Shown here one piece after another: positions 1 through 64,000 of a DNA stretch of 64,000 nucleotides. The stretch covers positions 6,845 to 70,844 of the forward strand of contig CAYYLQ010000013.1 of the NCBI GenBank assembly GCA_964472655.1, given 5' to 3'. How positions within the stretch are numbered: the stretch's first letter is position 1; each line of letters starts with the position of its first letter. Source of the stretch: an uncultured Nitrospirales bacterium. GTDB taxonomy: Bacteria > Nitrospirota > Nitrospiria > Nitrospirales > NS-4. Below the pieces are notes generated by a model, which saw only the letters and a list, made by a program, of their open reading frames with translations, was not told where the DNA came from and did not search any database. The position numbers were made by a program, and so were the translations under genes.

Positions 1-1
1 T

Positions 2-310
2 CGCAAGATCGCCGCGGTGGGGGTCCGAATCTCGCGTGGTGTGACGCGTCATGGTTTCGCGCTGAACGTCATGAACGACCTGAGTCCCTTTTCGGCCATC
101 GTCCCCTGCGGGCTTGCCGGATGCGGCGTCACCTCGGTGGCGCGGGAGACGGGCGCCACCGTCGGGTTTGCTCAGGCGCTGAGAGCCGTGGTACGGGCTT
201 TCCAGGAGGTGTTCGGCCTTGCCTTGGCTGAAGCGCGCGTCACGGAGGTCTGTGCGCACTGGAGTGTCGGAACGGCGAACGCGTCGTGCGCCGGAAACGG
301 AGGAACATGA
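2..310 (+). CDS. lipB: lipoyl(octanoyl) transferase, 3' part (truncated by window edge)
   Basis: RKIAAVGV...[20 protein letters not shown] motifs; frame open from position 2. Confidence 0.9.
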
Positions 311-311
311 G

Positions 312-680
312 ATGAAGCCGCGTGATGTCATCAGATACCGGCTGCTGAATTACCTGATTGAGGCTCACGAGTCGCAGCTTATTTCCGCGAACGTCGCCAT
401 CCTCAACGAGATCGCGGAAGCCGATTGGGCGCAGGTCCGCGACGCCTTGAACGACCTGTTTCGGGGCGGCGATATCGTGCTGTCCAAGGATGGCCAGCCC
501 TATCGAGTCGAAGTCAACGCGGGGTGGTTCTTTCACACGGACAACTTCCAGATCAAGGCGACGGTCCGCGGGCGGCGGGAGTACGCCAAGCTCCAGTTGG
601 CGATGGAAAAAGAACGGGTCGCGCAGGAAGCCGAAGCGGCCAGCCTCCCGCCCGACGAACCGACCCACCAACAAGCCTGA
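312..680 (+). CDS. hypothetical protein, possibly winged-helix fold
   Basis: ATG at 312 after AGGA; sits between lipB and gdhA; helix-helix-strand pattern ending ATVRGRREY. Confidence 0.6.
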   Translation: MKPRDVIRYRLLNYLIEAHESQLISANVAILNEIAEADWAQVRDALNDLFRGGDIVLSKDGQPYRVEVNAGWFFHTDNFQIKATVRGRREYAKLQLAMEKERVAQEAEAASLPPDEPTHQQA

Positions 681-691
681 GCTCGACCGTC

Positions 692-1960
692 ATGACGAGC
701 CTCTACCAGGAGCTGGAGACCTCGACGTTTCACCTGGCCGTCGCCCAATTCGAGGAGGCGGCTGAGCGACTTGGCCTCGACCTCAACCTCCGTGAACGTC
801 TCAAGCTGCCGCAGCGGGCGCTGATCGTTTCCATCCCTATTCAGATGGATGACAAGAGCGTCAAGGTGTTCATGGGCTATCGCGTGCAGCACGATACAGC
901 GCTGGGCCCTTCCAAGGGCGGGGTTCGCTTTCATCCCGATGTGAATCTGGGGGAAGTGGCGGCGCTGGCCATGTGGATGACGTGGAAGTGTGCCTTGGCG
1001 GGACTCCCCTACGGCGGAGCCAAGGGAGGAATCCGGGTGGCGCCCGAGAGATTGTCTTCGGCGGAACTGCAGCGACTCACTCGCCGCTATACCTCCGAAA
1101 TACTCTCGCTTATCGGCCCGGAGAAAGACATTCCCGCGCCCGACGTCGGCACCAATGCGCAAGTGATGGCTTGGATGATGGATACGTACAGTCAGGCCAT
1201 GGGCTACGCCGTCCCGGGCGTCGTGACGGGGAAGCCGCTGGCCATCGGCGGGAGCTTGGGTCGGGAGGATGCGACGGGCCGGGGGGTTACCGACGTCACC
1301 CTGGAGGCGTTACGCCATCTCGGGCTGGACATCGGCCGAGCTACGGTCGTCATCCAGGGTTTCGGGAATGTGGGCATGCATACGGCCCGGATCATGCACG
1401 AGGTGGGTGCGAAGGTCATCGCCGTCAGCGACGCCAAAGGCGGGGTATACAGCTCGCGCGGGCTCGATATTCCCACCCTCCATTCCCGCTATCTTCGCAA
1501 TGTGCGACCGCTCCATGAGTGCGGTATAGGTGAGTTCATCTCCAACGAAGACCTTCTGGAACTCGAGTGCACGATTCTGGTGCCGGCCGCGTTGTCGGAG
1601 CAGATCACGGAGAAGAATGCGGCCAAGATCCGCTGCCGGATCCTGGCGGAGGGGGCGAACGGACCGACAACGATGGCCGCCGATCGCATTCTCGAAGGGA
1701 AAGGCGTCCTTGTGATTCCCGACATTCTGGCCAATTCCGGCGGCGTGATCGTGTCCTATTTTGAGTGGGTGCAGGACGTCCAGAAATATTTCTGGAAGGA
1801 GCAGGACATCAGGGAGCGCCTGCACGAGATCATCACAGCCGCGTTCCGCAGGACCCTTGAATTCTCGCAGGCCAAGAAGGTCAGCTTGCGGATGGCTGCG
1901 CTCATGAGCGGAATCGACAGGATCGGCCAAGCGCACCTGGCCCGCGGGCTCTATCCGTGA
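692..1960 (+). CDS. gdhA: Glu/Leu/Phe/Val dehydrogenase (glutamate dehydrogenase)
   Basis: GPSKGGVRFHP, LPYGGAKGG, DIPAPDVGT, GFGNVG, EGANGP motifs; start reassigned to ATG 692. Confidence 0.92.
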   Translation: MTSLYQELETSTFHLAVAQFEEAAERLGLDLNLRERLKLPQRALIVSIPIQMDDKSVKVFMGYRVQHDTALGPSKGGVRFHPDVNLGEVAALAMWMTWKCALAGLPYGGAKGGIRVAPERLSSAELQRLTRRYTSEILSLIGPEKDIPAPDVGTNAQVMAWMMDTYSQAMGYAVPGVVTGKPLAIGGSLGREDATGRGVTDVTLEALRHLGLDIGRATVVIQGFGNVGMHTARIMHEVGAKVIAVSDAKGGVYSSRGLDIPTLHSRYLRNVRPLHECGIGEFISNEDLLELECTILVPAALSEQITEKNAAKIRCRILAEGANGPTTMAADRILEGKGVLVIPDILANSGGVIVSYFEWVQDVQKYFWKEQDIRERLHEIITAAFRRTLEFSQAKKVSLRMAALMSGIDRIGQAHLARGLYP

Positions 1961-2337
1961 AGGAATTTCTCTTCAGTTTTATCGGCGTAGTCTGGTTTTC
2001 CATAGGACTCGGGTTGATCATTGCGCCGGCGTGGGCCATCGAGATCCTCGAACGGCTGGCCTCCGACGAATTCCGGCTGTTCGTGCTGATTCAGGCCGGG
2101 ATGCTGCTCAGTCTCATTTTGGTGATCGGGACAGGCGGGTTGGCCTTCCGCATCGTCTGGATCGTGGTCGGGTGTCTGGGAATCGCCCTAGGACTGTTCC
2201 TGATCAGCGTTCCGCTCGGCCGGCGGGAAGCCTTCCTTGAGTGGTGGTTCAAACGGCCGTTCTGGGAGTATCGCGTGTGGGGTATCGTACTGGTGAGTCT
2301 GGCGACGACGCTCGCCTACGGAGTGAGCGCATTGTGA
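1957..2337 (+). CDS. hypothetical membrane protein (about 4 TM)
   Basis: hydrophobic segments; GTGA overlap with gdhA stop. Confidence 0.7.
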   Translation: MKEFLFSFIGVVWFSIGLGLIIAPAWAIEILERLASDEFRLFVLIQAGMLLSLILVIGTGGLAFRIVWIVVGCLGIALGLFLISVPLGRREAFLEWWFKRPFWEYRVWGIVLVSLATTLAYGVSAL

Positions 2338-2347
2338 GCGCCGGTTC

Positions 2348-2653
2348 ATGGCGGACGACATCCTGACGCTCTGGCGGGCGCACCGGGGGGCGGAGCTTCC
2401 CGACGTTCCTCGGGAAACCCGGGGGGAACTCTGGGTGCTGGACGAAGTCATCGGAGGGTGCGTGGCGTTCTACCTGAGCGGTGGAGGAACGCTGGACCCG
2501 CCGCGAGTCGCCATTCTGGAGGATTGCCGGGCTGATCTGGAGCGCCTGATGCCGGACCTCGAAGAAGCCGCCGCATCCTATTTCGGCCGGCTGGGCATGC
2601 TGGCGGGACTGCTCATTGAAACGTCGAAGAAGTCGGGAGAGCAAGGACCGTGA
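2348..2653 (+). CDS. hypothetical protein
   Basis: protein-like composition, operon spacing. Confidence 0.65.
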   Translation: MADDILTLWRAHRGAELPDVPRETRGELWVLDEVIGGCVAFYLSGGGTLDPPRVAILEDCRADLERLMPDLEEAAASYFGRLGMLAGLLIETSKKSGEQGP

Positions 2654-2753
2654 GGCTTCTGGGAATGGCGTTCTGAATGCTTGCATCTCATGGGCCGGTT
2701 GGTTACCATGGCCCGATTTTGAAATCCTACAACTTTTATAACGGGGGTGTGGC

Positions 2754-3287
2754 ATGGCGACGTGGTTGAGCGGTCTGCGTGCGGCCGTCCGGGCGTGCGC
2801 ATTGGTCATTCTGGTTGCGCCGGCGGTGGGCGCCGAGCCCTACGAATTGACCGAATCGGAGGTGATGGAGCTGGAAAAATTCAATCCCTCCGATGTCTCC
2901 CTATTCGGCATCAAACTGGGAGATTCCGAGGCGAAGGTCAAAGAAAAGCTCATCAAGATCAAGATCCCCGGTGTACGGGTGGATGTGCAGGATGTCTTCG
3001 TCATGCTGTTCGATAAACGCAGTCCCAGCAATGCGATGGCGGGAGTCAGGCTGATGGACGGCAAGGTGGATTATATTTTTATCACCCAGCGGTTCGCCCA
3101 TCTGGCCGCAGGGGTCTTTCGCCTTGTGCTGCGGGGTGATGGAATCGACGAGGCCAGGAAGCTGCTCGGCAAAGAGGAGTTTACCGAGGACCAGACCACG
3201 TTCACCAAGTTGAATTACAAAGGAGGAGCGATGGTGATCCTCTTCTCCGGCCGCGACATCACGGTGGAGTTCAATGCGGGGGCCTGA
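2754..3287 (+). CDS. hypothetical exported protein
   Basis: N-terminal signal peptide (…APAVGA/EP), globular composition. Confidence 0.7.
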   Translation: MATWLSGLRAAVRACALVILVAPAVGAEPYELTESEVMELEKFNPSDVSLFGIKLGDSEAKVKEKLIKIKIPGVRVDVQDVFVMLFDKRSPSNAMAGVRLMDGKVDYIFITQRFAHLAAGVFRLVLRGDGIDEARKLLGKEEFTEDQTTFTKLNYKGGAMVILFSGRDITVEFNAGA

Positions 3288-3297
3288 CGGAGACGAG

Positions 3298-4233
3298 TCA
3301 GCGTGAAGCTTCGACCGCCGCTTGGATGGGAGCGCGAAGGCCGTAGGCAATCAGTTCATGCGCGCGCCACCAGCGTTGGCGGGCATTGAGAAGGACGAGG
3401 AGGAGCTCTCTGTCGTCCCGCGTCACAACGGTGATCAAGCAGCGTCCGGCGCCACGCGTATAGCCGGTTTTCACGCCAATCACTCCATCCATGGTTCCCA
3501 GCAGGCGGTTGGTCGTCCGGGCGACATACGTCTTGCGTTGATCGGCGGTGCGGATGACCGCCGCCGGTTCTCGGACGATGGACGCGAAGGTTTCGTACCC
3601 CATAGCATATTCCGTCAGCAAAGCCAGCTCCTCGGCCGTGGAAAAGTGATTGGGCATGTCGAACCCGCAGGCATTCTGGAAATGGGTGCGGGTCAGCCCG
3701 ATGGCCGCGGCCTTCTCGTTCATCTTTGCAACAAACGATTCCTCATCCCCGCTCACGTGCTCCACCGCGGCAAGGCAAGCATCGTTGGCCGAACGAATCA
3801 GCATAGCCTCCAGAAGGCCCCGCAGCGGAAGCACCTGGCCTGGCTTCAAGTGGAGCTTGATCTTATGGGCAGCTGCCGCCTGCCGGCTTACCGTCACCTG
3901 ATCGTTCAGCGTGCCTTCCTCGAGAATCACGATGGCCGACATGATCTTGGTCAGGCTGGCGGGCGCCATGGACAGGTCGGCATTTTGCTCGAACAGAACT
4001 TCTCCTGTCCGTAGGTCTTTCAGCAGAATCCCTTCAGGCGGCAAAGACCGCCTCGGGGCCTTGCGCTTATAGATGGTCGGGGTTTTGACTTGCGCGGATT
4101 TTCCGTTGGACATGCGGTAGGTGTTCGCGGCGCGATCCGACGCGGCGCCCGAGGCATTGCCGGGAACGGGGAACAGGAGAAACGCCGCGCTGACGATCAG
4201 GCAAGCAACCTGACGGCAACGGGCGGCAGTCAT
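3298..4233 (-). CDS. D-alanyl-D-alanine carboxypeptidase (peptidase S11, PBP5-like)
   Basis: SxxK (ASLTK), SxN (SAN), KTG motifs; signal peptide. Confidence 0.9.
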   Translation of the reverse strand: MTAARCRQVACLIVSAAFLLFPVPGNASGAASDRAANTYRMSNGKSAQVKTPTIYKRKAPRRSLPPEGILLKDLRTGEVLFEQNADLSMAPASLTKIMSAIVILEEGTLNDQVTVSRQAAAAHKIKLHLKPGQVLPLRGLLEAMLIRSANDACLAAVEHVSGDEESFVAKMNEKAAAIGLTRTHFQNACGFDMPNHFSTAEELALLTEYAMGYETFASIVREPAAVIRTADQRKTYVARTTNRLLGTMDGVIGVKTGYTRGAGRCLITVVTRDDRELLLVLLNARQRWWRAHELIAYGLRAPIQAAVEASR

Positions 4234-4418
4234 GAAGGGATCGTAACTCTGAGGTTCAAATCCTTCACTCCCGCAGACAGCACTTGATGGAAGAACCGGA
4301 GCAAATCCGCGAGGTCCAGCCAGAATCCGCAGTTCAGACAGCGCGCGTACAGGCGGCGGCTATCCAGCGTGTAATGCCGCTCAAACATCATGCAGCCCTG
4401 GCATTTCAGACATGTCAT
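4230..4418 (-). CDS. small zinc-ribbon-like protein (CxxC...CxxC)
   Basis: MTCLKCQG...RCLNCG; overlaps start of the S11 gene. Confidence 0.65.
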   Translation of the reverse strand: MTCLKCQGCMMFERHYTLDSRRLYARCLNCGFWLDLADLLRFFHQVLSAGVKDLNLRVTIPS

Positions 4419-4478
4419 GGCCGACACTCTGGCATGGCGTCCAGCCGGAGTCAAGCGAAAAGCGGTGATGAGGCGCGC

Positions 4479-4661
4479 TCATTTGATTCGGTTCATGATG
4501 AGGGCGATGCAGCCGGCCAGCAACCCCCCGCCGGTGATGGTGAGCACGAAATTGATGGCGCTTTTGTCGCCGCTGATCAGATCCTGCACGCCTCCCTGCA
4601 CCATCAGCACCGCGAGCGTCATCGTCGCGCCGGTCAGGAACCACCAGAGGAATGTCTTCAC
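4479..4661 (-). CDS. small 2-TM membrane protein
   Basis: two hydrophobic helices, GAGG SD, good upstream promoter. Confidence 0.65.
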   Translation of the reverse strand: MKTFLWWFLTGATMTLAVLMVQGGVQDLISGDKSAINFVLTITGGGLLAGCIALIMNRIK

Positions 4662-4679
4662 ACGCGGCCTCGCTGCTCC

Positions 4680-4708
4680 AATCTAGCGGTGCGGCTCTGG
4701 ATTGTCAA
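4680..4708 (-). promoter_or_regulatory. sigma70-type promoter TTGACA-N17-TAGATT
   Basis: perfect -35, 17-nt spacer, upstream of 4661 start. Confidence 0.6.
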
Positions 4709-4724
4709 GCCTACGGAATTCGCC

Positions 4725-5885
4725 TCAATTAGAAGGCACCAGGTGTGAGCGGGGATCTTTGGCCAGGAAGACCGACACGGTGTTGCCCAAGTTGTTCGCG
4801 GTGACCAAGCCTGGCCGCGGGTCCTGCGGCCCGAACGAGACGGCGGTGACGGCGAACGGAGCCGAGCCGGTCCGGTAGCTGCGAGGCGGCTGCCAGAACG
4901 TGCCGTCTCCCTTGCCGAGCAGCACGGACAGATCGCTCGACATGTTATTGGCGACGGCGACATCCGTCTTGCCGTCTCCGTCGAAGTCCTGGGTCACGGT
5001 TGAGATCGGGCCGGCGTTCGCGCCGAAGGACGTCCCTTGCGTGAATGTCCCATCGCCCTTGCCGAAGAAGACGCTGATGTCGTCCCGTTCCCCGTTGACA
5101 ACGAGCAAATCCACGTGACGATCGCCGTTGAGGTCCAGAACCGACACGCTGAGCGGGCTATGACCGGTTTTGTAGGGGACCGGCGTCTGGAACGTGCCGT
5201 CTCCCTTTCCCAGGAACACCACGACGCTGTTGCTCATGGTACCACCGTGGGTGACTAAGAGGTCGGTCAGACCGTCCTCGTTGACGTCAGCGGCGGTGAC
5301 GGAGGTCGGGGTATCGCCGTATTCATAGACGCCCTTTTCTAGGAAGCTGCCGTCTCCGCGCCCGAGCAGGATGAGCAATTTGTCGTTCCGGAGAGCCACG
5401 GCGAGGTCCGATTTGCCGTCCCGGTTGAAGTCCCCCACGGCCAGGCTGACCGGCGATTTGATCGCCGAATAGCTGTCTCCTTGGGTAAAGCGGCCGGTTC
5501 CATCCCCTAAGAGAATGGTCACGCGATGGTTGCCGGCGGTCGCCACGGCCAGATCGAGCTTGCCGTCTCCGTTGAAGTCGTGGAGGACCACGGCGCGGGG
5601 CTGTTCCGGGATCCGCAGGGTCATTGCGTCCTTGAAATTGCCGTCCCCGTTGCCGAGCAGGATGCTCAGCGAGTCGCCGCTGATGTTCGTCGTGACCAGA
5701 TCGGCAAAGCGGTCGCCGTTCAGGTCGCCGGTGACGACGCTCGTCGGGTTCTTGCCGACCTCGATCGTCTTGTAGAGATAGAACAGATCGGGCGCTTGGT
5801 GGGATTCGCTTGGCGTACACGCGGTCCCCATCGCCAGAAGGAGCGCCGCCGAACACCAGCGGAGCGCGAAAGTGCAAATGGTCAT
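4725..5885 (-). CDS. FG-GAP/VCBS-repeat beta-propeller lipoprotein
   Basis: six clear D(L/F/V)NxDGxxDL-type repeats at about 55-aa spacing plus a degenerate seventh; lipobox-like GTAC. Confidence 0.88.
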   Translation of the reverse strand: MTICTFALRWCSAALLLAMGTACTPSESHQAPDLFYLYKTIEVGKNPTSVVTGDLNGDRFADLVTTNISGDSLSILLGNGDGNFKDAMTLRIPEQPRAVVLHDFNGDGKLDLAVATAGNHRVTILLGDGTGRFTQGDSYSAIKSPVSLAVGDFNRDGKSDLAVALRNDKLLILLGRGDGSFLEKGVYEYGDTPTSVTAADVNEDGLTDLLVTHGGTMSNSVVVFLGKGDGTFQTPVPYKTGHSPLSVSVLDLNGDRHVDLLVVNGERDDISVFFGKGDGTFTQGTSFGANAGPISTVTQDFDGDGKTDVAVANNMSSDLSVLLGKGDGTFWQPPRSYRTGSAPFAVTAVSFGPQDPRPGLVTANNLGNTVSVFLAKDPRSHLVPSN

Positions 5886-5974
5886 GACGGGAACATTGTA
5901 CGGCGTCGGCGAGGATGGCGCAACCCGGAGTTCCACGTCTTGCGCCGCCTATGCCCCTAGTATAGACTCGACTC

Positions 5975-7270
5975 ATGCCGATGTCCTATGTCAATGAGAT
6001 CGCGCAACACTCGGGGCGGGAAGCGACGGTGCGCGGGTGGCTCCGCCACAAGCGGGTCGGCGGGAAAATCGCGTTCTTGGTGGTGCGGGATGGGACGGGC
6101 GATATTCAAGCGGTTGTGAGCAAAGCGGCGGTCGGCGACGAGGCGTTTGCTCTGGCTGGCAAATTGACGCAGGAATCCTCCCTTCTTCTGACTGGGACCG
6201 TGCAAGCCGACGCGCGGGCGCTGGGGGGGTACGAGATGCACGTTTCCCGGCTGGAAGTGCTTCAGCTGGTTGAGGCGGAGTTCCCGATCCAGCCCAAAGA
6301 ACACGGGACCGGTTTCTTGATGGAGCACCGGCATCTCTGGCTCCGGTCTCACCGGCAAGAGGCCGTCCTGCGGATTCGCCACGAGATCATCCGGGCGTGC
6401 CGCAACTTCTTCGACGACCGCGGCTTCATTCTGGCCGACACGCCGATCTTCACGCCCAACGCTTGCGAGGGGACCACGACGCTGTTCGAAACCGATTATT
6501 TCGGCGAGAAAGCCTACCTGACCCAGAGCGGGCAGCTCTACAACGAAGCGACGGCGGCGGCTTTCGGCAAAGTCTATTGCTTCGGGCCCACGTTCCGGGC
6601 CGAGAAATCCAAAACCCGCCGCCATCTGATGGAATTTTGGATGGTAGAGCCGGAGGTCGCTTTTGCGGAGCTCGCCGATGTGATGGCGCTGGCCGAGGAA
6701 TTTCTCTGCCATATCGTGGCGAGGATATTGGAGCATCGCCGCGAGGATTTGAAGGCGTTGGAGCGCGACGTGAAGAAACTGGAGACCATCGTGCCTCCGT
6801 TCCCCCGGCTCACGTACGCCGAAGCAGTGGCGATTTTGCAGAAGAAGGGGAATCCGATCCGGCTCGGCGATGACTTCGGCGGCGATGAAGAGACGATTCT
6901 TTCGAATGAATTCGACCGTCCTGTGATCGTCCACCGCTATCCGACCGCGCTGAAGGCCTTTTACATGCAGAACGACCCGGAGAACCAAGGTCTCGCGCTG
7001 TGTATGGACGTGCTGGCGCCGGAAGGCTACGGCGAGATCATCGGGGGAGGCCAGCGCATCCATGAACGCGACAAGCTGCTGGCGCGTCTGAACGCGCACC
7101 ATCTTCCGGAAGACGCCTTTAAATGGTACCTGGATCTGCGCACGTTCGGATCGGTTCCGCACGCCGGCTTCGGCATGGGCGTCGAGCGGGCGGTGGCGTG
7201 GGTCTGTGGCCTAGAGCACGTCCGTGAAACGATCCCCTTTCCCCGCATGCTCTACAAGATCTACCCGTAG
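5975..7270 (+). CDS. asnS: asparagine--tRNA ligase
   Basis: OB-fold N-terminus, [41 protein letters not shown]. Confidence 0.95.
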
Positions 7271-7345
7271 CCAATTCGCCTCTCACAACTGGTCGTGGTA
7301 GGCTTCGTTACCAATCCCTAGGCAAGCCAGCTAGGATGCCATGAT

Positions 7346-7354
7346 TTATCCACA
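7346..7354 (+). promoter_or_regulatory. DnaA box (TTATCCACA)
   Basis: perfect consensus 9-mer upstream of the dcw promoter. Confidence 0.5.
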
Positions 7355-7408
7355 GGCTGACGCCTTAGGGACGATTTTCCTATCCAATCAATAAACCATA
7401 AATTTTTC

Positions 7409-7436
7409 TTGACAATGCCTTATAGGAAGGTATACT
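7409..7436 (+). promoter_or_regulatory. dcw (Pmra-like) promoter TTGACA-N16-TATACT
   Basis: near-consensus sigma70 boxes in AT-rich region upstream of rsmH. Confidence 0.7.
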
Positions 7437-7446
7437 TGCGCCAAAT

Positions 7447-7472
7447 AGTGGGCGAAAGTGGGAATTTGTGGT
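7447..7472 (+). promoter_or_regulatory. MraZ-type operator: three GTGG(G/T) direct repeats with 10-nt period
   Basis: GTGGG at 7448, GTGGG at 7458, GTGGT at 7468, just downstream of the -10. Confidence 0.7.
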
Positions 7473-7656
7473 TGAATAATATTGCAAGACAGTTAGGAAA
7501 AAATTAAGGCAAGGTTACATGGGTTCGTATCGATTACAGAGCCCGTCGACGATGCCGCACATGGCTGGAAGAAGTGATTCGTCTCTTCCGATCGGGTGCG
7601 GCATTTTCTTTCAGGGCCGATGACGATGGAGCCCCTTCGGGATTGCGGGCGAGAGC

Positions 7657-8556
7657 ATGCACAGACCGGTTATGCTCGAAGAGGTGCTGGCGTGGCTGAG
7701 GCCGCAGGCCGGAGGAATATATCTTGACGGGACGGTCGGGGCGGGAGGGCACAGCCAGGCCATCCTTGCGGCCAGCGGGCCGGATAGCAGGATCATCGGG
7801 TTGGATCGCGATGCGGCCGCGGTGGAAGCAGCTCGGGAGAAGCTCTCGGCCTTCGGCGATCGGGCGTTGATCATGCAGGCGGGGTACCGGGGTGCCGCGG
7901 GGGCCGTGCGGGACGTGACAGCGTGCGGGATTGATGGCGCGCTGCTCGATCTCGGCGTGTCCTCCATGCAGTTGGACCAGGCCGCACGGGGGTTCAGTTT
8001 TACGGCGGAGGGGCCGCTCGACATGAGGATGGACCAGCGGGAATCGCTCACTGCCGCCGATCTGGTCAACCGCTTGCCCGAACAGGAATTGACGCGAATC
8101 CTGTTCGAATATGGGGAGGAGCGGTACGCGAGGCGCATCGCCCGGGCGATTATCCGGAGGAGGGAGCGAGATCCCATTCTGACGACTATGGCGCTGGTCG
8201 ATGTGATCAGAGGAACGGTTCTGCCGTCCTACCTGCACGGCCGGCTCCACTTCGCCACGCGCACCTTTCAAGCCCTCCGGATCGCCACGAACCATGAACT
8301 CGAAGACCTCGGCTCATCGCTCCGGCTTGTGGCGGGGCTCCTGCGTCCCAGAGGCCGTTTCGTGGTGCTCTCGTTCCATTCATTGGAGGATCGCATCGTG
8401 AAGCACACGTTCCGGGCGTTGGCCAGCGGCGCGGATGCGGACTTCGCCGTTCTGACCAAACGTCCGCTCACGCCGTCCGAGAGAGAGTACGCGGAGAACC
8501 CGCGAGCCCGGAGCGCCAAGCTGCGCGTGCTCGAGCGCAGGGAGGACGCGGCATGA
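7657..8556 (+). CDS. rsmH: 16S rRNA m4C1402 methyltransferase
   Basis: HRPVML, DGTVGAGGHS, DLGVSSMQLD, FHSLEDRIVK, NPRARSAKLR. Confidence 0.95.
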   Translation: MHRPVMLEEVLAWLRPQAGGIYLDGTVGAGGHSQAILAASGPDSRIIGLDRDAAAVEAAREKLSAFGDRALIMQAGYRGAAGAVRDVTACGIDGALLDLGVSSMQLDQAARGFSFTAEGPLDMRMDQRESLTAADLVNRLPEQELTRILFEYGEERYARRIARAIIRRRERDPILTTMALVDVIRGTVLPSYLHGRLHFATRTFQALRIATNHELEDLGSSLRLVAGLLRPRGRFVVLSFHSLEDRIVKHTFRALASGADADFAVLTKRPLTPSEREYAENPRARSAKLRVLERREDAA

Positions 8557-8864
8557 AATACCTGGTCGGAACGGTTCTGTTGGCGCTGGCTCTATCGGCG
8601 GTGTGGGTGAAAGTGGATATTTATCGGACTGGGTACGCGATTGCGGACCTCCAGACCAAAAAGAAGCAGGCGCAGCAGGAGCAGAAAGCTCTCCTGTTGG
8701 AGCTTGCCAGGCTGACGTCTCCCGAACAGGTCGAGCGTGTCGCCGTCAGCCAGCTCGGCATGGTCCGGCCCCGGTACAATCAGGTGGTGTTGGTGAAGGG
8801 CGTTGCGCCGCCGGCCTCTGAAGCGCCGGCCAGCCGCATCGTCCGCGCGGTGCATACCAATTAG
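8553..8864 (+). CDS. ftsL: cell division protein FtsL
   Basis: TM plus coiled coil, LGM motif, position between rsmH and ftsI. Confidence 0.8.
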   Translation: MKYLVGTVLLALALSAVWVKVDIYRTGYAIADLQTKKKQAQQEQKALLLELARLTSPEQVERVAVSQLGMVRPRYNQVVLVKGVAPPASEAPASRIVRAVHTN

Positions 8865-8884
8865 GAAGCGGTAGCGGGGACTGC

Positions 8885-10603
8885 ATGGTGGAAGAAGAAG
8901 AAGCAAGACGAAGACGTCTGATCGTGGCCGCGGTCCTGATTGGGCTGGGGTTTTTCATCGTCATAGGCCGTCTGTTCCACCTTCAAGTGCTGCGTGCGGA
9001 GGAGTTCACGCAGCTGGCCGATCGCCAGCACCAGAAGACGCTCGCGGTAGAAGCGGGGCGTGGAGCCATCTACGATCGGAGCGGTAAAATCTTAGCGATC
9101 AATATGGATGTGCCATCGGTCTTCGGCGCTCCGAAATATGTGTCGGATCCGCGGACGACGGCCGTCCGGCTCAGCCGCGTTCTGAAAACCGATGTGCGGC
9201 AGCTGGAGTCCAGGCTCAAGAGCGAGCGAGACTTCGTCTGGCTGGCGCGCCGGCTTGAACCGGAGCGGGCGGAAGGACTGCAAGGGCTGTCCCTGGACGG
9301 TATCGGAGTGATCCCGGAGGGCCGCCGCTTCTATCCCAAGGGCACCATGCTGTCCCACGTCCTTGGGTTTGCGAACATCGACAATCAGGGCCAGGAAGGT
9401 CTGGAGCGGCGATACGACGCCCAGCTTCGCGGCGAGCGCGGCCATCTTGTTGTGGAACGGGACGCCTTCGGCGGTTCCGTCTTTCCGAAGGAACTGAACT
9501 ACGTCGCCCCGTCGCCGGGGAATGACCTCGTCCTCACGATAGACGAAGTCATCCAGTACGTCGCCGAACAGGAAATCGACGAAGTGGTCACGCGCACGCG
9601 GGCGGCCTCAGGGATCGCGATTGTGGTGGAGCCGAAGACCGGCGCGATCCTGGCCTTGGCGATGCGGCCGACGTTCAACCCGAACGCTCCCAAGGGAGAC
9701 GCGAACCTGTGGCGGAACCGCGCCGTCAGCGACTCCTACGAACCAGGCTCGACGTTCAAGCTCATCGCCGCCGCGGCCGCGCTCGAAGAAAAACTGGCTA
9801 CGCCGGACGAACTCATCTTCGGCGAGGACGGCCAGTTCGTAGTCGAGAACACCGTCGTGCATGACCACCACAAGAACGGCTGGATGACGTTTGCCCAGAT
9901 CATCCAGAAGTCCAGCAACATCGGCATGATCAAGGTGGCCCAGCGTCTGGGGCCGGACAAGCTCGCCCGGTACGTCAACGCCTTCGGGTTCGGGCAGAAG
10001 ACGGACGTGGATTTGAGCGGGGAACAGCGGGGGCTCACCAAGGAGCCGCAAGCCTGGGGCCGCCGCACGCTGGCCTCGATCGCCATGGGGCAGGAGATTG
10101 GCGTGACGCCGATGCAGTTGGTGATGGCGGTGTCGGCCATCGCGAACGGCGGGTCGCTCATGCGTCCCTTCGTGGTCTCGGAGGTCCGGACGCCCGCCGG
10201 AGAGACCGTCGCCCACGTCGAGCCGGTCGTCCGGCGCCGTTCCATCTCGGTGGAGACCGCCAGGATCATGACCGACATCCTGCGCGGCGCCGTATTGCCA
10301 GGCGGCACGGGCACGCTGGCGGCGGTGCCTGGATACGACGTGGCCGGCAAGACCGGCACCGCGCAGAAGACGGACCCGCTGACCGGCGGCTATTCGGCCA
10401 CGCGGACGGTCAGCTCGTTTGCGGGCTTTCTTCCGGCGGACGATCCGAAGCTGTGCATCCTGGTGATGGTGGATGAACCGCAAACCGCCCATTGGGGCGG
10501 GACCGTGGCGGCGCCCGTCTTCCGGCGGATCGCGGCTCAAGCGGTTCGGCATCTCGGCATTCTGCCGAAAGCGGAGGAGAACCAGATTCTTGCGGCGCGA
10601 TGA
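8885..10603 (+). CDS. ftsI: division transpeptidase PBP3
   Basis: RGAIYDR, EPGSTFK, SSN, KTGTAQK. Confidence 0.93.
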   Translation: MVEEEEARRRRLIVAAVLIGLGFFIVIGRLFHLQVLRAEEFTQLADRQHQKTLAVEAGRGAIYDRSGKILAINMDVPSVFGAPKYVSDPRTTAVRLSRVLKTDVRQLESRLKSERDFVWLARRLEPERAEGLQGLSLDGIGVIPEGRRFYPKGTMLSHVLGFANIDNQGQEGLERRYDAQLRGERGHLVVERDAFGGSVFPKELNYVAPSPGNDLVLTIDEVIQYVAEQEIDEVVTRTRAASGIAIVVEPKTGAILALAMRPTFNPNAPKGDANLWRNRAVSDSYEPGSTFKLIAAAAALEEKLATPDELIFGEDGQFVVENTVVHDHHKNGWMTFAQIIQKSSNIGMIKVAQRLGPDKLARYVNAFGFGQKTDVDLSGEQRGLTKEPQAWGRRTLASIAMGQEIGVTPMQLVMAVSAIANGGSLMRPFVVSEVRTPAGETVAHVEPVVRRRSISVETARIMTDILRGAVLPGGTGTLAAVPGYDVAGKTGTAQKTDPLTGGYSATRTVSSFAGFLPADDPKLCILVMVDEPQTAHWGGTVAAPVFRRIAAQAVRHLGILPKAEENQILAAR

Positions 10604-12090
10604 GACTGCGAGACTTAGTGAGACCGCTCGGCGAGATGGTCGCGCACGGCGATCTGGATCGGGAGATCACGGGGCTGACGGATGACTCGCGGCGGGTGTC
10701 TCCAGGAGAACTGTTCGTGGCGGTGAAGGGCACACAGTCGGACGGCCATCGGTACCTGAACCAGGCCCTGTCCGCGGGCGCGGGGGCGCTGGTTGTCGAA
10801 GCAGGACACGTGCCGGCCGGCACCCTGGATGCGCTCGGCGTGCCCGTCGTTGAGGTCCGCGATTCGCGGCATGTCCTGGGTGTCCTGGCCAGCCGTTTTC
10901 ACGGCGAGCCATCGCAACGGCTCAAGTTGATCGGCGTGACCGGCACCAACGGCAAGACGACCACGACCTATCTCTGCAAATCCGTGCTGGAGGCCGCGGG
11001 CGCCAAGGTGGGCCTGGTCGGGACCGTGGCGTACCTGATCGGGAACGAACGGATCGAAGCGACCCACACGACGCCGGGCGCTGTGGAATTGCAGGGACTC
11101 TTCAGGAGGATGGTCGACGCCGCGGATGATGCGGCGGTGATGGAAGTCTCCTCCCACGCGCTCGCGCTTGATCGGACGGCGGGCTGCGAGTTCGGGACGG
11201 CGGTGTTCACCAATCTCACCCAGGATCATCTGGATTTCCATGCCGACATGGAAGACTACTTTCAAACGAAGCTGAGGCTCTTCGCGGGGCTCGGACCTGA
11301 AAGGCGAGCCGTCGTGAACATCGACGATTCCTATGGCGTCCGTGTCACGGCGGCGACCAGGGCGCACACCTGGACCTACGCCGTCGATAGGCCCGCCGAC
11401 CTTCGCGCCGAGGATGTCCGGATCTCGCTGGAAGGAGTGCGGTTCACGGCGCGCACGCCGGTCGGAGCCGTCGCCCTCCGCTCTCCTTTGGTGGGGCGCC
11501 ACAATGTCTACAATATTCTTGCAGCCGTCGGCGTCGGGTTGGAGCGGGGGATTGCTCTGCCGACGATCGCGGCGGGCGTCGCCAGCCTCACGAACGTGCC
11601 GGGACGGTTCGAACGGGTCGAGGCCGGCCAACCCTTCACGGTCGTCGTCGACTACGCGCATACCGAAGACGCCCTGTTCCGACTGCTTACCACGGCGGAG
11701 GCGGTCAAGACGGGGCGGATCATCACGGTGTTCGGCTGCGGCGGCGATCGGGACCGAAGCAAGCGGCCCAAGATGGGGCGGATCAGCGCGGTCTACAGCG
11801 ACATCGTGGTGGTGACCTCCGACAACCCCCGAACCGAGGCCCCCGAGGCCATCATCGGCGAAGTGGTCCCCGGCGTTCAGGCCGGCTTGCGGGAGGCGGG
11901 TCGGGGCCGATACGTCGTCCAGGCGGACCGCCGCGCCGCGATCGAGGAGGCCGTGCGGATGGCGCAGCCGGGTGATCTGGTGCTGATCGCGGGGAAGGGC
12001 CACGAGACGTATCAGGTTATCGGAAAAAGCAAATACCCGTTCGACGATCGCGTAGTGGCGCGCGAGGCGATCGAGGCTCTGCAGCGATGA
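10600..12090 (+). CDS. murE: UDP-MurNAc-tripeptide synthetase (meso-DAP type)
   Basis: GTNGKTT, MEVSSH, DNPR motif, AGKGHE. Confidence 0.95.
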   Translation: MRLRDLVRPLGEMVAHGDLDREITGLTDDSRRVSPGELFVAVKGTQSDGHRYLNQALSAGAGALVVEAGHVPAGTLDALGVPVVEVRDSRHVLGVLASRFHGEPSQRLKLIGVTGTNGKTTTTYLCKSVLEAAGAKVGLVGTVAYLIGNERIEATHTTPGAVELQGLFRRMVDAADDAAVMEVSSHALALDRTAGCEFGTAVFTNLTQDHLDFHADMEDYFQTKLRLFAGLGPERRAVVNIDDSYGVRVTAATRAHTWTYAVDRPADLRAEDVRISLEGVRFTARTPVGAVALRSPLVGRHNVYNILAAVGVGLERGIALPTIAAGVASLTNVPGRFERVEAGQPFTVVVDYAHTEDALFRLLTTAEAVKTGRIITVFGCGGDRDRSKRPKMGRISAVYSDIVVVTSDNPRTEAPEAIIGEVVPGVQAGLREAGRGRYVVQADRRAAIEEAVRMAQPGDLVLIAGKGHETYQVIGKSKYPFDDRVVAREAIEALQR

Positions 12091-13517
12091 CCGTCGCGCT
12101 GGAGCCAGCGGGATGTACGGAATCAACAACGGACGACACGGTGGCCCTCTTCACAGGCGCTGAAATAGCCGCGATCACCGAAGGCGTGCTCGCTCAGGGT
12201 TCGCCCGGAACGGCGATCCGGCGCGTGTGGACGGATTCGCGGACGGTCCGGCGTGGCGACCTCTTTGTGGCGTTGACCGGCGCGCGTTTCGATGGGCACC
12301 AGTTTGTCGCGGAGGCGCTCAAGAAAGGTGCCGTCGGGGCCCTTGTGCGGCGTGGATTCAAGCTCCCCGGAACGGCTCTCTTGATCGAGGTCAACGAGTC
12401 CCTCCGCGCGTTTCAGGAAGTGGCGCGCGCGTACCGGCGGCGGTTCGACATTCCGGTGGTGGCGGTCAGCGGGAGCAACGGCAAGACAACGACGAAGGAC
12501 ATGATCGCCGCCATCCTGGCCGAACGATTCGTGACGCTGAAGACTGAAGGCAATCTCAACAACCACATCGGAGTGCCGCAGACGCTGCTGCGCCTGGCGC
12601 CGCGCCATGAGGCGGCGGTCATTGAGATGGGCATCAGCAGGCCGGGGGAAATGGCGCGTCTCTGCGAGATCGCCGAGCCGACACACGGCGTGTTGACGAA
12701 CATAGGCCCGACCCATTTGGAAACGCTCGGAGACGTGCGCACGGTGGCCCGCGCCAAAGGCGAGATGCTTGTCGCGCTGCCGCCCGACGGGACGGCCGTT
12801 CTCAATGCCGACGACGCTTTTTACGGCGAACTCTGCGCGCGGGTACGGGGACGCGTCCGCTCGTTCGGGTTTTCCGAGCGAGCCGATGTGCGGGCCCTTG
12901 ACGTCGAGACGCGGGGGCCGTCCTCCACGATCCTGCGCGTCGGCGTGCGCGATCGCGCCCGCCCGTTTTCGGTCAGCCTGGCGGTCGCGGGCGCCCACAA
13001 TGTCGCCAACGCGCTGGCCGCGGCGGCGGCGGGACTCGCCGTCGGGGTCGGCGAAGGCGCGATTCGTACGGGCCTCGCCCGCTATCGTCCGGCCAACATG
13101 CGCTCCGAGGTGCGCCGGTGGCGGGGCGTGACGGTGCTGAACGATTGCTACAACGCCAACCCGGCATCCATGCGGGCCGCTCTCCGGTGGTTGAGCGAGG
13201 TCAAGGGAACCGGCCGGGCGATTGCCGTGTTGGGCGACATGCTGGAACTCGGTGGAGAGACCCAGCAGGCCCATCGGGAGATCGGGGTGGAGGTGGTGCG
13301 CCTGGGGACCGACTATCTGTTGACGGTCGGAGCGTCGGCGGCCGGCATTGCGGAAGGCGCGCGCGGGGCAGGGATGCCGGCAGGCTGCGTGATCACGGCG
13401 CCGGACCATGGCGTCCTGGCCGGGCGGCTCCGGGGGATTCTTCGCAAGGGCGACGTGTTGCTCCTTAAGGGCTCGCGCGGGGCGCGGATGGAACGCGTGC
13501 TGGAGGCGCTGGGATAA
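12087..13517 (+). CDS. murF: UDP-MurNAc-pentapeptide synthetase
   Basis: GSNGKTTTK, NLNNHIG, NDCYNANP, KGSRG. Confidence 0.95.
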   Translation: MTVALEPAGCTESTTDDTVALFTGAEIAAITEGVLAQGSPGTAIRRVWTDSRTVRRGDLFVALTGARFDGHQFVAEALKKGAVGALVRRGFKLPGTALLIEVNESLRAFQEVARAYRRRFDIPVVAVSGSNGKTTTKDMIAAILAERFVTLKTEGNLNNHIGVPQTLLRLAPRHEAAVIEMGISRPGEMARLCEIAEPTHGVLTNIGPTHLETLGDVRTVARAKGEMLVALPPDGTAVLNADDAFYGELCARVRGRVRSFGFSERADVRALDVETRGPSSTILRVGVRDRARPFSVSLAVAGAHNVANALAAAAAGLAVGVGEGAIRTGLARYRPANMRSEVRRWRGVTVLNDCYNANPASMRAALRWLSEVKGTGRAIAVLGDMLELGGETQQAHREIGVEVVRLGTDYLLTVGASAAGIAEGARGAGMPAGCVITAPDHGVLAGRLRGILRKGDVLLLKGSRGARMERVLEALG

Positions 13518-14593
13518 TGCTTTATCTTTTGCTCTACCCGCTCCATACGCAGTTCTCGATCTTCAACGTCTTCCGCTACCTGAGTTTCCGGATCATCTAT
13601 GCCGCGCTCACGGCTTTTTTACTGGTGTTCGTCCTGGCGCCGCCGCTCATCCGCGAGTTGCAGAGCTACGGCATCGGGCAGAAGATCCGCGACGACGGTC
13701 CCAGCCGGCACCAGGTGAAAGGGGGGACTCCCACCATGGGCGGCGTACTGATTCTGTTCGCGGTGATCCTCGCGACGCTGCTCTGGACCGACTTGACAAG
13801 TCGCTACGTCTGGCTGGCGGTGTTCGCGATGATCAGCTTCGGCGCGGTCGGCTTCTGGGACGATTATCTCAAGACCGTCCGGGGCAGAAATCAGGGGCTG
13901 ACGGCCGCGCAGAAGATCGTCGCGCAAGCCGTCGTCGCGCTCGGCATCGGCGCGTTGTTCTATTCCCTGCCGGCCTATTCCACGAAGCTGAGCGTGCCCT
14001 TCTTCAAGGCGTTCACCCCCGACATCGGGCTGTTTTACATTCCCTTCGCCGTCTTGGTCATCGTGGGGGCCTCCAATGCCGTCAATCTCACGGACGGGCT
14101 GGACGGGCTGGCCATCGGGCCGATCATGGTCGCCGCCATGGCCTATACGGTCGTGGCTTATGTATCGGGGCACAAAGTCTTTGCCGACTACCTCCTGATT
14201 CCCTACATCGAAGGCTCGGGAGAACTCGCGATCTTTACCGGGTCCATCGTCGGCGCCAGCCTGGGGTTCCTCTGGTTCAACACCTATCCGGCGTCGGTGT
14301 TCATGGGAGACGTGGGCTCGCTGCCGCTGGGCGCGGCGCTCGGCACCGTCGCGGTCATCAGCAAGCATGAGCTGCTGCTGGTGCTGGTCGGTGGCGTGTT
14401 CGTGATCGAGGCGCTTTCGGTGATCTTCCAGGTGGTGTCGTACAAATCGCGGGGCAAGCGGGTCTTTCTCATGGCGCCCATTCATCATCATTTCGAGCTG
14501 AAGGGCTGGGAAGAGCCCAAGGTGGTGGTGCGTCTGTGGATCATCGCCATGCTGCTGGCCTTGTTCAGTCTGAGCACGTTGAAGTTGCGATGA
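13517..14593 (+). CDS. mraY: phospho-MurNAc-pentapeptide transferase
   Basis: TPTMGG, NLTDGLDG, FMGDVG, APIHHHFE. Confidence 0.96.
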   Translation: MLYLLLYPLHTQFSIFNVFRYLSFRIIYAALTAFLLVFVLAPPLIRELQSYGIGQKIRDDGPSRHQVKGGTPTMGGVLILFAVILATLLWTDLTSRYVWLAVFAMISFGAVGFWDDYLKTVRGRNQGLTAAQKIVAQAVVALGIGALFYSLPAYSTKLSVPFFKAFTPDIGLFYIPFAVLVIVGASNAVNLTDGLDGLAIGPIMVAAMAYTVVAYVSGHKVFADYLLIPYIEGSGELAIFTGSIVGASLGFLWFNTYPASVFMGDVGSLPLGAALGTVAVISKHELLLVLVGGVFVIEALSVIFQVVSYKSRGKRVFLMAPIHHHFELKGWEEPKVVVRLWIIAMLLALFSLSTLKLR

Positions 14594-15978
14594 GTGTGAT
14601 GATGAGCGAACAGACGTCGCTGGAAGTCGCCGGGAAGAGGGTCGCCGTCATTGGGCTGGGACGGAGCGGCCAGGCGGCGGTCCGTCTGCTCCAGCGTCTG
14701 GGCGCACACGTGACCGTCGCGGATCAGAAGCCGTCGTCGGATTTGACGGCCGCGTTGGGCGGACTTCCCACCGGAACGGTGGAGATTCACGGCGCCGGGG
14801 ACTATGAATCGGCGCTGCACGGAGCGGAGGTCGTGGTAGTCAGCCCGGGTGTGCCGTTGACGCTCGATCCCCTTCGACGGGCGCATGCGTCCGGCGTGCG
14901 CATCATCGGGGAACTGGAACTCGCATCGCGCCATATCACGGGGAGGATTCTCGCGGTGACCGGGACGAACGGGAAAAGCACGACGGTGACGTGGATCGGC
15001 GAATTGCTGCGGGGCGCGGGCTACGATCCGTTCGTCGGCGGCAACCTGGGAACGCCGCTGGCAGAAGCGGCCCTGGCTTCGCTCGACGGCAAGGCCTGGG
15101 ACCTCGTGGTTGCCGAAGTGTCCAGCTTTCAACTGGAGACGATCGAGACGTTTCGTCCCTGGATCGGAGCGATCCTGAACGTCACGCCGGACCATCTCGA
15201 CCGCTATCCCTCCATGGAGACGTATGCCGCGGCCAAGCTGCGGCTGTTTGAAAATCAAGACGACGCGGACTATGCGGTCCGCAACGCCGATGATCTTTGG
15301 CTGTCGCGCTTGTCAGTGGTCTCGCGCGGCGCGCGGATCGAGTTCAGCCGGACCCGTGCGGTCGAGCGGGGGGTGCACTTGGACGGGGATGTGATTGTGT
15401 CGAATCTGTACGGGCGACGCGATGAAGTGTGCCGGGTAGGCGCATTACAGGTCAGGGGCGCGCACAACATTGAGAACGCGATGGCCGCCGCCGCCGTGGC
15501 CTCGCTCGCCGGCTGTCCCATGGAAGCCGTCACCCGGGGATTGCCAACCTTCCGCGGGCTGGAGCATGTCATGGAGGTCGTCCGCGTCCTGCGCGGCGTG
15601 GCTTACATCAACGATTCCAAGGGCACTAATGTGGATGCGACGATCAAAGCCCTGGAGAGCGTGCCGGCTCCCGTCATTCTGATCGCCGGCGGCAGGGAGA
15701 AGGGCGGCGAGTATCCGGGGCTGGCCGAGGCGGTCCGGCGCAAGGCCAAGCGGGTCATCCTGCTCGGCGAGGCGCGCGCCCGTCTGCGCAAGGTCCTGGC
15801 GGGAGCCTGCCCGCTCACGGAGGCCGCTACCCTGGCCGAGGCGGTTCGGGATGCGGCGGCGGCGGCGACTGCGGGCGATACCGTACTGCTGTCTCCGGCT
15901 TGCGCCAGCTTCGACATGTTCACAGACTATAAGGAGCGAGGACATCGGTTCAAGGAGTCGGTGCATGGGCTGGGCTGA
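14590..15978 (+). CDS. murD: UDP-MurNAc-L-Ala:D-Glu ligase
   Basis: GLGRSG, GTNGKST, EVSSFQL, NDSKGTN, SPACASFD. Confidence 0.95.
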   Translation: MSVMMSEQTSLEVAGKRVAVIGLGRSGQAAVRLLQRLGAHVTVADQKPSSDLTAALGGLPTGTVEIHGAGDYESALHGAEVVVVSPGVPLTLDPLRRAHASGVRIIGELELASRHITGRILAVTGTNGKSTTVTWIGELLRGAGYDPFVGGNLGTPLAEAALASLDGKAWDLVVAEVSSFQLETIETFRPWIGAILNVTPDHLDRYPSMETYAAAKLRLFENQDDADYAVRNADDLWLSRLSVVSRGARIEFSRTRAVERGVHLDGDVIVSNLYGRRDEVCRVGALQVRGAHNIENAMAAAAVASLAGCPMEAVTRGLPTFRGLEHVMEVVRVLRGVAYINDSKGTNVDATIKALESVPAPVILIAGGREKGGEYPGLAEAVRRKAKRVILLGEARARLRKVLAGACPLTEAATLAEAVRDAAAAATAGDTVLLSPACASFDMFTDYKERGHRFKESVHGLG

Positions 15979-17119
15979 TCAACAGGCCATGACACTGCGC
16001 TGGCCGGACGCCGGCGTGGCCGAACGTCCCCGGCGCGGGGATCAAACCATCCTGTTGGTGACGCTTCTCCTCGTCGCCGTCGGTCTGGGCATGATTTACA
16101 GCGCGAGCGGTGTCATGGCCCACAAACGTTTCGGCGATGCCTCGTATTTTCTCAAACGGCAAATGCTCTGGCTCGTGGTCGGCCTGGTATGTCTGCTGGC
16201 CGTGGCGAGGACCGACCTGAACACGCTCCGGCGATGGGCGGTGCCGCTGCTGTTTCTGGGCCTGCTCGGGATCGTGCTGGTGCTGATCCCCGGCGTCGGC
16301 GTCACGGTCAAGGGCGCACGCCGCTGGCTGCGGATCGGCACGTGGACGATCCAGCCGTCCGAGCTGATGAAAGTGGGACTTCTCCTCTACATGGCGCATT
16401 ACCTGGCGAAGAAAGGCTCCCGCCTCGACGATTTTTGGCGCGGTTTTATGCCGCCGCTGGTCGTGACCGGCGCGATCATCGGGCTCGTCCTGATCGAGCC
16501 GGACATGGGCACCGCCGCCGTGATTGGGCTGGTGACGCTGGGCTTGCTGTTCGCCGGGGGGGCGCGCCTGGGCCATCTGATGCTGATCGGTCTCGCGGTC
16601 CTGCCCGTGCTCTATCTGCTCGTCATGCGGGTGGCGTACCGCCGCCAGCGCATCTTGAGTTTCCTGGACCCCTGGAGCGACCCTACCGGATCGGGGTTCC
16701 AGGTGATCCAGTCGTTTCTCGCGCTGGGCAGCGGAGGCCTGTCCGGCGTAGGGCTGGGGGAGGGCCGGCAGAAGCTGTTCTATCTGCCGGAGCCGCACAC
16801 CGATTTCGTGCTGTCGGCGCTCGGCGAGGAAGCGGGATTTCTGGGCACGATCGCGGTGCTGTTGCTGCTCGGGTGGTTCGTGGCGAGAGGCTTCGCGATC
16901 GCCCTGGAAGCCGACGATCCCTTCGCCCGGTATCTGGCCTTGGGCGTCAGCTTTTTTGTCGGCTTCCATACGTTGATCAACGTGGGGGTGATCACGGGGC
17001 TGCTGCCCACGAAGGGCTTGACGCTGCCGTTCCTGAGTTACGGGGGGTCGTCCCTGGTGGTCAACATGATCGGGACCGGGCTCCTCATCGCGGTTTCCCG
17101 GAACCGGCCGCCGATTTGA
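15965..17119 (+). CDS. ftsW: SEDS peptidoglycan polymerase FtsW
   Basis: GARRW, QPSELMK, LPEPHTDF, PFLSYGGSS. Confidence 0.94.
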   Translation: MGWADQQAMTLRWPDAGVAERPRRGDQTILLVTLLLVAVGLGMIYSASGVMAHKRFGDASYFLKRQMLWLVVGLVCLLAVARTDLNTLRRWAVPLLFLGLLGIVLVLIPGVGVTVKGARRWLRIGTWTIQPSELMKVGLLLYMAHYLAKKGSRLDDFWRGFMPPLVVTGAIIGLVLIEPDMGTAAVIGLVTLGLLFAGGARLGHLMLIGLAVLPVLYLLVMRVAYRRQRILSFLDPWSDPTGSGFQVIQSFLALGSGGLSGVGLGEGRQKLFYLPEPHTDFVLSALGEEAGFLGTIAVLLLLGWFVARGFAIALEADDPFARYLALGVSFFVGFHTLINVGVITGLLPTKGLTLPFLSYGGSSLVVNMIGTGLLIAVSRNRPPI

Positions 17120-17126
17120 TCGTCGG

Positions 17127-18263
17127 ATGCGCGTGATCATTGCAGCCGGGGGCACCGGCGGCCATCTGTATCCGGGGGTGGCGTTGGCCCGCGAGTTCGA
17201 GCGGCAGAGGCCCGGCAGCGAGGCGATCTTTGTGGGAACGACGCGTGGATTGGAGACGAAAGTGGTGCCGAAAGAGGGCTTCGAATTGATTACGGTCGCG
17301 GCGCGGGGAGTCATGGGCAAAGGTACCGGCGGAGCGGTGCAAGGCCTGGCGATGGTTCCGCTCGGCGTCGCGCAGTGCCTTGCGGTCTGCCGGAAGCGGA
17401 GGCCCGACCTCGCGATCGGCGTCGGCGGCTATACGAGTCCGCCGCTGATCTTGGCGGCGTTTCTCCTGGGGATCAAGCGCGTCATCGTGGAGCCGAACGT
17501 TCATCCCGGCGTGGCCAATCGCGCGCTCTCGCCGATCGCGAACCTCATATTCGTGTCGTTCGCGGACACGGCCTCCTATTTCGGATCGGCTAAGACCCGG
17601 ATCGTGGGCACGCCGATCCGCCGCGAGTTTCTGGAGGTGCCGGCTGGGGACTCTGAAGCAAAAGGCCTGACAGTACTGGTTCTCGGCGGCAGCCAGGGCG
17701 CCCGTTCTATCAACCGGGCGATGGTCGTGGCCTTGCCCGCGTTGATCGCCGCGCATCCCGGCCTGCGGGTGATCCATCAGACCGGCGAACGCGACTACGA
17801 AGATGTGGCCTCCGCCTACCGAAGTTACCGGACGGCAAATCAATCTCCCGCCCAGATCGAAGCCGTGCCGTTCCTCTACGACATGCCGCGCCGGTTCCGG
17901 CAGGCGGACCTGATCATCAGCCGGTCGGGTGCGACGACGGTGGCCGAGATCACGGCGTGCGGAAAGCCGGCCATCCTGGTTCCGTTTCCCCATGCCGTCC
18001 ACGGGCACCAGGAATGGAACGCCCGCGTGCTGGAACGGGCCGGCGCGGCCCAGGTGATCGTGGACGCGCGTCTCTCCGGCGAGGCGCTGGCGAATGCGGT
18101 CTCGGCCCTGCTCGCGCGGCCCGACCGTTTGCGCGAGATGGCACGATGCAGCAAGTCATTGGGGCAGGCCGATGCGGCGGAGCGCATCGTGTCGGCATGC
18201 CGGGAGCTGGTGGGTGCGGGAGGGGCGTCCGCAGACGGGGCCCCCTCCCGTGGAATGGACTGA
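17127..18263 (+). CDS. murG: lipid II GlcNAc transferase
   Basis: GGTGGHLYP, GGSQGA, RSGATTVAE. Confidence 0.95.
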   Translation: MRVIIAAGGTGGHLYPGVALAREFERQRPGSEAIFVGTTRGLETKVVPKEGFELITVAARGVMGKGTGGAVQGLAMVPLGVAQCLAVCRKRRPDLAIGVGGYTSPPLILAAFLLGIKRVIVEPNVHPGVANRALSPIANLIFVSFADTASYFGSAKTRIVGTPIRREFLEVPAGDSEAKGLTVLVLGGSQGARSINRAMVVALPALIAAHPGLRVIHQTGERDYEDVASAYRSYRTANQSPAQIEAVPFLYDMPRRFRQADLIISRSGATTVAEITACGKPAILVPFPHAVHGHQEWNARVLERAGAAQVIVDARLSGEALANAVSALLARPDRLREMARCSKSLGQADAAERIVSACRELVGAGGASADGAPSRGMD

Positions 18264-18272
18264 CGTGCCGCG

Positions 18273-19640
18273 ATGTTCAGGAAGATCCAGCATATCCATT
18301 TCGTCGGCATCGGTGGGGCCGGGATGAGCGGCATTGCGGAGGTGCTCTTGACCCTCGGCTATCACGTCACCGGATCGGACGTGCATGAATCCGAAACAGT
18401 CCAGAGGATCCGCGCGCTCGGCGGCACCGTCTTCATCGGGCATGACGCCGTGAACATCGGCTCCGCGCAGGTGGTCGTGATCTCCGCGGCGGTCTCCCCG
18501 ACGAACCCCGAAGTCCTGGCCGCCAAGGCCAAGATCGTGCCGGTCATCCCGCGCGCCGAGATGCTGGCCGAGCTCATGCGGCTCAAATACGGCGTGGCCA
18601 TCGCCGGCGCGCACGGCAAGACCACCACGACCTCGCTCGTCGCGAACGTGCTGGCGGAAGGCGGACTCGATCCCACGATCGTGATCGGAGGCAAGGTCAA
18701 CGCGCTGGGCAGCCACGCGCGGCTGGGACGCGGCGATCTGTTGGTTGCCGAAGCGGACGAGAGCGACGGGTCGTTCATGAAGCTCTCACCGACCGTCGTG
18801 GTCGTGACCAACGTGGATCAGGAGCACCTGGACTACTACAAGACCATGGAGCGGCTCTGCGAGGCCTTCCTGGACTTCATCAACAAGGTTCCCTTCTACG
18901 GCTTGGCGGTCCTCTGCGCCGACGATCCGCATCTTGGCGCGCTCCTGCCCCGCGTGGCCAAGCGGTACCAGACGTATGGCTTGACGGCGGCGGCCGATCT
19001 GGTCGGCTCCGACATCGAACTCCACGTCGGCGTTGCGGAATTCTCGGCAAGTCTGCGCGGGGAGTCGCTGGGCCGGTTCCGCGTGGCGATGCCGGGCAAG
19101 CATAACGTCTGCAACGCGCTGGCGGCGATCGCCGTCGGCCTGGAACTGGGCGTGTCCATTCCGCACATCCGGCAGGCACTGGAGGGGTTCCGGGGAGTCG
19201 AGCGGCGATTCCAGATCCTGGGCGAGAAGGGCGGGATCATGGTAGTGGACGACTACGGGCACCATCCGACGGAGATCAAAGCGACGCTCGCCGCGGCCAA
19301 GAACGGTTGGGGCCGGCGCCTCGTGGTGCTCTTCCAGCCGCATCGGTTCACCCGGACGCGGGACTTGCTCAACGAATTCCCCCAGGCGTTCCGGCAGGCG
19401 GACCAGTTGTTTCTCACCGACATCTACCCGGCGGGAGAAGCGCCGATTCCCGGCGTGACCGGCGAGCGGCTCGCCGAAGCCGTCCGGGCGGCCGGAACGC
19501 CGCCGATGACCTATATCCCCCGGAAGGATCGGCTTGTCGAGGCGGTGATCCCGCATCTGAAGCCGGGCGACGTGGTGGTGGCGCTGGGGGCCGGCGATAT
19601 CGGCCAGATCGGCCGGGCGCTCTACGAACGGTTGGGATGA
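18273..19640 (+). CDS. murC: UDP-MurNAc:L-Ala ligase
   Basis: GIGGAGMSG, GAHGKTTTT, EADESDGSF, DDYGHHPTE. Confidence 0.96.
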   Translation: MFRKIQHIHFVGIGGAGMSGIAEVLLTLGYHVTGSDVHESETVQRIRALGGTVFIGHDAVNIGSAQVVVISAAVSPTNPEVLAAKAKIVPVIPRAEMLAELMRLKYGVAIAGAHGKTTTTSLVANVLAEGGLDPTIVIGGKVNALGSHARLGRGDLLVAEADESDGSFMKLSPTVVVVTNVDQEHLDYYKTMERLCEAFLDFINKVPFYGLAVLCADDPHLGALLPRVAKRYQTYGLTAAADLVGSDIELHVGVAEFSASLRGESLGRFRVAMPGKHNVCNALAAIAVGLELGVSIPHIRQALEGFRGVERRFQILGEKGGIMVVDDYGHHPTEIKATLAAAKNGWGRRLVVLFQPHRFTRTRDLLNEFPQAFRQADQLFLTDIYPAGEAPIPGVTGERLAEAVRAAGTPPMTYIPRKDRLVEAVIPHLKPGDVVVALGAGDIGQIGRALYERLG

Positions 19641-20548
19641 GGAGAACGATCGGCATGAGCGAAATTCGGGCTGCGCTGACCGGGGTGAAGGGCGCAGTGC
19701 GGTTCCACGAACCGATGAAACGGCACACCTCCTTCCGGATCGGCGGCCCGGCGGATGCCTACATCGAGCCGGAGGACGAGGGCGCGTTGTGCCGTCTGAT
19801 GGCGCAGGCGCGCAAGGCGAAGGTGCCCGTGTTCGTAATGGGCGGAACGAACCTCCTCGTCCGCGACGGCGGCATCAGAGGGATCGTGGTGCGCCTCACC
19901 AAACTCGACCGGATCGAAGAGCATGAGGGCGGACGCCTCTACGTTGAAGGCGGGGTCGGCATGCCGCGCCTGCTCAAGCATGCCCTGCAGCGCAAGCTTG
20001 CGGGGCTCGAGTTCGCGGCCGGCATTCCCGGGACCCTGGCCGGGTCCGTCGTCATGAACGCCGGGACGCGGCTGGGAGAGATGCAGGACGTTGTGGAGCG
20101 GGTGCGCATGGTGACGCCGGCCGGAGGGATCCGGGAACTGTCCGCCGATGAGGTGGGGTTCGAGTACCGTCGGACCCGACTTCCCAGAGGCATTGTGGTG
20201 GGGGCCTGGCTGCGGCTCCGATGGGATGCCCGATCCCGCATGGACTCGGTGGTCAAGGATTCGTTGCGGCGGCGAAAGGCCACCCAGCCGCTCGCGTTGC
20301 CGAATGCCGGCTGCGTCTTCAAGAATCCGGGCGGCGATCCGGCCGGCCTGCTGATCGAAACGGCCGGCCTGAAGGGCGCGCAGGTGGGTGACGCGCAGGT
20401 GTCCACCCTGCATGCCAACTTCATCATCAACCGCGGCCGCGCCACCGCGCGCGACGTCCTGTCGCTGATCCGGAAGGTCGGCCAGGCCGTCGAACGGACA
20501 TCGGGGGTGACCTTGCAGCTCGAGGTCAGGATCGTGGGACAGGCGTGA
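19637..20548 (+). CDS. murB: UDP-N-acetylenolpyruvoylglucosamine reductase
   Basis: HTSFRIGGPA, GIPGT..MNAG, AGCVFKNP, HANFIIN. Confidence 0.94.
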   Translation: MRRTIGMSEIRAALTGVKGAVRFHEPMKRHTSFRIGGPADAYIEPEDEGALCRLMAQARKAKVPVFVMGGTNLLVRDGGIRGIVVRLTKLDRIEEHEGGRLYVEGGVGMPRLLKHALQRKLAGLEFAAGIPGTLAGSVVMNAGTRLGEMQDVVERVRMVTPAGGIRELSADEVGFEYRRTRLPRGIVVGAWLRLRWDARSRMDSVVKDSLRRRKATQPLALPNAGCVFKNPGGDPAGLLIETAGLKGAQVGDAQVSTLHANFIINRGRATARDVLSLIRKVGQAVERTSGVTLQLEVRIVGQA

Positions 20549-21495
20549 AACTCCTCACCGCCAAGCGCGTCGCGGTGCTGATGGGCGGACAGTCCGCCGA
20601 GCACGAAATCTCCATCCGGAGCGGCCGGGCGGTGTGGACCGCCCTGATCCGGAAGGGATACGACGCGATCCCGCTTGAAGTGGATTCCTCCGTCGTCGCG
20701 CGCCTGCGGGAAGTCCGGGGCCAGATCGCCTTCATCGCCCTGCACGGCCCGGGCGGGGAGGACGGCACGATCCAGGGCCTGCTGGAAGTGCTCCGTATTC
20801 CCTACACCGGCTCGGGCGTGCAGGCCTGCGCCGTGGCGATGGACAAGGCGATGACCAAGGTCCTGCTGGAGGAGAGCGGAATTCCGGTCCCGCGCGGGTT
20901 TGTGCGGGAGCAGCACGCGCGCCGGAAGCCCTTGCCCCACGGCTTCAAGTTTCCGCTCGTCGTCAAGCCGGTCAGCCAGGGCTCGACGTTCGGGATCACG
21001 ATCGTCCGCAAGCGCCGCGATCTGAATAAGGGTTTTGAAGCCGCGTTTGCCTACGGACCCACAGCTTTGATCGAGGAGTATATCGATGGTCGTGAGCTCA
21101 CCGTCGGGATTCTGAACGACAAGCCGCTGCCCGTGGTCGAGATCATCCCCCGGAGCGGGTTTTACGATTTCGCGGCCAAGTACACCCCCGGCGCCAGCGT
21201 CTACAAAACGCCGGCCCCCTTGCCGAGCCGGACGACGAAACTGCTCCACGCACTCGCCCTGCAGGCCCATCACCGCCTCGGATGCAAAGGGGCGACCCGC
21301 GTAGATTTCAGGCTGGATCGGAAAGGGCATCCCTTTCTCCTGGAAATCAATACGGTGCCGGGGATGACCGAGACGAGCCTGTTGCCCATGGCGGCGAAGG
21401 CCGCGCGCCTGTCTTACGAGGACATGGTCGAGGCGATTCTGGAATCGGCGCTCGAGCGCGAGACCGGTTGGGCGCCGCGGAGGAATCGCGGATGA
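20545..21495 (+). CDS. ddl: D-alanine--D-alanine ligase
   Basis: GGQSAEHEIS, LHGPGGEDG, YDFAAKY, EINTVPGMT. Confidence 0.95.
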   Translation: MKLLTAKRVAVLMGGQSAEHEISIRSGRAVWTALIRKGYDAIPLEVDSSVVARLREVRGQIAFIALHGPGGEDGTIQGLLEVLRIPYTGSGVQACAVAMDKAMTKVLLEESGIPVPRGFVREQHARRKPLPHGFKFPLVVKPVSQGSTFGITIVRKRRDLNKGFEAAFAYGPTALIEEYIDGRELTVGILNDKPLPVVEIIPRSGFYDFAAKYTPGASVYKTPAPLPSRTTKLLHALALQAHHRLGCKGATRVDFRLDRKGHPFLLEINTVPGMTETSLLPMAAKAARLSYEDMVEAILESALERETGWAPRRNRG

Positions 21496-22322
21496 TCAAA
21501 CGCGTTCGACCGAACCGCAAACGGAATCCGGGCGCGTGGTCCCATCATCCGGGGAACGGCCTGCTGTTGCACATCGTGCTCGGGCTCATGCTCCTCGCGG
21601 CGGTCGGAGCCGGAGGCTGGTACGGCTGGCGGCAGGCGGGCCCGGAAGTGCTGGCCTGGGCGGATCAATTCTTCGAGATCAAGGTGGTGGAGATCACGAG
21701 GACGGAGCGGATCTCGCGGGATGATGTGCTTGCGATGCTCGATCTGGAACCGGGCCGCGGCCTGTTGCTGATCGATCTGGTGCAGGCGCAGCGATCCCTG
21801 GAGACGCATCCGTGGATCAGACGCGCCGTGGTCCGGCGGGTGTTTCCCGATACCCTCGTGGTGGAACTGGACGAGCGCGAACCGGTCGCCGTGCTGAGGA
21901 CCGGGGCGGGCGGTCGTGAATTTCTGCTGGACCGCGACGGGACGCTCATCTCCGAGGGGGTGCCGGCGGCCGATGAAGGCCTGCCGATCCTGACGGGCGT
22001 GGATTACGCGGATGCGATTCTGGAGACCGGCGATACGGCGACGCGCGTCCGCTCGGGCATCGCGCTGGCCGGCCTGCTTGACCGGTCGGGTGTGGGGCGC
22101 ACGGAAGTGGATCTTCGCCGGCCCGGAGACATGGTGGCCTACTACTCCGGGCTCCGGCTGCGGTTCGGCGAGGGAGACTTCGGGGACAAGGTGGACCGGT
22201 ATCGTCAGGTGTCGGATCGCGTGATCGACCGCTGGGTCGCCCAAGCGAAGGCCGCGCCGGCGCGCCGGGTGGAGGTGGACCTCAGGTTCCAGGACAAGGT
22301 CATTGTGCGGGAAGGGAGGTGA
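21492..22322 (+). CDS. ftsQ: cell division protein FtsQ
   Basis: single TM, POTRA (PWIRRAVVRRVFPD), C-terminal VDLRF. Confidence 0.88.
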   Translation: MIKRVRPNRKRNPGAWSHHPGNGLLLHIVLGLMLLAAVGAGGWYGWRQAGPEVLAWADQFFEIKVVEITRTERISRDDVLAMLDLEPGRGLLLIDLVQAQRSLETHPWIRRAVVRRVFPDTLVVELDEREPVAVLRTGAGGREFLLDRDGTLISEGVPAADEGLPILTGVDYADAILETGDTATRVRSGIALAGLLDRSGVGRTEVDLRRPGDMVAYYSGLRLRFGEGDFGDKVDRYRQVSDRVIDRWVAQAKAAPARRVEVDLRFQDKVIVREGR

Positions 22323-22330
22323 GGCTGGGC

Positions 22331-23566
22331 GTGGCAAAACGAGACCACATCATCGTGGGATTGGACATCGGGACCACCAAGACGCGCGCGATCGTGACGG
22401 AAGTGCGCGGCACGGGTGAAGCCCATGTCATCGGCGTCGGGACCAGTCCCTCCCGGGGGCTCCGCAAGGGTATGGTCGTGAATATCGAGAGCACGGTCGA
22501 CTCGATCCGCCAGGCCGTGGAAGACGCCGAGGTGATGTCGGGCACGCAGATCAACTCGGTGTACGTCGGCATCGCCGGCAGCCACATCAAAGGCGTCAAT
22601 TCCGAAGCCGCGGTGGCCGTGAAAAGCGGCGAGGTTCTGCGGGGAGACATCTCGCGCGCGGTGAAAGCGGCACGGTCGTCCGCCCTCATCCAGCCCGACC
22701 ACCGGGTGCTGCACGCGCTCCCGCGCGGTTTCATCCTGGACGAGCAGGACGGGATCAAGGATCCGACGGGCATGTCGGGGTCTCACCTGCGCGTCAACGT
22801 GCACATCATCACGGGCGCCGTGACGGCGATCCAGAATCTCGTCAAGAGCGTCGAGAAAGCGGGGCTCGACGTGATCGGCGTCATCCTGCAGCCGCTGGCT
22901 TCCAGCGAGGCCGTGCTCACGGACGACGAGCGGGAGCTGGGCGTGGCGATGGTGGACATGGGCGGCGGCACGACGGACCTGGCGATCTTTGCCGAGGGCA
23001 GCGTGATGCACACGGCCGTGATTCCGGTGGGCGGCAACCACTTCACCAACGACATCGCGATCGGCCTCAAGACGCCGGTTCCCGATGCGGAACGGATCAA
23101 GACGAAGTTCGGGTGCGCGATGGCCTCTCTCGTCAAGGACGATGAGATGATCGACGTCCCCAGCATGGGCGGACGGCCTGCGCGCTCGCTCTCCCGGCGG
23201 GTGCTGGCCGACGTGGTCGAGCCGCGCGCGGAAGAGATGTTCGATCTGGTGGCGCGGGAGATCAAACGGGCGGGCTATGAAGGGATCGTGGCGGGTGGCG
23301 TGGTAATCACCGGCGGCACTTCGATGATGCAGGGCATGACGGATATGGCGGAACGCGTGCTGGACCTGCCAGCGCGGCAGGGCGTCCCCAGCGGGGTCGG
23401 CGGCCTGCACCAGCAGGTGGACAACCCCATGTACGCGACGGGCGTCGGCCTGATCCTTCACGCCCTGCACCATCAGGACGATCTGGCGATGAACGGGCGA
23501 CGGCACCGGCGCGGGCTGTGGCGGGCCGTCGAAGGGATGAAAGGGTGGTTCCGTGAATTCTTTTAA
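22331..23566 (+). CDS. ftsA: cell division protein FtsA
   Basis: [17 protein letters not shown]-terminal amphipathic WFREFF. Confidence 0.95.
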
Positions 23567-23588
23567 AATAGAAAAGGGGGGACAGCGC

Positions 23589-24773
23589 ATGTTCCAGCTT
23601 GAAGAGAAAGATACAATCGCGGGCGCGAAGATCAAGGTGATCGGCGTGGGCGGCGGCGGCGGGAACGCCGTCAATACGATGATCGCGGCCGGCTTGGAGG
23701 GTGTCGAGTTCATCGCGGTCAACACGGACATGCAGGCCCTGGGCATTTCGCGGGCGCCGACGAAGATCCACATCGGCAAGAACGGACTCGGCGCCGGCGC
23801 GGATCCCGAGGTCGGGCGCGACGCGGCGCTCCAGGACGCCGACAAGATCCGCGACGTGCTCCAGGGGGCCGACATGGTGTTCATCACGGCGGGCATGGGC
23901 GGCGGGACCGGGACCGGCGGTGCGCCAATCATCGCCAGCATCGCCCGTGAGCTCAACGCGCTCACGGTGGCGGTCGTCACCAAGCCCTTTCTGTTCGAAC
24001 TGGGCAAGCGGACGGCGCGGGCGGAAGAGGGCCTGCGGGAACTGCGGAAGCACGTGGACACCGTGATCGTGATTCCGAATCAACGCCTGCTGGGGATCGT
24101 GGATAAGACCACGCCGCTGAAGGAAGCGTTCAAAGTGGCCGACGACGTGCTCCGGCAGGCGATCAAAGGCATCGCCGACGTCATCACGACCCCGGGGCTC
24201 GTCAACGTGGATTTCGCGGACGTGCGCACGGTCATGGGCCACATGGGGCGCGCGGTGATGGGCATGGGCGTGGCGAACGGCGCCAACCGCGTCACCGAGG
24301 CCACGCAGCGGGCGATCTGCAGCCCGCTCCTCGAGGACGGCTCGATCGACGGCGCGCGCGGGGTACTGCTGAACATCACGGGCGGGCCGAGCCTGTCGCT
24401 CCATGAGCTGGACGAGGCCTCCTCGATCATCGCCCAGTCCGTGGACCCGGACGCCAACATCATCTTCGGCGCGGTGATCGACGAGCGGCTGGGCGAGGAA
24501 GTAGTCATCACCGTCATCGCCACAGGGTTCGAGCGCGATCAGTCGGCCGCCAAGCCGGCGCCCCGGCAGGCGTCGCTTCCGACGATCGCGTCCAAGGAAG
24601 CAGACGTGCGCGAGCTGCATCCTAAGCCGAAGCCGATGGACCGCCCGGCCTTCCTGCGGCGCGGCCCCGCGGCGCGCGATCTGGCGGAACGGTCTGACCG
24701 ATCGGACCGGCCGATGCTGGCATCGGAAGATGAATGGGACGTGCCAACGTTCTTGCGCCGGCAAGCTGACTAG
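23589..24773 (+). CDS. ftsZ: cell division protein FtsZ
   Basis: [23 protein letters not shown]-terminal DVPTFLR. Confidence 0.97.
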
Positions 24774-24785
24774 GGGGAGAGAACC

Positions 24786-25523
24786 ATGCTCAGCACGCTC
24801 GATTCGATTATCACCGTGCCTCTCTTCGCCAAGGGGACCATCGGCGTCTGCCATTATTTCGGGACGAAGATCGCGCCCGGCCCGCCGGCGACCGCGATGG
24901 GCGGCCCGGCCGTCCGCGTGGTGACCGTCCGCCAGGTTCACGGAACCGACGTCCTGGTGCTCGACCGCAAAACGGCGGGATCGCGCGCCCTCGCCGGTGT
25001 GCCGGCCTCAGGGGGCCACGACGCCATCGTGACCAACCAACCGGGAGTCCTGGTCGCAATCGAGACGGCGGACTGCGTACCCATCCTGCTGCTGGACCCG
25101 TCCAAGGGCGTATACGCCGCCGTGCATGCCGGCTGGCGCGGCACGTTGGGGAGCATCGTGGAGAAAGCCGTGGCGGTGATGCAGAGCCGATTCGGGTGTC
25201 ACGTCCGGTCGATCCGGGCGGCCATTGGGCCCTCGATCGGGGTCTGCTGCTACGAAGTCAATGGAACCGTGCTGACGCCGTTGAAGCGGGGCTTTCCCTA
25301 TTGGGCGAATGTCGTGGAGAACGTGAAAGGGACGAAGGCCCATCTCGATCTGCGCGGCTTCAACCACCGTCAGTTGGAGGACGCGGGCATCAGCCCTGAC
25401 AGGATCGAAACGGTGAACCTCTGCACGGCCTGCCACCCGGACCTTTTTTACTCGTACCGCCGGGACGGTGCGAGGACGGGCCGCATGATGAGCGGCATCG
25501 GGCTGACCGCCGTCCTGTCCTGA
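24786..25523 (+). CDS. pgeF: peptidoglycan editing factor PgeF/YfiH
   Basis: QVHG, TADCVPI, HAGWRG, FYSYRR. Confidence 0.9.
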   Translation: MLSTLDSIITVPLFAKGTIGVCHYFGTKIAPGPPATAMGGPAVRVVTVRQVHGTDVLVLDRKTAGSRALAGVPASGGHDAIVTNQPGVLVAIETADCVPILLLDPSKGVYAAVHAGWRGTLGSIVEKAVAVMQSRFGCHVRSIRAAIGPSIGVCCYEVNGTVLTPLKRGFPYWANVVENVKGTKAHLDLRGFNHRQLEDAGISPDRIETVNLCTACHPDLFYSYRRDGARTGRMMSGIGLTAVLS

Positions 25524-25569
25524 CAAATCCGGTCCCCATTGCGTACAATGGAGCGATACGGGGTCGGGC

Positions 25570-26304
25570 ATGATAGACGCGGGGGAGAGGGGGAGACGAG
25601 CCGCCGGTGAACTCAAGGAACGGCTGGATGCGGTGCGGGCGCGGATCGAACGGGCCGCCCGTCGCGCCGGTCGGGATCCCGGCGCTGTCACACTCGTCGC
25701 TGCGTCGAAGACCGTTCCCGTCGAGCGCCTGGCGGAGGCGGTGGCCTGCGGGTGCCGGATATTCGGCGAGAACCGTGTCCAAGAGGCACTGGCCAAGATC
25801 GAGGCCATGAAGGAATATTCCGAAATCGAATGGCATCTCATTGGGCCGCTCCAGCCCAACAAGGTGAAGCATGCGGTCGGCCGGTTTGCGTTGCTCCATG
25901 CCGTGGATCGGCTGGATGTGGCCGAGCGCCTGAATCGCGCGGCGAGGGAGCGCGGGATTACCCAGCGTGCCCTGCTGGAGGTGAACGTGGCGGGCGAGCA
26001 GACGAAGCATGGATTCCGGCCCGACGACCTGAAAAGCGCGGCTGAGCGGATGGGGACGTTCGAAGGGCTTCGAGTCCTTGGATTGATGGCGGTCCCGCCG
26101 CCGACAGACAAGCCAGAAGACACGCGGCCCTATTTCCGGCGCCTGCGTGTTCTGGCGGAAGAGGTGGCGGCCCTAGGGCTACCGGGTGTCTCGATGCAGG
26201 AACTGTCCATGGGCATGTCGTCGGATTTTGAAGTGGCGATCGAAGAGGGGGCCACGCTGGTCCGGGTCGGGACGGCGCTGTTCGGGCCGCGTCCTGTACA
26301 CTAA
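25570..26304 (+). CDS. yggS: PLP homeostasis protein YggS
   Basis: AASKT, FGENRVQE, LSMGMSSD, VRVGTALFG. Confidence 0.93.
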   Translation: MIDAGERGRRAAGELKERLDAVRARIERAARRAGRDPGAVTLVAASKTVPVERLAEAVACGCRIFGENRVQEALAKIEAMKEYSEIEWHLIGPLQPNKVKHAVGRFALLHAVDRLDVAERLNRAARERGITQRALLEVNVAGEQTKHGFRPDDLKSAAERMGTFEGLRVLGLMAVPPPTDKPEDTRPYFRRLRVLAEEVAALGLPGVSMQELSMGMSSDFEVAIEEGATLVRVGTALFGPRPVH

Positions 26305-26312
26305 GGGAGAGC

Positions 26313-27119
26313 ATGCTCAAACTCGCGATTATCGGCGGCGGCAACATGGGGGAGGCCCTCGCGGCCGGCCTGTTGGCGGACGGCGTCGTGACGCCGTCCG
26401 GGCTCTGGGTCACGGATGTCGCGGCCGACCGGCTCGAGGCGTTGAGCCAGCGCTATGCCGTCAGGACCGGCGGCGACAACGGCGAGGCGGCGTCCTGGGC
26501 GGGTGTGGTCGTCCTGGCGGTCAAGCCCCAGGTAATGGATCGGGTCCTTGACGAGCTCAAGGATCGTCTCTCCAAGCAAACGCTGATCGTTTCGATCGCG
26601 GCCGGTATTCCATTGTCGCGGATCGCGGCGCGGCTGGGCGGGACACGCAAGCTGGTGCGCGTGATGCCCAACCAGCCCTGTCTCATCCGCGCCGGGGCGT
26701 CGGCCGTGGCCGTCGCGCCGTCCGTGTCCCCGGAGGAGCGGGCCCAGGCCGTGCGCTTGTTTGAAGCGCTGGGGAAAGTGGTCGTTGTTGAGGAGCGGTT
26801 GATGGACGCGGTCACCGGTCTCAGCGGCAGCGGCCCGGCTTATGTCTTCCAGGTGATCGAAGCGCTGGCGGACGGGGGCGTCAAGATGGGATTGCCGCGG
26901 GAGACCGCGTTGACGCTGGCGGCCCAGACCGTGTTCGGCGCGGCCAAGCAATTGATCGAGACGGGGGAGCACCCGGCGCGCCTGAAGGACAAGGTGGCCT
27001 CGCCCGGCGGGACGACCATCGCGGGTCTGCACGCGCTGGAAACGGGCGGCGTCCGGTCGGCGCTGATCGCGGCCGTCGAGGCGGCGACGAAACGGTCGGA
27101 AGAACTCGGCCTGGGCTGA
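26313..27119 (+). CDS. proC: pyrroline-5-carboxylate reductase
   Basis: GGGNMG, RVMPN, GLSGSGPAY, SPGGTT. Confidence 0.95.
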   Translation: MLKLAIIGGGNMGEALAAGLLADGVVTPSGLWVTDVAADRLEALSQRYAVRTGGDNGEAASWAGVVVLAVKPQVMDRVLDELKDRLSKQTLIVSIAAGIPLSRIAARLGGTRKLVRVMPNQPCLIRAGASAVAVAPSVSPEERAQAVRLFEALGKVVVVEERLMDAVTGLSGSGPAYVFQVIEALADGGVKMGLPRETALTLAAQTVFGAAKQLIETGEHPARLKDKVASPGGTTIAGLHALETGGVRSALIAAVEAATKRSEELGLG

Positions 27120-27430
27120 TGTTCGTCGCGGGTAATTTCCTGACGGCCCTGGCGATGGTCCTGCACATGCTCCTGCAGGCCTACATCTGGGTGGTGATCA
27201 TCCGGGCGCTGATCAGCTGGGTGAACCCGGATCCGTGGAATCCGATCGTCCAGATGCTGAACCGGCTGACCGATCCGCTGCTGGAGCCGATCCGGCGCCG
27301 GATGTTCCGGATGATGGGGTATGGAGGCATGGGCATCGATATTTCGCCGCTGATTCTGATCGCGGGAATCTATTTTCTGGATTTCTTTCTGGTGGAGACG
27401 TTAAATGACATCGGAAGGAGGCTCCGATAG
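27119..27430 (+). CDS. yggT: YggT/YlmG family membrane protein
   Basis: ISWVNPDPWNP, TDPLLEPIRR, IDISP. Confidence 0.9.
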   Translation: MFVAGNFLTALAMVLHMLLQAYIWVVIIRALISWVNPDPWNPIVQMLNRLTDPLLEPIRRRMFRMMGYGGMGIDISPLILIAGIYFLDFFLVETLNDIGRRLR

Positions 27431-27433
27431 GCC

Positions 27434-27934
27434 ATGAAAATCACGCCGCTGGACATTCAACAGAGGGAGTTCAAAGGGAGGTTCCGGGGGTACGACCGCG
27501 AAGAGGTCCAGGCCTTTCTGCGATCCGTCTCCCAGAGCGTCGAGGAGATGTTCAAGGAAAACGCCCTGCACAAGGAGCGGGCCGACAAGCTGTACCAGGA
27601 GGTCGTCGAACTGCGCAAGAAGGAGACGAGTCTCAACGAGCTGCTTGTGACCACGCAGACGATGGCGGAGTCTCTCAAGGAGACGGCGCGCAAGGAGGCC
27701 GATCTGATCCTGCGCGAAGCGGAGATGAAGGCCGAGGATCTTCTGAAGAGCGCCCACGTGGACTTCCGGACGCTCCAGCGGGACATTCTGGATCTGCGCA
27801 AGGAGCGGGTGCTGGCGCTGGAGAAGCTGCGGTCCATGCTGCAGTCTTTCTCCAAGGTGATCCAGATGGAGGAGATGGACGTGAACTCCCTGATGGGCGA
27901 AGGCTCCGTCAAAGATATCGCCGGTGGGCGGTAA
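27434..27934 (+). CDS. divIVA: DivIVA domain protein
   Basis: ITPLDIQQREF..FRGYDREEVQAFL plus coiled coil. Confidence 0.88.
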   Translation: MKITPLDIQQREFKGRFRGYDREEVQAFLRSVSQSVEEMFKENALHKERADKLYQEVVELRKKETSLNELLVTTQTMAESLKETARKEADLILREAEMKAEDLLKSAHVDFRTLQRDILDLRKERVLALEKLRSMLQSFSKVIQMEEMDVNSLMGEGSVKDIAGGR

Positions 27935-28217
27935 GGCGGCCGCCCGGCCGCAGGCCACCCTGTCCGTCCGCGTCCAGCCCCGGGCCTCCCGCAACGAGGT
28001 GGCGGGCCTGCTCGGTGCAACCCTCAAGCTCCGATTGACGGCGCCTCCGGTCGAGGGCGAAGCCAACGACGCCTGTCTCGCCTTTCTCGCCAAGCTCCTC
28101 GATGTTCCTCAGGCGCACATCGAAATTCTCAAAGGCGCCCGCTCCCGCACCAAACTCATCCGCATCACCGGTTTGACGCAAGTGGAAGTCAGCGCCCGAC
28201 TCGCGAAAAATGGCTGA
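27924..28217 (+). CDS. DUF167/YggU family protein
   Basis: VRVQPRASR, APPVEGEAN, GARSRTK. Confidence 0.88.
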   Translation: MGGKAAARPQATLSVRVQPRASRNEVAGLLGATLKLRLTAPPVEGEANDACLAFLAKLLDVPQAHIEILKGARSRTKLIRITGLTQVEVSARLAKNG

Positions 28218-29337
28218 TCCGATCGCTCAGAAGATGCAGGAGGGGGTGGACCAGGGGGTTTTCCCCGGCGGGGTGCTGCTGGTGGAGCACAAGGGGCAGA
28301 CAGTCCACCACGCGGCGTACGGGTCCGCGTGCTTGCTGCCGGAGCGTGAGCCGGCGACCGTGGACACGATCTATGATCTGGCCTCTCTGACCAAGCCGAT
28401 TACAACCGTGACGGCCGTTGCGTTTCTTGCGGCCACCGCCAGGCTCGGCCTGGACGATCCGCTGGAGCGGTTCGTCCCTGAGCTGACGCAGGATGACTTG
28501 CGGCGGGCGACGATCCGCCATCTCCTGACGCATACGTCGGGCCTTCCCGCATGGCGTCCGCTGTATGAGCTGATTGCACCGGACGGCAAGCGGTTGAGAG
28601 AGAAGCCGTTGTCGGTCAGACGGGCCGCCGTCTACGACGCCATTCATCGCGAGCCCTTGGTCGAGACCGTGGGCCGCCGCTGCCTCTACAGCGATCTGGG
28701 GTTCATCCTGCTCGGCGAGATCGTGGAGCGGATCGTGAAACAGGAGTGGGCGGCCTTCTGCCACGGCGTGGTGTTTCCCGGGCTCGGCGCACGGGGCCTG
28801 TTCTACATGAGCGAAGACGGTCCCACGGGCGCTGTGTCAGTTGCGGGACGGCGGATCGCCGCGACGGAACAGGACGACTGGCGCGGGCGGATGATCCGGG
28901 GCGAGGTCCATGACGAGAACACGGCGGTGATGGGCGGCGTGTCCGCTCACGCCGGCCTGTTCGGGACGGCCGACGCGGTGACGCGGGCCGTGCGGCCGTG
29001 GCTGGCGGCGGTGCGGGGCGAGGCGTCGCCGGTTCCCGCGTCGTGGGCGAAGGCATTCGTGCGGAAACAGACGATCGATCCCGACGGCAGTTGGGCGCTG
29101 GGCTGGGATACGCCTTCCACGGGACCGGGAAGTACGCCGTCATCGTCGGGATCGTACTTCTCGCCGGCCTCGTTCGGGCACCTCGGCTACGCGGGGACGT
29201 CGGTGTGGATCGACCCAGACCGCGAGCTCATCGTCGTGCTGCTGACGAACCGTGTGCACCCGACGCGCAAGAACGACCGGATACGGGCCTTCCGCCCGGC
29301 CATCCACGACGCGATCTTTCAGACGGTGGTGAAGTAG
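28210..29337 (+). CDS. beta-lactamase-family serine hydrolase
   Basis: DLASLTK, LLTHTSG, YSDLG, VHDEN, GHLGYAG; no signal peptide. Confidence 0.88.
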   Translation: MADPIAQKMQEGVDQGVFPGGVLLVEHKGQTVHHAAYGSACLLPEREPATVDTIYDLASLTKPITTVTAVAFLAATARLGLDDPLERFVPELTQDDLRRATIRHLLTHTSGLPAWRPLYELIAPDGKRLREKPLSVRRAAVYDAIHREPLVETVGRRCLYSDLGFILLGEIVERIVKQEWAAFCHGVVFPGLGARGLFYMSEDGPTGAVSVAGRRIAATEQDDWRGRMIRGEVHDENTAVMGGVSAHAGLFGTADAVTRAVRPWLAAVRGEASPVPASWAKAFVRKQTIDPDGSWALGWDTPSTGPGSTPSSSGSYFSPASFGHLGYAGTSVWIDPDRELIVVLLTNRVHPTRKNDRIRAFRPAIHDAIFQTVVK

Positions 29338-29350
29338 GAACGAAGGTGGC

Positions 29351-29382
29351 GTGGGAGGGGCATCTGCGGGGCCCCCTTCCAC
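29351..29382. terminator. GC-rich hairpin between convergent genes
   Basis: GTGGGAGGGG...CCCCTTCCAC imperfect inverted repeat; no U-tract. Confidence 0.35.
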
Positions 29383-29702
29383 TACGATGGGTCGGGATAG
29401 TTCACCCAGGCTTCTTTTTCCGCGTAGTACTTCTTGCCGCGAAAATTCAACCTCGTCCGCAGGCGCGAGAACCCCAATTTCTGGAGCTGGCCGGCCAGGT
29501 GCCGAAGGGTTTCGGCGATAGTCGGGAGGGACGGGGCCTCGGCCGATACGGATTCGTATTGGACCTTGGCCGTATAGCCGGTCGCGGTGCGTGTGATCGG
29601 GACGATGCGGCTGAAAGAGCGTCCCGGCGGGTCATTGCCCTCGATCTGGTGCTTCTCGATGACGGTGTTTTTCTGGAAGATCAGCGGCGACGAGGCAGCC
29701 AT
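29382..29702 (-). CDS. hypothetical protein
   Basis: globular composition; TATAAT 7 nt upstream of ATG. Confidence 0.7.
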   Translation of the reverse strand: MAASSPLIFQKNTVIEKHQIEGNDPPGRSFSRIVPITRTATGYTAKVQYESVSAEAPSLPTIAETLRHLAGQLQKLGFSRLRTRLNFRGKKYYAEKEAWVNYPDPS

Positions 29703-29744
29703 GGGGCGGATTATACTGGCCGCCGAGAGGGAAAGCAAACGCCG

Positions 29745-31805
29745 TCACGCGACCATATTCGGAGCGGCCGGCTGGCCCAGGGGAAGTTGGGTGATCATCT
29801 CGGGAGGCACGGCGTAGAGATCGGTTTCCTCTCCAATGCCCTTGAGGGTCGCCGTCTTGCCCGGCAGATCGGGGGGCAGCACACCGCAGTTTTTGGCCAG
29901 CGCGTAGGCCCGGCGGGACAAGAGCAGTCCGCCGGGTTCGGCGGCGCTCTCCAGGCGCTGCGCCTTGTTCACCTCAGGCCCGATCACGGTGTAGTCCCAG
30001 AGATACTCGGTGCCCAGGTTTCCGACCGTCACGAAGCCGGTGTTGATGCCGATGCGGATCAGGTGGGCTTCCTGGCCTTGGCTGAGCCACCGCAGGTTGA
30101 GCTCGGTCATTTTTTTCTGCATGAGGAGGCCTGCATGCACGGCGTTGGCTGCGTGGCGTTGCACGCGGGCTTCCTCCACGTCTTCGCCTCCGCCTTCCGG
30201 TTCCGCATCGCCGAAAAACGCCATGATGCCGTCACCCATGTATTTGTCGAGCGTGCCCCCGTGCGTGCGGAGAATGACGGTCATGGCTGTCAGGTAGTCC
30301 CGCAGCACCCGCTGAATCTGTAGGGGATCGGAGCGCTTGCAGAAGGTCGAGAACCCGCGAATGTCCGCGAAGAAGATGGTGAGTTCCCGGGTGTGGCCAG
30401 CCAGCATGCCGGGAATGCGCCGGGGGTTCTCACGGATCATTTTGATGGTCTGGGGCGGGAGAAAGCCTCCGAGGACGGACTGAAAGCGCATCCGGTCCCG
30501 GTCCACAAGAAACGCGCGCGTCGTGAGCAGAAGGACGAGGCCGATGGTCATGGCCAGGATCGGCTGCACTGCCGGCAGGATGAGTCCCCCCTTGAAGGCT
30601 TCTTTCAGCGTGAACACGTAAGCGCCCATCATGGCGAGGTAGGTGGGGATGATCACCGATGGCCCGCCCGCGAGGGCCGCTCCCGTCAGGAGCACGACCG
30701 GAACGCCCAGGCTCAAGGCAGTCTCGGTCGGCGTTGCGTTCCGCAGGAACTGCCGCTGCAACAGCATGTTGAGCAGATGGAGGTGGATCTCGCTGGTGGG
30801 GAAATCGCCTTCGAACGGCATCGCCACGCGGTCGCCCGACCCCGTCGTGAGGTTGGAGACCACCACCGTTTTGTCTTTGAGGAGAGCGAGCGTCTTGGCC
30901 CGGCCCTTTTCCGACCGCATCTGACCAAGGAGCCAGCTGTAGGGATAGTGGACGAAGCGGGTCCCCCATGGGCCCGCATAGTTGATCCAGGCGCGCCCTT
31001 CGGCATCGATGGGGATGACGACGTCATCCCCTGCACGGGGCTTGAAGCGGATCTCCCGGCCGCGCTCGATCCGCATCGATGCGGGGTCGGCCTTCAGATA
31101 GCGCAATGCCGCAGCCAGGGACAACGACGGGACGAATCCCCCCTGCACGCGATAGATGAGTGGAACCCTTCGCAGAACTCCATCCCGATCGGACGTGCGC
31201 TGGATGTGTCCGAGACCGGCGGCTGTCTCGACCAGGCCTGGCAGGGGCAGCGTCAGCTCTCCGACCGCCGGGAGTTCCCCGAAGCCGCGGACGTCCGCCC
31301 GCAACAAGTGGCGGGGCGCGGGGAAGCGCGCGATGTCGGCGGGGTTCCCTTCCCGCACCGGTCTGAAAACGAGGGGATAGATGACGGAGCCGGCGCGACG
31401 GGTCGCGTCTATCAAGGCCCTATCCTCTTCCGGGCGGGAAGACGGGTGGTTGAACAACAGATCCATCATTACCGTTCGCGCCCCGGCTTTTTTGAGAAAT
31501 TCGATGACCTGCGCATGGACGCGGCGGTCCCAGGGCCAGCGGCCGAGCCCGTAGTCGCGCGCGGCGCGGTCGTCATAATCAATGGCCGCCAGAACATGAG
31601 ACTGGGGCTCCTCGGGATTCCGTGCCACGGGAATCAAGGGCCGGATTTGGAACCGCAGGTCCACCGTCCACAGCTCGATCGGCTCGAACAGCGCTGGCCA
31701 GGCCAGTTCAAGCAACAAGGGGAATGCGACGGCGACGAGGCTGGAGGCGGCGAGGACGGCGACATCTGTCCATCGCCAATCCCGGTGCAGGGAAAACATG
31801 CGCAT
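29745..31805 (-). CDS. CHASE2-domain class III adenylate/guanylate cyclase
   Basis: GRWPWDR and DRDGVLRRVPL (CHASE2); FADIRGFST, DKYMGDGIMAFFG, IGINTG, VNKAQRLE. Confidence 0.92.
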   Translation of the reverse strand: MRMFSLHRDWRWTDVAVLAASSLVAVAFPLLLELAWPALFEPIELWTVDLRFQIRPLIPVARNPEEPQSHVLAAIDYDDRAARDYGLGRWPWDRRVHAQVIEFLKKAGARTVMMDLLFNHPSSRPEEDRALIDATRRAGSVIYPLVFRPVREGNPADIARFPAPRHLLRADVRGFGELPAVGELTLPLPGLVETAAGLGHIQRTSDRDGVLRRVPLIYRVQGGFVPSLSLAAALRYLKADPASMRIERGREIRFKPRAGDDVVIPIDAEGRAWINYAGPWGTRFVHYPYSWLLGQMRSEKGRAKTLALLKDKTVVVSNLTTGSGDRVAMPFEGDFPTSEIHLHLLNMLLQRQFLRNATPTETALSLGVPVVLLTGAALAGGPSVIIPTYLAMMGAYVFTLKEAFKGGLILPAVQPILAMTIGLVLLLTTRAFLVDRDRMRFQSVLGGFLPPQTIKMIRENPRRIPGMLAGHTRELTIFFADIRGFSTFCKRSDPLQIQRVLRDYLTAMTVILRTHGGTLDKYMGDGIMAFFGDAEPEGGGEDVEEARVQRHAANAVHAGLLMQKKMTELNLRWLSQGQEAHLIRIGINTGFVTVGNLGTEYLWDYTVIGPEVNKAQRLESAAEPGGLLLSRRAYALAKNCGVLPPDLPGKTATLKGIGEETDLYAVPPEMITQLPLGQPAAPNMVA

Positions 31806-31816
31806 GGTCGGCGGCG

Positions 31817-32056
31817 CTAGCCTCCCGATCCTCCTGCGGTGGCCGGCGGTTTCGAGGGAAGCGGCGGGGAAGAGGGATCTTCCGGCGATTGCCGGGCGGG
31901 ACTGGGTTTTTTCTCTTGACGCTCCGGGTTCGCCGGTTGCCGGTTTTCAACGGGTGGCGATCCCGCTTTGCCGGAGGAGGCGCTGTTGCCGAACAACGCG
32001 CAGCCTGCGAGCTGAATCAGGGCGCCGCAGAGAAGAAAACAGAGGACTCGGTTCAG
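31817..32056 (-). CDS. small Pro-rich lipoprotein ending KPPATAGGSGG (CTG start; absent from ORF track)
   Basis: AAGGAGG SD at 32064-32070, 7 nt before CTG; LAGC lipobox; paralog of 32078..32383. Confidence 0.75.
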   Translation of the reverse strand: MNRVLCFLLCGALIQLAGCALFGNSASSGKAGSPPVENRQPANPERQEKKPSPARQSPEDPSSPPLPSKPPATAGGSGG

Positions 32057-32077
32057 AGGAAGGCCTCCTTAATGACG

Positions 32078-32383
32078 TTAGCCTCCCGAACCGCCGATGG
32101 CCGGTGGCTTTGCCGGGGTGGGCGGCTCCGATGTCTCATCAGTGGGCGTCCGGTTTGGGGCGGGCTTCTTGTTGCCCACCGTCTGGGGCTTCTTATCTTT
32201 CCGTTCAGGGGCAACTGATTGCCCGGTTTGGATGGAAGGCTCCTTGGAGGATTCCTTTTTGGACGATTCCTTTGAAGGGGCAGGATCGCCGGAAGTCCCG
32301 CCGGTGGCGCAGCTCGCCAGCAGCGGTAGCATGAGGCTTATCAACAGTATACGGGCTAAACGATGGAAGCAGAATGTTGTCAT
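32078..32383 (-). CDS. small Pro/Lys-rich lipoprotein ending KPPAIGGSGG
   Basis: GAGGGG SD, LASC lipobox, disordered body. Confidence 0.75.
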   Translation of the reverse strand: MTTFCFHRLARILLISLMLPLLASCATGGTSGDPAPSKESSKKESSKEPSIQTGQSVAPERKDKKPQTVGNKKPAPNRTPTDETSEPPTPAKPPAIGGSGG

Positions 32384-32491
32384 CGGCGCGGTCCCCTCGC
32401 CTTGGCGAAAGCTTATGATACGCCAGACCGAAAAGCAATACAACGTTTCCGACTGGCGCTTCCGCAGACAGGCCGACCGTTTTCTTGACAG

Positions 32492-33568
32492 TTACAGCAC
32501 CAGGTCCACGGCGGCCTGGCGCTTGGTGACCTTGTCCTCGGGGTTGTAGGTGGCGACGATCTCCTTCTTCATGTCCTTGGCGGAGACGACGATCCTGGTG
32601 CCCGCGTCCTCGTTGTGGATGTGGAGGAAGATTTCGTAATAGCCTTCCTTGTTGGTCTTGCCCTCATGGCTCTCGCGGCCTTCCTTCAACGGCTTGGCCA
32701 GGACCGGCAGGTCAGGGATCGGCTTTCCGGCCTTGTCGCGCACGTAGCCATACACAATGAAGCCATGATCCACCCTGCTTTTCACGAAGATCGGCTTCGG
32801 CGTTTCGACGGCCGGGTTCTTCAGCGTGGCCAGATAGGCCGCCAGGGCGGTGACCTCTTCGTCGGTCATCAGCTCCTTGTATTTGTCCGGCATCAGTCCC
32901 TTCTTGTGCTCTTTCTCAAAGCCGTCGGCGTAGAGGTAGGTCGGATCGAAGACCTTTTTCTTGACGTCGTCCTGCGTCAAAAGGTTGCCGATGTTGTCCA
33001 GGACCGGCCCGCGCTTCTTCACCGAACCCTTGCCCCCGATCTTATGGCAGTTGTAGCACTCGTGCAGGTCGTAGACTTCCATGCCGCGCGCGATGATGTC
33101 GCCGCTGCCGGCGGAGGTGGTCTGCGCGCCGGCTGCCCGCCCGCCTGCGGGCGCCGACGGCGCAAACTTCTCCAGTTTGGCCAAGAGGCCGCCGGTCTTG
33201 GCCTGCAGATCCTCGGATTTCTTGATCATCTCTTCCAGCTTGGCCCGGCGCGCTTCCGGTGTTTCCATCTTCGGCTTGACGATCTTGTCGATCTTGCCTT
33301 TTTCCACGGTCGGATCGTACTGAGGCAGAAAGGATGCGCCTCCGATGTAGACGGCCGAGATGACCGCATAAAAACCGAGCAGCGCCGCCAGGGCGCGCCA
33401 TCCGGTGAGGTTCGGAAAGGACGGAGCATCCAGCAGCAGAAAGACTACCAGGCCCAGCAGGACATAAAGCACGAACATCTTCTGGAAGATGGGCGGGAAG
33501 TGCATGGCTGCGGTTCCGAACCAGACGATCGGAATCAGGGCCGCGGCGATGATGAGCTTCCTGATCAT
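32492..33568 (-). CDS. membrane-anchored monoheme cytochrome c with C-terminal beta-sandwich
   Basis: three N-terminal TMs, CYNCH, GPVL..IG, candidate distal Met in GLMP. Confidence 0.85.
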   Translation of the reverse strand: MIRKLIIAAALIPIVWFGTAAMHFPPIFQKMFVLYVLLGLVVFLLLDAPSFPNLTGWRALAALLGFYAVISAVYIGGASFLPQYDPTVEKGKIDKIVKPKMETPEARRAKLEEMIKKSEDLQAKTGGLLAKLEKFAPSAPAGGRAAGAQTTSAGSGDIIARGMEVYDLHECYNCHKIGGKGSVKKRGPVLDNIGNLLTQDDVKKKVFDPTYLYADGFEKEHKKGLMPDKYKELMTDEEVTALAAYLATLKNPAVETPKPIFVKSRVDHGFIVYGYVRDKAGKPIPDLPVLAKPLKEGRESHEGKTNKEGYYEIFLHIHNEDAGTRIVVSAKDMKKEIVATYNPEDKVTKRQAAVDLVL

Positions 33569-33625
33569 ATTTGCCTCACAGAGCGGTTCAAGGCTGCGTC
33601 ATTATACCGATTCTGCGGACAGGCG

Positions 33626-34432
33626 TCATGTGGCGGACGACATCCGTAGACGCCCGGCCAGCTTCAGCAAGAGGAAGGCCGTGATCGGCAGGTACATCAG
33701 CAGACCGGCGGCGCCGATCAGCGGCTCGCCGATCCAGAAGGTGACGGCCAGGTTGAACGCGAGGATGCCGTAGTAGAGGGCACATCCGAAGAGCAGCTTG
33801 CGGGCGACGTTCGTAGCGGGAGGGGGCATGTGGCCGTATTCGGGCAACCACCTATCGAGTCGTTGATACAGGCCGAAGGAGATGAGGCCCACCACGGCCC
33901 ATCCTGCATAATTCGCGATCGGCACGCCAAAATGCATGCCCGGTTCCGGGTAGTAGTAGATCTTGCCGAGGAACCAGCGGTCGCCGCGGAGAGCCACCGG
34001 GTCGATGACCGCGTCCAACAGCACGAAAAACAGGACGGTGAAACCCAGCACCGGGATCGAGGTGCGGGTCGCCCGGTCGGCGCGCATCGCCATTCCCAGG
34101 CCGCGGCCTTGCGCCGGCAGCAGCAGGGTCAGGGCCAGGCAGTGGCTGGTGAACAGGAGAAACGAAAACGACAGCGAGTCCATGAACGGGACGTTGCTGA
34201 TGTAGAGTTCCCGGCCGACAGTCGAGCCGTTGTAGAAGTACCAGCCGAACGGAACACCGGTGCGTGTGGAGGAGAACTCGCAGACGAAAGCGGTCGCCCA
34301 GGTCATCAGGAAAAAGATCGCCGTGCGTTGCTTCCCGATGAGGTGGATTGAGGTCGCCAGCGCGATGGCGAGAAAAATGAAGACGTACGGCCGGAGCAGG
34401 AGGGTCTTGCCGAGGAGGCCGAGAAGCTCCAT
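33626..34432 (-). CDS. CruF/DUF422-like isoprenoid-modifying membrane protein
   Basis: E..TRTGVPFGWY.Y, DAVIDPVA, GVPIANYAGW. Confidence 0.75.
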   Translation of the reverse strand: MELLGLLGKTLLLRPYVFIFLAIALATSIHLIGKQRTAIFFLMTWATAFVCEFSSTRTGVPFGWYFYNGSTVGRELYISNVPFMDSLSFSFLLFTSHCLALTLLLPAQGRGLGMAMRADRATRTSIPVLGFTVLFFVLLDAVIDPVALRGDRWFLGKIYYYPEPGMHFGVPIANYAGWAVVGLISFGLYQRLDRWLPEYGHMPPPATNVARKLLFGCALYYGILAFNLAVTFWIGEPLIGAAGLLMYLPITAFLLLKLAGRLRMSSAT

Positions 34433-35418
34433 TAGGCGTAGCGATGGTCGCGGAACCAGCGCACTGCCTTGTCCAGCGCGACCTCCACGGGCGTCTGCGG
34501 CAAGTTCAGTTCGCGGATGGCCTTGGAGCAGTCATAGTGCATGACGTACTTGGCCATCTTGACGCCTTCGAGCGGAATGCGCGGCGGTCGGTGCGTGACG
34601 TAATCGGCCAGCCATTGGTTGGCGTAGGCCAGCGGCAGGATGGCCAGGCGCGGCAGTTTGATCGTCGGGGCGGGGACGCCGGTCAGGCGGCTCAGCAGCG
34701 CGAAGACCTCGCGGAGCGTCAGGTTTCGATTGCCCAGGATGTAGCGTTCGCCGAGCCGGCCCTTCTCCATGGCGTGAAGATGGCCGACGGCGACGTCATC
34801 CACGTCGATCAGGTTCATGCCGGTCTCGATGTAGGCCGGCATCCGGCCCCTCATGAAGTCCACGATCACCTGACCCGTGGGCGTGGGCTTGATGTCGCGG
34901 GCGCCGACCGGCGCGCTGGGATTGACGATCACGACCGGCAGTCCCGCGCCGGCCAGCTTTATCACTTCCTGCTCGGCCAGGAACTTCGACCGCTTGTAGT
35001 GGCCTGACATCTGTTCGAGCGACCGCGGCGTCTCTTCCGTCCCCAGTCCGCCGCCGGGCGGCAGGCCGATCGCGCCGATCGTGCTGGTATAGACGATCCG
35101 CTCGACGCCGACGGCGCGCGCCGCTTCCATGAGGTGGCGCGTGCCGGTGACGTTGATGTCGTAGAAGATCTGCGGATCGGGCGCCCAGAGGGCATAGTGC
35201 GCTGCGACGTGATAGAGCTGCTGGCAGCCGGTGAGGGCCTGCCGCAGGGAGACGGCGTCGCGCAGATCGCCGTAGGCCTGCTCGACCTTGAGCCCTTGCA
35301 GGTTGCCGAGGTCGCTGTCGCGCCGGACGAGCACGCGGACTTCCACTCCGCGTTCCGACAGGCACCGCGCCACGGCGGCGCCGATGAACCCCGTGGACCC
35401 CGTCACCAAGGCTTTCAT
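34432..35418 (-). CDS. hpnA: hopanoid-associated NAD-dependent epimerase
   Basis: GSTGFIG, HVAAHYALW, YKRSK, DIKPTPTG. Confidence 0.85.
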   Translation of the reverse strand: MKALVTGSTGFIGAAVARCLSERGVEVRVLVRRDSDLGNLQGLKVEQAYGDLRDAVSLRQALTGCQQLYHVAAHYALWAPDPQIFYDINVTGTRHLMEAARAVGVERIVYTSTIGAIGLPPGGGLGTEETPRSLEQMSGHYKRSKFLAEQEVIKLAGAGLPVVIVNPSAPVGARDIKPTPTGQVIVDFMRGRMPAYIETGMNLIDVDDVAVGHLHAMEKGRLGERYILGNRNLTLREVFALLSRLTGVPAPTIKLPRLAILPLAYANQWLADYVTHRPPRIPLEGVKMAKYVMHYDCSKAIRELNLPQTPVEVALDKAVRWFRDHRYA

Positions 35419-35463
35419 TACACCCGCCCTCCCCAGGCGCGCGGAGACGCGCCCTTTCCCGCG

Positions 35464-36354
35464 TTAATTTTTTCTGGCGATGATGTAGCGGGCCAGCTCG
35501 CGGAGGGGCTCGGCCTTCCGATCGAAGCCCTTGAGATGCCCGATGGCCAACGCGACGCGTTCCTCGGCCAGCTTGCGGGCGCCGTCCACACCAAAGAAGG
35601 TCGGGTAGGTCTTTTTTCCTCGGGAGGCGTCGGTGTTCGCGTCCTTGCCCAATTCCTCGCGCGTGCCCGTGACGTTCAACACGTCGTCCGCAATTTGGAA
35701 CGCGAGGCCGACGTCCTCTGCATAGGCGGTCAGGCGATCCAATTGTTTCGATGTGGCGCCTCCGGCGATGCCACCGATGCGGACGGACGCGCGGATGAGC
35801 TTGCCGGTCTTCCAGCGATGCACGCCTTCCAGCGTGGTCAGGTCGATGTCCTTGCCTTCGGCCTCGATGTCGGCAACCTGCCCGCCCACCATGCCCACGT
35901 TGCCGGAGCCGGCGGCCAGCTCCTGGATCACCCGTACCTGCGCGCGGGGGGCGAGACCGTCGGCCGACTCGGGACGGCTGACGATGTCGAAGGCCATTGT
36001 CAACAAAGCGTCGCCGGCCAAGATCGCCATGGCTTCGCCGAAGACCTTGTGGTTCGTGAGCTTGCCACGCCGGTAGTCGTCGTTGTCCATGGCGGGGAGG
36101 TCGTCGTGGATCAGCGAATAGGTATGGATCAATTCCAGAGATGAGGCGAGGGGCAGGATGAAGGGCGAATCCCCACCAACGGCTTCGTAGGCCGCGATGG
36201 CCAGGATCGGACGCACGCGCTTCCCCCCGGCGAACAGGCTGTAACGCATGGCCTTGTGGAGCTTCGCCGGCGGCGCGGATTCGGGCGGCAGGACGGCCTC
36301 GAGAAAGCAGTCCACGGCCTGCCGTTTTTGCTCGAGATACTTCTTAATGTCCAT
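35464..36354 (-). CDS. ispA: polyprenyl (farnesyl) diphosphate synthase
   Basis: GGKRVRP, HDDLPAMDNDDYRRG, FQIADD, KKTYP. Confidence 0.92.
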   Translation of the reverse strand: MDIKKYLEQKRQAVDCFLEAVLPPESAPPAKLHKAMRYSLFAGGKRVRPILAIAAYEAVGGDSPFILPLASSLELIHTYSLIHDDLPAMDNDDYRRGKLTNHKVFGEAMAILAGDALLTMAFDIVSRPESADGLAPRAQVRVIQELAAGSGNVGMVGGQVADIEAEGKDIDLTTLEGVHRWKTGKLIRASVRIGGIAGGATSKQLDRLTAYAEDVGLAFQIADDVLNVTGTREELGKDANTDASRGKKTYPTFFGVDGARKLAEERVALAIGHLKGFDRKAEPLRELARYIIARKN

Positions 36355-36406
36355 ACAGGAAGGGAGCTTAACAAGCCTTCCAAAGAGAGTCAACGCACGG
36401 TGAAAG

Positions 36407-37009
36407 TCACGGAATGGCCGCGAAGTCGAGGTCGAAGGAGAGTTCCCCGCCGCCGCGCGGGAAGACGGAGAGTTGGGTCTTCGCCAGTGGATCAAAGTCG
36501 CCGTAGACGAAGGATGCCACAACCTTGGCGCGATAGGCCGGCGACTTCGGCCAGGCGGACGTGCGGTCGGCCGTGGCGTCCGCCCGAACGTGCGTCGGCA
36601 TAATCTTCCGGTCGCCCTGCGTCAGCATGACGAAGGTGTTCTGCGCGAACTCGCGGCGGTCTCCGTAGAGCGTGACGCTGATCTGAAGGTGCTTGTCGTC
36701 CAGAACCCGCTGGAGTTCCTGGTCCGTCGGCTGCGCGGAGCGGAGCGCGAAGTGGGCCGACATGACGGCCAGCCCCGAGAGCTTCGTCATGAGGAAGCCG
36801 CGTGGGTGGAACTCGTTCGCGGGGTCGCTAGGCGGGCCGAACCACGAGTAGAGCTCGACCGGGGGAACCCGGGACGTCGCCGCGGCGCGGCCCCGTTCCA
36901 GCGCCTGCCGGACCTGTTCGGCGCTCGGCTGCACTTCAATGGCTGCCGCGATGGTCGCGATGCAGCCGACCGCCGGAACGATGAGACCGAACACATAGCG
37001 TTTGTTCAT
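36407..37009 (-). CDS. hypothetical exported protein
   Basis: signal peptide MNKRYVFGLIV...AAA; globular. Confidence 0.7.
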   Translation of the reverse strand: MNKRYVFGLIVPAVGCIATIAAAIEVQPSAEQVRQALERGRAAATSRVPPVELYSWFGPPSDPANEFHPRGFLMTKLSGLAVMSAHFALRSAQPTDQELQRVLDDKHLQISVTLYGDRREFAQNTFVMLTQGDRKIMPTHVRADATADRTSAWPKSPAYRAKVVASFVYGDFDPLAKTQLSVFPRGGGELSFDLDFAAIP

Positions 37010-37087
37010 CGGGAGGTTTCTAGTCCGGTTGAACGTCCCAGTCAAGGCTTGCGGGAAGCGCCGGGCTTCTCTATACTGTGCCTCGCT

Positions 37088-37471
37088 ATGGGATGGCGCC
37101 GCATCGAACAGGGCATCGAAACCCAAACATTGGAGATCCAGCCGGCCACCTGCCCAGTGTGCCGGAAGGGCCTTTACCGGAACGTCACCTTCCTGACGGG
37201 CGGGTGGGCCCGGTGCTCCCAGTGCAACGAGGTCGTCCATTACGCCTGCCTCAGCGGGGGGAAGTTTCTAAAGGAACGGCCCCGGCTGTGCGCGGACTGC
37301 AAGGCTGGCCGTGTGCGGCCCTCCCAGAAGATGCCGGTGCCGCCGCCCAGGCCGCCGACCGCGGCGCCTGAACCCGTTGCGGTCACGGCTCCGGCGCCGC
37401 CGGTCCCTCCCGCAAGTTCTCCGCCTGTTCCCGCGACGCCTGTACCGCCTTCTTCCACTCCAGCTGCATGA
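37088..37471 (+). CDS. C4HC3 (PHD/RINGv-like) zinc-finger protein with Pro-rich tail
   Basis: CPVC-x17-CSQC-x4-HYAC-x13-CADC; TTGCGG-N17-TATACT upstream. Confidence 0.72.
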   Translation: MGWRRIEQGIETQTLEIQPATCPVCRKGLYRNVTFLTGGWARCSQCNEVVHYACLSGGKFLKERPRLCADCKAGRVRPSQKMPVPPPRPPTAAPEPVAVTAPAPPVPPASSPPVPATPVPPSSTPAA

Positions 37472-37812
37472 ACGAGCCGGTCGCGGCGCAGGGGTCGCCG
37501 GGAGCGCGATGGTGGAATGGCGCGTTCCTCGTCCTCGTGGTGCCGATCGTCAACGTCATTGGCGGGTTCTTCATCCTCGATTTTCTCCTGAGCGGCCAAT
37601 ACACCTGGGGCAGGACGCTGCGGATACTCGTCCTCTCGCTGAGCCTTCTCGTGCTGGTGTACGAGTTCGTGTATCGGGACCTGCAGATGCGCCATCCCGA
37701 ATGGCCGGGGCGGCGCCTGCTGAACCGCGTGCTGGGCTATGCGGTAATCCCGTTTTTCAGCGGGATGGTGATGCTTCTTCTGCTACTCGCGGCGACGCGG
37801 CTGATGAAATGA
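37468..37812 (+). CDS. hypothetical 3-TM membrane protein
   Basis: three hydrophobic helices; ATGA overlap with upstream gene. Confidence 0.7.
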   Translation: MNEPVAAQGSPGARWWNGAFLVLVVPIVNVIGGFFILDFLLSGQYTWGRTLRILVLSLSLLVLVYEFVYRDLQMRHPEWPGRRLLNRVLGYAVIPFFSGMVMLLLLLAATRLMK

Positions 37813-37819
37813 AGGGGAA

Positions 37820-38041
37820 CTACTTTGCGGCGTACTTAGATGTGTGCTGGAACACGCACTTCGGGCAGATGTAATGCAGGAATTTCCCGTCGGCCACCAG
37901 CCGCTTGGTCATCGGGACCTTGCACCAGGTGCAGGCCCGGTCGGGCGTGTCACAAAGCGAGCAAACGGGGGTGACGGTGCCGTCCCGACTCACCGGCACG
38001 GTCGGCTTTCCGCACTTGGAGCAGGCTGAATTCTCATTCAC
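37820..38041 (-). CDS. double zinc-ribbon small protein (4x CxxC)
   Basis: CSKC, CSLC, CTWC, CPKC; probable GTG start at 38041. Confidence 0.65.
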   Translation of the reverse strand: MNENSACSKCGKPTVPVSRDGTVTPVCSLCDTPDRACTWCKVPMTKRLVADGKFLHYICPKCVFQHTSKYAAK

Positions 38042-38077
38042 GCCTGTCTTTTCGCACAGCCAAAAGAGGCTTGTCAA

Positions 38078-38416
38078 ATGAGCTCCAGGGCAGTCCGTGC
38101 ATTCTTCGAGGCGCTGCCGTCCCACTTCCATCCCGATGCGGCGGAAGGGGTGCGCGCCGTCTATCAATTCGATCTGGCGGGCGAGGAAGGCGGGCAGTAC
38201 CAACTCCACGTCGCCGACCGGTCCTGCCGGGTCTGCGACGGCGTCCATGCTTCACCAAACGTCACGTTGTCGATGGCGGGGGAGGACTGCATCGCGATTC
38301 TGGAGGGGAAACTGAACGGCCTGTCGGCGTTGCTCAGCGGGCGTTTGAAAATCGACGGCGATACGGGACTCGCGATGCGGCTGGCGGCCTTCTTTCCCGA
38401 TCTGCGCCCGAAATAG
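38078..38416 (+). CDS. SCP2 sterol/lipid-binding domain protein
   Basis: AVYQFDLAGEEGG, LSGRLKIDGD..LAMRL. Confidence 0.85.
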   Translation: MSSRAVRAFFEALPSHFHPDAAEGVRAVYQFDLAGEEGGQYQLHVADRSCRVCDGVHASPNVTLSMAGEDCIAILEGKLNGLSALLSGRLKIDGDTGLAMRLAAFFPDLRPK

Positions 38417-38420
38417 ATCC

Positions 38421-40094
38421 TTACTTCTTCAGGTCCGCCCAGGCCTGCTGGTAGTCCTCGAAGGTATCCACCTCCATCCATCCTTTGTAGATGGTGAGGC
38501 ACGAGACTTCGTGCCCGCGCGCGACCAGTTCCTGGAGCATGTCGGTCAGCGACGCTTTCTGGAGCGAGGGCGCTTCGTGGAAGGGGGCGGCGGATTGCGG
38601 GGCGAGAGCGTGATATGCGGACTTCAGCAGATCGGTCCCCTGTTCGGAGAACATGGCCAGACCGATGAACTCGCCGTGCGCCCGTTCCTGGTCCAGGTGC
38701 TGACCGATCTTCACCAGTCGGCTGGGGCCGTCCGGAGGCACGAACCGGTAGCCCGCCGCCGGCGGCACATCCATCACGACGAGATCAGGCTTGACATGCG
38801 GGCGCGGCAGCGTGCGCTGGTCCACCCAGGCCTGATCCACCACGATCGTGATGTCGGCGGGGCTTTTCAGCAGCTTGTGCAGGATGCCGGTCTCGAAGAT
38901 GATGTCGGAATACAAGAGAAGGCAGCGCCCCGTCAATTCGGGCTCGGCGCAGAAGATGGACGTGAGTTCGCCGGTTTCTTCGTACCGGTCGTTATCGTAA
39001 TAACGCAGGTTGGGGAGCGCGATCTTGTCTTTCTGGTACCCACGAACGACGGCGATGTTCTTGATGTTGACGTCGTTGAGGGCAGCCACCTGGCGCTCCA
39101 GGATCGTTTTTCCTTTAATGTCCAGCAGGCATTTGGGCTTGTCCTGCGTGAGCGGCAGGAGCTGCTTTTCGAATCCGGCGGCCGGGATGATGGCCGTGAT
39201 CTTCTCGGTGCCCGCCGGGAGGAACCGGCGCTCGTCTTCCTCCATCTGGGTCACGCCGACCAGATCGTAAACCTCCTGAAGCGCGACCATCCGGTCCGAG
39301 ACGGCCTCGGCCCGGCTCTCTTTTTTCAGGACATCCAGGGTGTCACGCATGGCCTTGATGGCGGTGCGGATGACTTGATTGGCGAAGATGACGATTTTGA
39401 AGCCGTGCCGCTCCAGTTCCTCCGCCGTAACCGCGCCGAAAATGGTCGGGACCACGACCAGCGGGACGCGGCCGGACCACCGCGCGGCGACGGCGCGCAG
39501 TTCGTCGAATGTCGGCGACTTCGAATGAATCAGCACCGCGTCGGCGCCAGCGTCGGCGTAGGCCTCGGCCCGTTTCAGGGCTTCCTCCTGGCCCCAGCCG
39601 GCGATGAGCGCCTCGGTGCGGGCGATGACGAGAAAGTCGGGGGAGGCTTGTGCGGACTTGGCGGCGCGGACCTTGCCGGCGTGCTCGTCGGCGGAGACCA
39701 GTTCGCGGCGGACGCCGGCGTAAAAGGAGCACCGTTTGGGGAACACGTTGTCCTCGATGCAGATGCCGGCGATGCCCGCCTTCTCGTAGTCCTGGACGGT
39801 CCGCATCACGTTCAAGGCGTTGCCGAAGCCGGTGTCGCAGTCGGCGATGACGGGAATCGCCGCCGCCTCGACGATATTCTTGGTGACTTCCAATTGCTCG
39901 GTCATGGTGAGGAAGCTGCCGTCGGGGATGCATTTGAGCGAAGCCGAGATGCCGAACCCGGAAGCCCAGATCGCGTCGAACCCGGTGCGCTCGATCATTT
40001 TGGCGCTGAGCGCATCGTGGGCCCCGACCGTCCGGATGATGCCCGGCCGGTTCATCAATTCGCGGAGCTTGGCGGCGTGCCGTATGGATTTCAT
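38421..40094 (-). CDS. pepM: PEP mutase-like (ICL/PepM family) enzyme fused to a C-terminal nucleotidyltransferase domain
   Basis: IWASG, DCDTGFG, ARTEALIAG, LIHSK, VVVPT are PepM-like; loop is the variant EDNVFPKRCS; C-domain has LTQDKPKCLL, YSDIIF, WMEVDT. Confidence 0.75.
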   Translation of the reverse strand: MKSIRHAAKLRELMNRPGIIRTVGAHDALSAKMIERTGFDAIWASGFGISASLKCIPDGSFLTMTEQLEVTKNIVEAAAIPVIADCDTGFGNALNVMRTVQDYEKAGIAGICIEDNVFPKRCSFYAGVRRELVSADEHAGKVRAAKSAQASPDFLVIARTEALIAGWGQEEALKRAEAYADAGADAVLIHSKSPTFDELRAVAARWSGRVPLVVVPTIFGAVTAEELERHGFKIVIFANQVIRTAIKAMRDTLDVLKKESRAEAVSDRMVALQEVYDLVGVTQMEEDERRFLPAGTEKITAIIPAAGFEKQLLPLTQDKPKCLLDIKGKTILERQVAALNDVNIKNIAVVRGYQKDKIALPNLRYYDNDRYEETGELTSIFCAEPELTGRCLLLYSDIIFETGILHKLLKSPADITIVVDQAWVDQRTLPRPHVKPDLVVMDVPPAAGYRFVPPDGPSRLVKIGQHLDQERAHGEFIGLAMFSEQGTDLLKSAYHALAPQSAAPFHEAPSLQKASLTDMLQELVARGHEVSCLTIYKGWMEVDTFEDYQQAWADLKK

Positions 40095-40193
40095 CCTTGC
40101 GTATAGTGCAAAATGCTTACCCAGAAAGTCAACGGGAATCTGCCTCCTGCAAAGATTGTCAGAGCCTGGAAGGGGATGTTATAAGGCCTGCGT

Positions 40194-40928
40194 ATGGCTG
40201 CGAGAATCGCATTGATCACGGGCGGGGCGAAGGGGATCGGCCGCGCGATCGGGTTGGACCTCGCCGCGGCCGGCTGGGACGTCGCCTTGTGCTACCGGAC
40301 ATCCGAGCGCGAGGCCGCCGAGACGGCGTCGCTTATCCGGAAGACGGGCCGGCGCACGCTAGCCGAGCGGTGCGACGTCTCCGATCCGGCGGCCGCCGAC
40401 GCCTTTTCGCGAAAGGTCGAGAAGGAGTTCGGCGCGGTGGATGCCCTCATCAACTGCGCCGGCCCGTACCATCGGATCAACATCCTGGAAGAGACGCCGG
40501 CCGGGTGGAACGAGATGTTCGCCCATAACCTGCACGCGGTCTTCTACATGAGCAAGGCGCTGGCTCCGACGATGAAGGCCAGGAAGTGGGGCCGGATCGT
40601 CAACTTCTCCATGGCCAATGCCGACCAGATGGTGGCGCAGACCGAGGTGACGGCCCATTACATCGCCAAGGCCGGCGTCCTGATTCTGACCCGCACGCTG
40701 GCCAAGGCGCTGGCGCCGCATGGCATCACGGTGAATGCCATCTCGCCGGGCTTCATCAATTCGGGGAGCGCGCCGGAAGCGGAACTGGCGGCTATGGCAA
40801 AGAAGATTCCGGCGGGCTATATCGGTGAACTGAAAGATGCCGTGACAGCAGTCCGGTTCCTGCTCTCTGACGATGCCCGTTATGTCACGGGCACCAACAT
40901 CCATCTGAGCGGCGGCTGGGGAATCTAG
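40194..40928 (+). CDS. SDR family oxidoreductase
   Basis: TGGAKGIG, NCAG, VNAISPG; HYIAK at the YxxxK position. Confidence 0.88.
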   Translation: MAARIALITGGAKGIGRAIGLDLAAAGWDVALCYRTSEREAAETASLIRKTGRRTLAERCDVSDPAAADAFSRKVEKEFGAVDALINCAGPYHRINILEETPAGWNEMFAHNLHAVFYMSKALAPTMKARKWGRIVNFSMANADQMVAQTEVTAHYIAKAGVLILTRTLAKALAPHGITVNAISPGFINSGSAPEAELAAMAKKIPAGYIGELKDAVTAVRFLLSDDARYVTGTNIHLSGGWGI

Positions 40929-40937
40929 CGGGAACGA

Positions 40938-41663
40938 TCAATGTGTCGTGGAGAGGCGCTCGGGCTGGATCAACGTTGGGCCGTTCTCCGGGCCGTGGGG
41001 ACCCGACGGTCGAAACTCCTCTTCGTATTCGTACGCCAAACAGCATTTCAGGCGCCCACAGAGGCCGAGCAGCTTGTTGTCATCCATGGGAAGGCCCTGG
41101 GCCCTGACCATCTTCATGGTGACGGGCTTGAATTCCGTGAGGAAGCTAGAACAGCAGAGGACGAGGCCGCATAATCCGAGCCCGCCGAGGAGCTTGGCTT
41201 CGTCCCTGGCGCCGATCTGCTGCATCTGGATGCGGGTGCGGAACCGGCCCGCGAGGTCTTTCACGAGCATCCGGAAGTCCACGCGCTCATCGGCGGTGAA
41301 CAGGAACGTCAGCTTCGGATGGTCGAAGGCGGGAACGACCTCGACCGCTTTCATGGGAATACGATACGCGTCAATGAGATCACGCCAGTAGGCCATGGCC
41401 TCGCCGGCCAGCCGCTCGTGCCGGACGATGGCCTGGAGATCCGCGGGGTCCGCCTTCCGGATGATCGTCTTCATGTCGCGCATGGGCGGGATGAACGGGG
41501 TGCGTTGCGGCCGCCCGTACACCACGCCGTAGGTCACATCCTCGTTCATCTCCAGGATGACCCGGTCTCCGACTTCAAGCGCGAAGTCCCGCGCGCCGAC
41601 CTTCTTGGCGACGCCCCGGTCGCGCACCTTGATCTCCGCCACTGAAACCAATGGCATATCCAT
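40938..41663 (-). CDS. PSP1/RicT (YaaT) family Fe-S regulatory protein
   Basis: FTADERVDFR, QIGARDEAK..GG.GLCG..LCC, GLCGRLKCCLAYE. Confidence 0.88.
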   Translation of the reverse strand: MDMPLVSVAEIKVRDRGVAKKVGARDFALEVGDRVILEMNEDVTYGVVYGRPQRTPFIPPMRDMKTIIRKADPADLQAIVRHERLAGEAMAYWRDLIDAYRIPMKAVEVVPAFDHPKLTFLFTADERVDFRMLVKDLAGRFRTRIQMQQIGARDEAKLLGGLGLCGLVLCCSSFLTEFKPVTMKMVRAQGLPMDDNKLLGLCGRLKCCLAYEYEEEFRPSGPHGPENGPTLIQPERLSTTH

Positions 41664-41779
41664 GGCCCAAGTTTGGCCAAAACATCGCGGCAAGTCAATG
41701 CCGCGTTTCTTCAGAGACCCCTTGCTCATTTCGTCGGCAGAGGCCATCATACAGTGTCATCAGGAAAGGAGAGCAAGCC

Positions 41780-41995
41780 ATGCAGCGCAAAAAGCCTAAA
41801 GCGAAAGCGGCCCCCCCCTCTCCGGCGAAGATCGACAGGGAGGCGGTGATCAAGCTGGCGTACGAACTCTACCTGCGTCGGGGCGGGGAACCCGGGCATG
41901 ACGTGGAAGATTGGCTGATGGCAGAGCAGATTCTGCTGGAGGAAAAGAAACGCCCCGGCCCAACAGGTGGCACCGCCGGTCGTGAAAGGCGATGA
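41780..41995 (+). CDS. DUF2934 domain protein
   Basis: AYELYLRRGGEPGHDVEDWLMAE; GGAG SD. Confidence 0.85.
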   Translation: MQRKKPKAKAAPPSPAKIDREAVIKLAYELYLRRGGEPGHDVEDWLMAEQILLEEKKRPGPTGGTAGRERR

Positions 41996-42852
41996 CGAAC
42001 CGCCTTCTCGCGATCGCGCACGCCCTCTGGCTGATCCTGAAAAGGACGGTCGCAAAATTTTTTGACGATAACGGTCCGTTCCTGGCGTCCGGCCTCGCGT
42101 TCGACCTCCTGTTCTTCTGCTTTCCGTTCTCGCTGCTGGTCGTGTCGGCGCTGGGGTACGCGCTGGGCAGTTCCGATCTGGCGCTGGAGGCGCTGCACGC
42201 CGTCCTGCAGGAGCTCCTGCCGATCACCCGGCTGGCCTTCATGGATAATCTGTCGGTCGTCCTTGAGAATAAGGGACTCCTGGGGCTGTTGGGCGGCTCG
42301 CTGTTTTTCCTGTCGAGCAGCCTGACCTTCGGATCGGTGCGGGGCGTGCTCAACACGGTGTTCCAGGTTCGCGAGCCGTCCCGCTTTTTCAAAGGGAAAG
42401 CGGCGGATGTGCTGATGATGCTTCTGGCCAGCGGGCTCCTGACCCTGATGATAGGCTTCACGTCGCTGCTGACTCTGGCGGATAGTTTCTTAGAACGGTT
42501 TCCCCGCCTCGAAGCGGCCATCGGCCCTGGATGGGCGTTCGCTGGCGACACGCTCGGCTTCCTGTTCACGCTGACGCTGTTCTATCTGCTCTATCGCTTC
42601 TGCCCCTCCAAGACCCTGCCGCGGCCCGCGCTCGCCGTGGCCACCTTTACGGGAGCCGCCCTATTCGAGCTTTCCAAGTGGGTCTTCGCCTGGTACGTGG
42701 ACATGGCCGAGGCCACCACAGCCGCCTGGTATGGGACGGTCGGCGGCCTGTTCTTTTTCCTGATGTGGGTCTACTATGCCTGCGCGGTGCTGATCGTCGG
42801 CGCCGAAGCCGGGTGGAGCCTTCAGCAGGTGCTGCGCCGTGAAAACAGCTGA
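41992..42852 (+). CDS. YihY/BrkB family membrane protein
   Basis: LASGLAF, LYRFCP, YGTVGG..MWVYY...GAE. Confidence 0.88.
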   Translation: MTNRLLAIAHALWLILKRTVAKFFDDNGPFLASGLAFDLLFFCFPFSLLVVSALGYALGSSDLALEALHAVLQELLPITRLAFMDNLSVVLENKGLLGLLGGSLFFLSSSLTFGSVRGVLNTVFQVREPSRFFKGKAADVLMMLLASGLLTLMIGFTSLLTLADSFLERFPRLEAAIGPGWAFAGDTLGFLFTLTLFYLLYRFCPSKTLPRPALAVATFTGAALFELSKWVFAWYVDMAEATTAAWYGTVGGLFFFLMWVYYACAVLIVGAEAGWSLQQVLRRENS

Positions 42853-42909
42853 CAAACCATAGAGAAGTCGATTATACTAAGGTCGTACGGACGAACGAGG
42901 AGGAGTGCC

Positions 42910-43872
42910 ATGCACCGGCGGTCCGCTCTGGTACTGGCTCTTGCCGTCGCGGTCTTGCCTGCGCTCTGGGGATGCGCCGGCGGCTCTCCTTACCGTGATC
43001 CTGAATGGCCGGGCTACCAGTGGGGCGGCAGGAGCGAAGAGCGGAAGGCCGACCCCTTCCAAGTTCAGCAGCAACTGGCGGCTCTGACCGCCCAACTCTC
43101 CGCTGACATGCGCGCGCGCCAGGTCCAGCGCATCGCCGTATTCCCGTTCGAGAACACGTCCGGCTCCAATCCCGAATCTCTCGGCGCCTACCTGACCGAA
43201 AAGGTCACCAACCTGTTCTATGCCGATCGGGTGGGGCTGGTCGTCGAGCGGACGTACCTGAAGAAAGTCATCGACGAGATCGCGTTGGGCCATTCGGGGC
43301 CGTTCGATCCGCTCTCGCTCAAAGAGGTCGGCCATCTCCTGAACGCGGACACCCTGGTCCTGGGCAGCTACACCAAGCTGACCAACGGCGCGACGGAAGT
43401 GATGGCGAGAGCCGTTTCCGTGGAGACCGGCGAGATTGTGGGGGCAAGTTCCGCGATGATCTCCGGGAAAATCGTTCCGAATGTTCCGATCGTCGTGCGC
43501 GAGCCTCTTCTGGCCAAACAGGAAACCCTTCCGATGGCAGGGGCGCCGACGCCACCGCCTCAGGAAAGGCGCCCGTCGGAGCCCACGCAGGAACTGGCAT
43601 CCGGAACGTTCAATATCGTGCCGTCACCTGCGCCGGACATGGCCTACTCGACTCCGCAGATCGCGTCCGGCACACCATACCCAACATACCCGCAGCCGAC
43701 AGTCGTTCCTCCGTACGGTGCCGCCCCGAATACAGGTGGTCCCTTCTACGGCTACACGCCGGTCTGGCGTCCGCTCTATCCGTTTCCTTCCGGGCCCTAC
43801 CTCGCCAGGCCATTCGTCCAGCCGCCGTTCTTCTCCAGGCCCTTCGGCGGCCATCGCGGTCGGAGGAGATAA
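42910..43872 (+). CDS. FlgO/CsgG-like lipoprotein with Pro-rich C-terminus
   Basis: LWGC lipobox, IAVFPFEN, VVER..L.KVIDEI, ARAVSVETGEIV. Confidence 0.75.
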   Translation: MHRRSALVLALAVAVLPALWGCAGGSPYRDPEWPGYQWGGRSEERKADPFQVQQQLAALTAQLSADMRARQVQRIAVFPFENTSGSNPESLGAYLTEKVTNLFYADRVGLVVERTYLKKVIDEIALGHSGPFDPLSLKEVGHLLNADTLVLGSYTKLTNGATEVMARAVSVETGEIVGASSAMISGKIVPNVPIVVREPLLAKQETLPMAGAPTPPPQERRPSEPTQELASGTFNIVPSPAPDMAYSTPQIASGTPYPTYPQPTVVPPYGAAPNTGGPFYGYTPVWRPLYPFPSGPYLARPFVQPPFFSRPFGGHRGRRR

Positions 43873-43886
43873 GCGCTGCCCGCTAG

Positions 43887-44657
43887 CTAACTGTTTTCCT
43901 GCTTGTCGGATTCGTCCCAGCCGGGGTAGAGCCGTCGGGCGCAGTCAGGGCAGATACCGTGGCTGAAGTCGGCTTCCGAGTGGTCCGAGATGTACGTTTC
44001 CAGGTCGTTCCAGTAGCCTGTGTCGTCGCGGATCTTTTTGCACGAGGCGCAGATGGGAATCAGGCCGCGGAGGATTTTGATACGGCCCATGGCTGTTTGA
44101 AGTTCCTGCATCAGCCGTTCCCGATGGGCTTCCCCTTGCTGGCGGTCGATGAACTGGCCGATTTTGATCCCCATGTCGGTCATGGCCTGGAGGAGAGAGT
44201 CATCGGGCGCGCGAGGCTCCTGGCTGAAAAACTCAAACACGCCGTACACGACGCTTCGGATGACGATAGGGAACCCGAACGCGGCGTGCAGGCCCACCGC
44301 ATGGGCGGCGCGTGCACGTGGAAAGTTCGCGTCCTTGAGGACGTCGGGGATCCATACCGGCTTGCCGCTTGACCAGACGCGGCCTGGCAATCCGAGGCCG
44401 CTGGCGAAGGTGGTCGTCCGGGTCGCCTCGACGAACTCAGCCGTATCGATAGACGGGACGCTCCAGGTGCCCTGGCAGCGCAAGACGGCGTTCTCTCCGT
44501 CCACCAGCCAGACGGCGCCCAGATCCCATTCCGCCGTTTCACACACGCCTTTCAGCAGGAGGGAGGCCGCCTGGTTCAACGTGTTGGAGTCCACCAACGC
44601 AAGGCTTACAGCCAACTGCGTAGCCAGGAGCTTTTCTGCTTGTGTCCGTTCAGGCAT
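43887..44657 (-). CDS. GAF-domain protein with C-terminal Cys/His-rich domain
   Basis: GLPGRVWSSG, AAFGFPI GAF motifs; IPICASCKKIRDD.GYW...SHGICPDC. Confidence 0.85.
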   Translation of the reverse strand: MPERTQAEKLLATQLAVSLALVDSNTLNQAASLLLKGVCETAEWDLGAVWLVDGENAVLRCQGTWSVPSIDTAEFVEATRTTTFASGLGLPGRVWSSGKPVWIPDVLKDANFPRARAAHAVGLHAAFGFPIVIRSVVYGVFEFFSQEPRAPDDSLLQAMTDMGIKIGQFIDRQQGEAHRERLMQELQTAMGRIKILRGLIPICASCKKIRDDTGYWNDLETYISDHSEADFSHGICPDCARRLYPGWDESDKQENS

Positions 44658-44808
44658 GGTGCATTCCGTCGGCCTGTTCGAGTTCTTTGCGGACCTGTGT
44701 CTTGGCTTTTTTCCGGGAATAGCCGCGGGCGCCCTTCGGGGTGCTGTGCGGTTTGGTGGGCTTGGCGTCGAGGCGGATCGGCATCTTCTTCCGGCGCGGT
44801 TTTTTCAT
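44650..44808 (-). CDS. small basic protein, 52 aa, possible ArfA-like ribosome rescue factor (absent from ORF track)
   Basis: MKKPRRKKMPIRLDAKPTKPHSTPKGARGYSRKKAKTQVRKELEQADGMHHA; GGAGG SD; 8-nt overlap with GAF gene. Confidence 0.6.
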   Translation of the reverse strand: MKKPRRKKMPIRLDAKPTKPHSTPKGARGYSRKKAKTQVRKELEQADGMHHA

Positions 44809-44912
44809 ACGCCTCCCAGCATACCACGACCCGCCGCCGATGCCATACAGGTTCGAGTCTTCTATAATGAATGGGGATGCAAGTCCGGGACACGCTGAGG
44901 AGGCTGGGGCGC

Positions 44913-46343
44913 ATGGATCTTTCCTTACTGAAACGGCAATCGGACCATGAGTGGCGGATCGAGCCTTCCGGCAGGATGCGCGTGCCGGGGATCATCTTTG
45001 CCGACGAAGCCCTGGTCCGCGACATGGATCACAAGGTGTACGAGCAGGTGGTCAACGTCGCCATGCTGCCCGGCATCCAAAAGGCCTCTTACGCCATGCC
45101 CGACGCCCACTGGGGCTACGGCTTTCCCATCGGCGGCGTGGCCGCGTTCGATCCCGACCGCGGCGGTGTAGTGTCCGCCGGCGGCGTGGGGTTCGACATC
45201 TCCTGCGGCGTACGCACCCTCCACACAGGGCTCACGCTGAAGGACATTCAGCCGGTGAAGGAGCGGTTGGCGGACGTACTCTTTCATCGGATTCCCGCCG
45301 GTGTGGGGAGCACCGGCAAAGTCCATCTCGATCGGAAAGGCATGGACGCCATGCTCACCGGCGGCGCCCGGTGGGCTGTGGCCGACGGTTTCGGCTCGAC
45401 GGATGATTTGGAACGCATCGAGGAACAGGGCTGCATGGCGGGCGCCGAGCCTGATCGGGTGTCGGACCATGCGAAGAAGCGGCAGCAGGACGAAATGGGC
45501 ACGCTCGGTTCGGGCAATCACTACCTGGAAGTCCAGCAGGTAGTGCAGGTGTTCGATCAGCCGATCGCCGCCGCGTTCGGGGTCCGCGAGGGCGACATCG
45601 TGGTGAGCATCCATTGCGGCTCGCGCGGGCTCGGCCACCAGATCGGCACCGAGTTCCTGAGGCGTATGGTGATGACCGCCGCCGGCCACGGGATCGAGCT
45701 GCCCGACCGCGAGCTGGCCTGCGCGCCCATTCACTCGGACGTGGGGCTGGCGTATCTGGGGGCCATGCGCGCGGCCATCAATTGCGCACTGGCCAATCGC
45801 CAGATTCTCACGCATCTGGTCCGGCGGGCGTTTGCCGAGGTGCTGCCGCAGGCCGGCCTACCTCTGCTGTACGATGTGTCGCACAACACCTGCAAGGTGG
45901 AAGAGCATGTCCTCGATGGCCAGCCGCGGCGCCTGTTCGTGCATCGCAAGGGTGCGACGCGCGCCTGGGGCCCCGGCCATTCGGACGTGCCGGCGCGGTT
46001 CCGGGACGTCGGCCAGCCCGTGCTGATCGGCGGCACCATGGGCACGGCCTCGTACATTCTGGCCGGCACCAGCGAAGGCATGGAGATCGCGTTCGGCTCG
46101 GCCTGCCACGGGGCGGGGCGCGCCATGAGCCGCACGCAGGCCACGAAGCGGTGGCGCGGCCGCGAACTCGTCGATCAGCTGAAGAACCAGGGCATACTGA
46201 TCCGCACCCCGTCGTACCGCGGCGTGGCCGAGGAGGCGCCCGGCGCATACAAGGACGTGAGCGCGGTTGTGGACGCGGCGGACGAGGCGAAGCTCGCGCG
46301 CAATGTGGCGCGGCTGGAACCGCTGGTCTGCATCAAAGGATAG
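44913..46343 (+). CDS. rtcB: RtcB RNA ligase (archaeal/eukaryote-like long form)
   Basis: MPDAHWGYGFPIGG, GFDISCG, GSGNHYLE, HCGSRG, HRKGAT, SACHGAGR, EEAPGAYK. Confidence 0.95.
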   Translation: MDLSLLKRQSDHEWRIEPSGRMRVPGIIFADEALVRDMDHKVYEQVVNVAMLPGIQKASYAMPDAHWGYGFPIGGVAAFDPDRGGVVSAGGVGFDISCGVRTLHTGLTLKDIQPVKERLADVLFHRIPAGVGSTGKVHLDRKGMDAMLTGGARWAVADGFGSTDDLERIEEQGCMAGAEPDRVSDHAKKRQQDEMGTLGSGNHYLEVQQVVQVFDQPIAAAFGVREGDIVVSIHCGSRGLGHQIGTEFLRRMVMTAAGHGIELPDRELACAPIHSDVGLAYLGAMRAAINCALANRQILTHLVRRAFAEVLPQAGLPLLYDVSHNTCKVEEHVLDGQPRRLFVHRKGATRAWGPGHSDVPARFRDVGQPVLIGGTMGTASYILAGTSEGMEIAFGSACHGAGRAMSRTQATKRWRGRELVDQLKNQGILIRTPSYRGVAEEAPGAYKDVSAVVDAADEAKLARNVARLEPLVCIKG

Positions 46344-46394
46344 CTGAAGTAACTCCTGCCTTCCGTTGAACTGATCCTCTCGTACATCTTCCCG

Positions 46395-46991
46395 CTATTG
46401 CTCGGCTCGGGGCCGAACCAGGCTTAGAGAGCCTTCCTTCGCGGACTCGAGGAGTCCTTTGGTGATCGGGCGTGGTGATCCTGTGTAGGTCTCCTTCAGA
46501 TCGTCACGGGCCTCGTCCTGCTGATCCTCCACCGTACCCACGATCCTGCTGCTCGGCCCCAGGTTCGTGAACTGAATCTTCCAAGTCCCCAAGTAAGTCA
46601 GCTTGTCAGGTTGCACGGTGAACCTCGCGAACAGGTGTCCTTCCCATAAGCCGGCCCGCTCGTCATACATCAGCTTGCTTACCTCATAGGAGCCGGCCGG
46701 CAGATCGAGCACGAACGTTCCCTTCTGGGTCAGCGGGCTGGTCACATACTTTTTGTCTGATTTGAGCTGATTCAATACCCACCCGAATTCCTTGGGGAAT
46801 GAGGGGAAGGCAGACAGTTGGTCTTCGCCGTCCCGCACGATCGCGATGCGGCCGAAGACCAGGCCGTGGCCGAGCCTCTCGGTCAAGGCCGTGCCGGGCT
46901 CAACGGGTCGGACGAGCTCTGCACAGCCCCACACACAGCCTGCTATGCCTGCTGCAACGAGAAGATTGGATAAAGGCCTGCACTGCTGCAT
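46395..46991 (-). CDS. hypothetical lipoprotein
   Basis: signal with VWGC; beta-rich LPAGSYEV. Confidence 0.7.
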   Translation of the reverse strand: MQQCRPLSNLLVAAGIAGCVWGCAELVRPVEPGTALTERLGHGLVFGRIAIVRDGEDQLSAFPSFPKEFGWVLNQLKSDKKYVTSPLTQKGTFVLDLPAGSYEVSKLMYDERAGLWEGHLFARFTVQPDKLTYLGTWKIQFTNLGPSSRIVGTVEDQQDEARDDLKETYTGSPRPITKGLLESAKEGSLSLVRPRAEQ

Positions 46992-47035
46992 CGTCACTGC
47001 TCCTTCAGATGCTACAATAAAATAAAGCAAAAACA

Positions 47036-47093
47036 TTGTCAAATTGATATTTAAAATATATTATTGACAAATAAAGAGTCTTTTATTTATCAT
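47036..47093. promoter_or_regulatory. AT-rich divergent promoter region with inverted TTGTCAA...TTGACAA
   Basis: TTGACA 47064-47069, N18, TATCAT 47088-47093; AAATAAA-N6-TTTATTT dyad in the spacer. Confidence 0.55.
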
Positions 47094-47134
47094 CACTCCT
47101 CTATTGGCATAGTCATACGAGGGAGGAGACAATC

Positions 47135-48673
47135 ATGAAGCGTGGATGGAGAGTTTTTGCGACAGGGGTCCTGCTGGTCCTGTTCAGCGTGGAGCCATCC
47201 GCCTGGGCAGATAACGGAGACCGGGTTCTCGAGCTTCTACTCAAGAAGAAGCTCATCACACAGGAGGAGTACGACCAGATCAAGAAAGAGGCCAAGGAGC
47301 CGTTCAAGGGGCCCGTGGTCGAGGAAACGTTGAAAGACGAGACACCGACCGTGTCCACGGAAGAAGCTCAACCGGGAGCCAAGAAAAAGCCGCCCGTCGG
47401 CTCCTATGCGGACCTCGAGACAAGACGGGGCGGCATCGAGAATCTTCGGAAGAACGATTACAAGAACGTCTTCACGACGCTGGATACCGTGTTGAAACAT
47501 TCGGAACGGCTTAGCGTCGGAATCGTGGCATTAAAGGTACAGTACAATGCCGACAATACCGACCGGAAGCCAATTGGGACAGCGGCCGGTGCTGCGGCGG
47601 ATACCAACACTGCTCAAAATGTTGCCAGGGATGAGAACGGTTTCCGGATTCGTGCGGCCGAGTTCTATGTGACCGGCCGGCTGGCGCCCTGGACCACCTA
47701 CTATGTGGAGGTCGACTTCGCGCGCCAGAGTGAGATCGCGCTCAACAGCATGTATATGGATTTCTATTCGAAGGACATGCCGTACGTGAAAAGCCTGTAT
47801 CCTTATATCAGCAAGCTGCGCGTCGGCCAGTTCCGGGAACCCTTTGGAATCGAGCAGGGCACGTCCCAGGGCTTGCTCGATTTCGTGAACCGGGCTTACT
47901 ACACCGACTTGAAGATGAATACCGTCGAAACCCGCTTCGGCGATACCACTCTCAATCCGTTCGGGAAAGACAACTCCACCGGATTCCTACAACAGCTGGA
48001 CATAGGGATTGAGCTGACCCACAAGATCCCGCAACTGCCGATGGAGCCTGAGCTGCAATGGGCGGTCATCAACGGCGCGGGCCGGAACTTCAATGACAAC
48101 AACGCCGACAAGGATGTGACAGGAAGATTGATCCTGACGCCCACAGAAGGCATGAAAGTCTACTTCGCGGGCTACACCGGCACCGCCTTTTTCACGAACA
48201 CTTCGACGGCTTCGTTGGCCTCTACCTGCACGAATACAGCGGCCAATCTCTGCAAGGACATCAAAAAGTTCCGTCAGGGGCTCATGTACACGTATATCCC
48301 GCCGTTTTTGGATAACCTGGTCAAGCTCCAGGGTGAGTACATCGAAGGTTACGACAACGGCTTCCGCCGGCGGACGTGGTACCAATACATTCTGTTCCGG
48401 CCGTTTCCCTGGCTCCCGAATTTCGAACCGGCCTACCGGTACGAGCAGTTCACGATCGATACCAATCGTCCTAAGAGCACGCTCGATCGACACACGATCG
48501 GGTTCAACTACTATTTCCACACCAACGTGAAGCTCACGGTGAACTACGAGCTCAAGCATGACGAGAACGAGGGGAATCCGTCCGGGACTGTGACATCGGC
48601 CGCGTCAGGGGGCGGGAACGGCAACGCCAACAACAAGAACTTCTTCACCACGCAGATCCAGTTCCGGTACTAG
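47135..48673 (+). CDS. outer-membrane porin (phosphate-selective porin O/P-like)
   Basis: signal peptide, GFRIRAAE, RVGQFREPFGIE, GFNYYF, C-terminal QIQFRY beta-signal. Confidence 0.8.
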   Translation: MKRGWRVFATGVLLVLFSVEPSAWADNGDRVLELLLKKKLITQEEYDQIKKEAKEPFKGPVVEETLKDETPTVSTEEAQPGAKKKPPVGSYADLETRRGGIENLRKNDYKNVFTTLDTVLKHSERLSVGIVALKVQYNADNTDRKPIGTAAGAAADTNTAQNVARDENGFRIRAAEFYVTGRLAPWTTYYVEVDFARQSEIALNSMYMDFYSKDMPYVKSLYPYISKLRVGQFREPFGIEQGTSQGLLDFVNRAYYTDLKMNTVETRFGDTTLNPFGKDNSTGFLQQLDIGIELTHKIPQLPMEPELQWAVINGAGRNFNDNNADKDVTGRLILTPTEGMKVYFAGYTGTAFFTNTSTASLASTCTNTAANLCKDIKKFRQGLMYTYIPPFLDNLVKLQGEYIEGYDNGFRRRTWYQYILFRPFPWLPNFEPAYRYEQFTIDTNRPKSTLDRHTIGFNYYFHTNVKLTVNYELKHDENEGNPSGTVTSAASGGGNGNANNKNFFTTQIQFRY

Positions 48674-48687
48674 AAGAGGTGAGCGCC

Positions 48688-49107
48688 ATGTCCATCAGCG
48701 CGAGGAATAAAGTCCAAGGGCAAGTCGCCGACATTCACGCCGGTGAGGTAATGAGTCTGGTGACGGTCAAGGCCGGTGATCATCGGCTGGTGGCGTCCGT
48801 CACGAACGAAGGTGTCAAGGAGCTTCAGCTCAAACCGAAAGACACGGTGACCGCAGTGGTGAAGTCCACCGAGGTGATGCTCATCAAGGGCGAAAGCGGC
48901 GGGCTGAAGCTGAGCGCCAGAAACAAGCTGAAGGGCCAGGTGGCGTCGGTGCAGAAGGGAGAAGCAATGGGGCTGGTCACCGTCAACGTCGGTTCTCTCC
49001 ACTTCGGGGCCGCGATTACCCGTGAGGCGATCGATGAGCTGCATCTTGCCCAAGGCGATGCGGTCACCGTGGTTATTAAGGCCACCGAGGTTATGCTAAT
49101 GAAATAG
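48688..49107 (+). CDS. molybdate-binding Mop/TOBE protein (two domains, molbindin/ModG-like)
   Basis: two SARNK...K(S/A)TEVML repeats. Confidence 0.88.
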   Translation: MSISARNKVQGQVADIHAGEVMSLVTVKAGDHRLVASVTNEGVKELQLKPKDTVTAVVKSTEVMLIKGESGGLKLSARNKLKGQVASVQKGEAMGLVTVNVGSLHFGAAITREAIDELHLAQGDAVTVVIKATEVMLMK

Positions 49108-49143
49108 GGGGCTGCGGTAGGGAGTACGCCTGGCCTCCCCAAC

Positions 49144-49182
49144 GGACAGGGAGATCACGACCCTCCTGTGATCTCCCTGTCC
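49144..49182. repeat. perfect 15-bp inverted repeat (stem-loop)
   Basis: GGACAGGGAGATCAC-N9-GTGATCTCCCTGTCC. Confidence 0.85.
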
Positions 49183-49204
49183 ACCGCTGAAAGGAAATAC
49201 GCCT

Positions 49205-50449
49205 ATGACGATTCGAAGCCTTTTGCGAATTGTGCCGGTGATCGTGTGCCTGGGGTGTCTGTGGGCGACGACCGCATGGAGCGCTGAGATTTCAGTCGCG
49301 GCGGCGTCGGATTTGAATTTCGCGTTCAAGGAAATTGTGGCGGAGTTCGAAAAGAAAACCGGGAACACGGTCAAGCTGTCCTTGGGCTCGTCCGGAAACT
49401 TCTACGCGCAGCTTTCGAACGGTGCGCCGTTCGATCTCTACTTCTCGGCCGATATCGGCTATCCGAAGAAGCTGGACGAGGCCGGACTGGCGGAACCCGG
49501 AACGCTGTACCTGTATGCCGTGGGCCGCATCGTGGTCTGGACGCCGAAGGGTTCTCCCATTGATGCCGGATCGCTGGGATTCAAAGCACTGCAACACCCG
49601 TCGGTGAAGAAGATCGCCATCGCCAACCCCAAGCACGCTCCATACGGACGCGCGGCTGTGGCGGCCATGGAGCACTTCAAGGTCTATGAGGCGGTGAAGG
49701 ACAAGCTGGTGTTGGGCGAGAACATCTCGCAGACGGCGCAATTCGTCCAGACGGGCGGCGCCGATATCGGAATCATCGCGCTGTCGCTTGCAGTGGCGCC
49801 GGTCATGAAAGAGACCGGGACATACTGGGAAGTTCCGCTCGAATCCTATCCGCGCCTCGAGCAAGGCGCCGTGATCATGAAGGCGGCGAAGGACAAGAAG
49901 GCGGCGAGCGCGTTCCTTGACTTCGTCAAAAGTTCAGAGGGCGCGGCGGTCTTCAAGCGGTACGGCTTCTTTCTGCCCGAGCAGTCGGCACGACACCGAG
50001 CCGATCATGATGAGTGCACCAACCTATCCTCGAGCTTGGCCGCCGTGGTCTCGGCGATGGCCAAGCCCGGCATGAAGGTCAACGCGCTGGCTGCGCGCGG
50101 GCCCATGACGGCGCTGGCACCCGGCGCGGCGCGGTTCGATATCACGCTGCATCCGACGGACCGCGTCCAGTTGCTCAACAAGCCTGCCGAGAACCCGGAA
50201 CCGTTCGCCGGTCTGGTGCCGATCTCGGTGCCGCGTGCGGGCGTGTACCGCATCTCGGTCAGCACCCATCTCTGGCTCGAAGTCTTCGACGGAGACGCTA
50301 GGCTGCAACGGGTCCGACTGGAGCCGCGCCTTCACTGCGGGACTGTCCAGAAAAGTATCGGATTCGAGCTGAAGCCCGGGAAGACCTATTGGCTGCAGTT
50401 ATCGGGGAACAAGTCACCGGAGGTACATGCGATCATCACGTCTGACTGA
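49205..50449 (+). CDS. modA: molybdate ABC transporter substrate-binding protein with about 150-aa C-terminal extra domain
   Basis: VAAASDL, GSSG, IANPKHAPYG, GENISQ; ORF continues past YGF. Confidence 0.9.
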   Translation: MTIRSLLRIVPVIVCLGCLWATTAWSAEISVAAASDLNFAFKEIVAEFEKKTGNTVKLSLGSSGNFYAQLSNGAPFDLYFSADIGYPKKLDEAGLAEPGTLYLYAVGRIVVWTPKGSPIDAGSLGFKALQHPSVKKIAIANPKHAPYGRAAVAAMEHFKVYEAVKDKLVLGENISQTAQFVQTGGADIGIIALSLAVAPVMKETGTYWEVPLESYPRLEQGAVIMKAAKDKKAASAFLDFVKSSEGAAVFKRYGFFLPEQSARHRADHDECTNLSSSLAAVVSAMAKPGMKVNALAARGPMTALAPGAARFDITLHPTDRVQLLNKPAENPEPFAGLVPISVPRAGVYRISVSTHLWLEVFDGDARLQRVRLEPRLHCGTVQKSIGFELKPGKTYWLQLSGNKSPEVHAIITSD

Positions 50450-50490
50450 ACGTTCTGATAAGATTCCGCTACGCTTTGACTTCGTCTTAA

Positions 50491-50528
50491 TTGACTTCTC
50501 TCGTCCTTCTCCCTAGTATTCGCGAATA
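50491..50528 (+). promoter_or_regulatory. internal promoter TTGACT-N17-TAGTAT with overlapping palindrome TATTCGCGAATA
   Basis: boxes at 50491-50496 and 50514-50519; perfect 12-bp palindrome 50517-50528. Confidence 0.6.
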
Positions 50529-50550
50529 TTTTGCACTCGAGAGGTGAACC

Positions 50551-50964
50551 GTGCCGAGGAGACGCCGATCCGTCGCCGCTGACGGCCGCAGTGATGTCCT
50601 GACCGCCCGCGAGGCCGCGCAATACCTGCGCCTGGCCTTGCCGACCTTCTACCGCTACATGTGGCAAGGGAAGATCCCCAGCTCGAAGATCGGCGGGCGG
50701 TACCGGTTCAAAAAATCGCTGTTGGACAGATGGCTCGGCAAGAGAGCCGAGGGTGAAGATGTCAGCGGACGGAACAAGTTCGTTGGAAAGGTCTCGGCCA
50801 TCAAGCGAGACGCAATCCTCGCGCAAGTCAATCTGGAAGTGGGCGAGCACAAGATCACGGCCGTCATCACCCGCGACGCGCTGGACGACCTAGGACTCAA
50901 GGTCGGTGATACGGCGGTGGCGCTCATGAAGGCCACGGAAGTGATGATCATCAAGGAGCGGTGA
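50551..50964 (+). CDS. excisionase-type HTH + TOBE molybdate-responsive regulator
   Basis: LTAREAAQYL..KIGGRYRF HTH; SGRNK...KATEVM TOBE. Confidence 0.85.
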   Translation: MPRRRRSVAADGRSDVLTAREAAQYLRLALPTFYRYMWQGKIPSSKIGGRYRFKKSLLDRWLGKRAEGEDVSGRNKFVGKVSAIKRDAILAQVNLEVGEHKITAVITRDALDDLGLKVGDTAVALMKATEVMIIKER

Positions 50965-50965
50965 C

Positions 50966-51640
50966 GTGAACTGGGCCGCGATTCTGTTGACGCTGAAGCT
51001 GGCCGCGCTGACCGCCGTGATTCTGCTGGCGGTCGGCATGCCGATCGCCTACTGGCTGACCTATTCCCGCTGGCGTTGGAAATTTCTGGCGGAGTCCGTC
51101 GTGGCCCTGCCGCTCGTTTTGCCGCCGACGGTACTGGGATTCTATGTCCTGGTCGCGATCGGTCCGAAGAGCCCGATCGGGCATTGGTACCAGGCGATTG
51201 TGGGCCATCCCCTGGTGTTCACATTCGAGGGCCTTCTCTTCGCCTCGGTCCTGTACAGCCTGCCCTTTGCGGTGCAACCCTTCACCGCGGCCTTCGGCGC
51301 GGTGGATCCCAAGCTGGTCGAGGCTTCGTGGACGCTCGGTGTCTCCCGGCTGGCGACGTTTTTCCGCGTGACGCTCCCGCTGTCGGTTGCCGGCGTTGTG
51401 ACCGGGGTGGTGCTCAGCTTCGCCCATACGATGGGCGAGTTCGGCGTGGTCTTGATGGTCGGCGGCAACATCCAGGGTGTGACCCGCACGGTGTCCATCG
51501 ACATTTACGACGAAGTGCAGGCGCTGAACTATGCAGGGGCAGCGCAGACGGCGCTGGTGCTGCTGGTCTTTTCGTTTGTCATTCTCTCAGTCGTCTACGC
51601 GGTGAACCGGAGACTGTGGGCCGTATGGCCGATGAAATGA
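50966..51640 (+). CDS. modB: molybdate ABC transporter permease
   Basis: LPLVLPPTVLGF, EAS.TLG, FAHTMGEFG. Confidence 0.93.
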   Translation: MNWAAILLTLKLAALTAVILLAVGMPIAYWLTYSRWRWKFLAESVVALPLVLPPTVLGFYVLVAIGPKSPIGHWYQAIVGHPLVFTFEGLLFASVLYSLPFAVQPFTAAFGAVDPKLVEASWTLGVSRLATFFRVTLPLSVAGVVTGVVLSFAHTMGEFGVVLMVGGNIQGVTRTVSIDIYDEVQALNYAGAAQTALVLLVFSFVILSVVYAVNRRLWAVWPMK

Positions 51641-52710
51641 CGGCCGACTTCGAGAAGCGGTACAACGGGGGGCCGACGATTCGCGCGATGCTCCGTCTTC
51701 CGGCTGGACGACCGCACGTGCTCGTCTTGTTCGGGCCGTCCGGTTCCGGCAAAACCACCATCTTGCGCTGCCTGGCCGGATTGGAGCGGCCGGCACACGG
51801 GCGGATCGCCTTCGCCGGCCAGACCTGGTTTGACGCGGAAGCCGGCGTCCAGATCCCTCCCCAATCTCGCGCCATCGGCTATCTCTTCCAGGACTACGCG
51901 CTCTTTCCCCACCTGAGCGTCGCCGGCAACATCGCCTTTGCGTTGCGGGGGGGCGATGCAAAGGCGTGCGAGCGGCGTGTGCGGGAACTGCTCGATTTGC
52001 TGCAGTTGCGGGGATTGGAAGACCGCCTCCCGGCGCAACTCTCCGGCGGGCAGCAGCAGCGGGTTGCGCTCGCGCGCGTGCTCGCGCGCCGCCCCCAACT
52101 GTTGCTGCTCGACGAGCCGCTGTCCGCGCTCGATGCGCCGACCCGCGAACAGGTGCGAGGCGAATTGCGCGGGCTGCTGCGCGGGCAGGGCATCCCGACT
52201 GTCTGCGTCACGCACGATTGGGTAGAGGTGCTGGCGCTTGCAGACGAGGTCGCGGTGTTGGGCGGCGGCCGCGTGCTCCAGGTCGGTCCGCCGGACGAGG
52301 TCTTCAGCCGTCCCGCCGGCGCCGATGTGGCGGCTATCGTCGGCGTGGAGACCGTCGTGGCAGGAAAGATCGTCGAGCGCGTGGACGATCTGGCGGCATT
52401 GGACGTGGGCGGTGTGCGGCTCTGGGCGGTGGACGCGCGCGGACAGGGCGGGGAGTGCTATCTTTGCATCCGGGCCGAGGACGTGACGCTCGAAATCGGA
52501 ACTCGTCCGAACAGCAGCGCCCGCAATCACCTCGCAGGCCGGGTCACGGAAGTCCGTCCGGCCGGCCCGGTCTCGCACGTGGCCGTGGATTGTGGCTTTG
52601 TGCTGACGGCTCTGGTCACCCGCCAGGCGGCGCAGGACCTGAACCTGAAACCCGGGACCCCCGTGACGGCCACGGTCAAGGCCTCGGCAGTCCACTTGAT
52701 TCCGCGGTGA
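51637..52710 (+). CDS. modC: molybdate ABC transporter ATPase
   Basis: GPSGSGKTT, LSGGQQQR, LLLLDEP, C-terminal SARN TOBE. Confidence 0.93.
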   Translation: MTADFEKRYNGGPTIRAMLRLPAGRPHVLVLFGPSGSGKTTILRCLAGLERPAHGRIAFAGQTWFDAEAGVQIPPQSRAIGYLFQDYALFPHLSVAGNIAFALRGGDAKACERRVRELLDLLQLRGLEDRLPAQLSGGQQQRVALARVLARRPQLLLLDEPLSALDAPTREQVRGELRGLLRGQGIPTVCVTHDWVEVLALADEVAVLGGGRVLQVGPPDEVFSRPAGADVAAIVGVETVVAGKIVERVDDLAALDVGGVRLWAVDARGQGGECYLCIRAEDVTLEIGTRPNSSARNHLAGRVTEVRPAGPVSHVAVDCGFVLTALVTRQAAQDLNLKPGTPVTATVKASAVHLIPR

Positions 52711-52735
52711 GGGCTACACTGTGGGTGAGTCCAAA

Positions 52736-53782
52736 ATGAAAGACCGGCCCCTGATCGAGCGGTTCGAACGGCTCATCACGGCCTTTGGCCTGCTGGCGGG
52801 GGCGAATTTCGCGTTTGCGGCGGGGTATTGGATTCTGAACCAGGGACGTACGAACCCCGATGGATCCGAGATCGGCTACATCCAATGCCTATTCATGACG
52901 GTCATCACCACGTTCACGGTCGGCTATGGCGAAGTCGTGCCGATCCTGACGACGGCGGATCGGATGTACACGATAATGGTCATCATCGTCGGCATCGGCA
53001 CGATTGGGTATGCACTCAGTCAGATGACCGCGTTCATCGTCGAGGGAGAGTTACAGGAGATTCTGGGGAGGCGAAAGATGGAAAAGCGCATTGTGGTGCT
53101 GCACGATCATTACCTCGTCTGTGGAACAGGCGAGGTCGGCCATTACGTGATCGAAGAGCTCTTCGCCACCAAGCGCTCGTTTGTGGCTATCGATACGGAT
53201 GAAGCGCATCTCAAGAAGGTGATAGATGAGCGGGCGATCCTCTATATCGTGGGAGATGCGACGGATGAGGAGGTGCTTATCCATGCGGGCGTCAAGGGGG
53301 CGGCCGGCGTGATCTGCGCGCTGCCCAACGACCGGGACAACCTGGTTCTGGCCATGACCTGCCGACAGCTCAACCCGAAGATACGAATCGTGGCGAAAGC
53401 TCACGACATCAAACTGCTCGAGCGGCTCAAGCATGCGGGCGCCGATGCGGTCGTTTCGCCGCAATTCATCGGGGGGCTGCGCCTGGTCAGCGAAATGGTG
53501 CGGCCGACTGTCGTCAGCTTTCTCGATCAGATGCTGCGGGAGACCAAAGCGGCCGTGCGGGTCGAGGAGGTGCATGTGAGTGTGGGAAGTCCTCTGGCGG
53601 GCAAACGTTTGAATGAAGTCAATCTGGAGCAACGGGGGCTGCTCGTGATGGCGCTGCAGCCCATGGATTCGGACAAGTTCGACTATGTTCCCGCCCGGGA
53701 TGCTGTTTTGGTGCCGGGATGCACGGTCATCGTGCTGGGCGACGCGGAACATGTCGGGCAACTGCGAGCGGAGGCGTCCTGA
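52736..53782 (+). CDS. potassium channel with RCK (TrkA-N/C) domains
   Basis: TVGYG filter; HYLVCGTGEVG, GDATD, AGADAVVSP. Confidence 0.9.
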   Translation: MKDRPLIERFERLITAFGLLAGANFAFAAGYWILNQGRTNPDGSEIGYIQCLFMTVITTFTVGYGEVVPILTTADRMYTIMVIIVGIGTIGYALSQMTAFIVEGELQEILGRRKMEKRIVVLHDHYLVCGTGEVGHYVIEELFATKRSFVAIDTDEAHLKKVIDERAILYIVGDATDEEVLIHAGVKGAAGVICALPNDRDNLVLAMTCRQLNPKIRIVAKAHDIKLLERLKHAGADAVVSPQFIGGLRLVSEMVRPTVVSFLDQMLRETKAAVRVEEVHVSVGSPLAGKRLNEVNLEQRGLLVMALQPMDSDKFDYVPARDAVLVPGCTVIVLGDAEHVGQLRAEAS

Positions 53783-53836
53783 AGCCGGTCATGCTCCGCT
53801 ATATAAAATAGAAGAGGACCGAAGGAGGAGAGGATC

Positions 53837-54190
53837 GTGGACATCCGCACCGAGAGCCGAAACTTTTCGATGTCTTCACGCTTACAGGAAGAAATTGAAG
53901 CCCGTTTGCATGATCTCCAAGAAGGCCACAACGACATCATCCACGCGCGTATGACGCTGGAGAAGAACCACCATCACAAAAAGGGGCCGAACATCGCCAG
54001 CGCGCGGCTGGTGTGCAACGTGCGCGGCGGGACGTTTACCGCGAGCAAGATGGAAAAGACCTTTGAGGAGGCCCTCCGCGCCACTTTTCATGCGATGGAG
54101 GAGGAACTCCAGTCGTTTCGGGAAAAGCGTGAGAAGCGGGCCCGGGTCGAATCGGCCCGGCGGAAACCGGCGAGAGTCAGGCGCGCCTAA
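53837..54190 (+). CDS. HPF/RaiA family ribosome-associated protein
   Basis: MDIRTESRN.....L...IE.RL pattern and C-terminal helix; AAGGAGG SD. Confidence 0.75.
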   Translation: MDIRTESRNFSMSSRLQEEIEARLHDLQEGHNDIIHARMTLEKNHHHKKGPNIASARLVCNVRGGTFTASKMEKTFEEALRATFHAMEEELQSFREKREKRARVESARRKPARVRRA

Positions 54191-54194
54191 ATAG

Positions 54195-54602
54195 ATGGGC
54201 TTTCTTGTACGATTGATCGCGAACGCACTGGCGATCCTGGCAGCCGCCTATATCTTGCCGGGGATCGAAGTGAGCGGCGGCCTTGCGCTGATTGCGGCGG
54301 CCCTGGTCCTGGCGCTCATCAACGCCGTCGTCCGGCCGGTCCTGCTGTTCCTGACCTTGCCGTTCACGCTGGTGACGCTCGGGCTCTTCATCTTCCTGCT
54401 CAACGCTTTCTGCCTGTGGTTGACCTCCGTGCTGGTCAAGGGCTTCGACGTGCAGGGATTCTGGTCGGCGGTGCTCGGAGCCATGATCGTCAGTCTGGTG
54501 AGCTGGCTCGTGACGATTCTGCTCAGCGACCGGGGCCAGGTTGTCGTCATCACCCGCCGGGAACGCGCCCCCGACGTCATCGACATTTCGCCGAAACGCT
54601 AG
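54195..54602 (+). CDS. YvlD/DUF360 'phage holin family IV' membrane protein
   Basis: LINAVVRPVL..LTLPF..VTLGLF..LLNA. Confidence 0.88.
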   Translation: MGFLVRLIANALAILAAAYILPGIEVSGGLALIAAALVLALINAVVRPVLLFLTLPFTLVTLGLFIFLLNAFCLWLTSVLVKGFDVQGFWSAVLGAMIVSLVSWLVTILLSDRGQVVVITRRERAPDVIDISPKR

Positions 54603-54603
54603 C

Positions 54604-54939
54604 CTAGCTCTTTTTCCCAGCCTGCTCCGACTGGCACCAGCGCCACGTCCATTTACTCAGGACCGCCTTCACGCTGATCATCTGCTGGGAGGCGTCTTCG
54701 CCTGTGAGTTTATTCTTGAAGGTGAGGACGTATTCGATGCACACCGGCGGGATCTTCTCGACTGCGTAGGTCGAGACAGTTGTGCCGTTGGGATAGTCGG
54801 TCGATTGGGATGGTATGCCGAGATACCGTGTGACGGCATCCGGGTTGTCGTGATCCACACCGGATCGCAGGTAGAAAGCGGGAGTGGCGTACAAAACCCC
54901 CACGACTCCCACGATCACGAGAAGGATGATCAGCTTCAT
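54604..54939 (-). CDS. hypothetical exported protein
   Basis: N-terminal signal/anchor, two Cys. Confidence 0.6.
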   Translation of the reverse strand: MKLIILLVIVGVVGVLYATPAFYLRSGVDHDNPDAVTRYLGIPSQSTDYPNGTTVSTYAVEKIPPVCIEYVLTFKNKLTGEDASQQMISVKAVLSKWTWRWCQSEQAGKKS

Positions 54940-54960
54940 CGCAGTACTACCAGCTGGGCT

Positions 54961-55665
54961 TTAGCGGTTCGTGGGGGGAACATTGAAGCGCCAGTCCTTG
55001 AATTCTTCGATGACGGGGTCCAGGTTGAACGCCACGCTGATGCGCGGGGTTTCTCCTCGGTAGATACTGACGGAGTGCGACAGCCATCCGGGAAACATCA
55101 CGCACCTCCCGTTCTCCGGCGTGAAGGAAATGGTCTTGCCTGCGTCGTGCAGCTCGGACACGGCGTACCGGAGAAACGGCGCCAGCATCGTCGGCAGGCA
55201 TCCGCGCGGATCGTAGAGCTGCAGATCCCCGCCCGTATCGCTTCCGGCGGTGATGTCGCCCACGTCCACATAGTACACGCCGGACCAGAACGTGCCGGGA
55301 TGCGGATGCGTGGAATTGCTGCCGCCTTTGCGCTGGACGTTCGCCCAGGTCTCGACGACCTGCCAGCCCGGATGCTTGCCGGCCAGATCGGGCGCGCGCT
55401 CGGAGAATTCCGTGGCCTGCGTGGCAACTTCGATGACGGGAGCCAGCAGGTCCTTCATCGCGGGGCCGGCCCAGTCGAACATGGACATGTCGTGGGGGGA
55501 CGACCAGCCGACGACCTCGTGGTCCGCCTCCGCCGGGGTGGATGCCTCCCGCTCAAGAATCGCGCGGCGGAGATCCTTATTGATGCGCTCGTGGTCCGGG
55601 ATGGCAAAGACCAGCAGGGGCGTGGCGAAAACCGGCCGGACGTTGATTTCCATTTCTCGGGACAT
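54961..55665 (-). CDS. TIGR02466-like 2OG-Fe(II) oxygenase
   Basis: WANV, HPH..WSGVYYV, FPGWLSHSV, RISVAFN. Confidence 0.85.
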   Translation of the reverse strand: MSREMEINVRPVFATPLLVFAIPDHERINKDLRRAILEREASTPAEADHEVVGWSSPHDMSMFDWAGPAMKDLLAPVIEVATQATEFSERAPDLAGKHPGWQVVETWANVQRKGGSNSTHPHPGTFWSGVYYVDVGDITAGSDTGGDLQLYDPRGCLPTMLAPFLRYAVSELHDAGKTISFTPENGRCVMFPGWLSHSVSIYRGETPRISVAFNLDPVIEEFKDWRFNVPPTNR

Positions 55666-55793
55666 GCTTGGACGCCTCTGCAACCAGTAACGTTGTCCGC
55701 AGAATATCGTCAGTGCCGGATTGTGTCAAGCTGGTTCCGGACGCGAAGTTCGCCTTGTGAAATCCCCATACGGTTGGCTATAATCCGTTGCCC

Positions 55794-56282
55794 ATGCCGT
55801 TTCCTGCCAAAGACTTCGTCAGCCTGCTCCAGGAAGCGGGTTTCGACTTCTTCACGGGGGTTCCCGATTCGACGCTGGCGGGGATCATCGCCGTGCTGAT
55901 CGAGCGACGGGTGTACACCCCCGCGGTGCGGGAAGACGAGGCGGTCGGCATGGCGGTGGGCGCGTATATGGGCGGTAAGGTGCCGGCGGTGCTGATGCAG
56001 AACTCCGGACTGGGAACGTCATTGAACGCGCTGATCTCGCTGAACCTGATCTATCTCCAGCCGTGCCTGCTGCTGATCTCCTGGCGCGGGCACGACGGCA
56101 AAGACGCGCCGGAGCATCTCGTCATGGGGCAGGTCCTGGCCAAACAGCTCGACCTTGTGCGCATCCCGCATCGCACGGTGAAGGCCGAGACCGTCCGCGA
56201 AGACCTCGGCTGGGCCGCGCAGGTCTTCATGGCCCAGCGCATCCCGGTCGCGCTGCTGGTCACCAAGGGAATCTTTTCGTGA
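55794..56282 (+). CDS. phosphono/sulfopyruvate decarboxylase alpha subunit (ComD-like)
   Basis: FFTGVPDS, REDEAVG, MQNSGLG, ISWRG..DAPEH. Confidence 0.85.
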   Translation: MPFPAKDFVSLLQEAGFDFFTGVPDSTLAGIIAVLIERRVYTPAVREDEAVGMAVGAYMGGKVPAVLMQNSGLGTSLNALISLNLIYLQPCLLLISWRGHDGKDAPEHLVMGQVLAKQLDLVRIPHRTVKAETVREDLGWAAQVFMAQRIPVALLVTKGIFS

Positions 56283-56872
56283 GGCCGGAAGAGGGCGTGC
56301 TCACGAGCCGCGGCCGCGCCATCGGCGCCGTACTGGGGTTACTGACCGACGAGCTGGTGGTCGCCTGCAACGGCTTTCCGTCGCGCGAGGCCTACACGCA
56401 GCGCGACCGACCGGAGAATTTTTACATGATCGGCTCGATGGGCTTGGCGCCGGCGATCGGGCTGGGGGTCTCCCTGGCGCAGCCCCGGCGGAAGGTGGTA
56501 GTGCTTGACGGCGACGGCAATGTGCTGATGGCCCTGGGCACGCTGGCGACGGTGGGCGCGCTCCAGCCGAAGAATTTGGTGCACATCGTGTTCGATAATG
56601 AAGTGTACGGCAGCACCGGCAATCAGCCGACGATCTCGCGAACCGTTCGTCTGGAGCAGGTGGCAAAGGCCGCCGGCTACAAGAACGTGGAACGGGTGCG
56701 GGAGTTGGATGACGCGGTGTATGAAGCGAAGGCCATGCTGAAGAAAGACGGTCCGAGCTTGCTGCTCGTGAAGGTGTCGGAGTTGGCGGACGACGTGGGG
56801 CGGGTCGAGATCGAACCGGCGGCCATGACCGAACGATTCCGGAAGGCCGCCATGCGAGGAACGACGGCATGA
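56279..56872 (+). CDS. phosphono/sulfopyruvate decarboxylase beta subunit (ComE-like, TPP-binding)
   Basis: FYMIGSMG, DGDGN, DN..YGSTG.Q; GTGA overlap. Confidence 0.85.
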   Translation: MRPEEGVLTSRGRAIGAVLGLLTDELVVACNGFPSREAYTQRDRPENFYMIGSMGLAPAIGLGVSLAQPRRKVVVLDGDGNVLMALGTLATVGALQPKNLVHIVFDNEVYGSTGNQPTISRTVRLEQVAKAAGYKNVERVRELDDAVYEAKAMLKKDGPSLLLVKVSELADDVGRVEIEPAAMTERFRKAAMRGTTA

Positions 56873-58176
56873 TCCTGCTGAACCCCGGTCCTGTGAACGT
56901 CTCCGAGCGCGTGCGGCAGGCCTTGCTGAAACCGGACATCTGCCATCGCGAGTCCGAATTCACCGATCTGATCGAAGGCATCCAGGACAAGCTCGTCCGT
57001 GCATTCGCTCCCTCGGGCGAGTATCTGCCCATCCTGATCACCGGTTCCGGCACGGCCGCGGTAGAGGCAGCCGTGACGTCCTGCCTGCCGCCCGGACGCC
57101 GCATCCTTGTCATCAAGAACGGCGTGTACTCGCAGCGGATCGCCTCGATCGCCGCCGCGCACAAGATGCAGAACATGGATATTCCCAGTGAGTGGGACCA
57201 GCGCTTCGACACCGAAACGGTGCCGGTTGCGCTCCGGCAGAATAAAGCCATCGAGGTGGTAGCCGTCGTTCACCACGAGACCGCCACCGGCCTGCTCAAC
57301 CCGGTCAAGGAGATCGGGGCGATCGTCAAGAAAGCCGGCCGCACTCTCCTGGTGGACGGCGTCAGCAGCCTCGCCGGCGAGGAGCTCGATTTCGTGTCCT
57401 CCAACGTCGGCTTGATCGCCGGTTCGTCGGGCAAGTGCATCCAGGGCTTTCCCGGCGTCGGTTTCGTCATGGTCCGCCGCGACATCATGGAACAGATGGT
57501 GACCTACGAGCAGCGCTCCGTCTATTTCCATCTGCCCACCTACTACAAACATCTCGAAGAGGGCTCCATTCCGTTCACGCCCGCGGTGCAACTCTACTAC
57601 GCGTTCGACGAAGCGCTGAACGAGCTCCTCGATGAGGGGGTCGCGACCCGCATCGCGCGCTACCGCAAGATGGCGCGCCTGATCAGGAACCGCATGCGGG
57701 CCATCCGGATGAAGTTCTTCCTGCGCGAACCGTTGTGGTCAAGCACCCTCACGGCCTTCAACCTGCCGGAGGGCGTGTACTACGATCATCTGCATGACCT
57801 GCTGCGCGAGCGTGGGTACGTGATTTACGCCGGCCAGGCGCAGCTGGCGAACACGCTGTTCCGCGTGGCCAACATGGGAGCGCTCACCGAGGCCAACATC
57901 ACGGGCTTTCTGGATGCCTTCGAGGAGGTCTTGCCGAAAGCGCGTAAGCTGGGCGAGGAACGGATGGGCGAGATGGACCGTCTGGGCGCCGAGCGGGTAG
58001 AGAAGGCGGAGCGCGAGGCGGCCGAGGCGAAGGCGGCCGAAGAAGCGGCGAAAGCTGCGGAAGAGGCCAGGAAGGCCGAGGAAGCCGCCAAGAAAGCCGA
58101 AGCGGACGAGAAAAAGAAAAGCGATGCGGAGGACGCGACGACCGAAGACAAACCCGAAGTGAAGTCGGGCGCGTGA
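56869..58176 (+). CDS. class V aminotransferase (2-aminoethylphosphonate transaminase-like) with Ala/Glu/Lys tail
   Basis: LLNPGP, GSGTAAVE, VHHETATG, DGVSS, SSGKCIQG, PFTP. Confidence 0.82.
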   Translation: MILLNPGPVNVSERVRQALLKPDICHRESEFTDLIEGIQDKLVRAFAPSGEYLPILITGSGTAAVEAAVTSCLPPGRRILVIKNGVYSQRIASIAAAHKMQNMDIPSEWDQRFDTETVPVALRQNKAIEVVAVVHHETATGLLNPVKEIGAIVKKAGRTLLVDGVSSLAGEELDFVSSNVGLIAGSSGKCIQGFPGVGFVMVRRDIMEQMVTYEQRSVYFHLPTYYKHLEEGSIPFTPAVQLYYAFDEALNELLDEGVATRIARYRKMARLIRNRMRAIRMKFFLREPLWSSTLTAFNLPEGVYYDHLHDLLRERGYVIYAGQAQLANTLFRVANMGALTEANITGFLDAFEEVLPKARKLGEERMGEMDRLGAERVEKAEREAAEAKAAEEAAKAAEEARKAEEAAKKAEADEKKKSDAEDATTEDKPEVKSGA

Positions 58177-58179
58177 TCC

Positions 58180-58932
58180 ATGAAGGCCGTGATCCTGGCA
58201 GCGGGTGTCGGCAAGCGTCTCGGAGCCGTAACGGGGAACCGGCCCAAGTGCCTTCTCGAAATCGGGGGGCGGTCTCTTCTCGTTCGGTATCTCGACGCGC
58301 TGCTGGAAGTCGGCATCAAGTCGGCCGTACTGGTGGTGGGCCACCAGCAGGAGCTGATCCGGAAGGCGGTCGGTGATGCGTACCGGGGGCTCGCCCTTCG
58401 CTACATCGTCAACGATCAGTACCAGCGGGGCAGCCTCTATTCGCTGTGGCTCGCCCGTGCGGCCTTCGACGACGATCTCCTGATCATGGACGCGGACGTT
58501 CTGTGCCCGGCGTCGTTCGTGGCGCGGTTGGTCAACTCGCCGCACCCGAATGCGATCCTGATTGACGAGAGGGTGCGCCAGGATTCGGAGGAGCGGATGG
58601 CGGTCATCCGGGGGGGGCGGGTGGTTGCGCTCACGAAGCGGCCGCCGCCACAGCCGCCCGATCTGCTCGGCGAAGGCGTGGGGTTTCTCAAAATCACCGG
58701 GCGCGACAGCGAGGCAATGGTAGCGGCGATGGAGCCGTTCGTGGCGAAGGGCGCTCTCGACATGGAATACGAGGATACCTGGGAGGCCTTCTTCCGCGCC
58801 GTCCCGGTCGGATATGAGAAGATCGGCGGGCAGCCGTGGATCGAGATAGATTTTCCGGAGGACATCGCGCGCGCCGAGCGCGAGATTCTGCCGAAGTTAA
58901 CACAGGAAAGGGAGCAGAGGGCGAGCCTATGA
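58180..58932 (+). CDS. LicC/PntC-like phosphocholine/phosphonate cytidylyltransferase
   Basis: LAAGVGKRL, PKCLL, MDADV, EGVGF, WIEIDFPED. Confidence 0.82.
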   Translation: MKAVILAAGVGKRLGAVTGNRPKCLLEIGGRSLLVRYLDALLEVGIKSAVLVVGHQQELIRKAVGDAYRGLALRYIVNDQYQRGSLYSLWLARAAFDDDLLIMDADVLCPASFVARLVNSPHPNAILIDERVRQDSEERMAVIRGGRVVALTKRPPPQPPDLLGEGVGFLKITGRDSEAMVAAMEPFVAKGALDMEYEDTWEAFFRAVPVGYEKIGGQPWIEIDFPEDIARAEREILPKLTQEREQRASL

Positions 58933-59912
58933 GCATCCGCATGGATCAGATTCAGCCGATCATCGACCGCGAGTACGAGTACCTGATGTCCGAGCACCCG
59001 TGTTGGAGCCTGACGAAGGGCGATCAGGACCTGGAGTTGGTGGCTCACGCGCTCCGCGTGCTGCTCCACATGAAGACCACTCCGCAGCATCTCGCCGAGT
59101 ATCTCGCGCTGGTCGAGTGCCAGCACGCCGACGGGGGATGGGGCAAGATGTCTTCCGATAAGACGAGCGCGGCCTGGGTGACGGCCTTCTGCGCCCTGAT
59201 GCTGATTCGCGGGAATCTCCACTTGAAGAATCCTCGGATCGCCGAGGCGGTGAAGAAGTGCGTCCGCTATTTCCTGGACACCCAGAAGGAGGACGGGAAA
59301 TGGTCCGACCCCTCCTGGGCGGATTTGGACGCCGTCAGCCATCCGATCAGCTTCTTCGACGTCCTCCTGGCCGTCGGCCCGAACCTTCTGGATGCGCCGA
59401 CCCTGGCCAAGGTCAAGGAATCCTGGCGCAAGGGCATGAAGTTCATGCTCGACCGGCAGGCCGCCGACGGCGGCTGGTACGATCCGGAATTCCATCCCAC
59501 CGGCGTGGAGATCACTGCCCACTTGATCCAGGATTCCATTGTGGCCGACCTGGTCCTGACCGACGAGCTCAACGTGCGGAACTGCTGTCGGAAAGGCGTG
59601 ACGAAGCTGCTCTCGGTGCAGGCGGCCGACGGCTCCTGGGACGGCGAGAACGTGGACCACACCATGGACTGCACCAGATCCATCATGCTGGTCTGCAGCA
59701 TCCTGGGGACCAGGGCGCAGTGCGATCGGGCGATCGAGCGCGGGCTCGAGTGGATCCTGAAACACAAATGCGAGAAGGGCTGGCCTGACTTCCCGGGGAT
59801 GGAGACGAACCTCGAGCGGACCTGCGACGGGCTCGACACCCTGCTCAAGTACAAGTCCTACAGCCAGCCGGTCGCGACGGCGATCGTGAAGCTCTGGGGG
59901 TATGCCGCGTGA
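58929..59912 (+). CDS. prenyltransferase/squalene-cyclase QW-repeat alpha/alpha-barrel protein
   Basis: QHADGGW, QKEDGKW, QAADGGW, QAADGSW repeats; about 327 aa; no DxDD. Confidence 0.8.
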   Translation: MSIRMDQIQPIIDREYEYLMSEHPCWSLTKGDQDLELVAHALRVLLHMKTTPQHLAEYLALVECQHADGGWGKMSSDKTSAAWVTAFCALMLIRGNLHLKNPRIAEAVKKCVRYFLDTQKEDGKWSDPSWADLDAVSHPISFFDVLLAVGPNLLDAPTLAKVKESWRKGMKFMLDRQAADGGWYDPEFHPTGVEITAHLIQDSIVADLVLTDELNVRNCCRKGVTKLLSVQAADGSWDGENVDHTMDCTRSIMLVCSILGTRAQCDRAIERGLEWILKHKCEKGWPDFPGMETNLERTCDGLDTLLKYKSYSQPVATAIVKLWGYAA

Positions 59913-60220
59913 CCTTTCTGGCGAAGGTCGCCGAGATCCCGGACGGCGAGCGCAAGCTCATCCAGGTGGGCGGCGTCAGCGTCGCGGTCTTCCATCAGGA
60001 CGGGCGGTTTTACGCCCTGAACAACGCCTGCCCTCACCGCCAGGGGCCGCTGATCCGTGGAGCCCTGGAAAATTGGGGAGAAGGGGCGGTGTGCGCGATC
60101 CGCTGTCCCATGCACGGCTGGAAGTTCGATCTGGCGACGGGCGACAGCCACGGCCGTCCGGAGAATGCGACCGTGTATTCTCTCACGCAGAAGGGCGACG
60201 AACTCTACATCGAGATCTAG
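59909..60220 (+). CDS. Rieske [2Fe-2S] ferredoxin
   Basis: CPH...CPMH, WKFDLATG. Confidence 0.9.
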   Translation: MTFLAKVAEIPDGERKLIQVGGVSVAVFHQDGRFYALNNACPHRQGPLIRGALENWGEGAVCAIRCPMHGWKFDLATGDSHGRPENATVYSLTQKGDELYIEI

Positions 60221-61603
60221 ATGGACGGCTCTCCCATTGACAGCGCCCTGATCCTGGCCGCGACGCGGATTTTTCACCGGCCGGGCGAGCCGTTGCCGGC
60301 TGGTTCCCTGACGGTGGTGGGCGGGCTCTCCCTGTTTCAACGCACGGTGCTGACCCTGCAGCGCGGCGGGATCACGCGGGTCATTGTGCTGGCCGGGCGG
60401 GAGACCGAGGACTTGAAGCGGCAACTCCGGGGAGACAGCCGAGTCACAGCCGAGATCCGGTGGGTGCCGGTCCGGGAGTTCCCCGCCGACGACCCGCGAA
60501 CGTGGGAGGTTCTCACTGGCATATTCGGCAGGCCGTATCTGGTGGCGGGGACGGGCGCCGTTTTTCCGGCGAGCCTTGTCGCACGTCTGCGTGAAGAGGG
60601 CGGAAAAGATGAGCCGGTCGTCGTTGCGCGGAGGATGGCGGAGCACCAAGGGTTGCAGAATAAGGCAGAGGTGGTTCTCGAACTGCCCCTGCAGGGTGGT
60701 GGGGGCATGTTGCAGGCGGCCGCCGGAGTCGTCACGGTAGAGGAGGCGGCAGCGTTGGCGCTCGACGTGGACCTCGTAGCGCTTCCGACGACTTTTACGT
60801 CGCCTGGGTGGGCCGGCGCGCAGGGCGGGGAGCATCCCCTGCAGACCGCGATCGAGCGGGGGATCCGGCAAGGACAGGTCCGAATCCTGCCGTTGGGCGA
60901 GGACTGGTATCAGGACGTGTGCGCCGAAGGCGCCGCGACTCCCGAACAAGCCGAATGGGTCTTGCTGCGTTCGCTGAAGGGCGGCCTTGAAGGGTTCGTG
61001 GACCGGCATTTCAACCGGAAGTGCTCCAAGTGGATCACCCGCGCTCTGCTGCAAACGCCGCTCACGCCCAACGGCGTGACCGTGCTGGCCACGCTGGTCG
61101 GATTGCTCTCCGGAGCGGTTTTCGCGTGGGGCGGGTACGCCGCCGGCGTTGTGGGAGCGCTGCTTTTCCAGCTCTCGGCCGTCCTGGATTGCTGCGATGG
61201 GGAAGTCGCCCGCCTGAAGTTCATGGAATCGCCCTTCGGCGAGCAACTGGACGTGGCCCTCGACAACGTCGTGCACGTCGGCCTCTATGCCGGGATGGGA
61301 TGGGCCGCGTACCAATCGGGATGGGGGATCTCCGCGTTGACTCTGGGTGGGCTGGCGATCGTCGGCAACGTGGCGGCGTTCGCGGTCGTTCAGCGGGCGT
61401 TCCGGATGCGGGACGACCTGGCGGCCCCGCGCCGACGGCGCGTGGAGGCCATCCTGAACCGTCTCGTAAGCCGCGACTTTTCGGTCCTCATCCTGGCGCT
61501 GGCCCTCCTCGGGCATGTCGAGTGGTTCCTCGCGCTCGCCGCCGTCGGCTCCAACATCTTCTGGCCCACGCTGGCCTGGCAGCTCCGATCATCAACAACG
61601 TGA
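60221..61603 (+). CDS. degenerate NTP-transferase domain + CDP-alcohol phosphotransferase
   Basis: DCCDGEVAR....GEQLDVALD signature, TPN.VT; N-terminal VGGLSLFQR. Confidence 0.85.
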   Translation: MDGSPIDSALILAATRIFHRPGEPLPAGSLTVVGGLSLFQRTVLTLQRGGITRVIVLAGRETEDLKRQLRGDSRVTAEIRWVPVREFPADDPRTWEVLTGIFGRPYLVAGTGAVFPASLVARLREEGGKDEPVVVARRMAEHQGLQNKAEVVLELPLQGGGGMLQAAAGVVTVEEAAALALDVDLVALPTTFTSPGWAGAQGGEHPLQTAIERGIRQGQVRILPLGEDWYQDVCAEGAATPEQAEWVLLRSLKGGLEGFVDRHFNRKCSKWITRALLQTPLTPNGVTVLATLVGLLSGAVFAWGGYAAGVVGALLFQLSAVLDCCDGEVARLKFMESPFGEQLDVALDNVVHVGLYAGMGWAAYQSGWGISALTLGGLAIVGNVAAFAVVQRAFRMRDDLAAPRRRRVEAILNRLVSRDFSVLILALALLGHVEWFLALAAVGSNIFWPTLAWQLRSSTT

Positions 61604-61604
61604 C

Positions 61605-62615
61605 ATGACGCGGCTCACGCTCGTCCTTCTCCTGCTGGGCGTGGCGGTGCTATGCGGCCTTGTGCTCCACATCGGGCCGGCCACGCTGGTTGAGGAAGTC
61701 CGCAAGCTGGGCGTCAACGTCTGCTGGATTCTGCTGCCGTCGGTCGTCGTGTATGCGCTGGACGCGCTCGGTTGGCGCTACACGCTGGGCCACCATGCGG
61801 ACAAGATCCGGTTTGACCGGCTGTTCATGACCCGCATGGCCGGCGAAGCCGTGAACTACACGACGCCGGGACTGTATCTTGGCGGCGAGCCGATGAAGGC
61901 CTATCTGCTGAGCCGCCATCAGGTCCCGCTCGTGGACGGCATGGCCTCGGTCGTCACGGCCAAGACGACGATGACCTTCGCAGAAGTCACCTTCATCATG
62001 ATCGGGATCGGGCTGAGCGCGGTGCTCCTCGTCCATTCCGGCGACCTGCTGATGACGAGCCTGGTCGGGCTCGGTCTGCTGGGATTCGGCATGGGCCTGT
62101 TCGTGGCGGTCCAGCGATTCGGGCTCTTCGTCAGCCTTCTCCGGGTGCTGGAGCGCCTGGGCGTGAAGATCGCCTGGCTCCAGGCGCGTGAACACAGGCT
62201 GCGGGCCCTGGACGACGCGATCCGCGGCTTCTATGTCCGCGACCGGCGCGGGTTCCTGTTTTCGTTCCTGGCTTTTTTCGCAGGATGGCTGGTGGGCGCG
62301 GTGGAAGTGTACCTGATCCTCTATTTCCTGGGTCTGCCGGTGGACTGGCCGACGGCGATCGCGCTCGAGGCGCTGGCCGTGTTTGCGAAGGGCGGGACGG
62401 CGTTCATCCCCGGGAGCGTCGGCGGGCAGGAAGCGGGCACCGTCCTGCTGTTCGTGGCCTTCGGCTATACGGAAGCGGCCGGCGTGACGTTTGCAATCGT
62501 GCGTCGCATCCGGGAGATCGTCTGGATCGCGTTCGGCCTGTGGGCGCTGGGCATGCAGAACCGCAGTCTCTCGTCACCCGAGCCCTGCGACCGTCCCCCG
62601 CTCGCGCGCCCGTGA
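61605..62615 (+). CDS. lysylphosphatidylglycerol-synthase TM/flippase-like protein (HpnL/AglD2-like)
   Basis: GEAVNYTTP...GGEPMK, IPGSVGGQE, VRRIRE. Confidence 0.8.
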   Translation: MTRLTLVLLLLGVAVLCGLVLHIGPATLVEEVRKLGVNVCWILLPSVVVYALDALGWRYTLGHHADKIRFDRLFMTRMAGEAVNYTTPGLYLGGEPMKAYLLSRHQVPLVDGMASVVTAKTTMTFAEVTFIMIGIGLSAVLLVHSGDLLMTSLVGLGLLGFGMGLFVAVQRFGLFVSLLRVLERLGVKIAWLQAREHRLRALDDAIRGFYVRDRRGFLFSFLAFFAGWLVGAVEVYLILYFLGLPVDWPTAIALEALAVFAKGGTAFIPGSVGGQEAGTVLLFVAFGYTEAAGVTFAIVRRIREIVWIAFGLWALGMQNRSLSSPEPCDRPPLARP

Positions 62616-62679
62616 ATCCGAGTTTCATAACCGGCCGTCCTCCTCGCGGGGAACGGCCCAACAGAACCAGAGGGTGAGT

Positions 62680-63930
62680 ATGGAGAACAAGCCGGGTCCC
62701 TCAACCAACGCCGCTCCCGATACGGCCGACGAGCAGCAAGTCCTGAAGCTGTTCGACGAGGCACAGCGGCGCGCGCCCCAAGAAACGGTCGAACTGCTGC
62801 ATAAGCAATCCAATCCGGTGATCTCGAAGGTGCTGGCGATGCTCCACCCCGCCGCCGCGCTGAAGGTCCTCCTGCGCTTCCACGGCGATCGCCGGAGAGA
62901 GATCATGTCGGCGGCGTCCAAGGAGTACAGCGAACAATGGACGCGCAACCAGGCGTTTCCCGAGGGGACCGTGGGGCGGTTGATGGAACGCCCCGTCGCC
63001 GTGTACGGCCCGGACGTGACCGTCCAGGAGGCCGTGGCGCAATTGCGGGAGTTCGTGAAGCAGGCGTTCATCACCTACGGCTATGTGACCGACCAGCGCG
63101 GCAAGCTCCTGGGCGTCATCGTCATGCGCGAGCTGTTGCTGGCGGAACCGACGCAGCGGATGCGCGAAATCATGCTGCGGAATCCGTTCTACCTCGACGC
63201 GCGCCTTTCCGTTGCGGATGCCGCGCGCGCGGTCCTGCACATGCATTATCCGGTCTATCCGATCTGTGACGAGGCCGGGCGTCTGATCGGCCTCGTCCGG
63301 GGGGCGATCCTGTTCGAGGAGCAGGCCATCGAGATCAGCGCCCAGCCGGGCCGCATGGTCGGGGTGGAAGAGGAGGATCGGCTGACGACGCCGTGGTGGC
63401 GAAGCCTCAAGTTCCGCCATCCGTGGCTGCAACTCAACCTCTTGACGGCGTTCCTGGCCGCCGCGGTGGTCGGGATCTTTGAGCAGACGATCGAGCAGGT
63501 GGTAGCCTTGGCGGTTTTCCTGCCCGTCCTGGCCGGCCAATCGGGCAACACAGGCTGCCAGGCCCTGGCGGTCACCTTGCGTGGGATGACCTTGGGCGAG
63601 TTGCGCAAAGGAAGAGAGAAGCAGCTTGTGACGAAGGAGGCTCTGCTGGGGCTTCTGAACGGCACCCTGGTCGGCGTCACCGCGGGGGCCGGCATGTTCG
63701 TCTACGCCACCATCAACCACCATGCCGGGGCGCCGGTGCTGGCATTTGTCGTGTTTGTGGCGATGATTGCCAGTTGCATCATCAGCGGCCTCTCCGGGGC
63801 GCTGATCCCGATGGGGTTGAAAAAAATCGGAGTCGATCCAGCCACGGCGTCCAGCATTTTTCTGACGACGGCCACCGACATCGTCAGCATGGGCGTGTTT
63901 CTCTGGCTGGCCACGTGGCTGCTTTTATAG
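62680..63930 (+). CDS. mgtE: MgtE magnesium transporter
   Basis: CBS pair, PWL.LNL, QSGNTGCQ, DPATAS..FLTTATD. Confidence 0.9.
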   Translation: MENKPGPSTNAAPDTADEQQVLKLFDEAQRRAPQETVELLHKQSNPVISKVLAMLHPAAALKVLLRFHGDRRREIMSAASKEYSEQWTRNQAFPEGTVGRLMERPVAVYGPDVTVQEAVAQLREFVKQAFITYGYVTDQRGKLLGVIVMRELLLAEPTQRMREIMLRNPFYLDARLSVADAARAVLHMHYPVYPICDEAGRLIGLVRGAILFEEQAIEISAQPGRMVGVEEEDRLTTPWWRSLKFRHPWLQLNLLTAFLAAAVVGIFEQTIEQVVALAVFLPVLAGQSGNTGCQALAVTLRGMTLGELRKGREKQLVTKEALLGLLNGTLVGVTAGAGMFVYATINHHAGAPVLAFVVFVAMIASCIISGLSGALIPMGLKKIGVDPATASSIFLTTATDIVSMGVFLWLATWLLL

Positions 63931-64000
63931 TTCCTTTACACCCTTCCGAGGTTCTTGTTAGCATCGCCGGATGACGGGCCTTGCGTCCATTCTGTGGGTC

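Follow-up and report, generated by a model that had tools for sequence, protein, structure and literature searches.

The locus lies on the minus strand of the window, which is the whole stretch of 64,000 nucleotides that was analysed, and consists of two small tandem open reading frames, here called ORF A and ORF B, followed by a gene for a CHASE2 cyclase. The features are listed below, and the coordinates of both small ORFs include the stop codon.

32078..32383, minus strand: ORF A, 101 aa, ATG start, from translation
32081..32125, minus strand: last 15 residues of ORF A, PPTPAKPPAIGGSGG, proposed as the functional element, in which the residues are kept and third codon positions vary
32064..32070, minus strand: Shine-Dalgarno sequence AAGGAGG of ORF B, followed by a 7-nt spacer and the CTG at 32056-32054
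31817..32056, minus strand: ORF B, 79 aa, CTG start, lipobox LAG-C19, variant tail PPLPSKPPATAGGSGG
31820..31867, minus strand: C-terminal 16-mer of ORF B, with Thr-Ala replacing the canonical Ile/Val
29745..31805, minus strand: CHASE2 class III adenylate/guanylate cyclase, 686 aa, assigned by Pfam
30690..31718, minus strand: predicted periplasmic CHASE2 domain of the cyclase (residues 30-372), put forward as the receptor for the tail

ORF A starts with a signal peptide that has a basic n-region and a hydrophobic h-region (MTTFCFHRLARILLISLMLPLLAS-C), followed by the lipobox LLAS-C25 (read as LLASC or LASC), a linker rich in P, K, E and S, and the C-terminus PPTPAKPPAIGGSGG. ORF B was translated as LNRVLCFLLCGALIQLAGC...PPLPSKPPATAGGSGG, with the N-terminus (L)NRVLCFLLCGALIQLAG-C and the lipobox LAGC. 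Between the two, only the lipid cysteine and the C-terminal PPxPxKPPA-x-GGSGG are conserved. The first-pass annotation had described tandem paralogous lipoproteins (LASC and LAGC) sharing a KPPA-x-GGSGG end, the second of them a 79-aa ORF missing from the ORF list with a CTG start and AAGGAGG 7 nt ahead, and a CHASE2 cyclase 11 nt downstream. Translation confirmed all of this for the small ORFs, and the cyclase was found to begin 11 nt past the ORF B stop and to carry the Pfam domains CHASE2 (PF05226, 3.5e-45) and Guanylate_cyc (PF00211, 1.9e-20). The full-length ORF B was absent from the list because the ATG/GTG/TTG start rules give only a 59-aa TTG version, which is without the signal peptide.

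Both ORFs are real genes, and their products are small proteins with the export signal and lipobox of lipoproteins. Relatives have the same signal-peptide layout, with 18-36 residues ahead of the Cys, which is invariant in 36/36 aligned family sequences. The lipobox follows the pattern [LVI][ASTVI][GAS]C, from which some relatives deviate at position -2 (LPGC, VEGC). Lipidation of the products would be expected in this organism, whose genome encodes LspA (PF01252, 1.6e-41), Lgt (PF01790, 2.1e-78) and LolA (PF03548, 3.9e-21), all above the cut-offs. The '+2 rule' of E. coli would predict an outer-membrane location, since position +2 is occupied by Ala and not by Asp.

The bodies of the family are 76-183 aa long, rich in P, K, E, S and T, and have gained and lost repeats. 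They are probably unfolded linkers, which would fit their composition, their variability in length and the pLDDT of the partner (47) in the complex runs described below. Searches of the small ORFs matched no Pfam family and nothing close to the cut-offs in NCBIfam, and all seven of their database relatives are annotated as 'hypothetical protein' or unnamed. The protein atlas returned unnamed clusters, with a top score of 0.89, and the generic small lipoproteins LptM, Rz1 and VirB7 at 0.77-0.78, under the useful threshold. A Braun-type peptidoglycan-linked lipoprotein, which has a C-terminal Lys as its cross-linking site and a helical coiled-coil body, was considered and rejected, as the invariant tail Lys is 10 residues from the C-terminus and the body is Pro-rich and variable in length. 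A di-glycine tag, as suggested by the first-pass annotation, a sorting signal and a thiazole/oxazole-type precursor were also rejected; the conserved surroundings of the module include no gene for processing, sorting, conjugation or cyclodehydration, and nothing specific was found in favour of a tag.

The near-invariant tail of the family reads PPxPxKPPA[I/V]GGSGG. In alignment A1 (ORF A numbering), the invariant residues are C25, P87, P88, P90, K92, P93, P94, A95, G97, G98, G100 and G101. The shared tail residues of ORF A and ORF B are encoded by different synonymous codons (AAG/AAA, CCA/CCG, GGC/GGA and GGT/GGA), as the first-pass annotation had pointed out, and across 24 distinct nucleotide tails there is synonymous variation at every tail codon. 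Positions -15, -14, -12 and -6, which were left free in the search pattern, are still conserved as Pro at the first three and Ile/Val at the last, in 23, 24, 24 and 24 of the 24 tails, respectively. One relative, L032, has the tail and no GGAGG at all. The tail is also retained whether the cyclase starts 4 nt inside the small ORF or at least 90 nt downstream, and its conservation is no weaker in ORF A of the window, L003/L049 and L034, which are separated from the next start by 46-274 nt. The synonymous variation, together with relatives that have no GGAGG, therefore indicates that the peptide, rather than a ribosome-binding site, is under selection, which bears out the earlier proposal of peptide-level selection.

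The caveat attached to that proposal, that the terminal Gly codons also form a GGAGG, is partly right for one genus. In this genus, the cyclase start overlaps the stop of the small ORF (ATGA or TAATG), indicating co-translation with the cyclase, and the first GGAGGA in the tail precedes the ATG of the cyclase by 8 nt, which lets the tail Gly codons double as a ribosome-binding site there. As an explanation of tail conservation in the family, however, the caveat fails on the codon variation and on L032.

Linkage of the tail to the cyclase was examined from both sides. Starting from the cyclase, a search of 301 genomes sampled from the order found CHASE2-domain orthologues at E <= 1e-60 in 14, the window's own included. 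In the 13 other genomes, where the cyclase orthologues have 55-86% identity, a small ORF with a signal peptide and Cys lies directly upstream in every case (13/13) and ends in K-P-[PA]-A-[IV]-G-G-S-G-[GA]; orthologues of ORF A precede every cyclase orthologue examined. Starting from the motif, the tail pattern was back-translated and searched against species-representative genomes and metagenome contigs. The former gave 19 matches, 12 belonging to the family, all in records labelled Nitrospirae or Nitrospirales, and 7 being short frames without a lipobox, and the latter gave 46 matches (35 family, 10 chance and one protease), for a total of 47 family loci. CHASE2 is present in every one of the 40 distinct proteins encoded downstream at these loci that are at least 150 aa long. 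One locus is an exception, L067, which has an internally duplicated tail, no cyclase within about 1.9 kb after it and a PiT-like gene instead. Within the order sample, the tail motif and this cyclase clade co-occur and neither is found elsewhere. The claim that the motif is conserved in orthologues and linked to CHASE2 genes therefore stood in both searches.

No tail ORF was found upstream at 15 loci with paralogous CHASE2 cyclases (about 25-33% identity), indicating that the lipoprotein partner is clade-specific; one paralogue, in the window's own genome (G000:C9), has a gene for a DUF4384 protein in the upstream position. Because the lipoproteins are conserved in relatives, their place beside the cyclase is more than chance, and the small lipoproteins and this one narrow clade of CHASE2 class III cyclases most likely form a dedicated module, judging from gene order and sequence conservation. 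A wider operon, taking in a cytochrome c gene upstream and a carotenoid-synthesis-like gene and a 118-aa ORF downstream, was considered, but these neighbours fall outside the conserved module because they are kept only in three same-genus loci. The 118-aa ORF matched no family. Pfam and NCBIfam searches of the module and its neighbours showed no gene next to the cyclase for a partner with a beta-barrel or a FecR domain, and none of the genes conserved in the module across the compared loci encodes a protease. A scan for promoters and terminators over 29200-32700 gave one promoter-like and three terminator-like sites, none of which exceeded the expectation from shuffled sequence or fell between the genes on the minus strand.

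The tail is rare outside these lipoproteins. In the 2.17-Mb genome, only ORF A and ORF B carry it among 28,739 stop-to-stop frames of at least 40 aa. A search of a protein collection for longer tail-bearing proteins gave 290 word-sharing candidates, none with E <= 10, which is weak evidence of absence. The one protease found among the metagenome matches, at L059, is an unrelated 306-aa trypsin-like lipoprotein that ends in PPSPVKPPAFGGSGG and is adjoined by a WD40 lipoprotein; the 5.2 kb of sequence available there contains no gene for CHASE2. The tail on this protein, with no CHASE2 nearby, suggests that the tail might have a reader other than CHASE2. The tail-bearing protease is a singleton, since L059 alone has the tail among its 68 homologues.

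The claim of a hidden CTG ORF raised the question of whether ORF B is a gene. Its frame is open in all three genus-level loci (the window, L002/L033 and L057), which differ by in-frame indels at a pS of 0.23-0.41, and the lipobox and tail are retained across them. Variant tails of the same type are found in L002 (KPPATTGGTGG) and L057 (KPPATAGGSGG). A Shine-Dalgarno sequence lies 5-7 nt before the start in each locus, with GGAGG at 5 nt in L002 and L057, and in L057 a TTG stands immediately before the CTG. In the window and L002, the CTG alone gives a signal peptide and no ATG, GTG or TTG does. The pN/pS of ORF B is 0.36-0.69, comparable to that of ORF A (0.48-0.58). The region 31700-32500 is identical in contigs from four sequencing runs of one study, possibly the source of the window DNA, so the CTG cannot be put down to an error in a single assembly. 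These four are DNA runs and the only ones found to contain the stretch; RNA-labelled runs have a share of just 0.05. Joining of A and B by read-through or fusion was rejected, as two in-frame TAA codons separate them in the window and one TGA in L002, and the frames differ in L057; no conserved fusion was present among these three loci. A second lineage independently has a pair of one canonical and one variant lipoprotein (KPPAI with KPPPM). Comparison of these loci supports gene-like behaviour of ORF B with its CTG start, as the first-pass annotation had proposed.

The proposed receptor was examined by modelling. The AlphaFold2 model of the CHASE2 domain has a mean pLDDT of 94.2 and a pTM of 0.93. 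A Foldseek search of the model against the PDB gave no match at E <= 0.001, and the best VIA-align hit over 48,161 chains, the C-terminal domain of a Mur ligase (rmsd 3.0 over 109 aligned residues), had a Z of 5.7, which is in the range common for unrelated folds and therefore gives no fold assignment for CHASE2. Thirteen residues are shared by the whole clade but seldom seen in paralogues, and 11 of them are Y77, A81, A82, R95, W273, W291, L319, A328, E339, M347 and P369. Known modules that bind proline peptides use aromatic side chains, and by analogy Y77, W273 and W291 may suit the binding of a proline-rich tail. The domain itself is widespread, with 10,086 cluster representatives at E <= 0.001 in the domain search, and it is found on cyclases, kinases, diguanylate cyclases and caspases.

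When residues 30-372 of CHASE2 were modelled in complex with residues 60-101 of ORF A, the score was 0.38 (median of three runs) against 0.00 for the best of three controls, and scores this low are more often wrong than right unless the pairing is likely beforehand. In the calibration, the prediction mark was reached by 116/157 solved complexes and 2/215 mismatched pairs; at scores of 0.60 or lower, there were just 18/157 solved complexes, plus both of the passing mismatches. Contact agreement between the runs was at least 53% and the pLDDT of the partner at least 46. Direct binding of the tail to CHASE2 is thus weakly suggested by the prediction.

The likeliest explanation of these results is that ORF A and ORF B are dedicated tethered-peptide partners of this CHASE2 sensor, with the tail docking on it to set cyclase activity, and we consider the chances of this to be about even. 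The lipid anchor would hold the lipoprotein at a membrane facing the periplasm, the outer membrane by the '+2 rule', and the linker would serve as a flexible tether. The C-terminal peptide would be the working end, which would dock on the periplasmic CHASE2 domain and set the activity of the cytoplasmic cyclase, either raising or lowering it. Any change in the reach of the tail, or in its occupancy of the sensor, would alter the output of cAMP or cGMP. Candidate influences include envelope geometry, cleavage of the exposed linker and competition by the paralogue with the variant tail.

Another explanation is that the small frames are leader or upstream ORFs that control translation of the cyclase by coupling, and that the tail consists of nucleotide signals such as a ribosome-binding site or RNA structure. 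The genus with the stop/start overlap and the GGAGGA 8 nt before the cyclase ATG would fit this, but the synonymous variation at all tail codons, the tail of L032 without GGAGG, equal conservation where the next start is far off, and a signal peptide and Cys that are invariant in the 36 aligned sequences do not. The codon data largely refute the leader ORF, which we regard as highly improbable. It could also be that ORF B is a decaying duplicate that has lost its start codon and is unexpressed, leaving ORF A alone functional. In model bacteria CTG initiates translation poorly; here it is the only start giving a signal peptide in the window and L002, and the pN/pS of 0.65-0.69 against two relatives indicates no strong constraint. 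Decay is nevertheless unlikely, given that all three loci keep an open frame, the lipobox, the tail and a strong, properly spaced Shine-Dalgarno sequence, that L057 has a TTG beside the CTG, that the pN/pS of ORF A is no lower, and that a canonical-plus-variant pair is kept in the second lineage.

The lipoproteins could instead be co-regulated with the cyclase but independent of it, sharing the operon only for expression and having an envelope role of their own, with the tail read by another periplasmic factor such as a peptidoglycan or outer-membrane component. This would account for the tail on the L059 protease and for L067 without an adjacent cyclase, and would be in keeping with the weak binding prediction; the invariant tail Lys could in principle be a cross-linking site, as the Lys of Braun's lipoprotein is. 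It is harder to reconcile with linkage in 13/13 genomes and 40/40 downstream proteins, with a motif and cyclase clade found together and nowhere else in the order sample, or with the lack of a second conserved neighbour, the cytochrome c gene and the 118-aa ORF being genus-restricted; the L059 tail is also a singleton. An independent role is therefore improbable in our view. A further possibility, which refines the tethered-partner explanation and does not oppose it, is that a periplasmic protease cuts the linker and CHASE2 registers the freed or lost C-terminal peptide, resembling the regulated proteolysis of periplasmic sensor inhibitors or the C-terminal peptide pheromones. In keeping with this, the linkers, which vary and are long and rich in repeats, are probably unfolded, the tail is also present on a protease adjoining a WD40 lipoprotein, and the available text on S. 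meliloti describes the signal of its CHASE2 cyclases as protease-sensitive and peptidic (PMC7529298). However, the module lacks a conserved protease gene, and a diffusible signal needs no lipid anchor. Peptide pheromones also diversify, unlike this tail, which is invariant across genera and families. We regard such gating or release as quite unlikely.

A dedicated tethered partner would have some likeness to known lipoprotein co-sensors. In NlpE-CpxA, RcsF-IgaA, QseG-QseE and LpoB-PBP1b, a lipoprotein spans the periplasm and modulates a partner in the inner membrane, and LpoB, the tethered activator of PBP1b, has a long unfolded linker. The working ends of NlpE, RcsF, QseG and LpoB are folded domains, though, and these proteins have no sequence likeness to ORF A or ORF B; here, the working end would be a free C-terminal peptide of 15 residues and the target a CHASE2 cyclase. 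The pheromone precursors of Firmicutes (Phr, PapR) are likewise small and exported, are encoded beside a receptor gene and have an active C-terminal end, and the present ORFs resemble them in being small exported precursors with a conserved C-terminus beside a candidate receptor gene. In contrast to the near-invariant tail across families seen here, Phr and PapR are strain-diversified, and they are not lipid-anchored and are imported to cytoplasmic receptors. In the same genome, the DUF4384-CHASE2 cyclase pair (G000:C9) also has an exported partner gene directly upstream, but that partner is folded, about 390 aa long, and has a Pfam domain and no tail motif.

Also comparable are the CHASE2 cyclases CyaD1, CyaD2 and CyaK of Sinorhizobium meliloti, whose signal, according to the accessible parts of the reports, is peptidic or a protein and which need the outer-membrane-associated NsrA (PMC7529298, PMC13001267). 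CyaD1 without CHASE2 is described as producing cAMP constitutively, so that CHASE2 appears to restrain the cyclase (PMC5498481). The NsrA-CyaK/CyaD1/CyaD2 systems share with this locus a class III cyclase of the inner membrane, whose CHASE2 domain lies in the periplasm, and a separate envelope protein. NsrA, however, is large, associates with the outer membrane and includes a beta-barrel portion (PMC7529298), and the signal in S. meliloti is external, whereas the partner here would be a self-encoded, lipid-anchored unfolded chain of 55-160 residues, judging from sequence, in a module without a barrel or FecR gene. The Burkholderia CHASE2 histidine-kinase operon 'BiofilmReg' also encodes the sensor with exported partners, including a predicted DUF4136 lipoprotein, but in the accessible part of that report (PMC5192318) the partners are LysM-FecR and DUF4136 proteins, the output is a kinase and no conserved C-terminal peptide is described. 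In the accessible portions of the full-text literature on CHASE2 (lipoprotein, ligand, Nitrospira and FecR contexts), no such lipoprotein is described, and the ligands of CHASE2 are still called unknown in the available text of PMC10581220 and PMC5192318.

To summarise, the interpretation given in the first-pass annotation was partly supported: selection on the peptide, the linkage and a gene-like ORF B all held, and the proposal that the CHASE2 domain reads the tail was weakly backed by the complex prediction, while the di-glycine tag, for which no tag-processing gene is conserved, gained no specific support. ORF B would be a conserved gene overlooked by standard start-codon rules. If the tail is the ligand of the sensor, a synthetic peptide could be used for binding, co-crystallisation and activity assays, and signal recognition by CHASE2 would become testable with two small components. 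It would also represent an extreme case of a lipoprotein co-sensor, in which the working part is a short linear motif and not a folded domain. A more far-reaching joint reading, which we consider doubtful, is that the tail is an encoded, lipid-tethered ligand of CHASE2, the first to be defined, that the cyclase acts as a gauge of envelope geometry or periplasmic proteolysis, that canonical and variant pairs are competing agonists and antagonists, and that the protease tail is a portable address. If this is true, the lipoprotein would have an outer-membrane anchor and an unfolded tether long enough to span the periplasm, agonist/antagonist pairs (KPPAI/KPPATA in the window and KPPAI/KPPPM in the second lineage) would tune the set point, and the tail on the trypsin-like lipoprotein would be an address for CHASE2-type receptors.

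On the minus strand, ORF A, ORF B and the CHASE2 class III cyclase gene are consecutive, and a site scan found no terminator-like sites between them:

32078-32383, minus strand: ORF A, small lipoprotein of 101 residues with an ATG start, a signal peptide and the lipobox LLAS-C25
31817-32056, minus strand: ORF B, its paralogue of 79 residues with a putative CTG start, the lipobox LAG-C19 and the C-terminus PPLPSKPPATAGGSGG
29745-31805, minus strand: cyclase of 686 residues (CHASE2 3.5e-45; class III cyclase domain 1.9e-20), starting 11 bases past the ORF B stop

The body of ORF A is rich in Pro, Lys, Glu, Ser and Thr, and its C-terminus is PPTPAKPPAIGGSGG. AAGGAGG lies 7 bases past its stop, with the CTG of ORF B another 7 bases on. 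The first-pass annotation had described ORF B as hidden, which was borne out, since an ORF listing with the usual start codons yields nothing but a 59-residue form that lacks the signal peptide. Neither ORF matched any Pfam or NCBIfam family, database relatives of the small lipoproteins are only ‘hypothetical’, and the conserved C-terminal 15-mer PPxPxKPPA[I/V]GGSGG (the tail) was found in no other frame of the window's genome. The contigs of four runs, all from one study and possibly the source of this DNA, were identical over the region. Directly upstream of ORF A is a 358-aa membrane-anchored cytochrome c (32492-33568, minus strand), the C-terminal part of which is weakly CarboxypepD_reg-like and the position of which is kept only in three same-genus loci. 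A 118-aa ORF without a family (29382-29738, minus strand) lies 6 nt past the cyclase stop and is conserved only in same-genus loci, at 83-91% identity.

The linkage of the tail to CHASE2 genes held when approached from either side. Cyclase orthologues (CHASE2 domain match at E <= 1e-60; identity 55-85%) occurred in 14 genomes of a 301-genome sample of the order, a count that includes the window's own, with 9/20 in its own family, 4/160 in a second, 0/115 in a third and 0/5 in a fourth. All 13 other genomes carried a small ORF just upstream of the cyclase, with a signal peptide, the Cys and the tail K-P-[PA]-A-[IV]-G-G-S-G-[GA]; in one of the loci collected (L096) the tail ends GGSGA in place of GGSGG. 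None of 15 loci of paralogous CHASE2 cyclases had the small lipoprotein ORF, and at one paralogous cyclase in the window's own genome a DUF4384 protein occupies its position; the small lipoprotein is therefore specific to a single narrow clade. In a set of 1.84 billion cluster representatives, the CHASE2 domain had 10,086 relatives at E <= 0.001, and only one full-length representative exceeded 50% identity to it. The paralogous module (L112; G000:C9:58500-67500) contains, in locus coordinates:

4084-5259, plus strand: DUF4384 protein, 391 aa, first gene
5323-7548, plus strand: CHASE2 cyclase, 741 aa, second gene
7398-8999, plus strand: second CHASE2 protein, third gene

The DUF4384 partner of genus-level relatives likewise has a conserved peptide at its C-terminus (…IDIIGVPGRKKGEKP-x-ETMGTMGR…).

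In the search that started from the motif, species-representative genomes and metagenome contigs were scanned for back-translated K-P-P-A-x-G-G-[ST]-G-G-stop. The genomes gave 19 matches, 12 of which belong to the family, all in records with Nitrospirae, Nitrospiraceae or Nitrospirales in the title; the other 7 are short frames without a lipobox from unrelated organisms, a count close to chance expectation. The contigs gave 46 matches, of which 35 are family members and 10 are chance frames, with a single protease making up the rest. A downstream frame of at least 150 residues is present at 41 of the 47 family loci; these frames correspond to 40 distinct proteins, and CHASE2 was found in 40/40. 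Five further loci stop at a contig edge, and at the remaining one (L067) other genes follow. At another locus (L076:2394-2633) the lipobox and tail are present, and no start codon that could be used precedes the signal peptide.

The first-pass annotation had cautioned that the terminal GGAGG might be conserved as a ribosome-binding site (RBS) and not as peptide. As the sole cause this can be rejected: across 24 distinct nucleotide tails the third position varies in every codon (Lys AAA/AAG, Pro four codons, Ala three, Gly two to four, Ser TCG/TCA/TCT) while the amino acids are invariant, one locus (L032) has the tail and GGAGG nowhere, and the tail is kept equally with the next start codon 46-274 bases off. 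The invariance is partly ascertainment, as the search pattern fixed nine residues; at positions left free by the pattern, Pro occupies -15 in 23 of 24 tails and both -14 and -12 in all 24, position -6 is Ile or Val in 24/24, and the cyclase-collected sample has the same tail as the motif-collected one. The caution stands for one genus (L004-L009 = L037, L041, L043, L044, L046, L047), where the stop codon of the lipoprotein shares bases with the start codon of the cyclase (ATGA, TAATG). There the first GGAGGA, encoding Gly-Gly, lies 8 bases ahead of the cyclase ATG, so that these codons double as its RBS. The bodies are strongly divergent, 76 to 183 residues long, and gain and lose short repeats (e.g. 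KAQPPEE, HPAATEE-I/M-K), a turnover of length and repeats that looks like spacer behaviour.

A second copy corresponding to ORF B is present in two further same-genus loci (L002/L033 and L057). All copies are open, with indels in frame, and keep the lipobox, a variant tail (KPPATAGGSGG or KPPATTGGTGG) and GGAGG 5-7 bases ahead of the start; in L057 a TTG directly precedes the CTG, and the window and L002 have the CTG only. The pN/pS ranges are comparable (0.36-0.69 for ORF B, 0.48-0.58 for ORF A), so ORF B evolves like its undoubtedly coding neighbour, and it is probably a real gene. In a second lineage (L032, L036 = L105, L062 and L087), the two copies have overlapping frames, the upstream one ending KPPPMGGSGG (LPPLPAKPPPMGGSGG) and the downstream one carrying the canonical tail; in L092 all that is left of the upstream copy is a 47-aa frame that lacks a signal peptide. 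One canonical plus one variant copy is therefore a recurring arrangement.

Lipidation and sorting of these proteins are possible, because Lgt, LspA and LolA are all encoded in the window's genome. As only the anchor and tail of the small lipoprotein are conserved and the module has just one further extracytoplasmic component, the periplasmic CHASE2 domain, the most economical interpretation is that the tethered tail peptide would be presented to the CHASE2 domain of the adjacent cyclase. Complex prediction with CHASE2 residues 30-372 (window 30690-31718, minus strand) and the C-terminal 42 residues of ORF A returned a score of 0.38 (median of three runs; controls 0.00 as best of three), with contact agreement of at least 53% and partner pLDDT of at least 46. 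The mark for this score is reached by 116/157 solved complexes and 2/215 mismatched pairs, and passes at <= 0.60 comprise only 18/157 solved complexes plus both passing mismatches; the result is a hint, lending weak support to binding of the tail by CHASE2. The domain itself was modelled with very high confidence as a mixed alpha/beta fold (pLDDT 94.2, pTM 0.93) with no clear solved relative (no Foldseek hit at E <= 0.001, and a best VIA Z of 5.7). Thirteen CHASE2 residues are clade-invariant and rare in paralogues, among them Y77, A81, A82, R95, W273, W291, L319, A328, E339, M347 and P369, and the aromatic ones would be natural candidates to hold a proline-rich peptide.

Presentation to CHASE2 has to be weighed against two loci. 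L067 (603-881, plus strand) encodes a family member with the tail core duplicated internally (…TTPPAIGGSEEPPPPTKPPAIGGSGG), and is the only locus without a cyclase following, a PiT-like transporter gene beginning ~400 nt downstream; this speaks against CHASE2 as the reader. At L059, a 306-aa trypsin-like (Trypsin_2) lipoprotein (2601-3521, minus strand) ends PPSPVKPPAFGGSGG, which is the family tail, and the gene after it encodes a WD40 lipoprotein longer than 796 aa (3-2390, minus strand). The 5.2 kb stretch containing this protease has no CHASE2 gene, the contig ending ~700 nt beyond that stretch, and among its 68 homologues only the L059 protein itself has the tail. It is therefore possible that the tail is a mobile module and that it is read by something other than CHASE2.

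Lipoproteins acting as modulators of membrane sensors are already known. For CHASE2 cyclases and a peptide-type signal, the precedent is Sinorhizobium meliloti, in which perception of a peptidic signal is reported to be assisted by the outer-membrane-associated NsrA (PMC7529298; PMC13001267), and a cyclase without CHASE2 is described as constitutively active (PMC5498481). Exported partners encoded together with CHASE2 sensors have also been noted (PMC5192318). What is new is, first, the small lipoprotein family, which is represented by no profile and whose relatives are all ‘hypothetical’. Its minimal build, in which a free C-terminal 15-mer appears to be the sole conserved functional part, its strict pairing with one CHASE2 clade, and the recurrent canonical/variant paralogue pairs are new as well.

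Follow-up and report, generated by a model that had tools for sequence, protein, structure and literature searches.

The gene for PEP mutase (PepM or Ppm) is the marker used for estimates of phosphonate producers, for natural-product mining and for models of part of the phosphorus and methane cycles in the environment. Three inventories, from 2019, 2022 and 2025 (PMC6697681, PMC8942020 and PMC12723261), required the motif EDKX5NS and kept only perfect matches, as described in the accessible parts of these papers. The earliest, on Ppm-PntC fusions (Rice et al. 2019, PMC6697681), states in its accessible part that 26,231 PF13714 sequences without EDKX5NS were discarded, only 22 of which were fused. 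The seven-gene core of the 'Group 1 phosphonolipid' / 'Burkholderiales_CDP-OH' family (Li and Horsman 2022, PMC8942020) is given in that paper's accessible text as Ppm(-PntC), phosphonopyruvate decarboxylase (Ppd), 2-aminoethylphosphonate (AEP) transaminase (AEPT), a 2OG-Fe(II) oxygenase, a second PntC and two phospholipid-biosynthesis genes. By the same account, this family was gathered with the EDKX5NS filter and its product was never characterised.

The accessible text of a review (PMC7916636) gives D58, D85, D87, E114, K120, S123, R159 and H190 as Mg2+/phosphoryl-binding residues. It also holds that Asn122 contacts the phosphoryl group and that Thr at this position separates phosphonopyruvate hydrolase (PPH) from the mutase. 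A change at position 122 could thus alter the reaction, which counts against a mutase reading of a variant at this site.

We analysed a stretch of 64,000 nucleotides from an uncultured Nitrospirales bacterium (the window), in which a gene on the minus strand (P0002; 38421..40094; 557 aa, ATG start) encodes a PEP-mutase-like domain fused to a nucleotidyltransferase. PF13714 and PF12804 occur in a single polypeptide (Pfam PEP_mutase at aa 10-253, 199.5 bits; NTP_transf_3 at aa 319-421, 39.2 bits), which is the criterion for a Ppm-PntC fusion. The fused nucleotidyltransferase reported in the original prediction is thus real, and the PepM-like segments listed there (IWASG, DCDTG, ARTEA, LIHSK and VVVPT) are all present in the translation. 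The PEP-mutase-like domain covers aa 10-293 (39216..40067, minus strand), and the C-terminal domain, which is MobA/LicC-like and of PntC type, covers about aa 299-557 (38424..39200, minus strand; PF12804 and PF00483). The HMMER match of the latter to LicC (1jyk; E = 6.3e-9 at aa 298-411) reflects family-level similarity only. In domain order and length, and in having Ppd, AEPT and a second PntC as partners, P0002 is like the fusions described in the accessible part of PMC6697681, and fusions with the canonical motif (540-560 aa) align with it over the full length. The gene stands by itself, flanked by an SCP2 gene that converges on it and an SDR gene that diverges from it, and no family was matched by the ORFs at 36.4-38.2 kb; the operon context at the locus itself was set aside as uninformative.

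Unlike these fusions, which carry EDKX5NS, P0002 has the loop EDNVFPKRCS. The Glu, Asp and Ser of the motif are retained, but Lys is replaced by Asn and Asn by Cys. In HMMER alignments to solved PepMs, the gating-loop segment (EDNVFPKRCSF, E114-F124; 39723..39755, minus strand), which was also aligned to PPH and PrpB loops, lies opposite 'iedkrfpkvnsf' in 5unc and 'ledklfpktnsl' in 1m1b. Numbering of P0002 equals that of the Mytilus edulis enzyme (1m1b) through the loop and the later active-site residues, and is one lower before a gap at residue 55; in Mytilus numbering the two changes are K116 to N and N122 to C. The original prediction had the loop and the Asn-to-Cys change right, but did not explicitly mention that the Lys of EDK is also changed. 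It had also named EDKxxxxxNS as the usual PepM filter, which this loop would escape, and the accessible parts of the three inventories bear this out. Going by the accessible part of PMC6697681, P0002 would belong to the discarded set.

Elsewhere the known active site resembles that of PepM. P0002 is identical to 1m1b at all eight residues listed above, and its closest solved relatives among PDB matches are PepMs (5unc, deposited as phosphoenolpyruvate phosphomutase, E = 2.2e-85; 1m1b, 3.4e-62), with lyases at about 1e-37. This similarity to solved PepMs is sufficient to establish the fold. Compared with the crystallised PepMs, P0002 differs by K116N, N122C and L124F, and its clade has fixed Y125 and R130, positions occupied by I/L/V and Q in canonical enzymes. 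All the evidence considered, the gene is probably a bifunctional Ppm-PntC, the N-terminal domain of which is most likely a true PEP mutase with an alternative gating loop and AEP-pathway partners (probability roughly 0.8).

The loop EDNV[FY]PKRCSFY is found in 121/121 sequences, comprising the query and its 120 best homologues (69-96% identical). In our alignment, all 28 N..C (variant-type) rows have Cys at position 122. Positions 116, 122, 125 and 130 switch together from one loop type to the other (28 N..C rows and 27 K..N rows), with N116/C122/Y125/R130 in the variant and K116/N122/[I,L,V]125/Q130 in the canonical form. Near-invariance, defined as at least 27/28 N..C rows and at least 26/27 K..N rows, holds in both loop types for D58, E114, D85, K120, S123, R159 and H190, but not for D87. 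Judged from these alignments, the variant loop is one coordinated alternative, and neither a chance nor a private variant.

The best NCBIfam match of P0002 is TIGR02320 (PepM; aa 10-281), at 274.7 bits against a cut-off of 319.55, whereas canonical PepMs of the same order reach 383-396 bits. This shortfall and the failed EDKX5NS motif were counted against the mutase reading, as was the fact that K-R-C is the register of the lyase catalytic triad. A score below the PepM equivalog cut-off would also fit a domain that is not a mutase, and that uses a lyase-type Lys-Arg-Cys loop to act on a related substrate, for example on phosphonopyruvate or on acids like oxaloacetate as a C-C lyase/aldolase, a hydrolase or a decarboxylase. 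P0002 shares with the PrpB/KRCGH lyases its superfamily, the position of the loop Cys, the preceding Lys-Arg and an amide after Glu-Asp: Cys122 falls opposite PrpB's catalytic Cys (EDQVGAKRCGH), and N116 is similar to the Gln found in the lyases. With Variovorax PPH (2dua, E = 5.8e-67) it shares the fold and metal ligands, and the accessible text of PMC7916636 links one change at 122, Asn to Thr, to the hydrolase switch in PPH. However, P0002 failed the class tests for both families, with 213.9 bits against a cut-off of 354.4 for TIGR02317 (methylisocitrate lyase; loop KRCSF, not KRCGH) and 250.7 against 374.4 for TIGR02321 (PPH; Cys rather than Thr at 122). Where KRCGH has Gly-His, P0002 has Ser-Phe, it keeps S123, R159 and H190 of PepM, and its fusion to PntC is the canonical Ppm-PntC architecture. 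Variovorax PPH itself has the loop EDKTFPKDTS, and the context of P0002 is biosynthetic rather than catabolic. We regard a non-mutase function of this kind as quite unlikely.

The phylogeny bears on the same question. The variant clade branches beside the lyases, as might be expected of a non-mutase, but it lies outside the lyase clade (10 rows), which is set apart at 100/99 support. The PPH-like row P0231 nests within the canonical clade, away from the variant. The tree therefore lacks the placement within PrpB or PPH that the original prediction had named as arguing against its proposal. When rooted on lyases, the trees show the canonical EDKX5NS clade arising from within a basal grade of Cys forms, and the N..C rows were never united in bootstrap trees. 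On the evidence of these trees and of its occurrence in other genomes, the variant is a widespread, early-branching group, and plausibly an evolutionary stage between the superfamily's lyases and its mutases. The N116/C122/Y125/R130 loop may even be ancestral for biological C-P bond formation, a proposal for which we see the chances as evenly divided. PEP mutase would then have arisen from a Cys-bearing lyase and functioned with this Cys, with the Lys/Asn pair fixed later, and the active basal grade would therefore escape all motif-based censuses of phosphonate producers. With the same even balance, this grade would include nitrite-oxidising Nitrospirota, Rokuibacteriota, Binatota, Planctomycetota, Acidobacteriota, Myxococcota and Actinomycetota.

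All seven core gene types of the 'Group 1 phosphonolipid' / 'Burkholderiales_CDP-OH' family, as listed in the accessible text of PMC8942020, are present in the window. A 2OG-Fe(II) oxygenase gene (54964..55683, minus strand; PF13759, 83.1 bits) is divergent from two genes for a TPP decarboxylase of phosphonopyruvate/sulfopyruvate decarboxylase type. These encode the alpha subunit (55788..56282, plus strand; identified in a search of the genome; TIGR03297 126.4 bits, TIGR03845 109.5 bits) and the beta subunit (56297..56872, plus strand, GTG start; TIGR03846 185.6 bits, TIGR03297 179.2 bits). The subunits score similarly as phosphonopyruvate and as sulfopyruvate decarboxylase, below both cut-offs, and their being equally of sulfopyruvate type was counted against the mutase reading. 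The AEPT gene (56869..58176, plus strand; TIGR03301 PhnW-AepZ, 348.3 bits against a cut-off of 360.8) comes next, and then a second, free-standing PntC-like nucleotidyltransferase gene (58180..58932, plus strand; PF12804, 61.7 bits). Further along the plus strand are genes for an alpha/alpha-toroid (squalene-cyclase-repeat) protein (58836..59912; weak PF13243/PF00432 matches) and a small Rieske [2Fe-2S] protein (59909..60217; PF00355, 67.8 bits). The two phospholipid-type core genes encode a CDP-alcohol phosphatidyltransferase-family membrane protein (60221..61603, plus strand; PF01066 at aa 282-406; NF041135, 96.8 bits) and an LPG_synthase_TM / HpnL-like flippase-like membrane protein (61515..62615, plus strand; PF03706, 121.6 bits; TIGR03476, 161.2 bits, below cut-off).

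The window differs from 'Burkholderiales_CDP-OH' in its variant Ppm loop, its split Ppd and the extra squalene-cyclase-repeat and Rieske genes. Its core genes are also non-contiguous, the variant PepM gene being separated by 16 kb from the split Ppd, AEPT and remaining pathway genes, whereas they are contiguous in relatives L155-L158. The distance of the gene from its presumed partners, together with its solitary position, was counted against the mutase reading.

In the source genome (99% complete), the sole other family member reads EDQVWPKRCGH and is of lyase type; we found no canonical PepM or other PepM candidate there. This paralogue and E. coli PrpB (EDQVGAKRCGH, locus L009) fit the earlier statement that KRCGH marks lyase-type members. 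The source genome also has no phosphonatase above cut-off; as the transaminase gene moreover follows the decarboxylase genes, a catabolic role of the transaminase was ruled out.

If the domain is a PEP mutase, it would convert PEP to phosphonopyruvate using the N116/C122/Y125/R130 loop, with no other change to the known active site and Cys122 probably taking the place of Asn122 at the phosphoryl group. The split phosphonopyruvate decarboxylase would pull the unfavourable mutase equilibrium, and the putative C-terminal cytidylyltransferase would activate the finished phosphonate as a CMP conjugate. The presumed partners, which are adjacent in most relatives, would also include the AEP transaminase, the 2OG-Fe(II) oxygenase, the second PntC, the CDP-alcohol-type transferase and the flippase-like protein. 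The predicted product is a membrane lipid with a 2-aminoethylphosphonate (possibly 1-hydroxy-AEP) head group.

We searched species genomes with a DNA pattern for EDNx[FY]PKxCS[FL]Y, and at least 119 stretches matched. Eighty of these loci, from more than 10 phyla, were analysed; 79 hold a PepM-like ORF, and the other (L036) was taken as a chance match. The nucleotidyltransferase domain is fused in 63/79 variant loci. A Ppd-like gene occurs in 59/79 and lies within 2 kb in 55/79, and AEPT occurs in 38/79. Ppd within 2 kb is found in all loci of Myxococcota (8/8), Actinomycetota (8/8) and Rokuibacteriota (5/5), and in 15/22 of Nitrospirota, 6/10 of Planctomycetota and 6/9 of Acidobacteriota. The 20/79 loci in which a Ppd-like gene was not seen within the available sequence, many of which are truncated by contig ends, were counted against the mutase reading. 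EDKX5NS is absent from all 20 PF13714 matches of 5 further variant-carrying genomes; with the source genome, the variant is thus the sole PepM candidate in 6 genomes checked. Without mutase activity, the checked genomes would lack a source of phosphonopyruvate despite having Ppd, AEPT and PntC genes.

Another possibility is that the PepM-like domain is dead, that only the nucleotidyltransferase works, and that sulfopyruvate or a different 2-oxo acid is the substrate of the decarboxylase and transaminase. The sulfopyruvate decarboxylase scores of the subunits and the lack of linkage between the gene and the decarboxylase/transaminase genes in the source genome would be consistent with this. However, strict conservation of the entire loop and of the ligands for metal and substrate extends across many phyla, and the transaminase is of AEP type (348.3 bits). 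Moreover, unfused variants, which have no nucleotidyltransferase domain to preserve, are directly upstream of PpdA-PpdB-AEPT in 8/8 Actinomycetota loci (AEPT in 7 of them). A dead domain is therefore very improbable. Instead, the genomic context indicates a real mutase, and on this context mutase activity of the variant is most likely.

We compared 41 genomes from the same order: a canonical fused PepM is present in 34, the variant in 6, neither in 1 and both in 0 (loop motifs were verified in 10 loci of this comparison). Within one genus, some genomes have the variant and others the canonical form, and the gene context differs between the two. This alternation, together with the block-wise co-variation and the Cys in 121/121 close homologues, could reflect a mutase to which the loop gives a distinct property, such as thiol/redox control of closure, a different phosphoryl-transfer mechanism or a modified (carboxy-PEP-like) substrate. 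Yet the usual Ppd/AEPT enzymes act downstream, and this implies phosphonopyruvate of the ordinary kind; no redox partner is fixed beside the gene across phyla in the 80 pattern loci. In addition, an isolated N-to-C change inside the canonical clade (P0250, EDKKYPKRCSL) suggests simple tolerance. We consider a distinct property unlikely. Similarly, nothing was found in support of the different C-P chemistry that the original prediction had suggested as one option. Its other option, an overlooked mutase clade, is supported by the large conserved group, many phyla, phosphonate-pathway neighbourhoods and sole-candidate genomes described here.

In the literature covered, which included few subscription papers, we found no description of a Cys-variant PepM or a Nitrospira phosphonate pathway and no assayed enzyme of the Cys-variant clade; those matches to 'Nitrospira + pepM' that were inspected were to PepMap chromatography columns. 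The inventories demand EDKX5NS, and the Cys-variant group is therefore excluded from them. If the Cys-variant grade is active, they miss many soil, groundwater and sediment lineages, among which are certain nitrite oxidisers and myxobacteria that can be cultivated, for example Sorangium cellulosum So ce56. The variant is also a natural test of the contribution of Asn122 to dissociative phosphoryl transfer.

The neighbourhood check proposed in the original prediction also revealed a different design in a Ppd-less subclade. In two variant loci from genomes without any Ppd, genes for a class I/II aminotransferase, an ATP-grasp ligase, an MFS transporter and GGT adjoin the variant gene. The aminotransferase and ATP-grasp neighbourhood matches the phosphonopyruvate-to-phosphonoalanine design described in the accessible part of PMC11867202. 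Archaeal occurrence was not relied on: a 'Nitrosocosmicus' MAG (G004) and a Rokubacteria genome (G005) share three loop strings, which suggests mis-binned contigs. In Binatota, a Ppd-like gene is found in 1/7 variant loci within the available sequence, and a homologue of the toroid protein adjoins the variant PepM in 7/7.

The predicted gene at 38421..40094 is exactly one open reading frame on the minus strand, which runs from an ATG at 40094 down to 38421 and encodes 557 amino acids. All five PepM-like segments claimed for it (IWASG, DCDTG, ARTEA, LIHSK and VVVPT) occur in the translation, and the loop EDNVFPKRCSF lies at 39723-39755 (-). The claimed nucleotidyltransferase fusion is borne out, as the frame contains both Pfam PEP_mutase (amino acids 10-253, 199.5 bits) and NTP_transf_3, a MobA/LicC-like domain (amino acids 319-421); the C-terminal half matches LicC (1jyk, E 6.3e-9). 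The gene is solitary: its convergent neighbour is an SCP2 gene (38078-38416), its divergent one an SDR gene (40194-40928). Scored against four candidate NCBIfam families, the protein stays below every curated cut-off: PEP mutase TIGR02320 (274.7 bits, cut-off 319.55), phosphonopyruvate hydrolase, or PPH (250.7, cut-off 374.4), methylisocitrate lyase, or PrpB (213.9, cut-off 354.4) and CPEP mutase (163.5, cut-off 420.05). Its best solved relatives are PepMs (5unc, E 2.2e-85; Mytilus edulis 1m1b, E 3.4e-62), with E 5.8e-67 for the PPH 2dua and E near 1e-37 for solved lyases.

In the printed alignments, query numbering equals Mytilus numbering from residue 56 onward and is one lower upstream of it. 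The query aligns with conserved D58, D85, D87, E114, K120, S123, R159 and H190, and is altered at K116 (Asn), N122 (Cys) and L124 (Phe). According to excerpts of a review (PMC7916636), D58, D85, D87 and E114 form the Mg2+ site, and R159 and H190, hypothetically also N122 and S123, serve the phosphoryl group. The same excerpts state that most authors ascribe the difference between mutase and hydrolase to N122T in PPH, and doubt that this is the real cause. Given these assignments, residue 122 is mechanistically sensitive. The aligned loops read EDKTFPKDTS in PPH and EDQVGAKRCGH in PrpB.

We sought positions that discriminate 28 rows with Asn116 and Cys122 (N..C) from 27 canonical rows with Lys116 and Asn122 (K..N). 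The best-separating positions are all in or at the gating loop: 116 (N in 28/28 versus K in 27/27), 122 (C versus N), 125 (Y in 28/28 versus no K..N row), 130 (R in 26/28 versus Q in 22/27) and 47, which is Mytilus L48 (F in 27/28 versus L in 23/27). Residues identical in at least 27/28 N..C and at least 26/27 K..N rows include W43, S45, D58, D85, E114, D115, P119, K120, S123, R159 and H190. With the differences gathered at the loop and these other sites near-invariant, the variant retains a PepM-type active site and replaces the loop as one coordinated unit.

The loop is strongly conserved among close relatives. EDNV[FY]PKRCSFY occurs in 121/121 sequences, namely the query and the best 120 of 3145 word-index homologues, which are 69-96% identical to the query and, where named, belong to Nitrospirota/Nitrospira. 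An exhaustive search of representatives gave 15,676 matches at E<=0.001, and the best 150 were aligned with the query, six close homologues and E. coli PrpB. Among the 126 rows spanning at least 240 domain positions, residues 116 and 122 read K..N in 80, N..C in 20 (7 of them added rows) and N..N in 12, the rest being rarer forms. Further non-canonical PepM-like loops are EDN..NS (12 rows), EDN..HS (2), EDN..SS (1), EDH..NS (1) and EDQ..NS (2), carried by proteins P0130, P0134, P0186, P0202, P0207, P0218, P0227, P0240, P0257, P0269 and others.

A strict EDKX5NS filter would lose these forms as well. According to excerpts of the paper by Rice et al. 2019 (PMC6697681), the EDKXXXXXNS motif kept 1,485 of 27,716 PF13714 sequences and 26,231 were discarded, 22 of them fused. 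Excerpts of Li and Horsman 2022 (PMC8942020) and of a 2025 actinomycete survey (PMC12723261) describe the same filter. A full-text literature search, which covered subscription journals incompletely, found no description of a Cys-form PepM or of a Nitrospira phosphonate pathway. The Cys form is not a new kind of enzyme.

The original prediction asked where the protein falls relative to PrpB and PPH. A quick tree (125 rows, rooted on E. coli PrpB) and a careful one (IQ-TREE, 86 rows, single-matrix model LG+G4, ultrafast bootstrap and SH-aLRT) agree. The careful tree leaves out 56 of the 80 K..N rows, chosen at random, the long or odd branches P0131, P0194 and P0219, and gapped-loop rows; it adds 7 lyase-type paralogues and 12 rows from loci, and convergence of its bootstrap was incomplete (correlation 0.988). 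Ten lyase rows with EDQ..C make up the outgroup clade (100/99), apart from an ingroup of 76 PepM-like rows that includes the N..C rows (100/99). All 27 canonical rows fall in a clade of 32 (95/95), nested within 35 (99/89) and 53 (99/94). The PPH-like row (EDK..TS) nests amid these canonical rows, and a 55-row clade (94/88) excludes the Nitrospirota N..C rows, which form a clade of 8 (100/99). One member of the canonical clade, P0250, has the loop EDKKYPKRCSL. The N..C rows were monophyletic in 0/200 bootstrap trees, and 6-8 changes are needed. Both the outgroup and the basal grade have Cys. For this single gene tree, computed with a simple model, parsimony would therefore make Cys122 the ancestral state and Asn122 a derived one.

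The window's own assembly, 99% complete at 2.17 Mb in 54 contigs, yields four PF13714 matches: the query, two halves of one split gene and a 26-bit match below the cut-off. On inspection of these four, canonical PepM is absent. A search for phosphonopyruvate decarboxylase (Ppd) in this genome led to two adjacent reading frames, both in the window, for an alpha (55788-56282, +) and a beta subunit (56297-56872, +). Their Ppd and sulfopyruvate decarboxylase scores are about equal and each under its cut-off, so the assignment to Ppd rests on context. The same region encodes a 2OG-Fe(II) oxygenase (54964-55683, -) and, on the plus strand, a 2-aminoethylphosphonate (AEP) aminotransferase, or AEPT (56869-58176; TIGR03301, 348.3 bits, cut-off 360.8), a second PF12804 nucleotidyltransferase (58180-58932), a squalene-cyclase-repeat protein (58836-59912), a Rieske protein (59909-60217), a CDP-alcohol phosphatidyltransferase-family protein (60221-61603) and an LPG_synthase_TM/HpnL-like protein (61515-62615). 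No phosphonatase at or above cut-off was found in the genome, which makes it less likely that the transaminase serves catabolism.

TIGR02320, run over 201 Nitrospirota genomes, exceeded its cut-off in 35 matches (383-396 bits), of which 34 belong to the window's order and one to another part of the phylum. The 41 genomes of this order comprise 34 with the fused canonical form, six with the variant (the window's genome G000, and G057, G097, G109, G188 and G203; 267-277 bits) and one with neither (G070). None of the 41 has both, and both types occur inside one genus code (g2). We fetched ten loci of the order to check motif and neighbours. At six canonical loci (L149-L154, from genomes G137, G194, G093, G164, G014 and G064) the loop reads CIEDKLFPKTNSF; the set of split Ppd, AEPT, nucleotidyltransferase, CDP-alcohol transferase and HpnL is absent nearby in all six, and one has an adjacent fused Ppd-like gene. 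At four variant loci the loop reads EDNVYPKRCSFY, and all four have the whole set, divergent and about 1.3 kb away. Since the set is present at these variant loci and absent at the canonical ones, it is a pathway module of the variant's own that moves with it. The 16-kb gap in the window is a local rearrangement.

Contigs of one genome per species were scanned with a degenerate DNA pattern that encodes EDNx[FY]PKxCS[FL]Y and by design finds Cys forms of one loop shape only; it matched at least 119 times, and 80 loci were examined with flanks. Gene content was determined by phmmer searches (E<=1e-8) of every reading frame in these loci with proteins encoded in the window; a PepM-like frame was found in 79 loci and was absent from the remaining one (L036). 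The neighbourhood analysis called for by the original prediction revealed a Ppd-like gene in 59/79 loci, within 2 kb in 55 and within 500 bp in 37. The variant is fused to a nucleotidyltransferase domain in 63/79, and the loci contain AEPT (38/79), a separate nucleotidyltransferase (45/79), a CDP-alcohol transferase (38/79), an HpnL-like protein (26/79) and a squalene-cyclase-repeat protein (9/79). These counts are lower bounds, because contig ends shorten many loci, and the loci share kinship. Grouped by phylum label, Ppd lies within 2 kb in Nitrospirota (15/22), Planctomycetota (6/10), Acidobacteriota (6/9), Myxococcota (8/8, among them Sorangium cellulosum So ce56 and Minicystis rosea), Actinomycetota (8/8, unfused, in the order PepM-PpdA-PpdB, with AEPT in 7), Rokuibacteriota (5/5) and Binatota (1/7).

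In five genomes whose variant locus had no adjacent Ppd, we sought the gene genome-wide. It occurs 247 kb from the variant gene in a Nitrospirales chromosome (as a split Ppd), 1.15 Mb away in a Binatia chromosome and on another contig in a Nitrospinota MAG (317 bits); it is absent genome-wide from an Armatimonadota (L045) and a Tepidisphaeraceae (L088) MAG. Across five variant-bearing genomes, 0/20 PF13714 matches have EDKX5NS. A squalene-cyclase-repeat homologue, seen at loci L027, L046, L047, L066, L072, L076 and L084, directly adjoins the variant PepM in 7/7 Binatota loci, even with Ppd 1.15 Mb off. A genome labelled Candidatus Nitrosocosmicus (G004; loci L130, L135, L140 and L146) has three ICL/PEPM loop strings identical to those of a Rokubacteria genome (G005; loci L139, L144 and L148). 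The contig that bears its variant PepM is probably bacterial DNA assigned to the wrong bin. This makes the archaeal labels doubtful, and with them any occurrence of the variant in archaea.

The two Ppd-less MAGs carry an unfused Cys-variant subclade with the loop EDN[TI]FPKRCSL (L045:3782-10552 and L088:3034-9699). In both, the genes that come after the variant one encode a class I/II aminotransferase, an ATP-grasp ligase, an MFS transporter and a gamma-glutamyltranspeptidase. Phosphonoalanine peptides, as one paper describes them (PMC11867202), involve a phosphonopyruvate transaminase and ATP-grasp ligases, and the aminotransferase and ligase of the two loci follow this logic. Both loci are a candidate phosphonoalanine-peptide cluster outside actinomycetes. 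With the Ppd loci, two different known phosphonopyruvate sinks are therefore wired to the variant.

The query combines a PepM-type active site, an alternative loop and fusion to a PntC-type domain, and its partner genes cover the synthesis of AEP, activation by CMP and transfer to a membrane-located alcohol acceptor. We consider it likely (probability about 0.8) that the variant domain has mutase activity. It would turn PEP into phosphonopyruvate, with Cys122 replacing Asn122 at the migrating phosphoryl group, perhaps aided by the fixed R121, R130 and Y125. PpdAB would render this reaction irreversible, and AEPT would yield AEP, a possible substrate for hydroxylation by the oxygenase. One or both PntCs would make the CMP conjugate, the CDP-alcohol-type enzyme would move the activated head group onto a lipid, and the LPG_synthase_TM-like protein would translocate the product. 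We are less sure that this product is a phosphonate-bearing membrane lipid than we are of the mutase activity. The predicted pathway has the seven-gene 'Burkholderiales_CDP-OH' or Group 1 phosphonolipid design, whose product is given as still uncharacterised in excerpts of the source (PMC8942020).

Some further features of the window and its genome were observed. The CDP-alcohol transferase-family protein (60221-61603) has 460 amino acids, with its PF01066 match confined to amino acids 282-406 and no family match in the N-terminal ~240 residues. The squalene-cyclase-repeat protein is an alpha/alpha toroid of ~330-360 amino acids, followed by the small Rieske protein (58836-60217). Adjoining the PepM gene, 33629-38416 encodes a membrane protein of the carotenoid family that resembles CruF, HpnA (460 bits, above the TIGR03466 cut-off), a polyprenyl synthase and the SCP2 lipid-binding protein; these neighbours suggest a link between phosphonate head-group genes and hopanoid/isoprenoid lipid genes. 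The squalene-hopene cyclase of the genome is on a different contig (C2, 760 bits). The split ICL/PEPM-family gene has the lyase-type loop EDQVWPKRCGH, and its halves (L006:2-523, -, and L007:1-522, +) lie at the ends of contigs C50 and C35, which share overlapping sequence and probably join there. Finally, 7657-24770 is an ordinary division and cell-wall (dcw) cluster with MraW, a PBP transpeptidase, Mur ligases, an MraY-type GT4, FtsW, MurG, FtsQ, FtsA and FtsZ.
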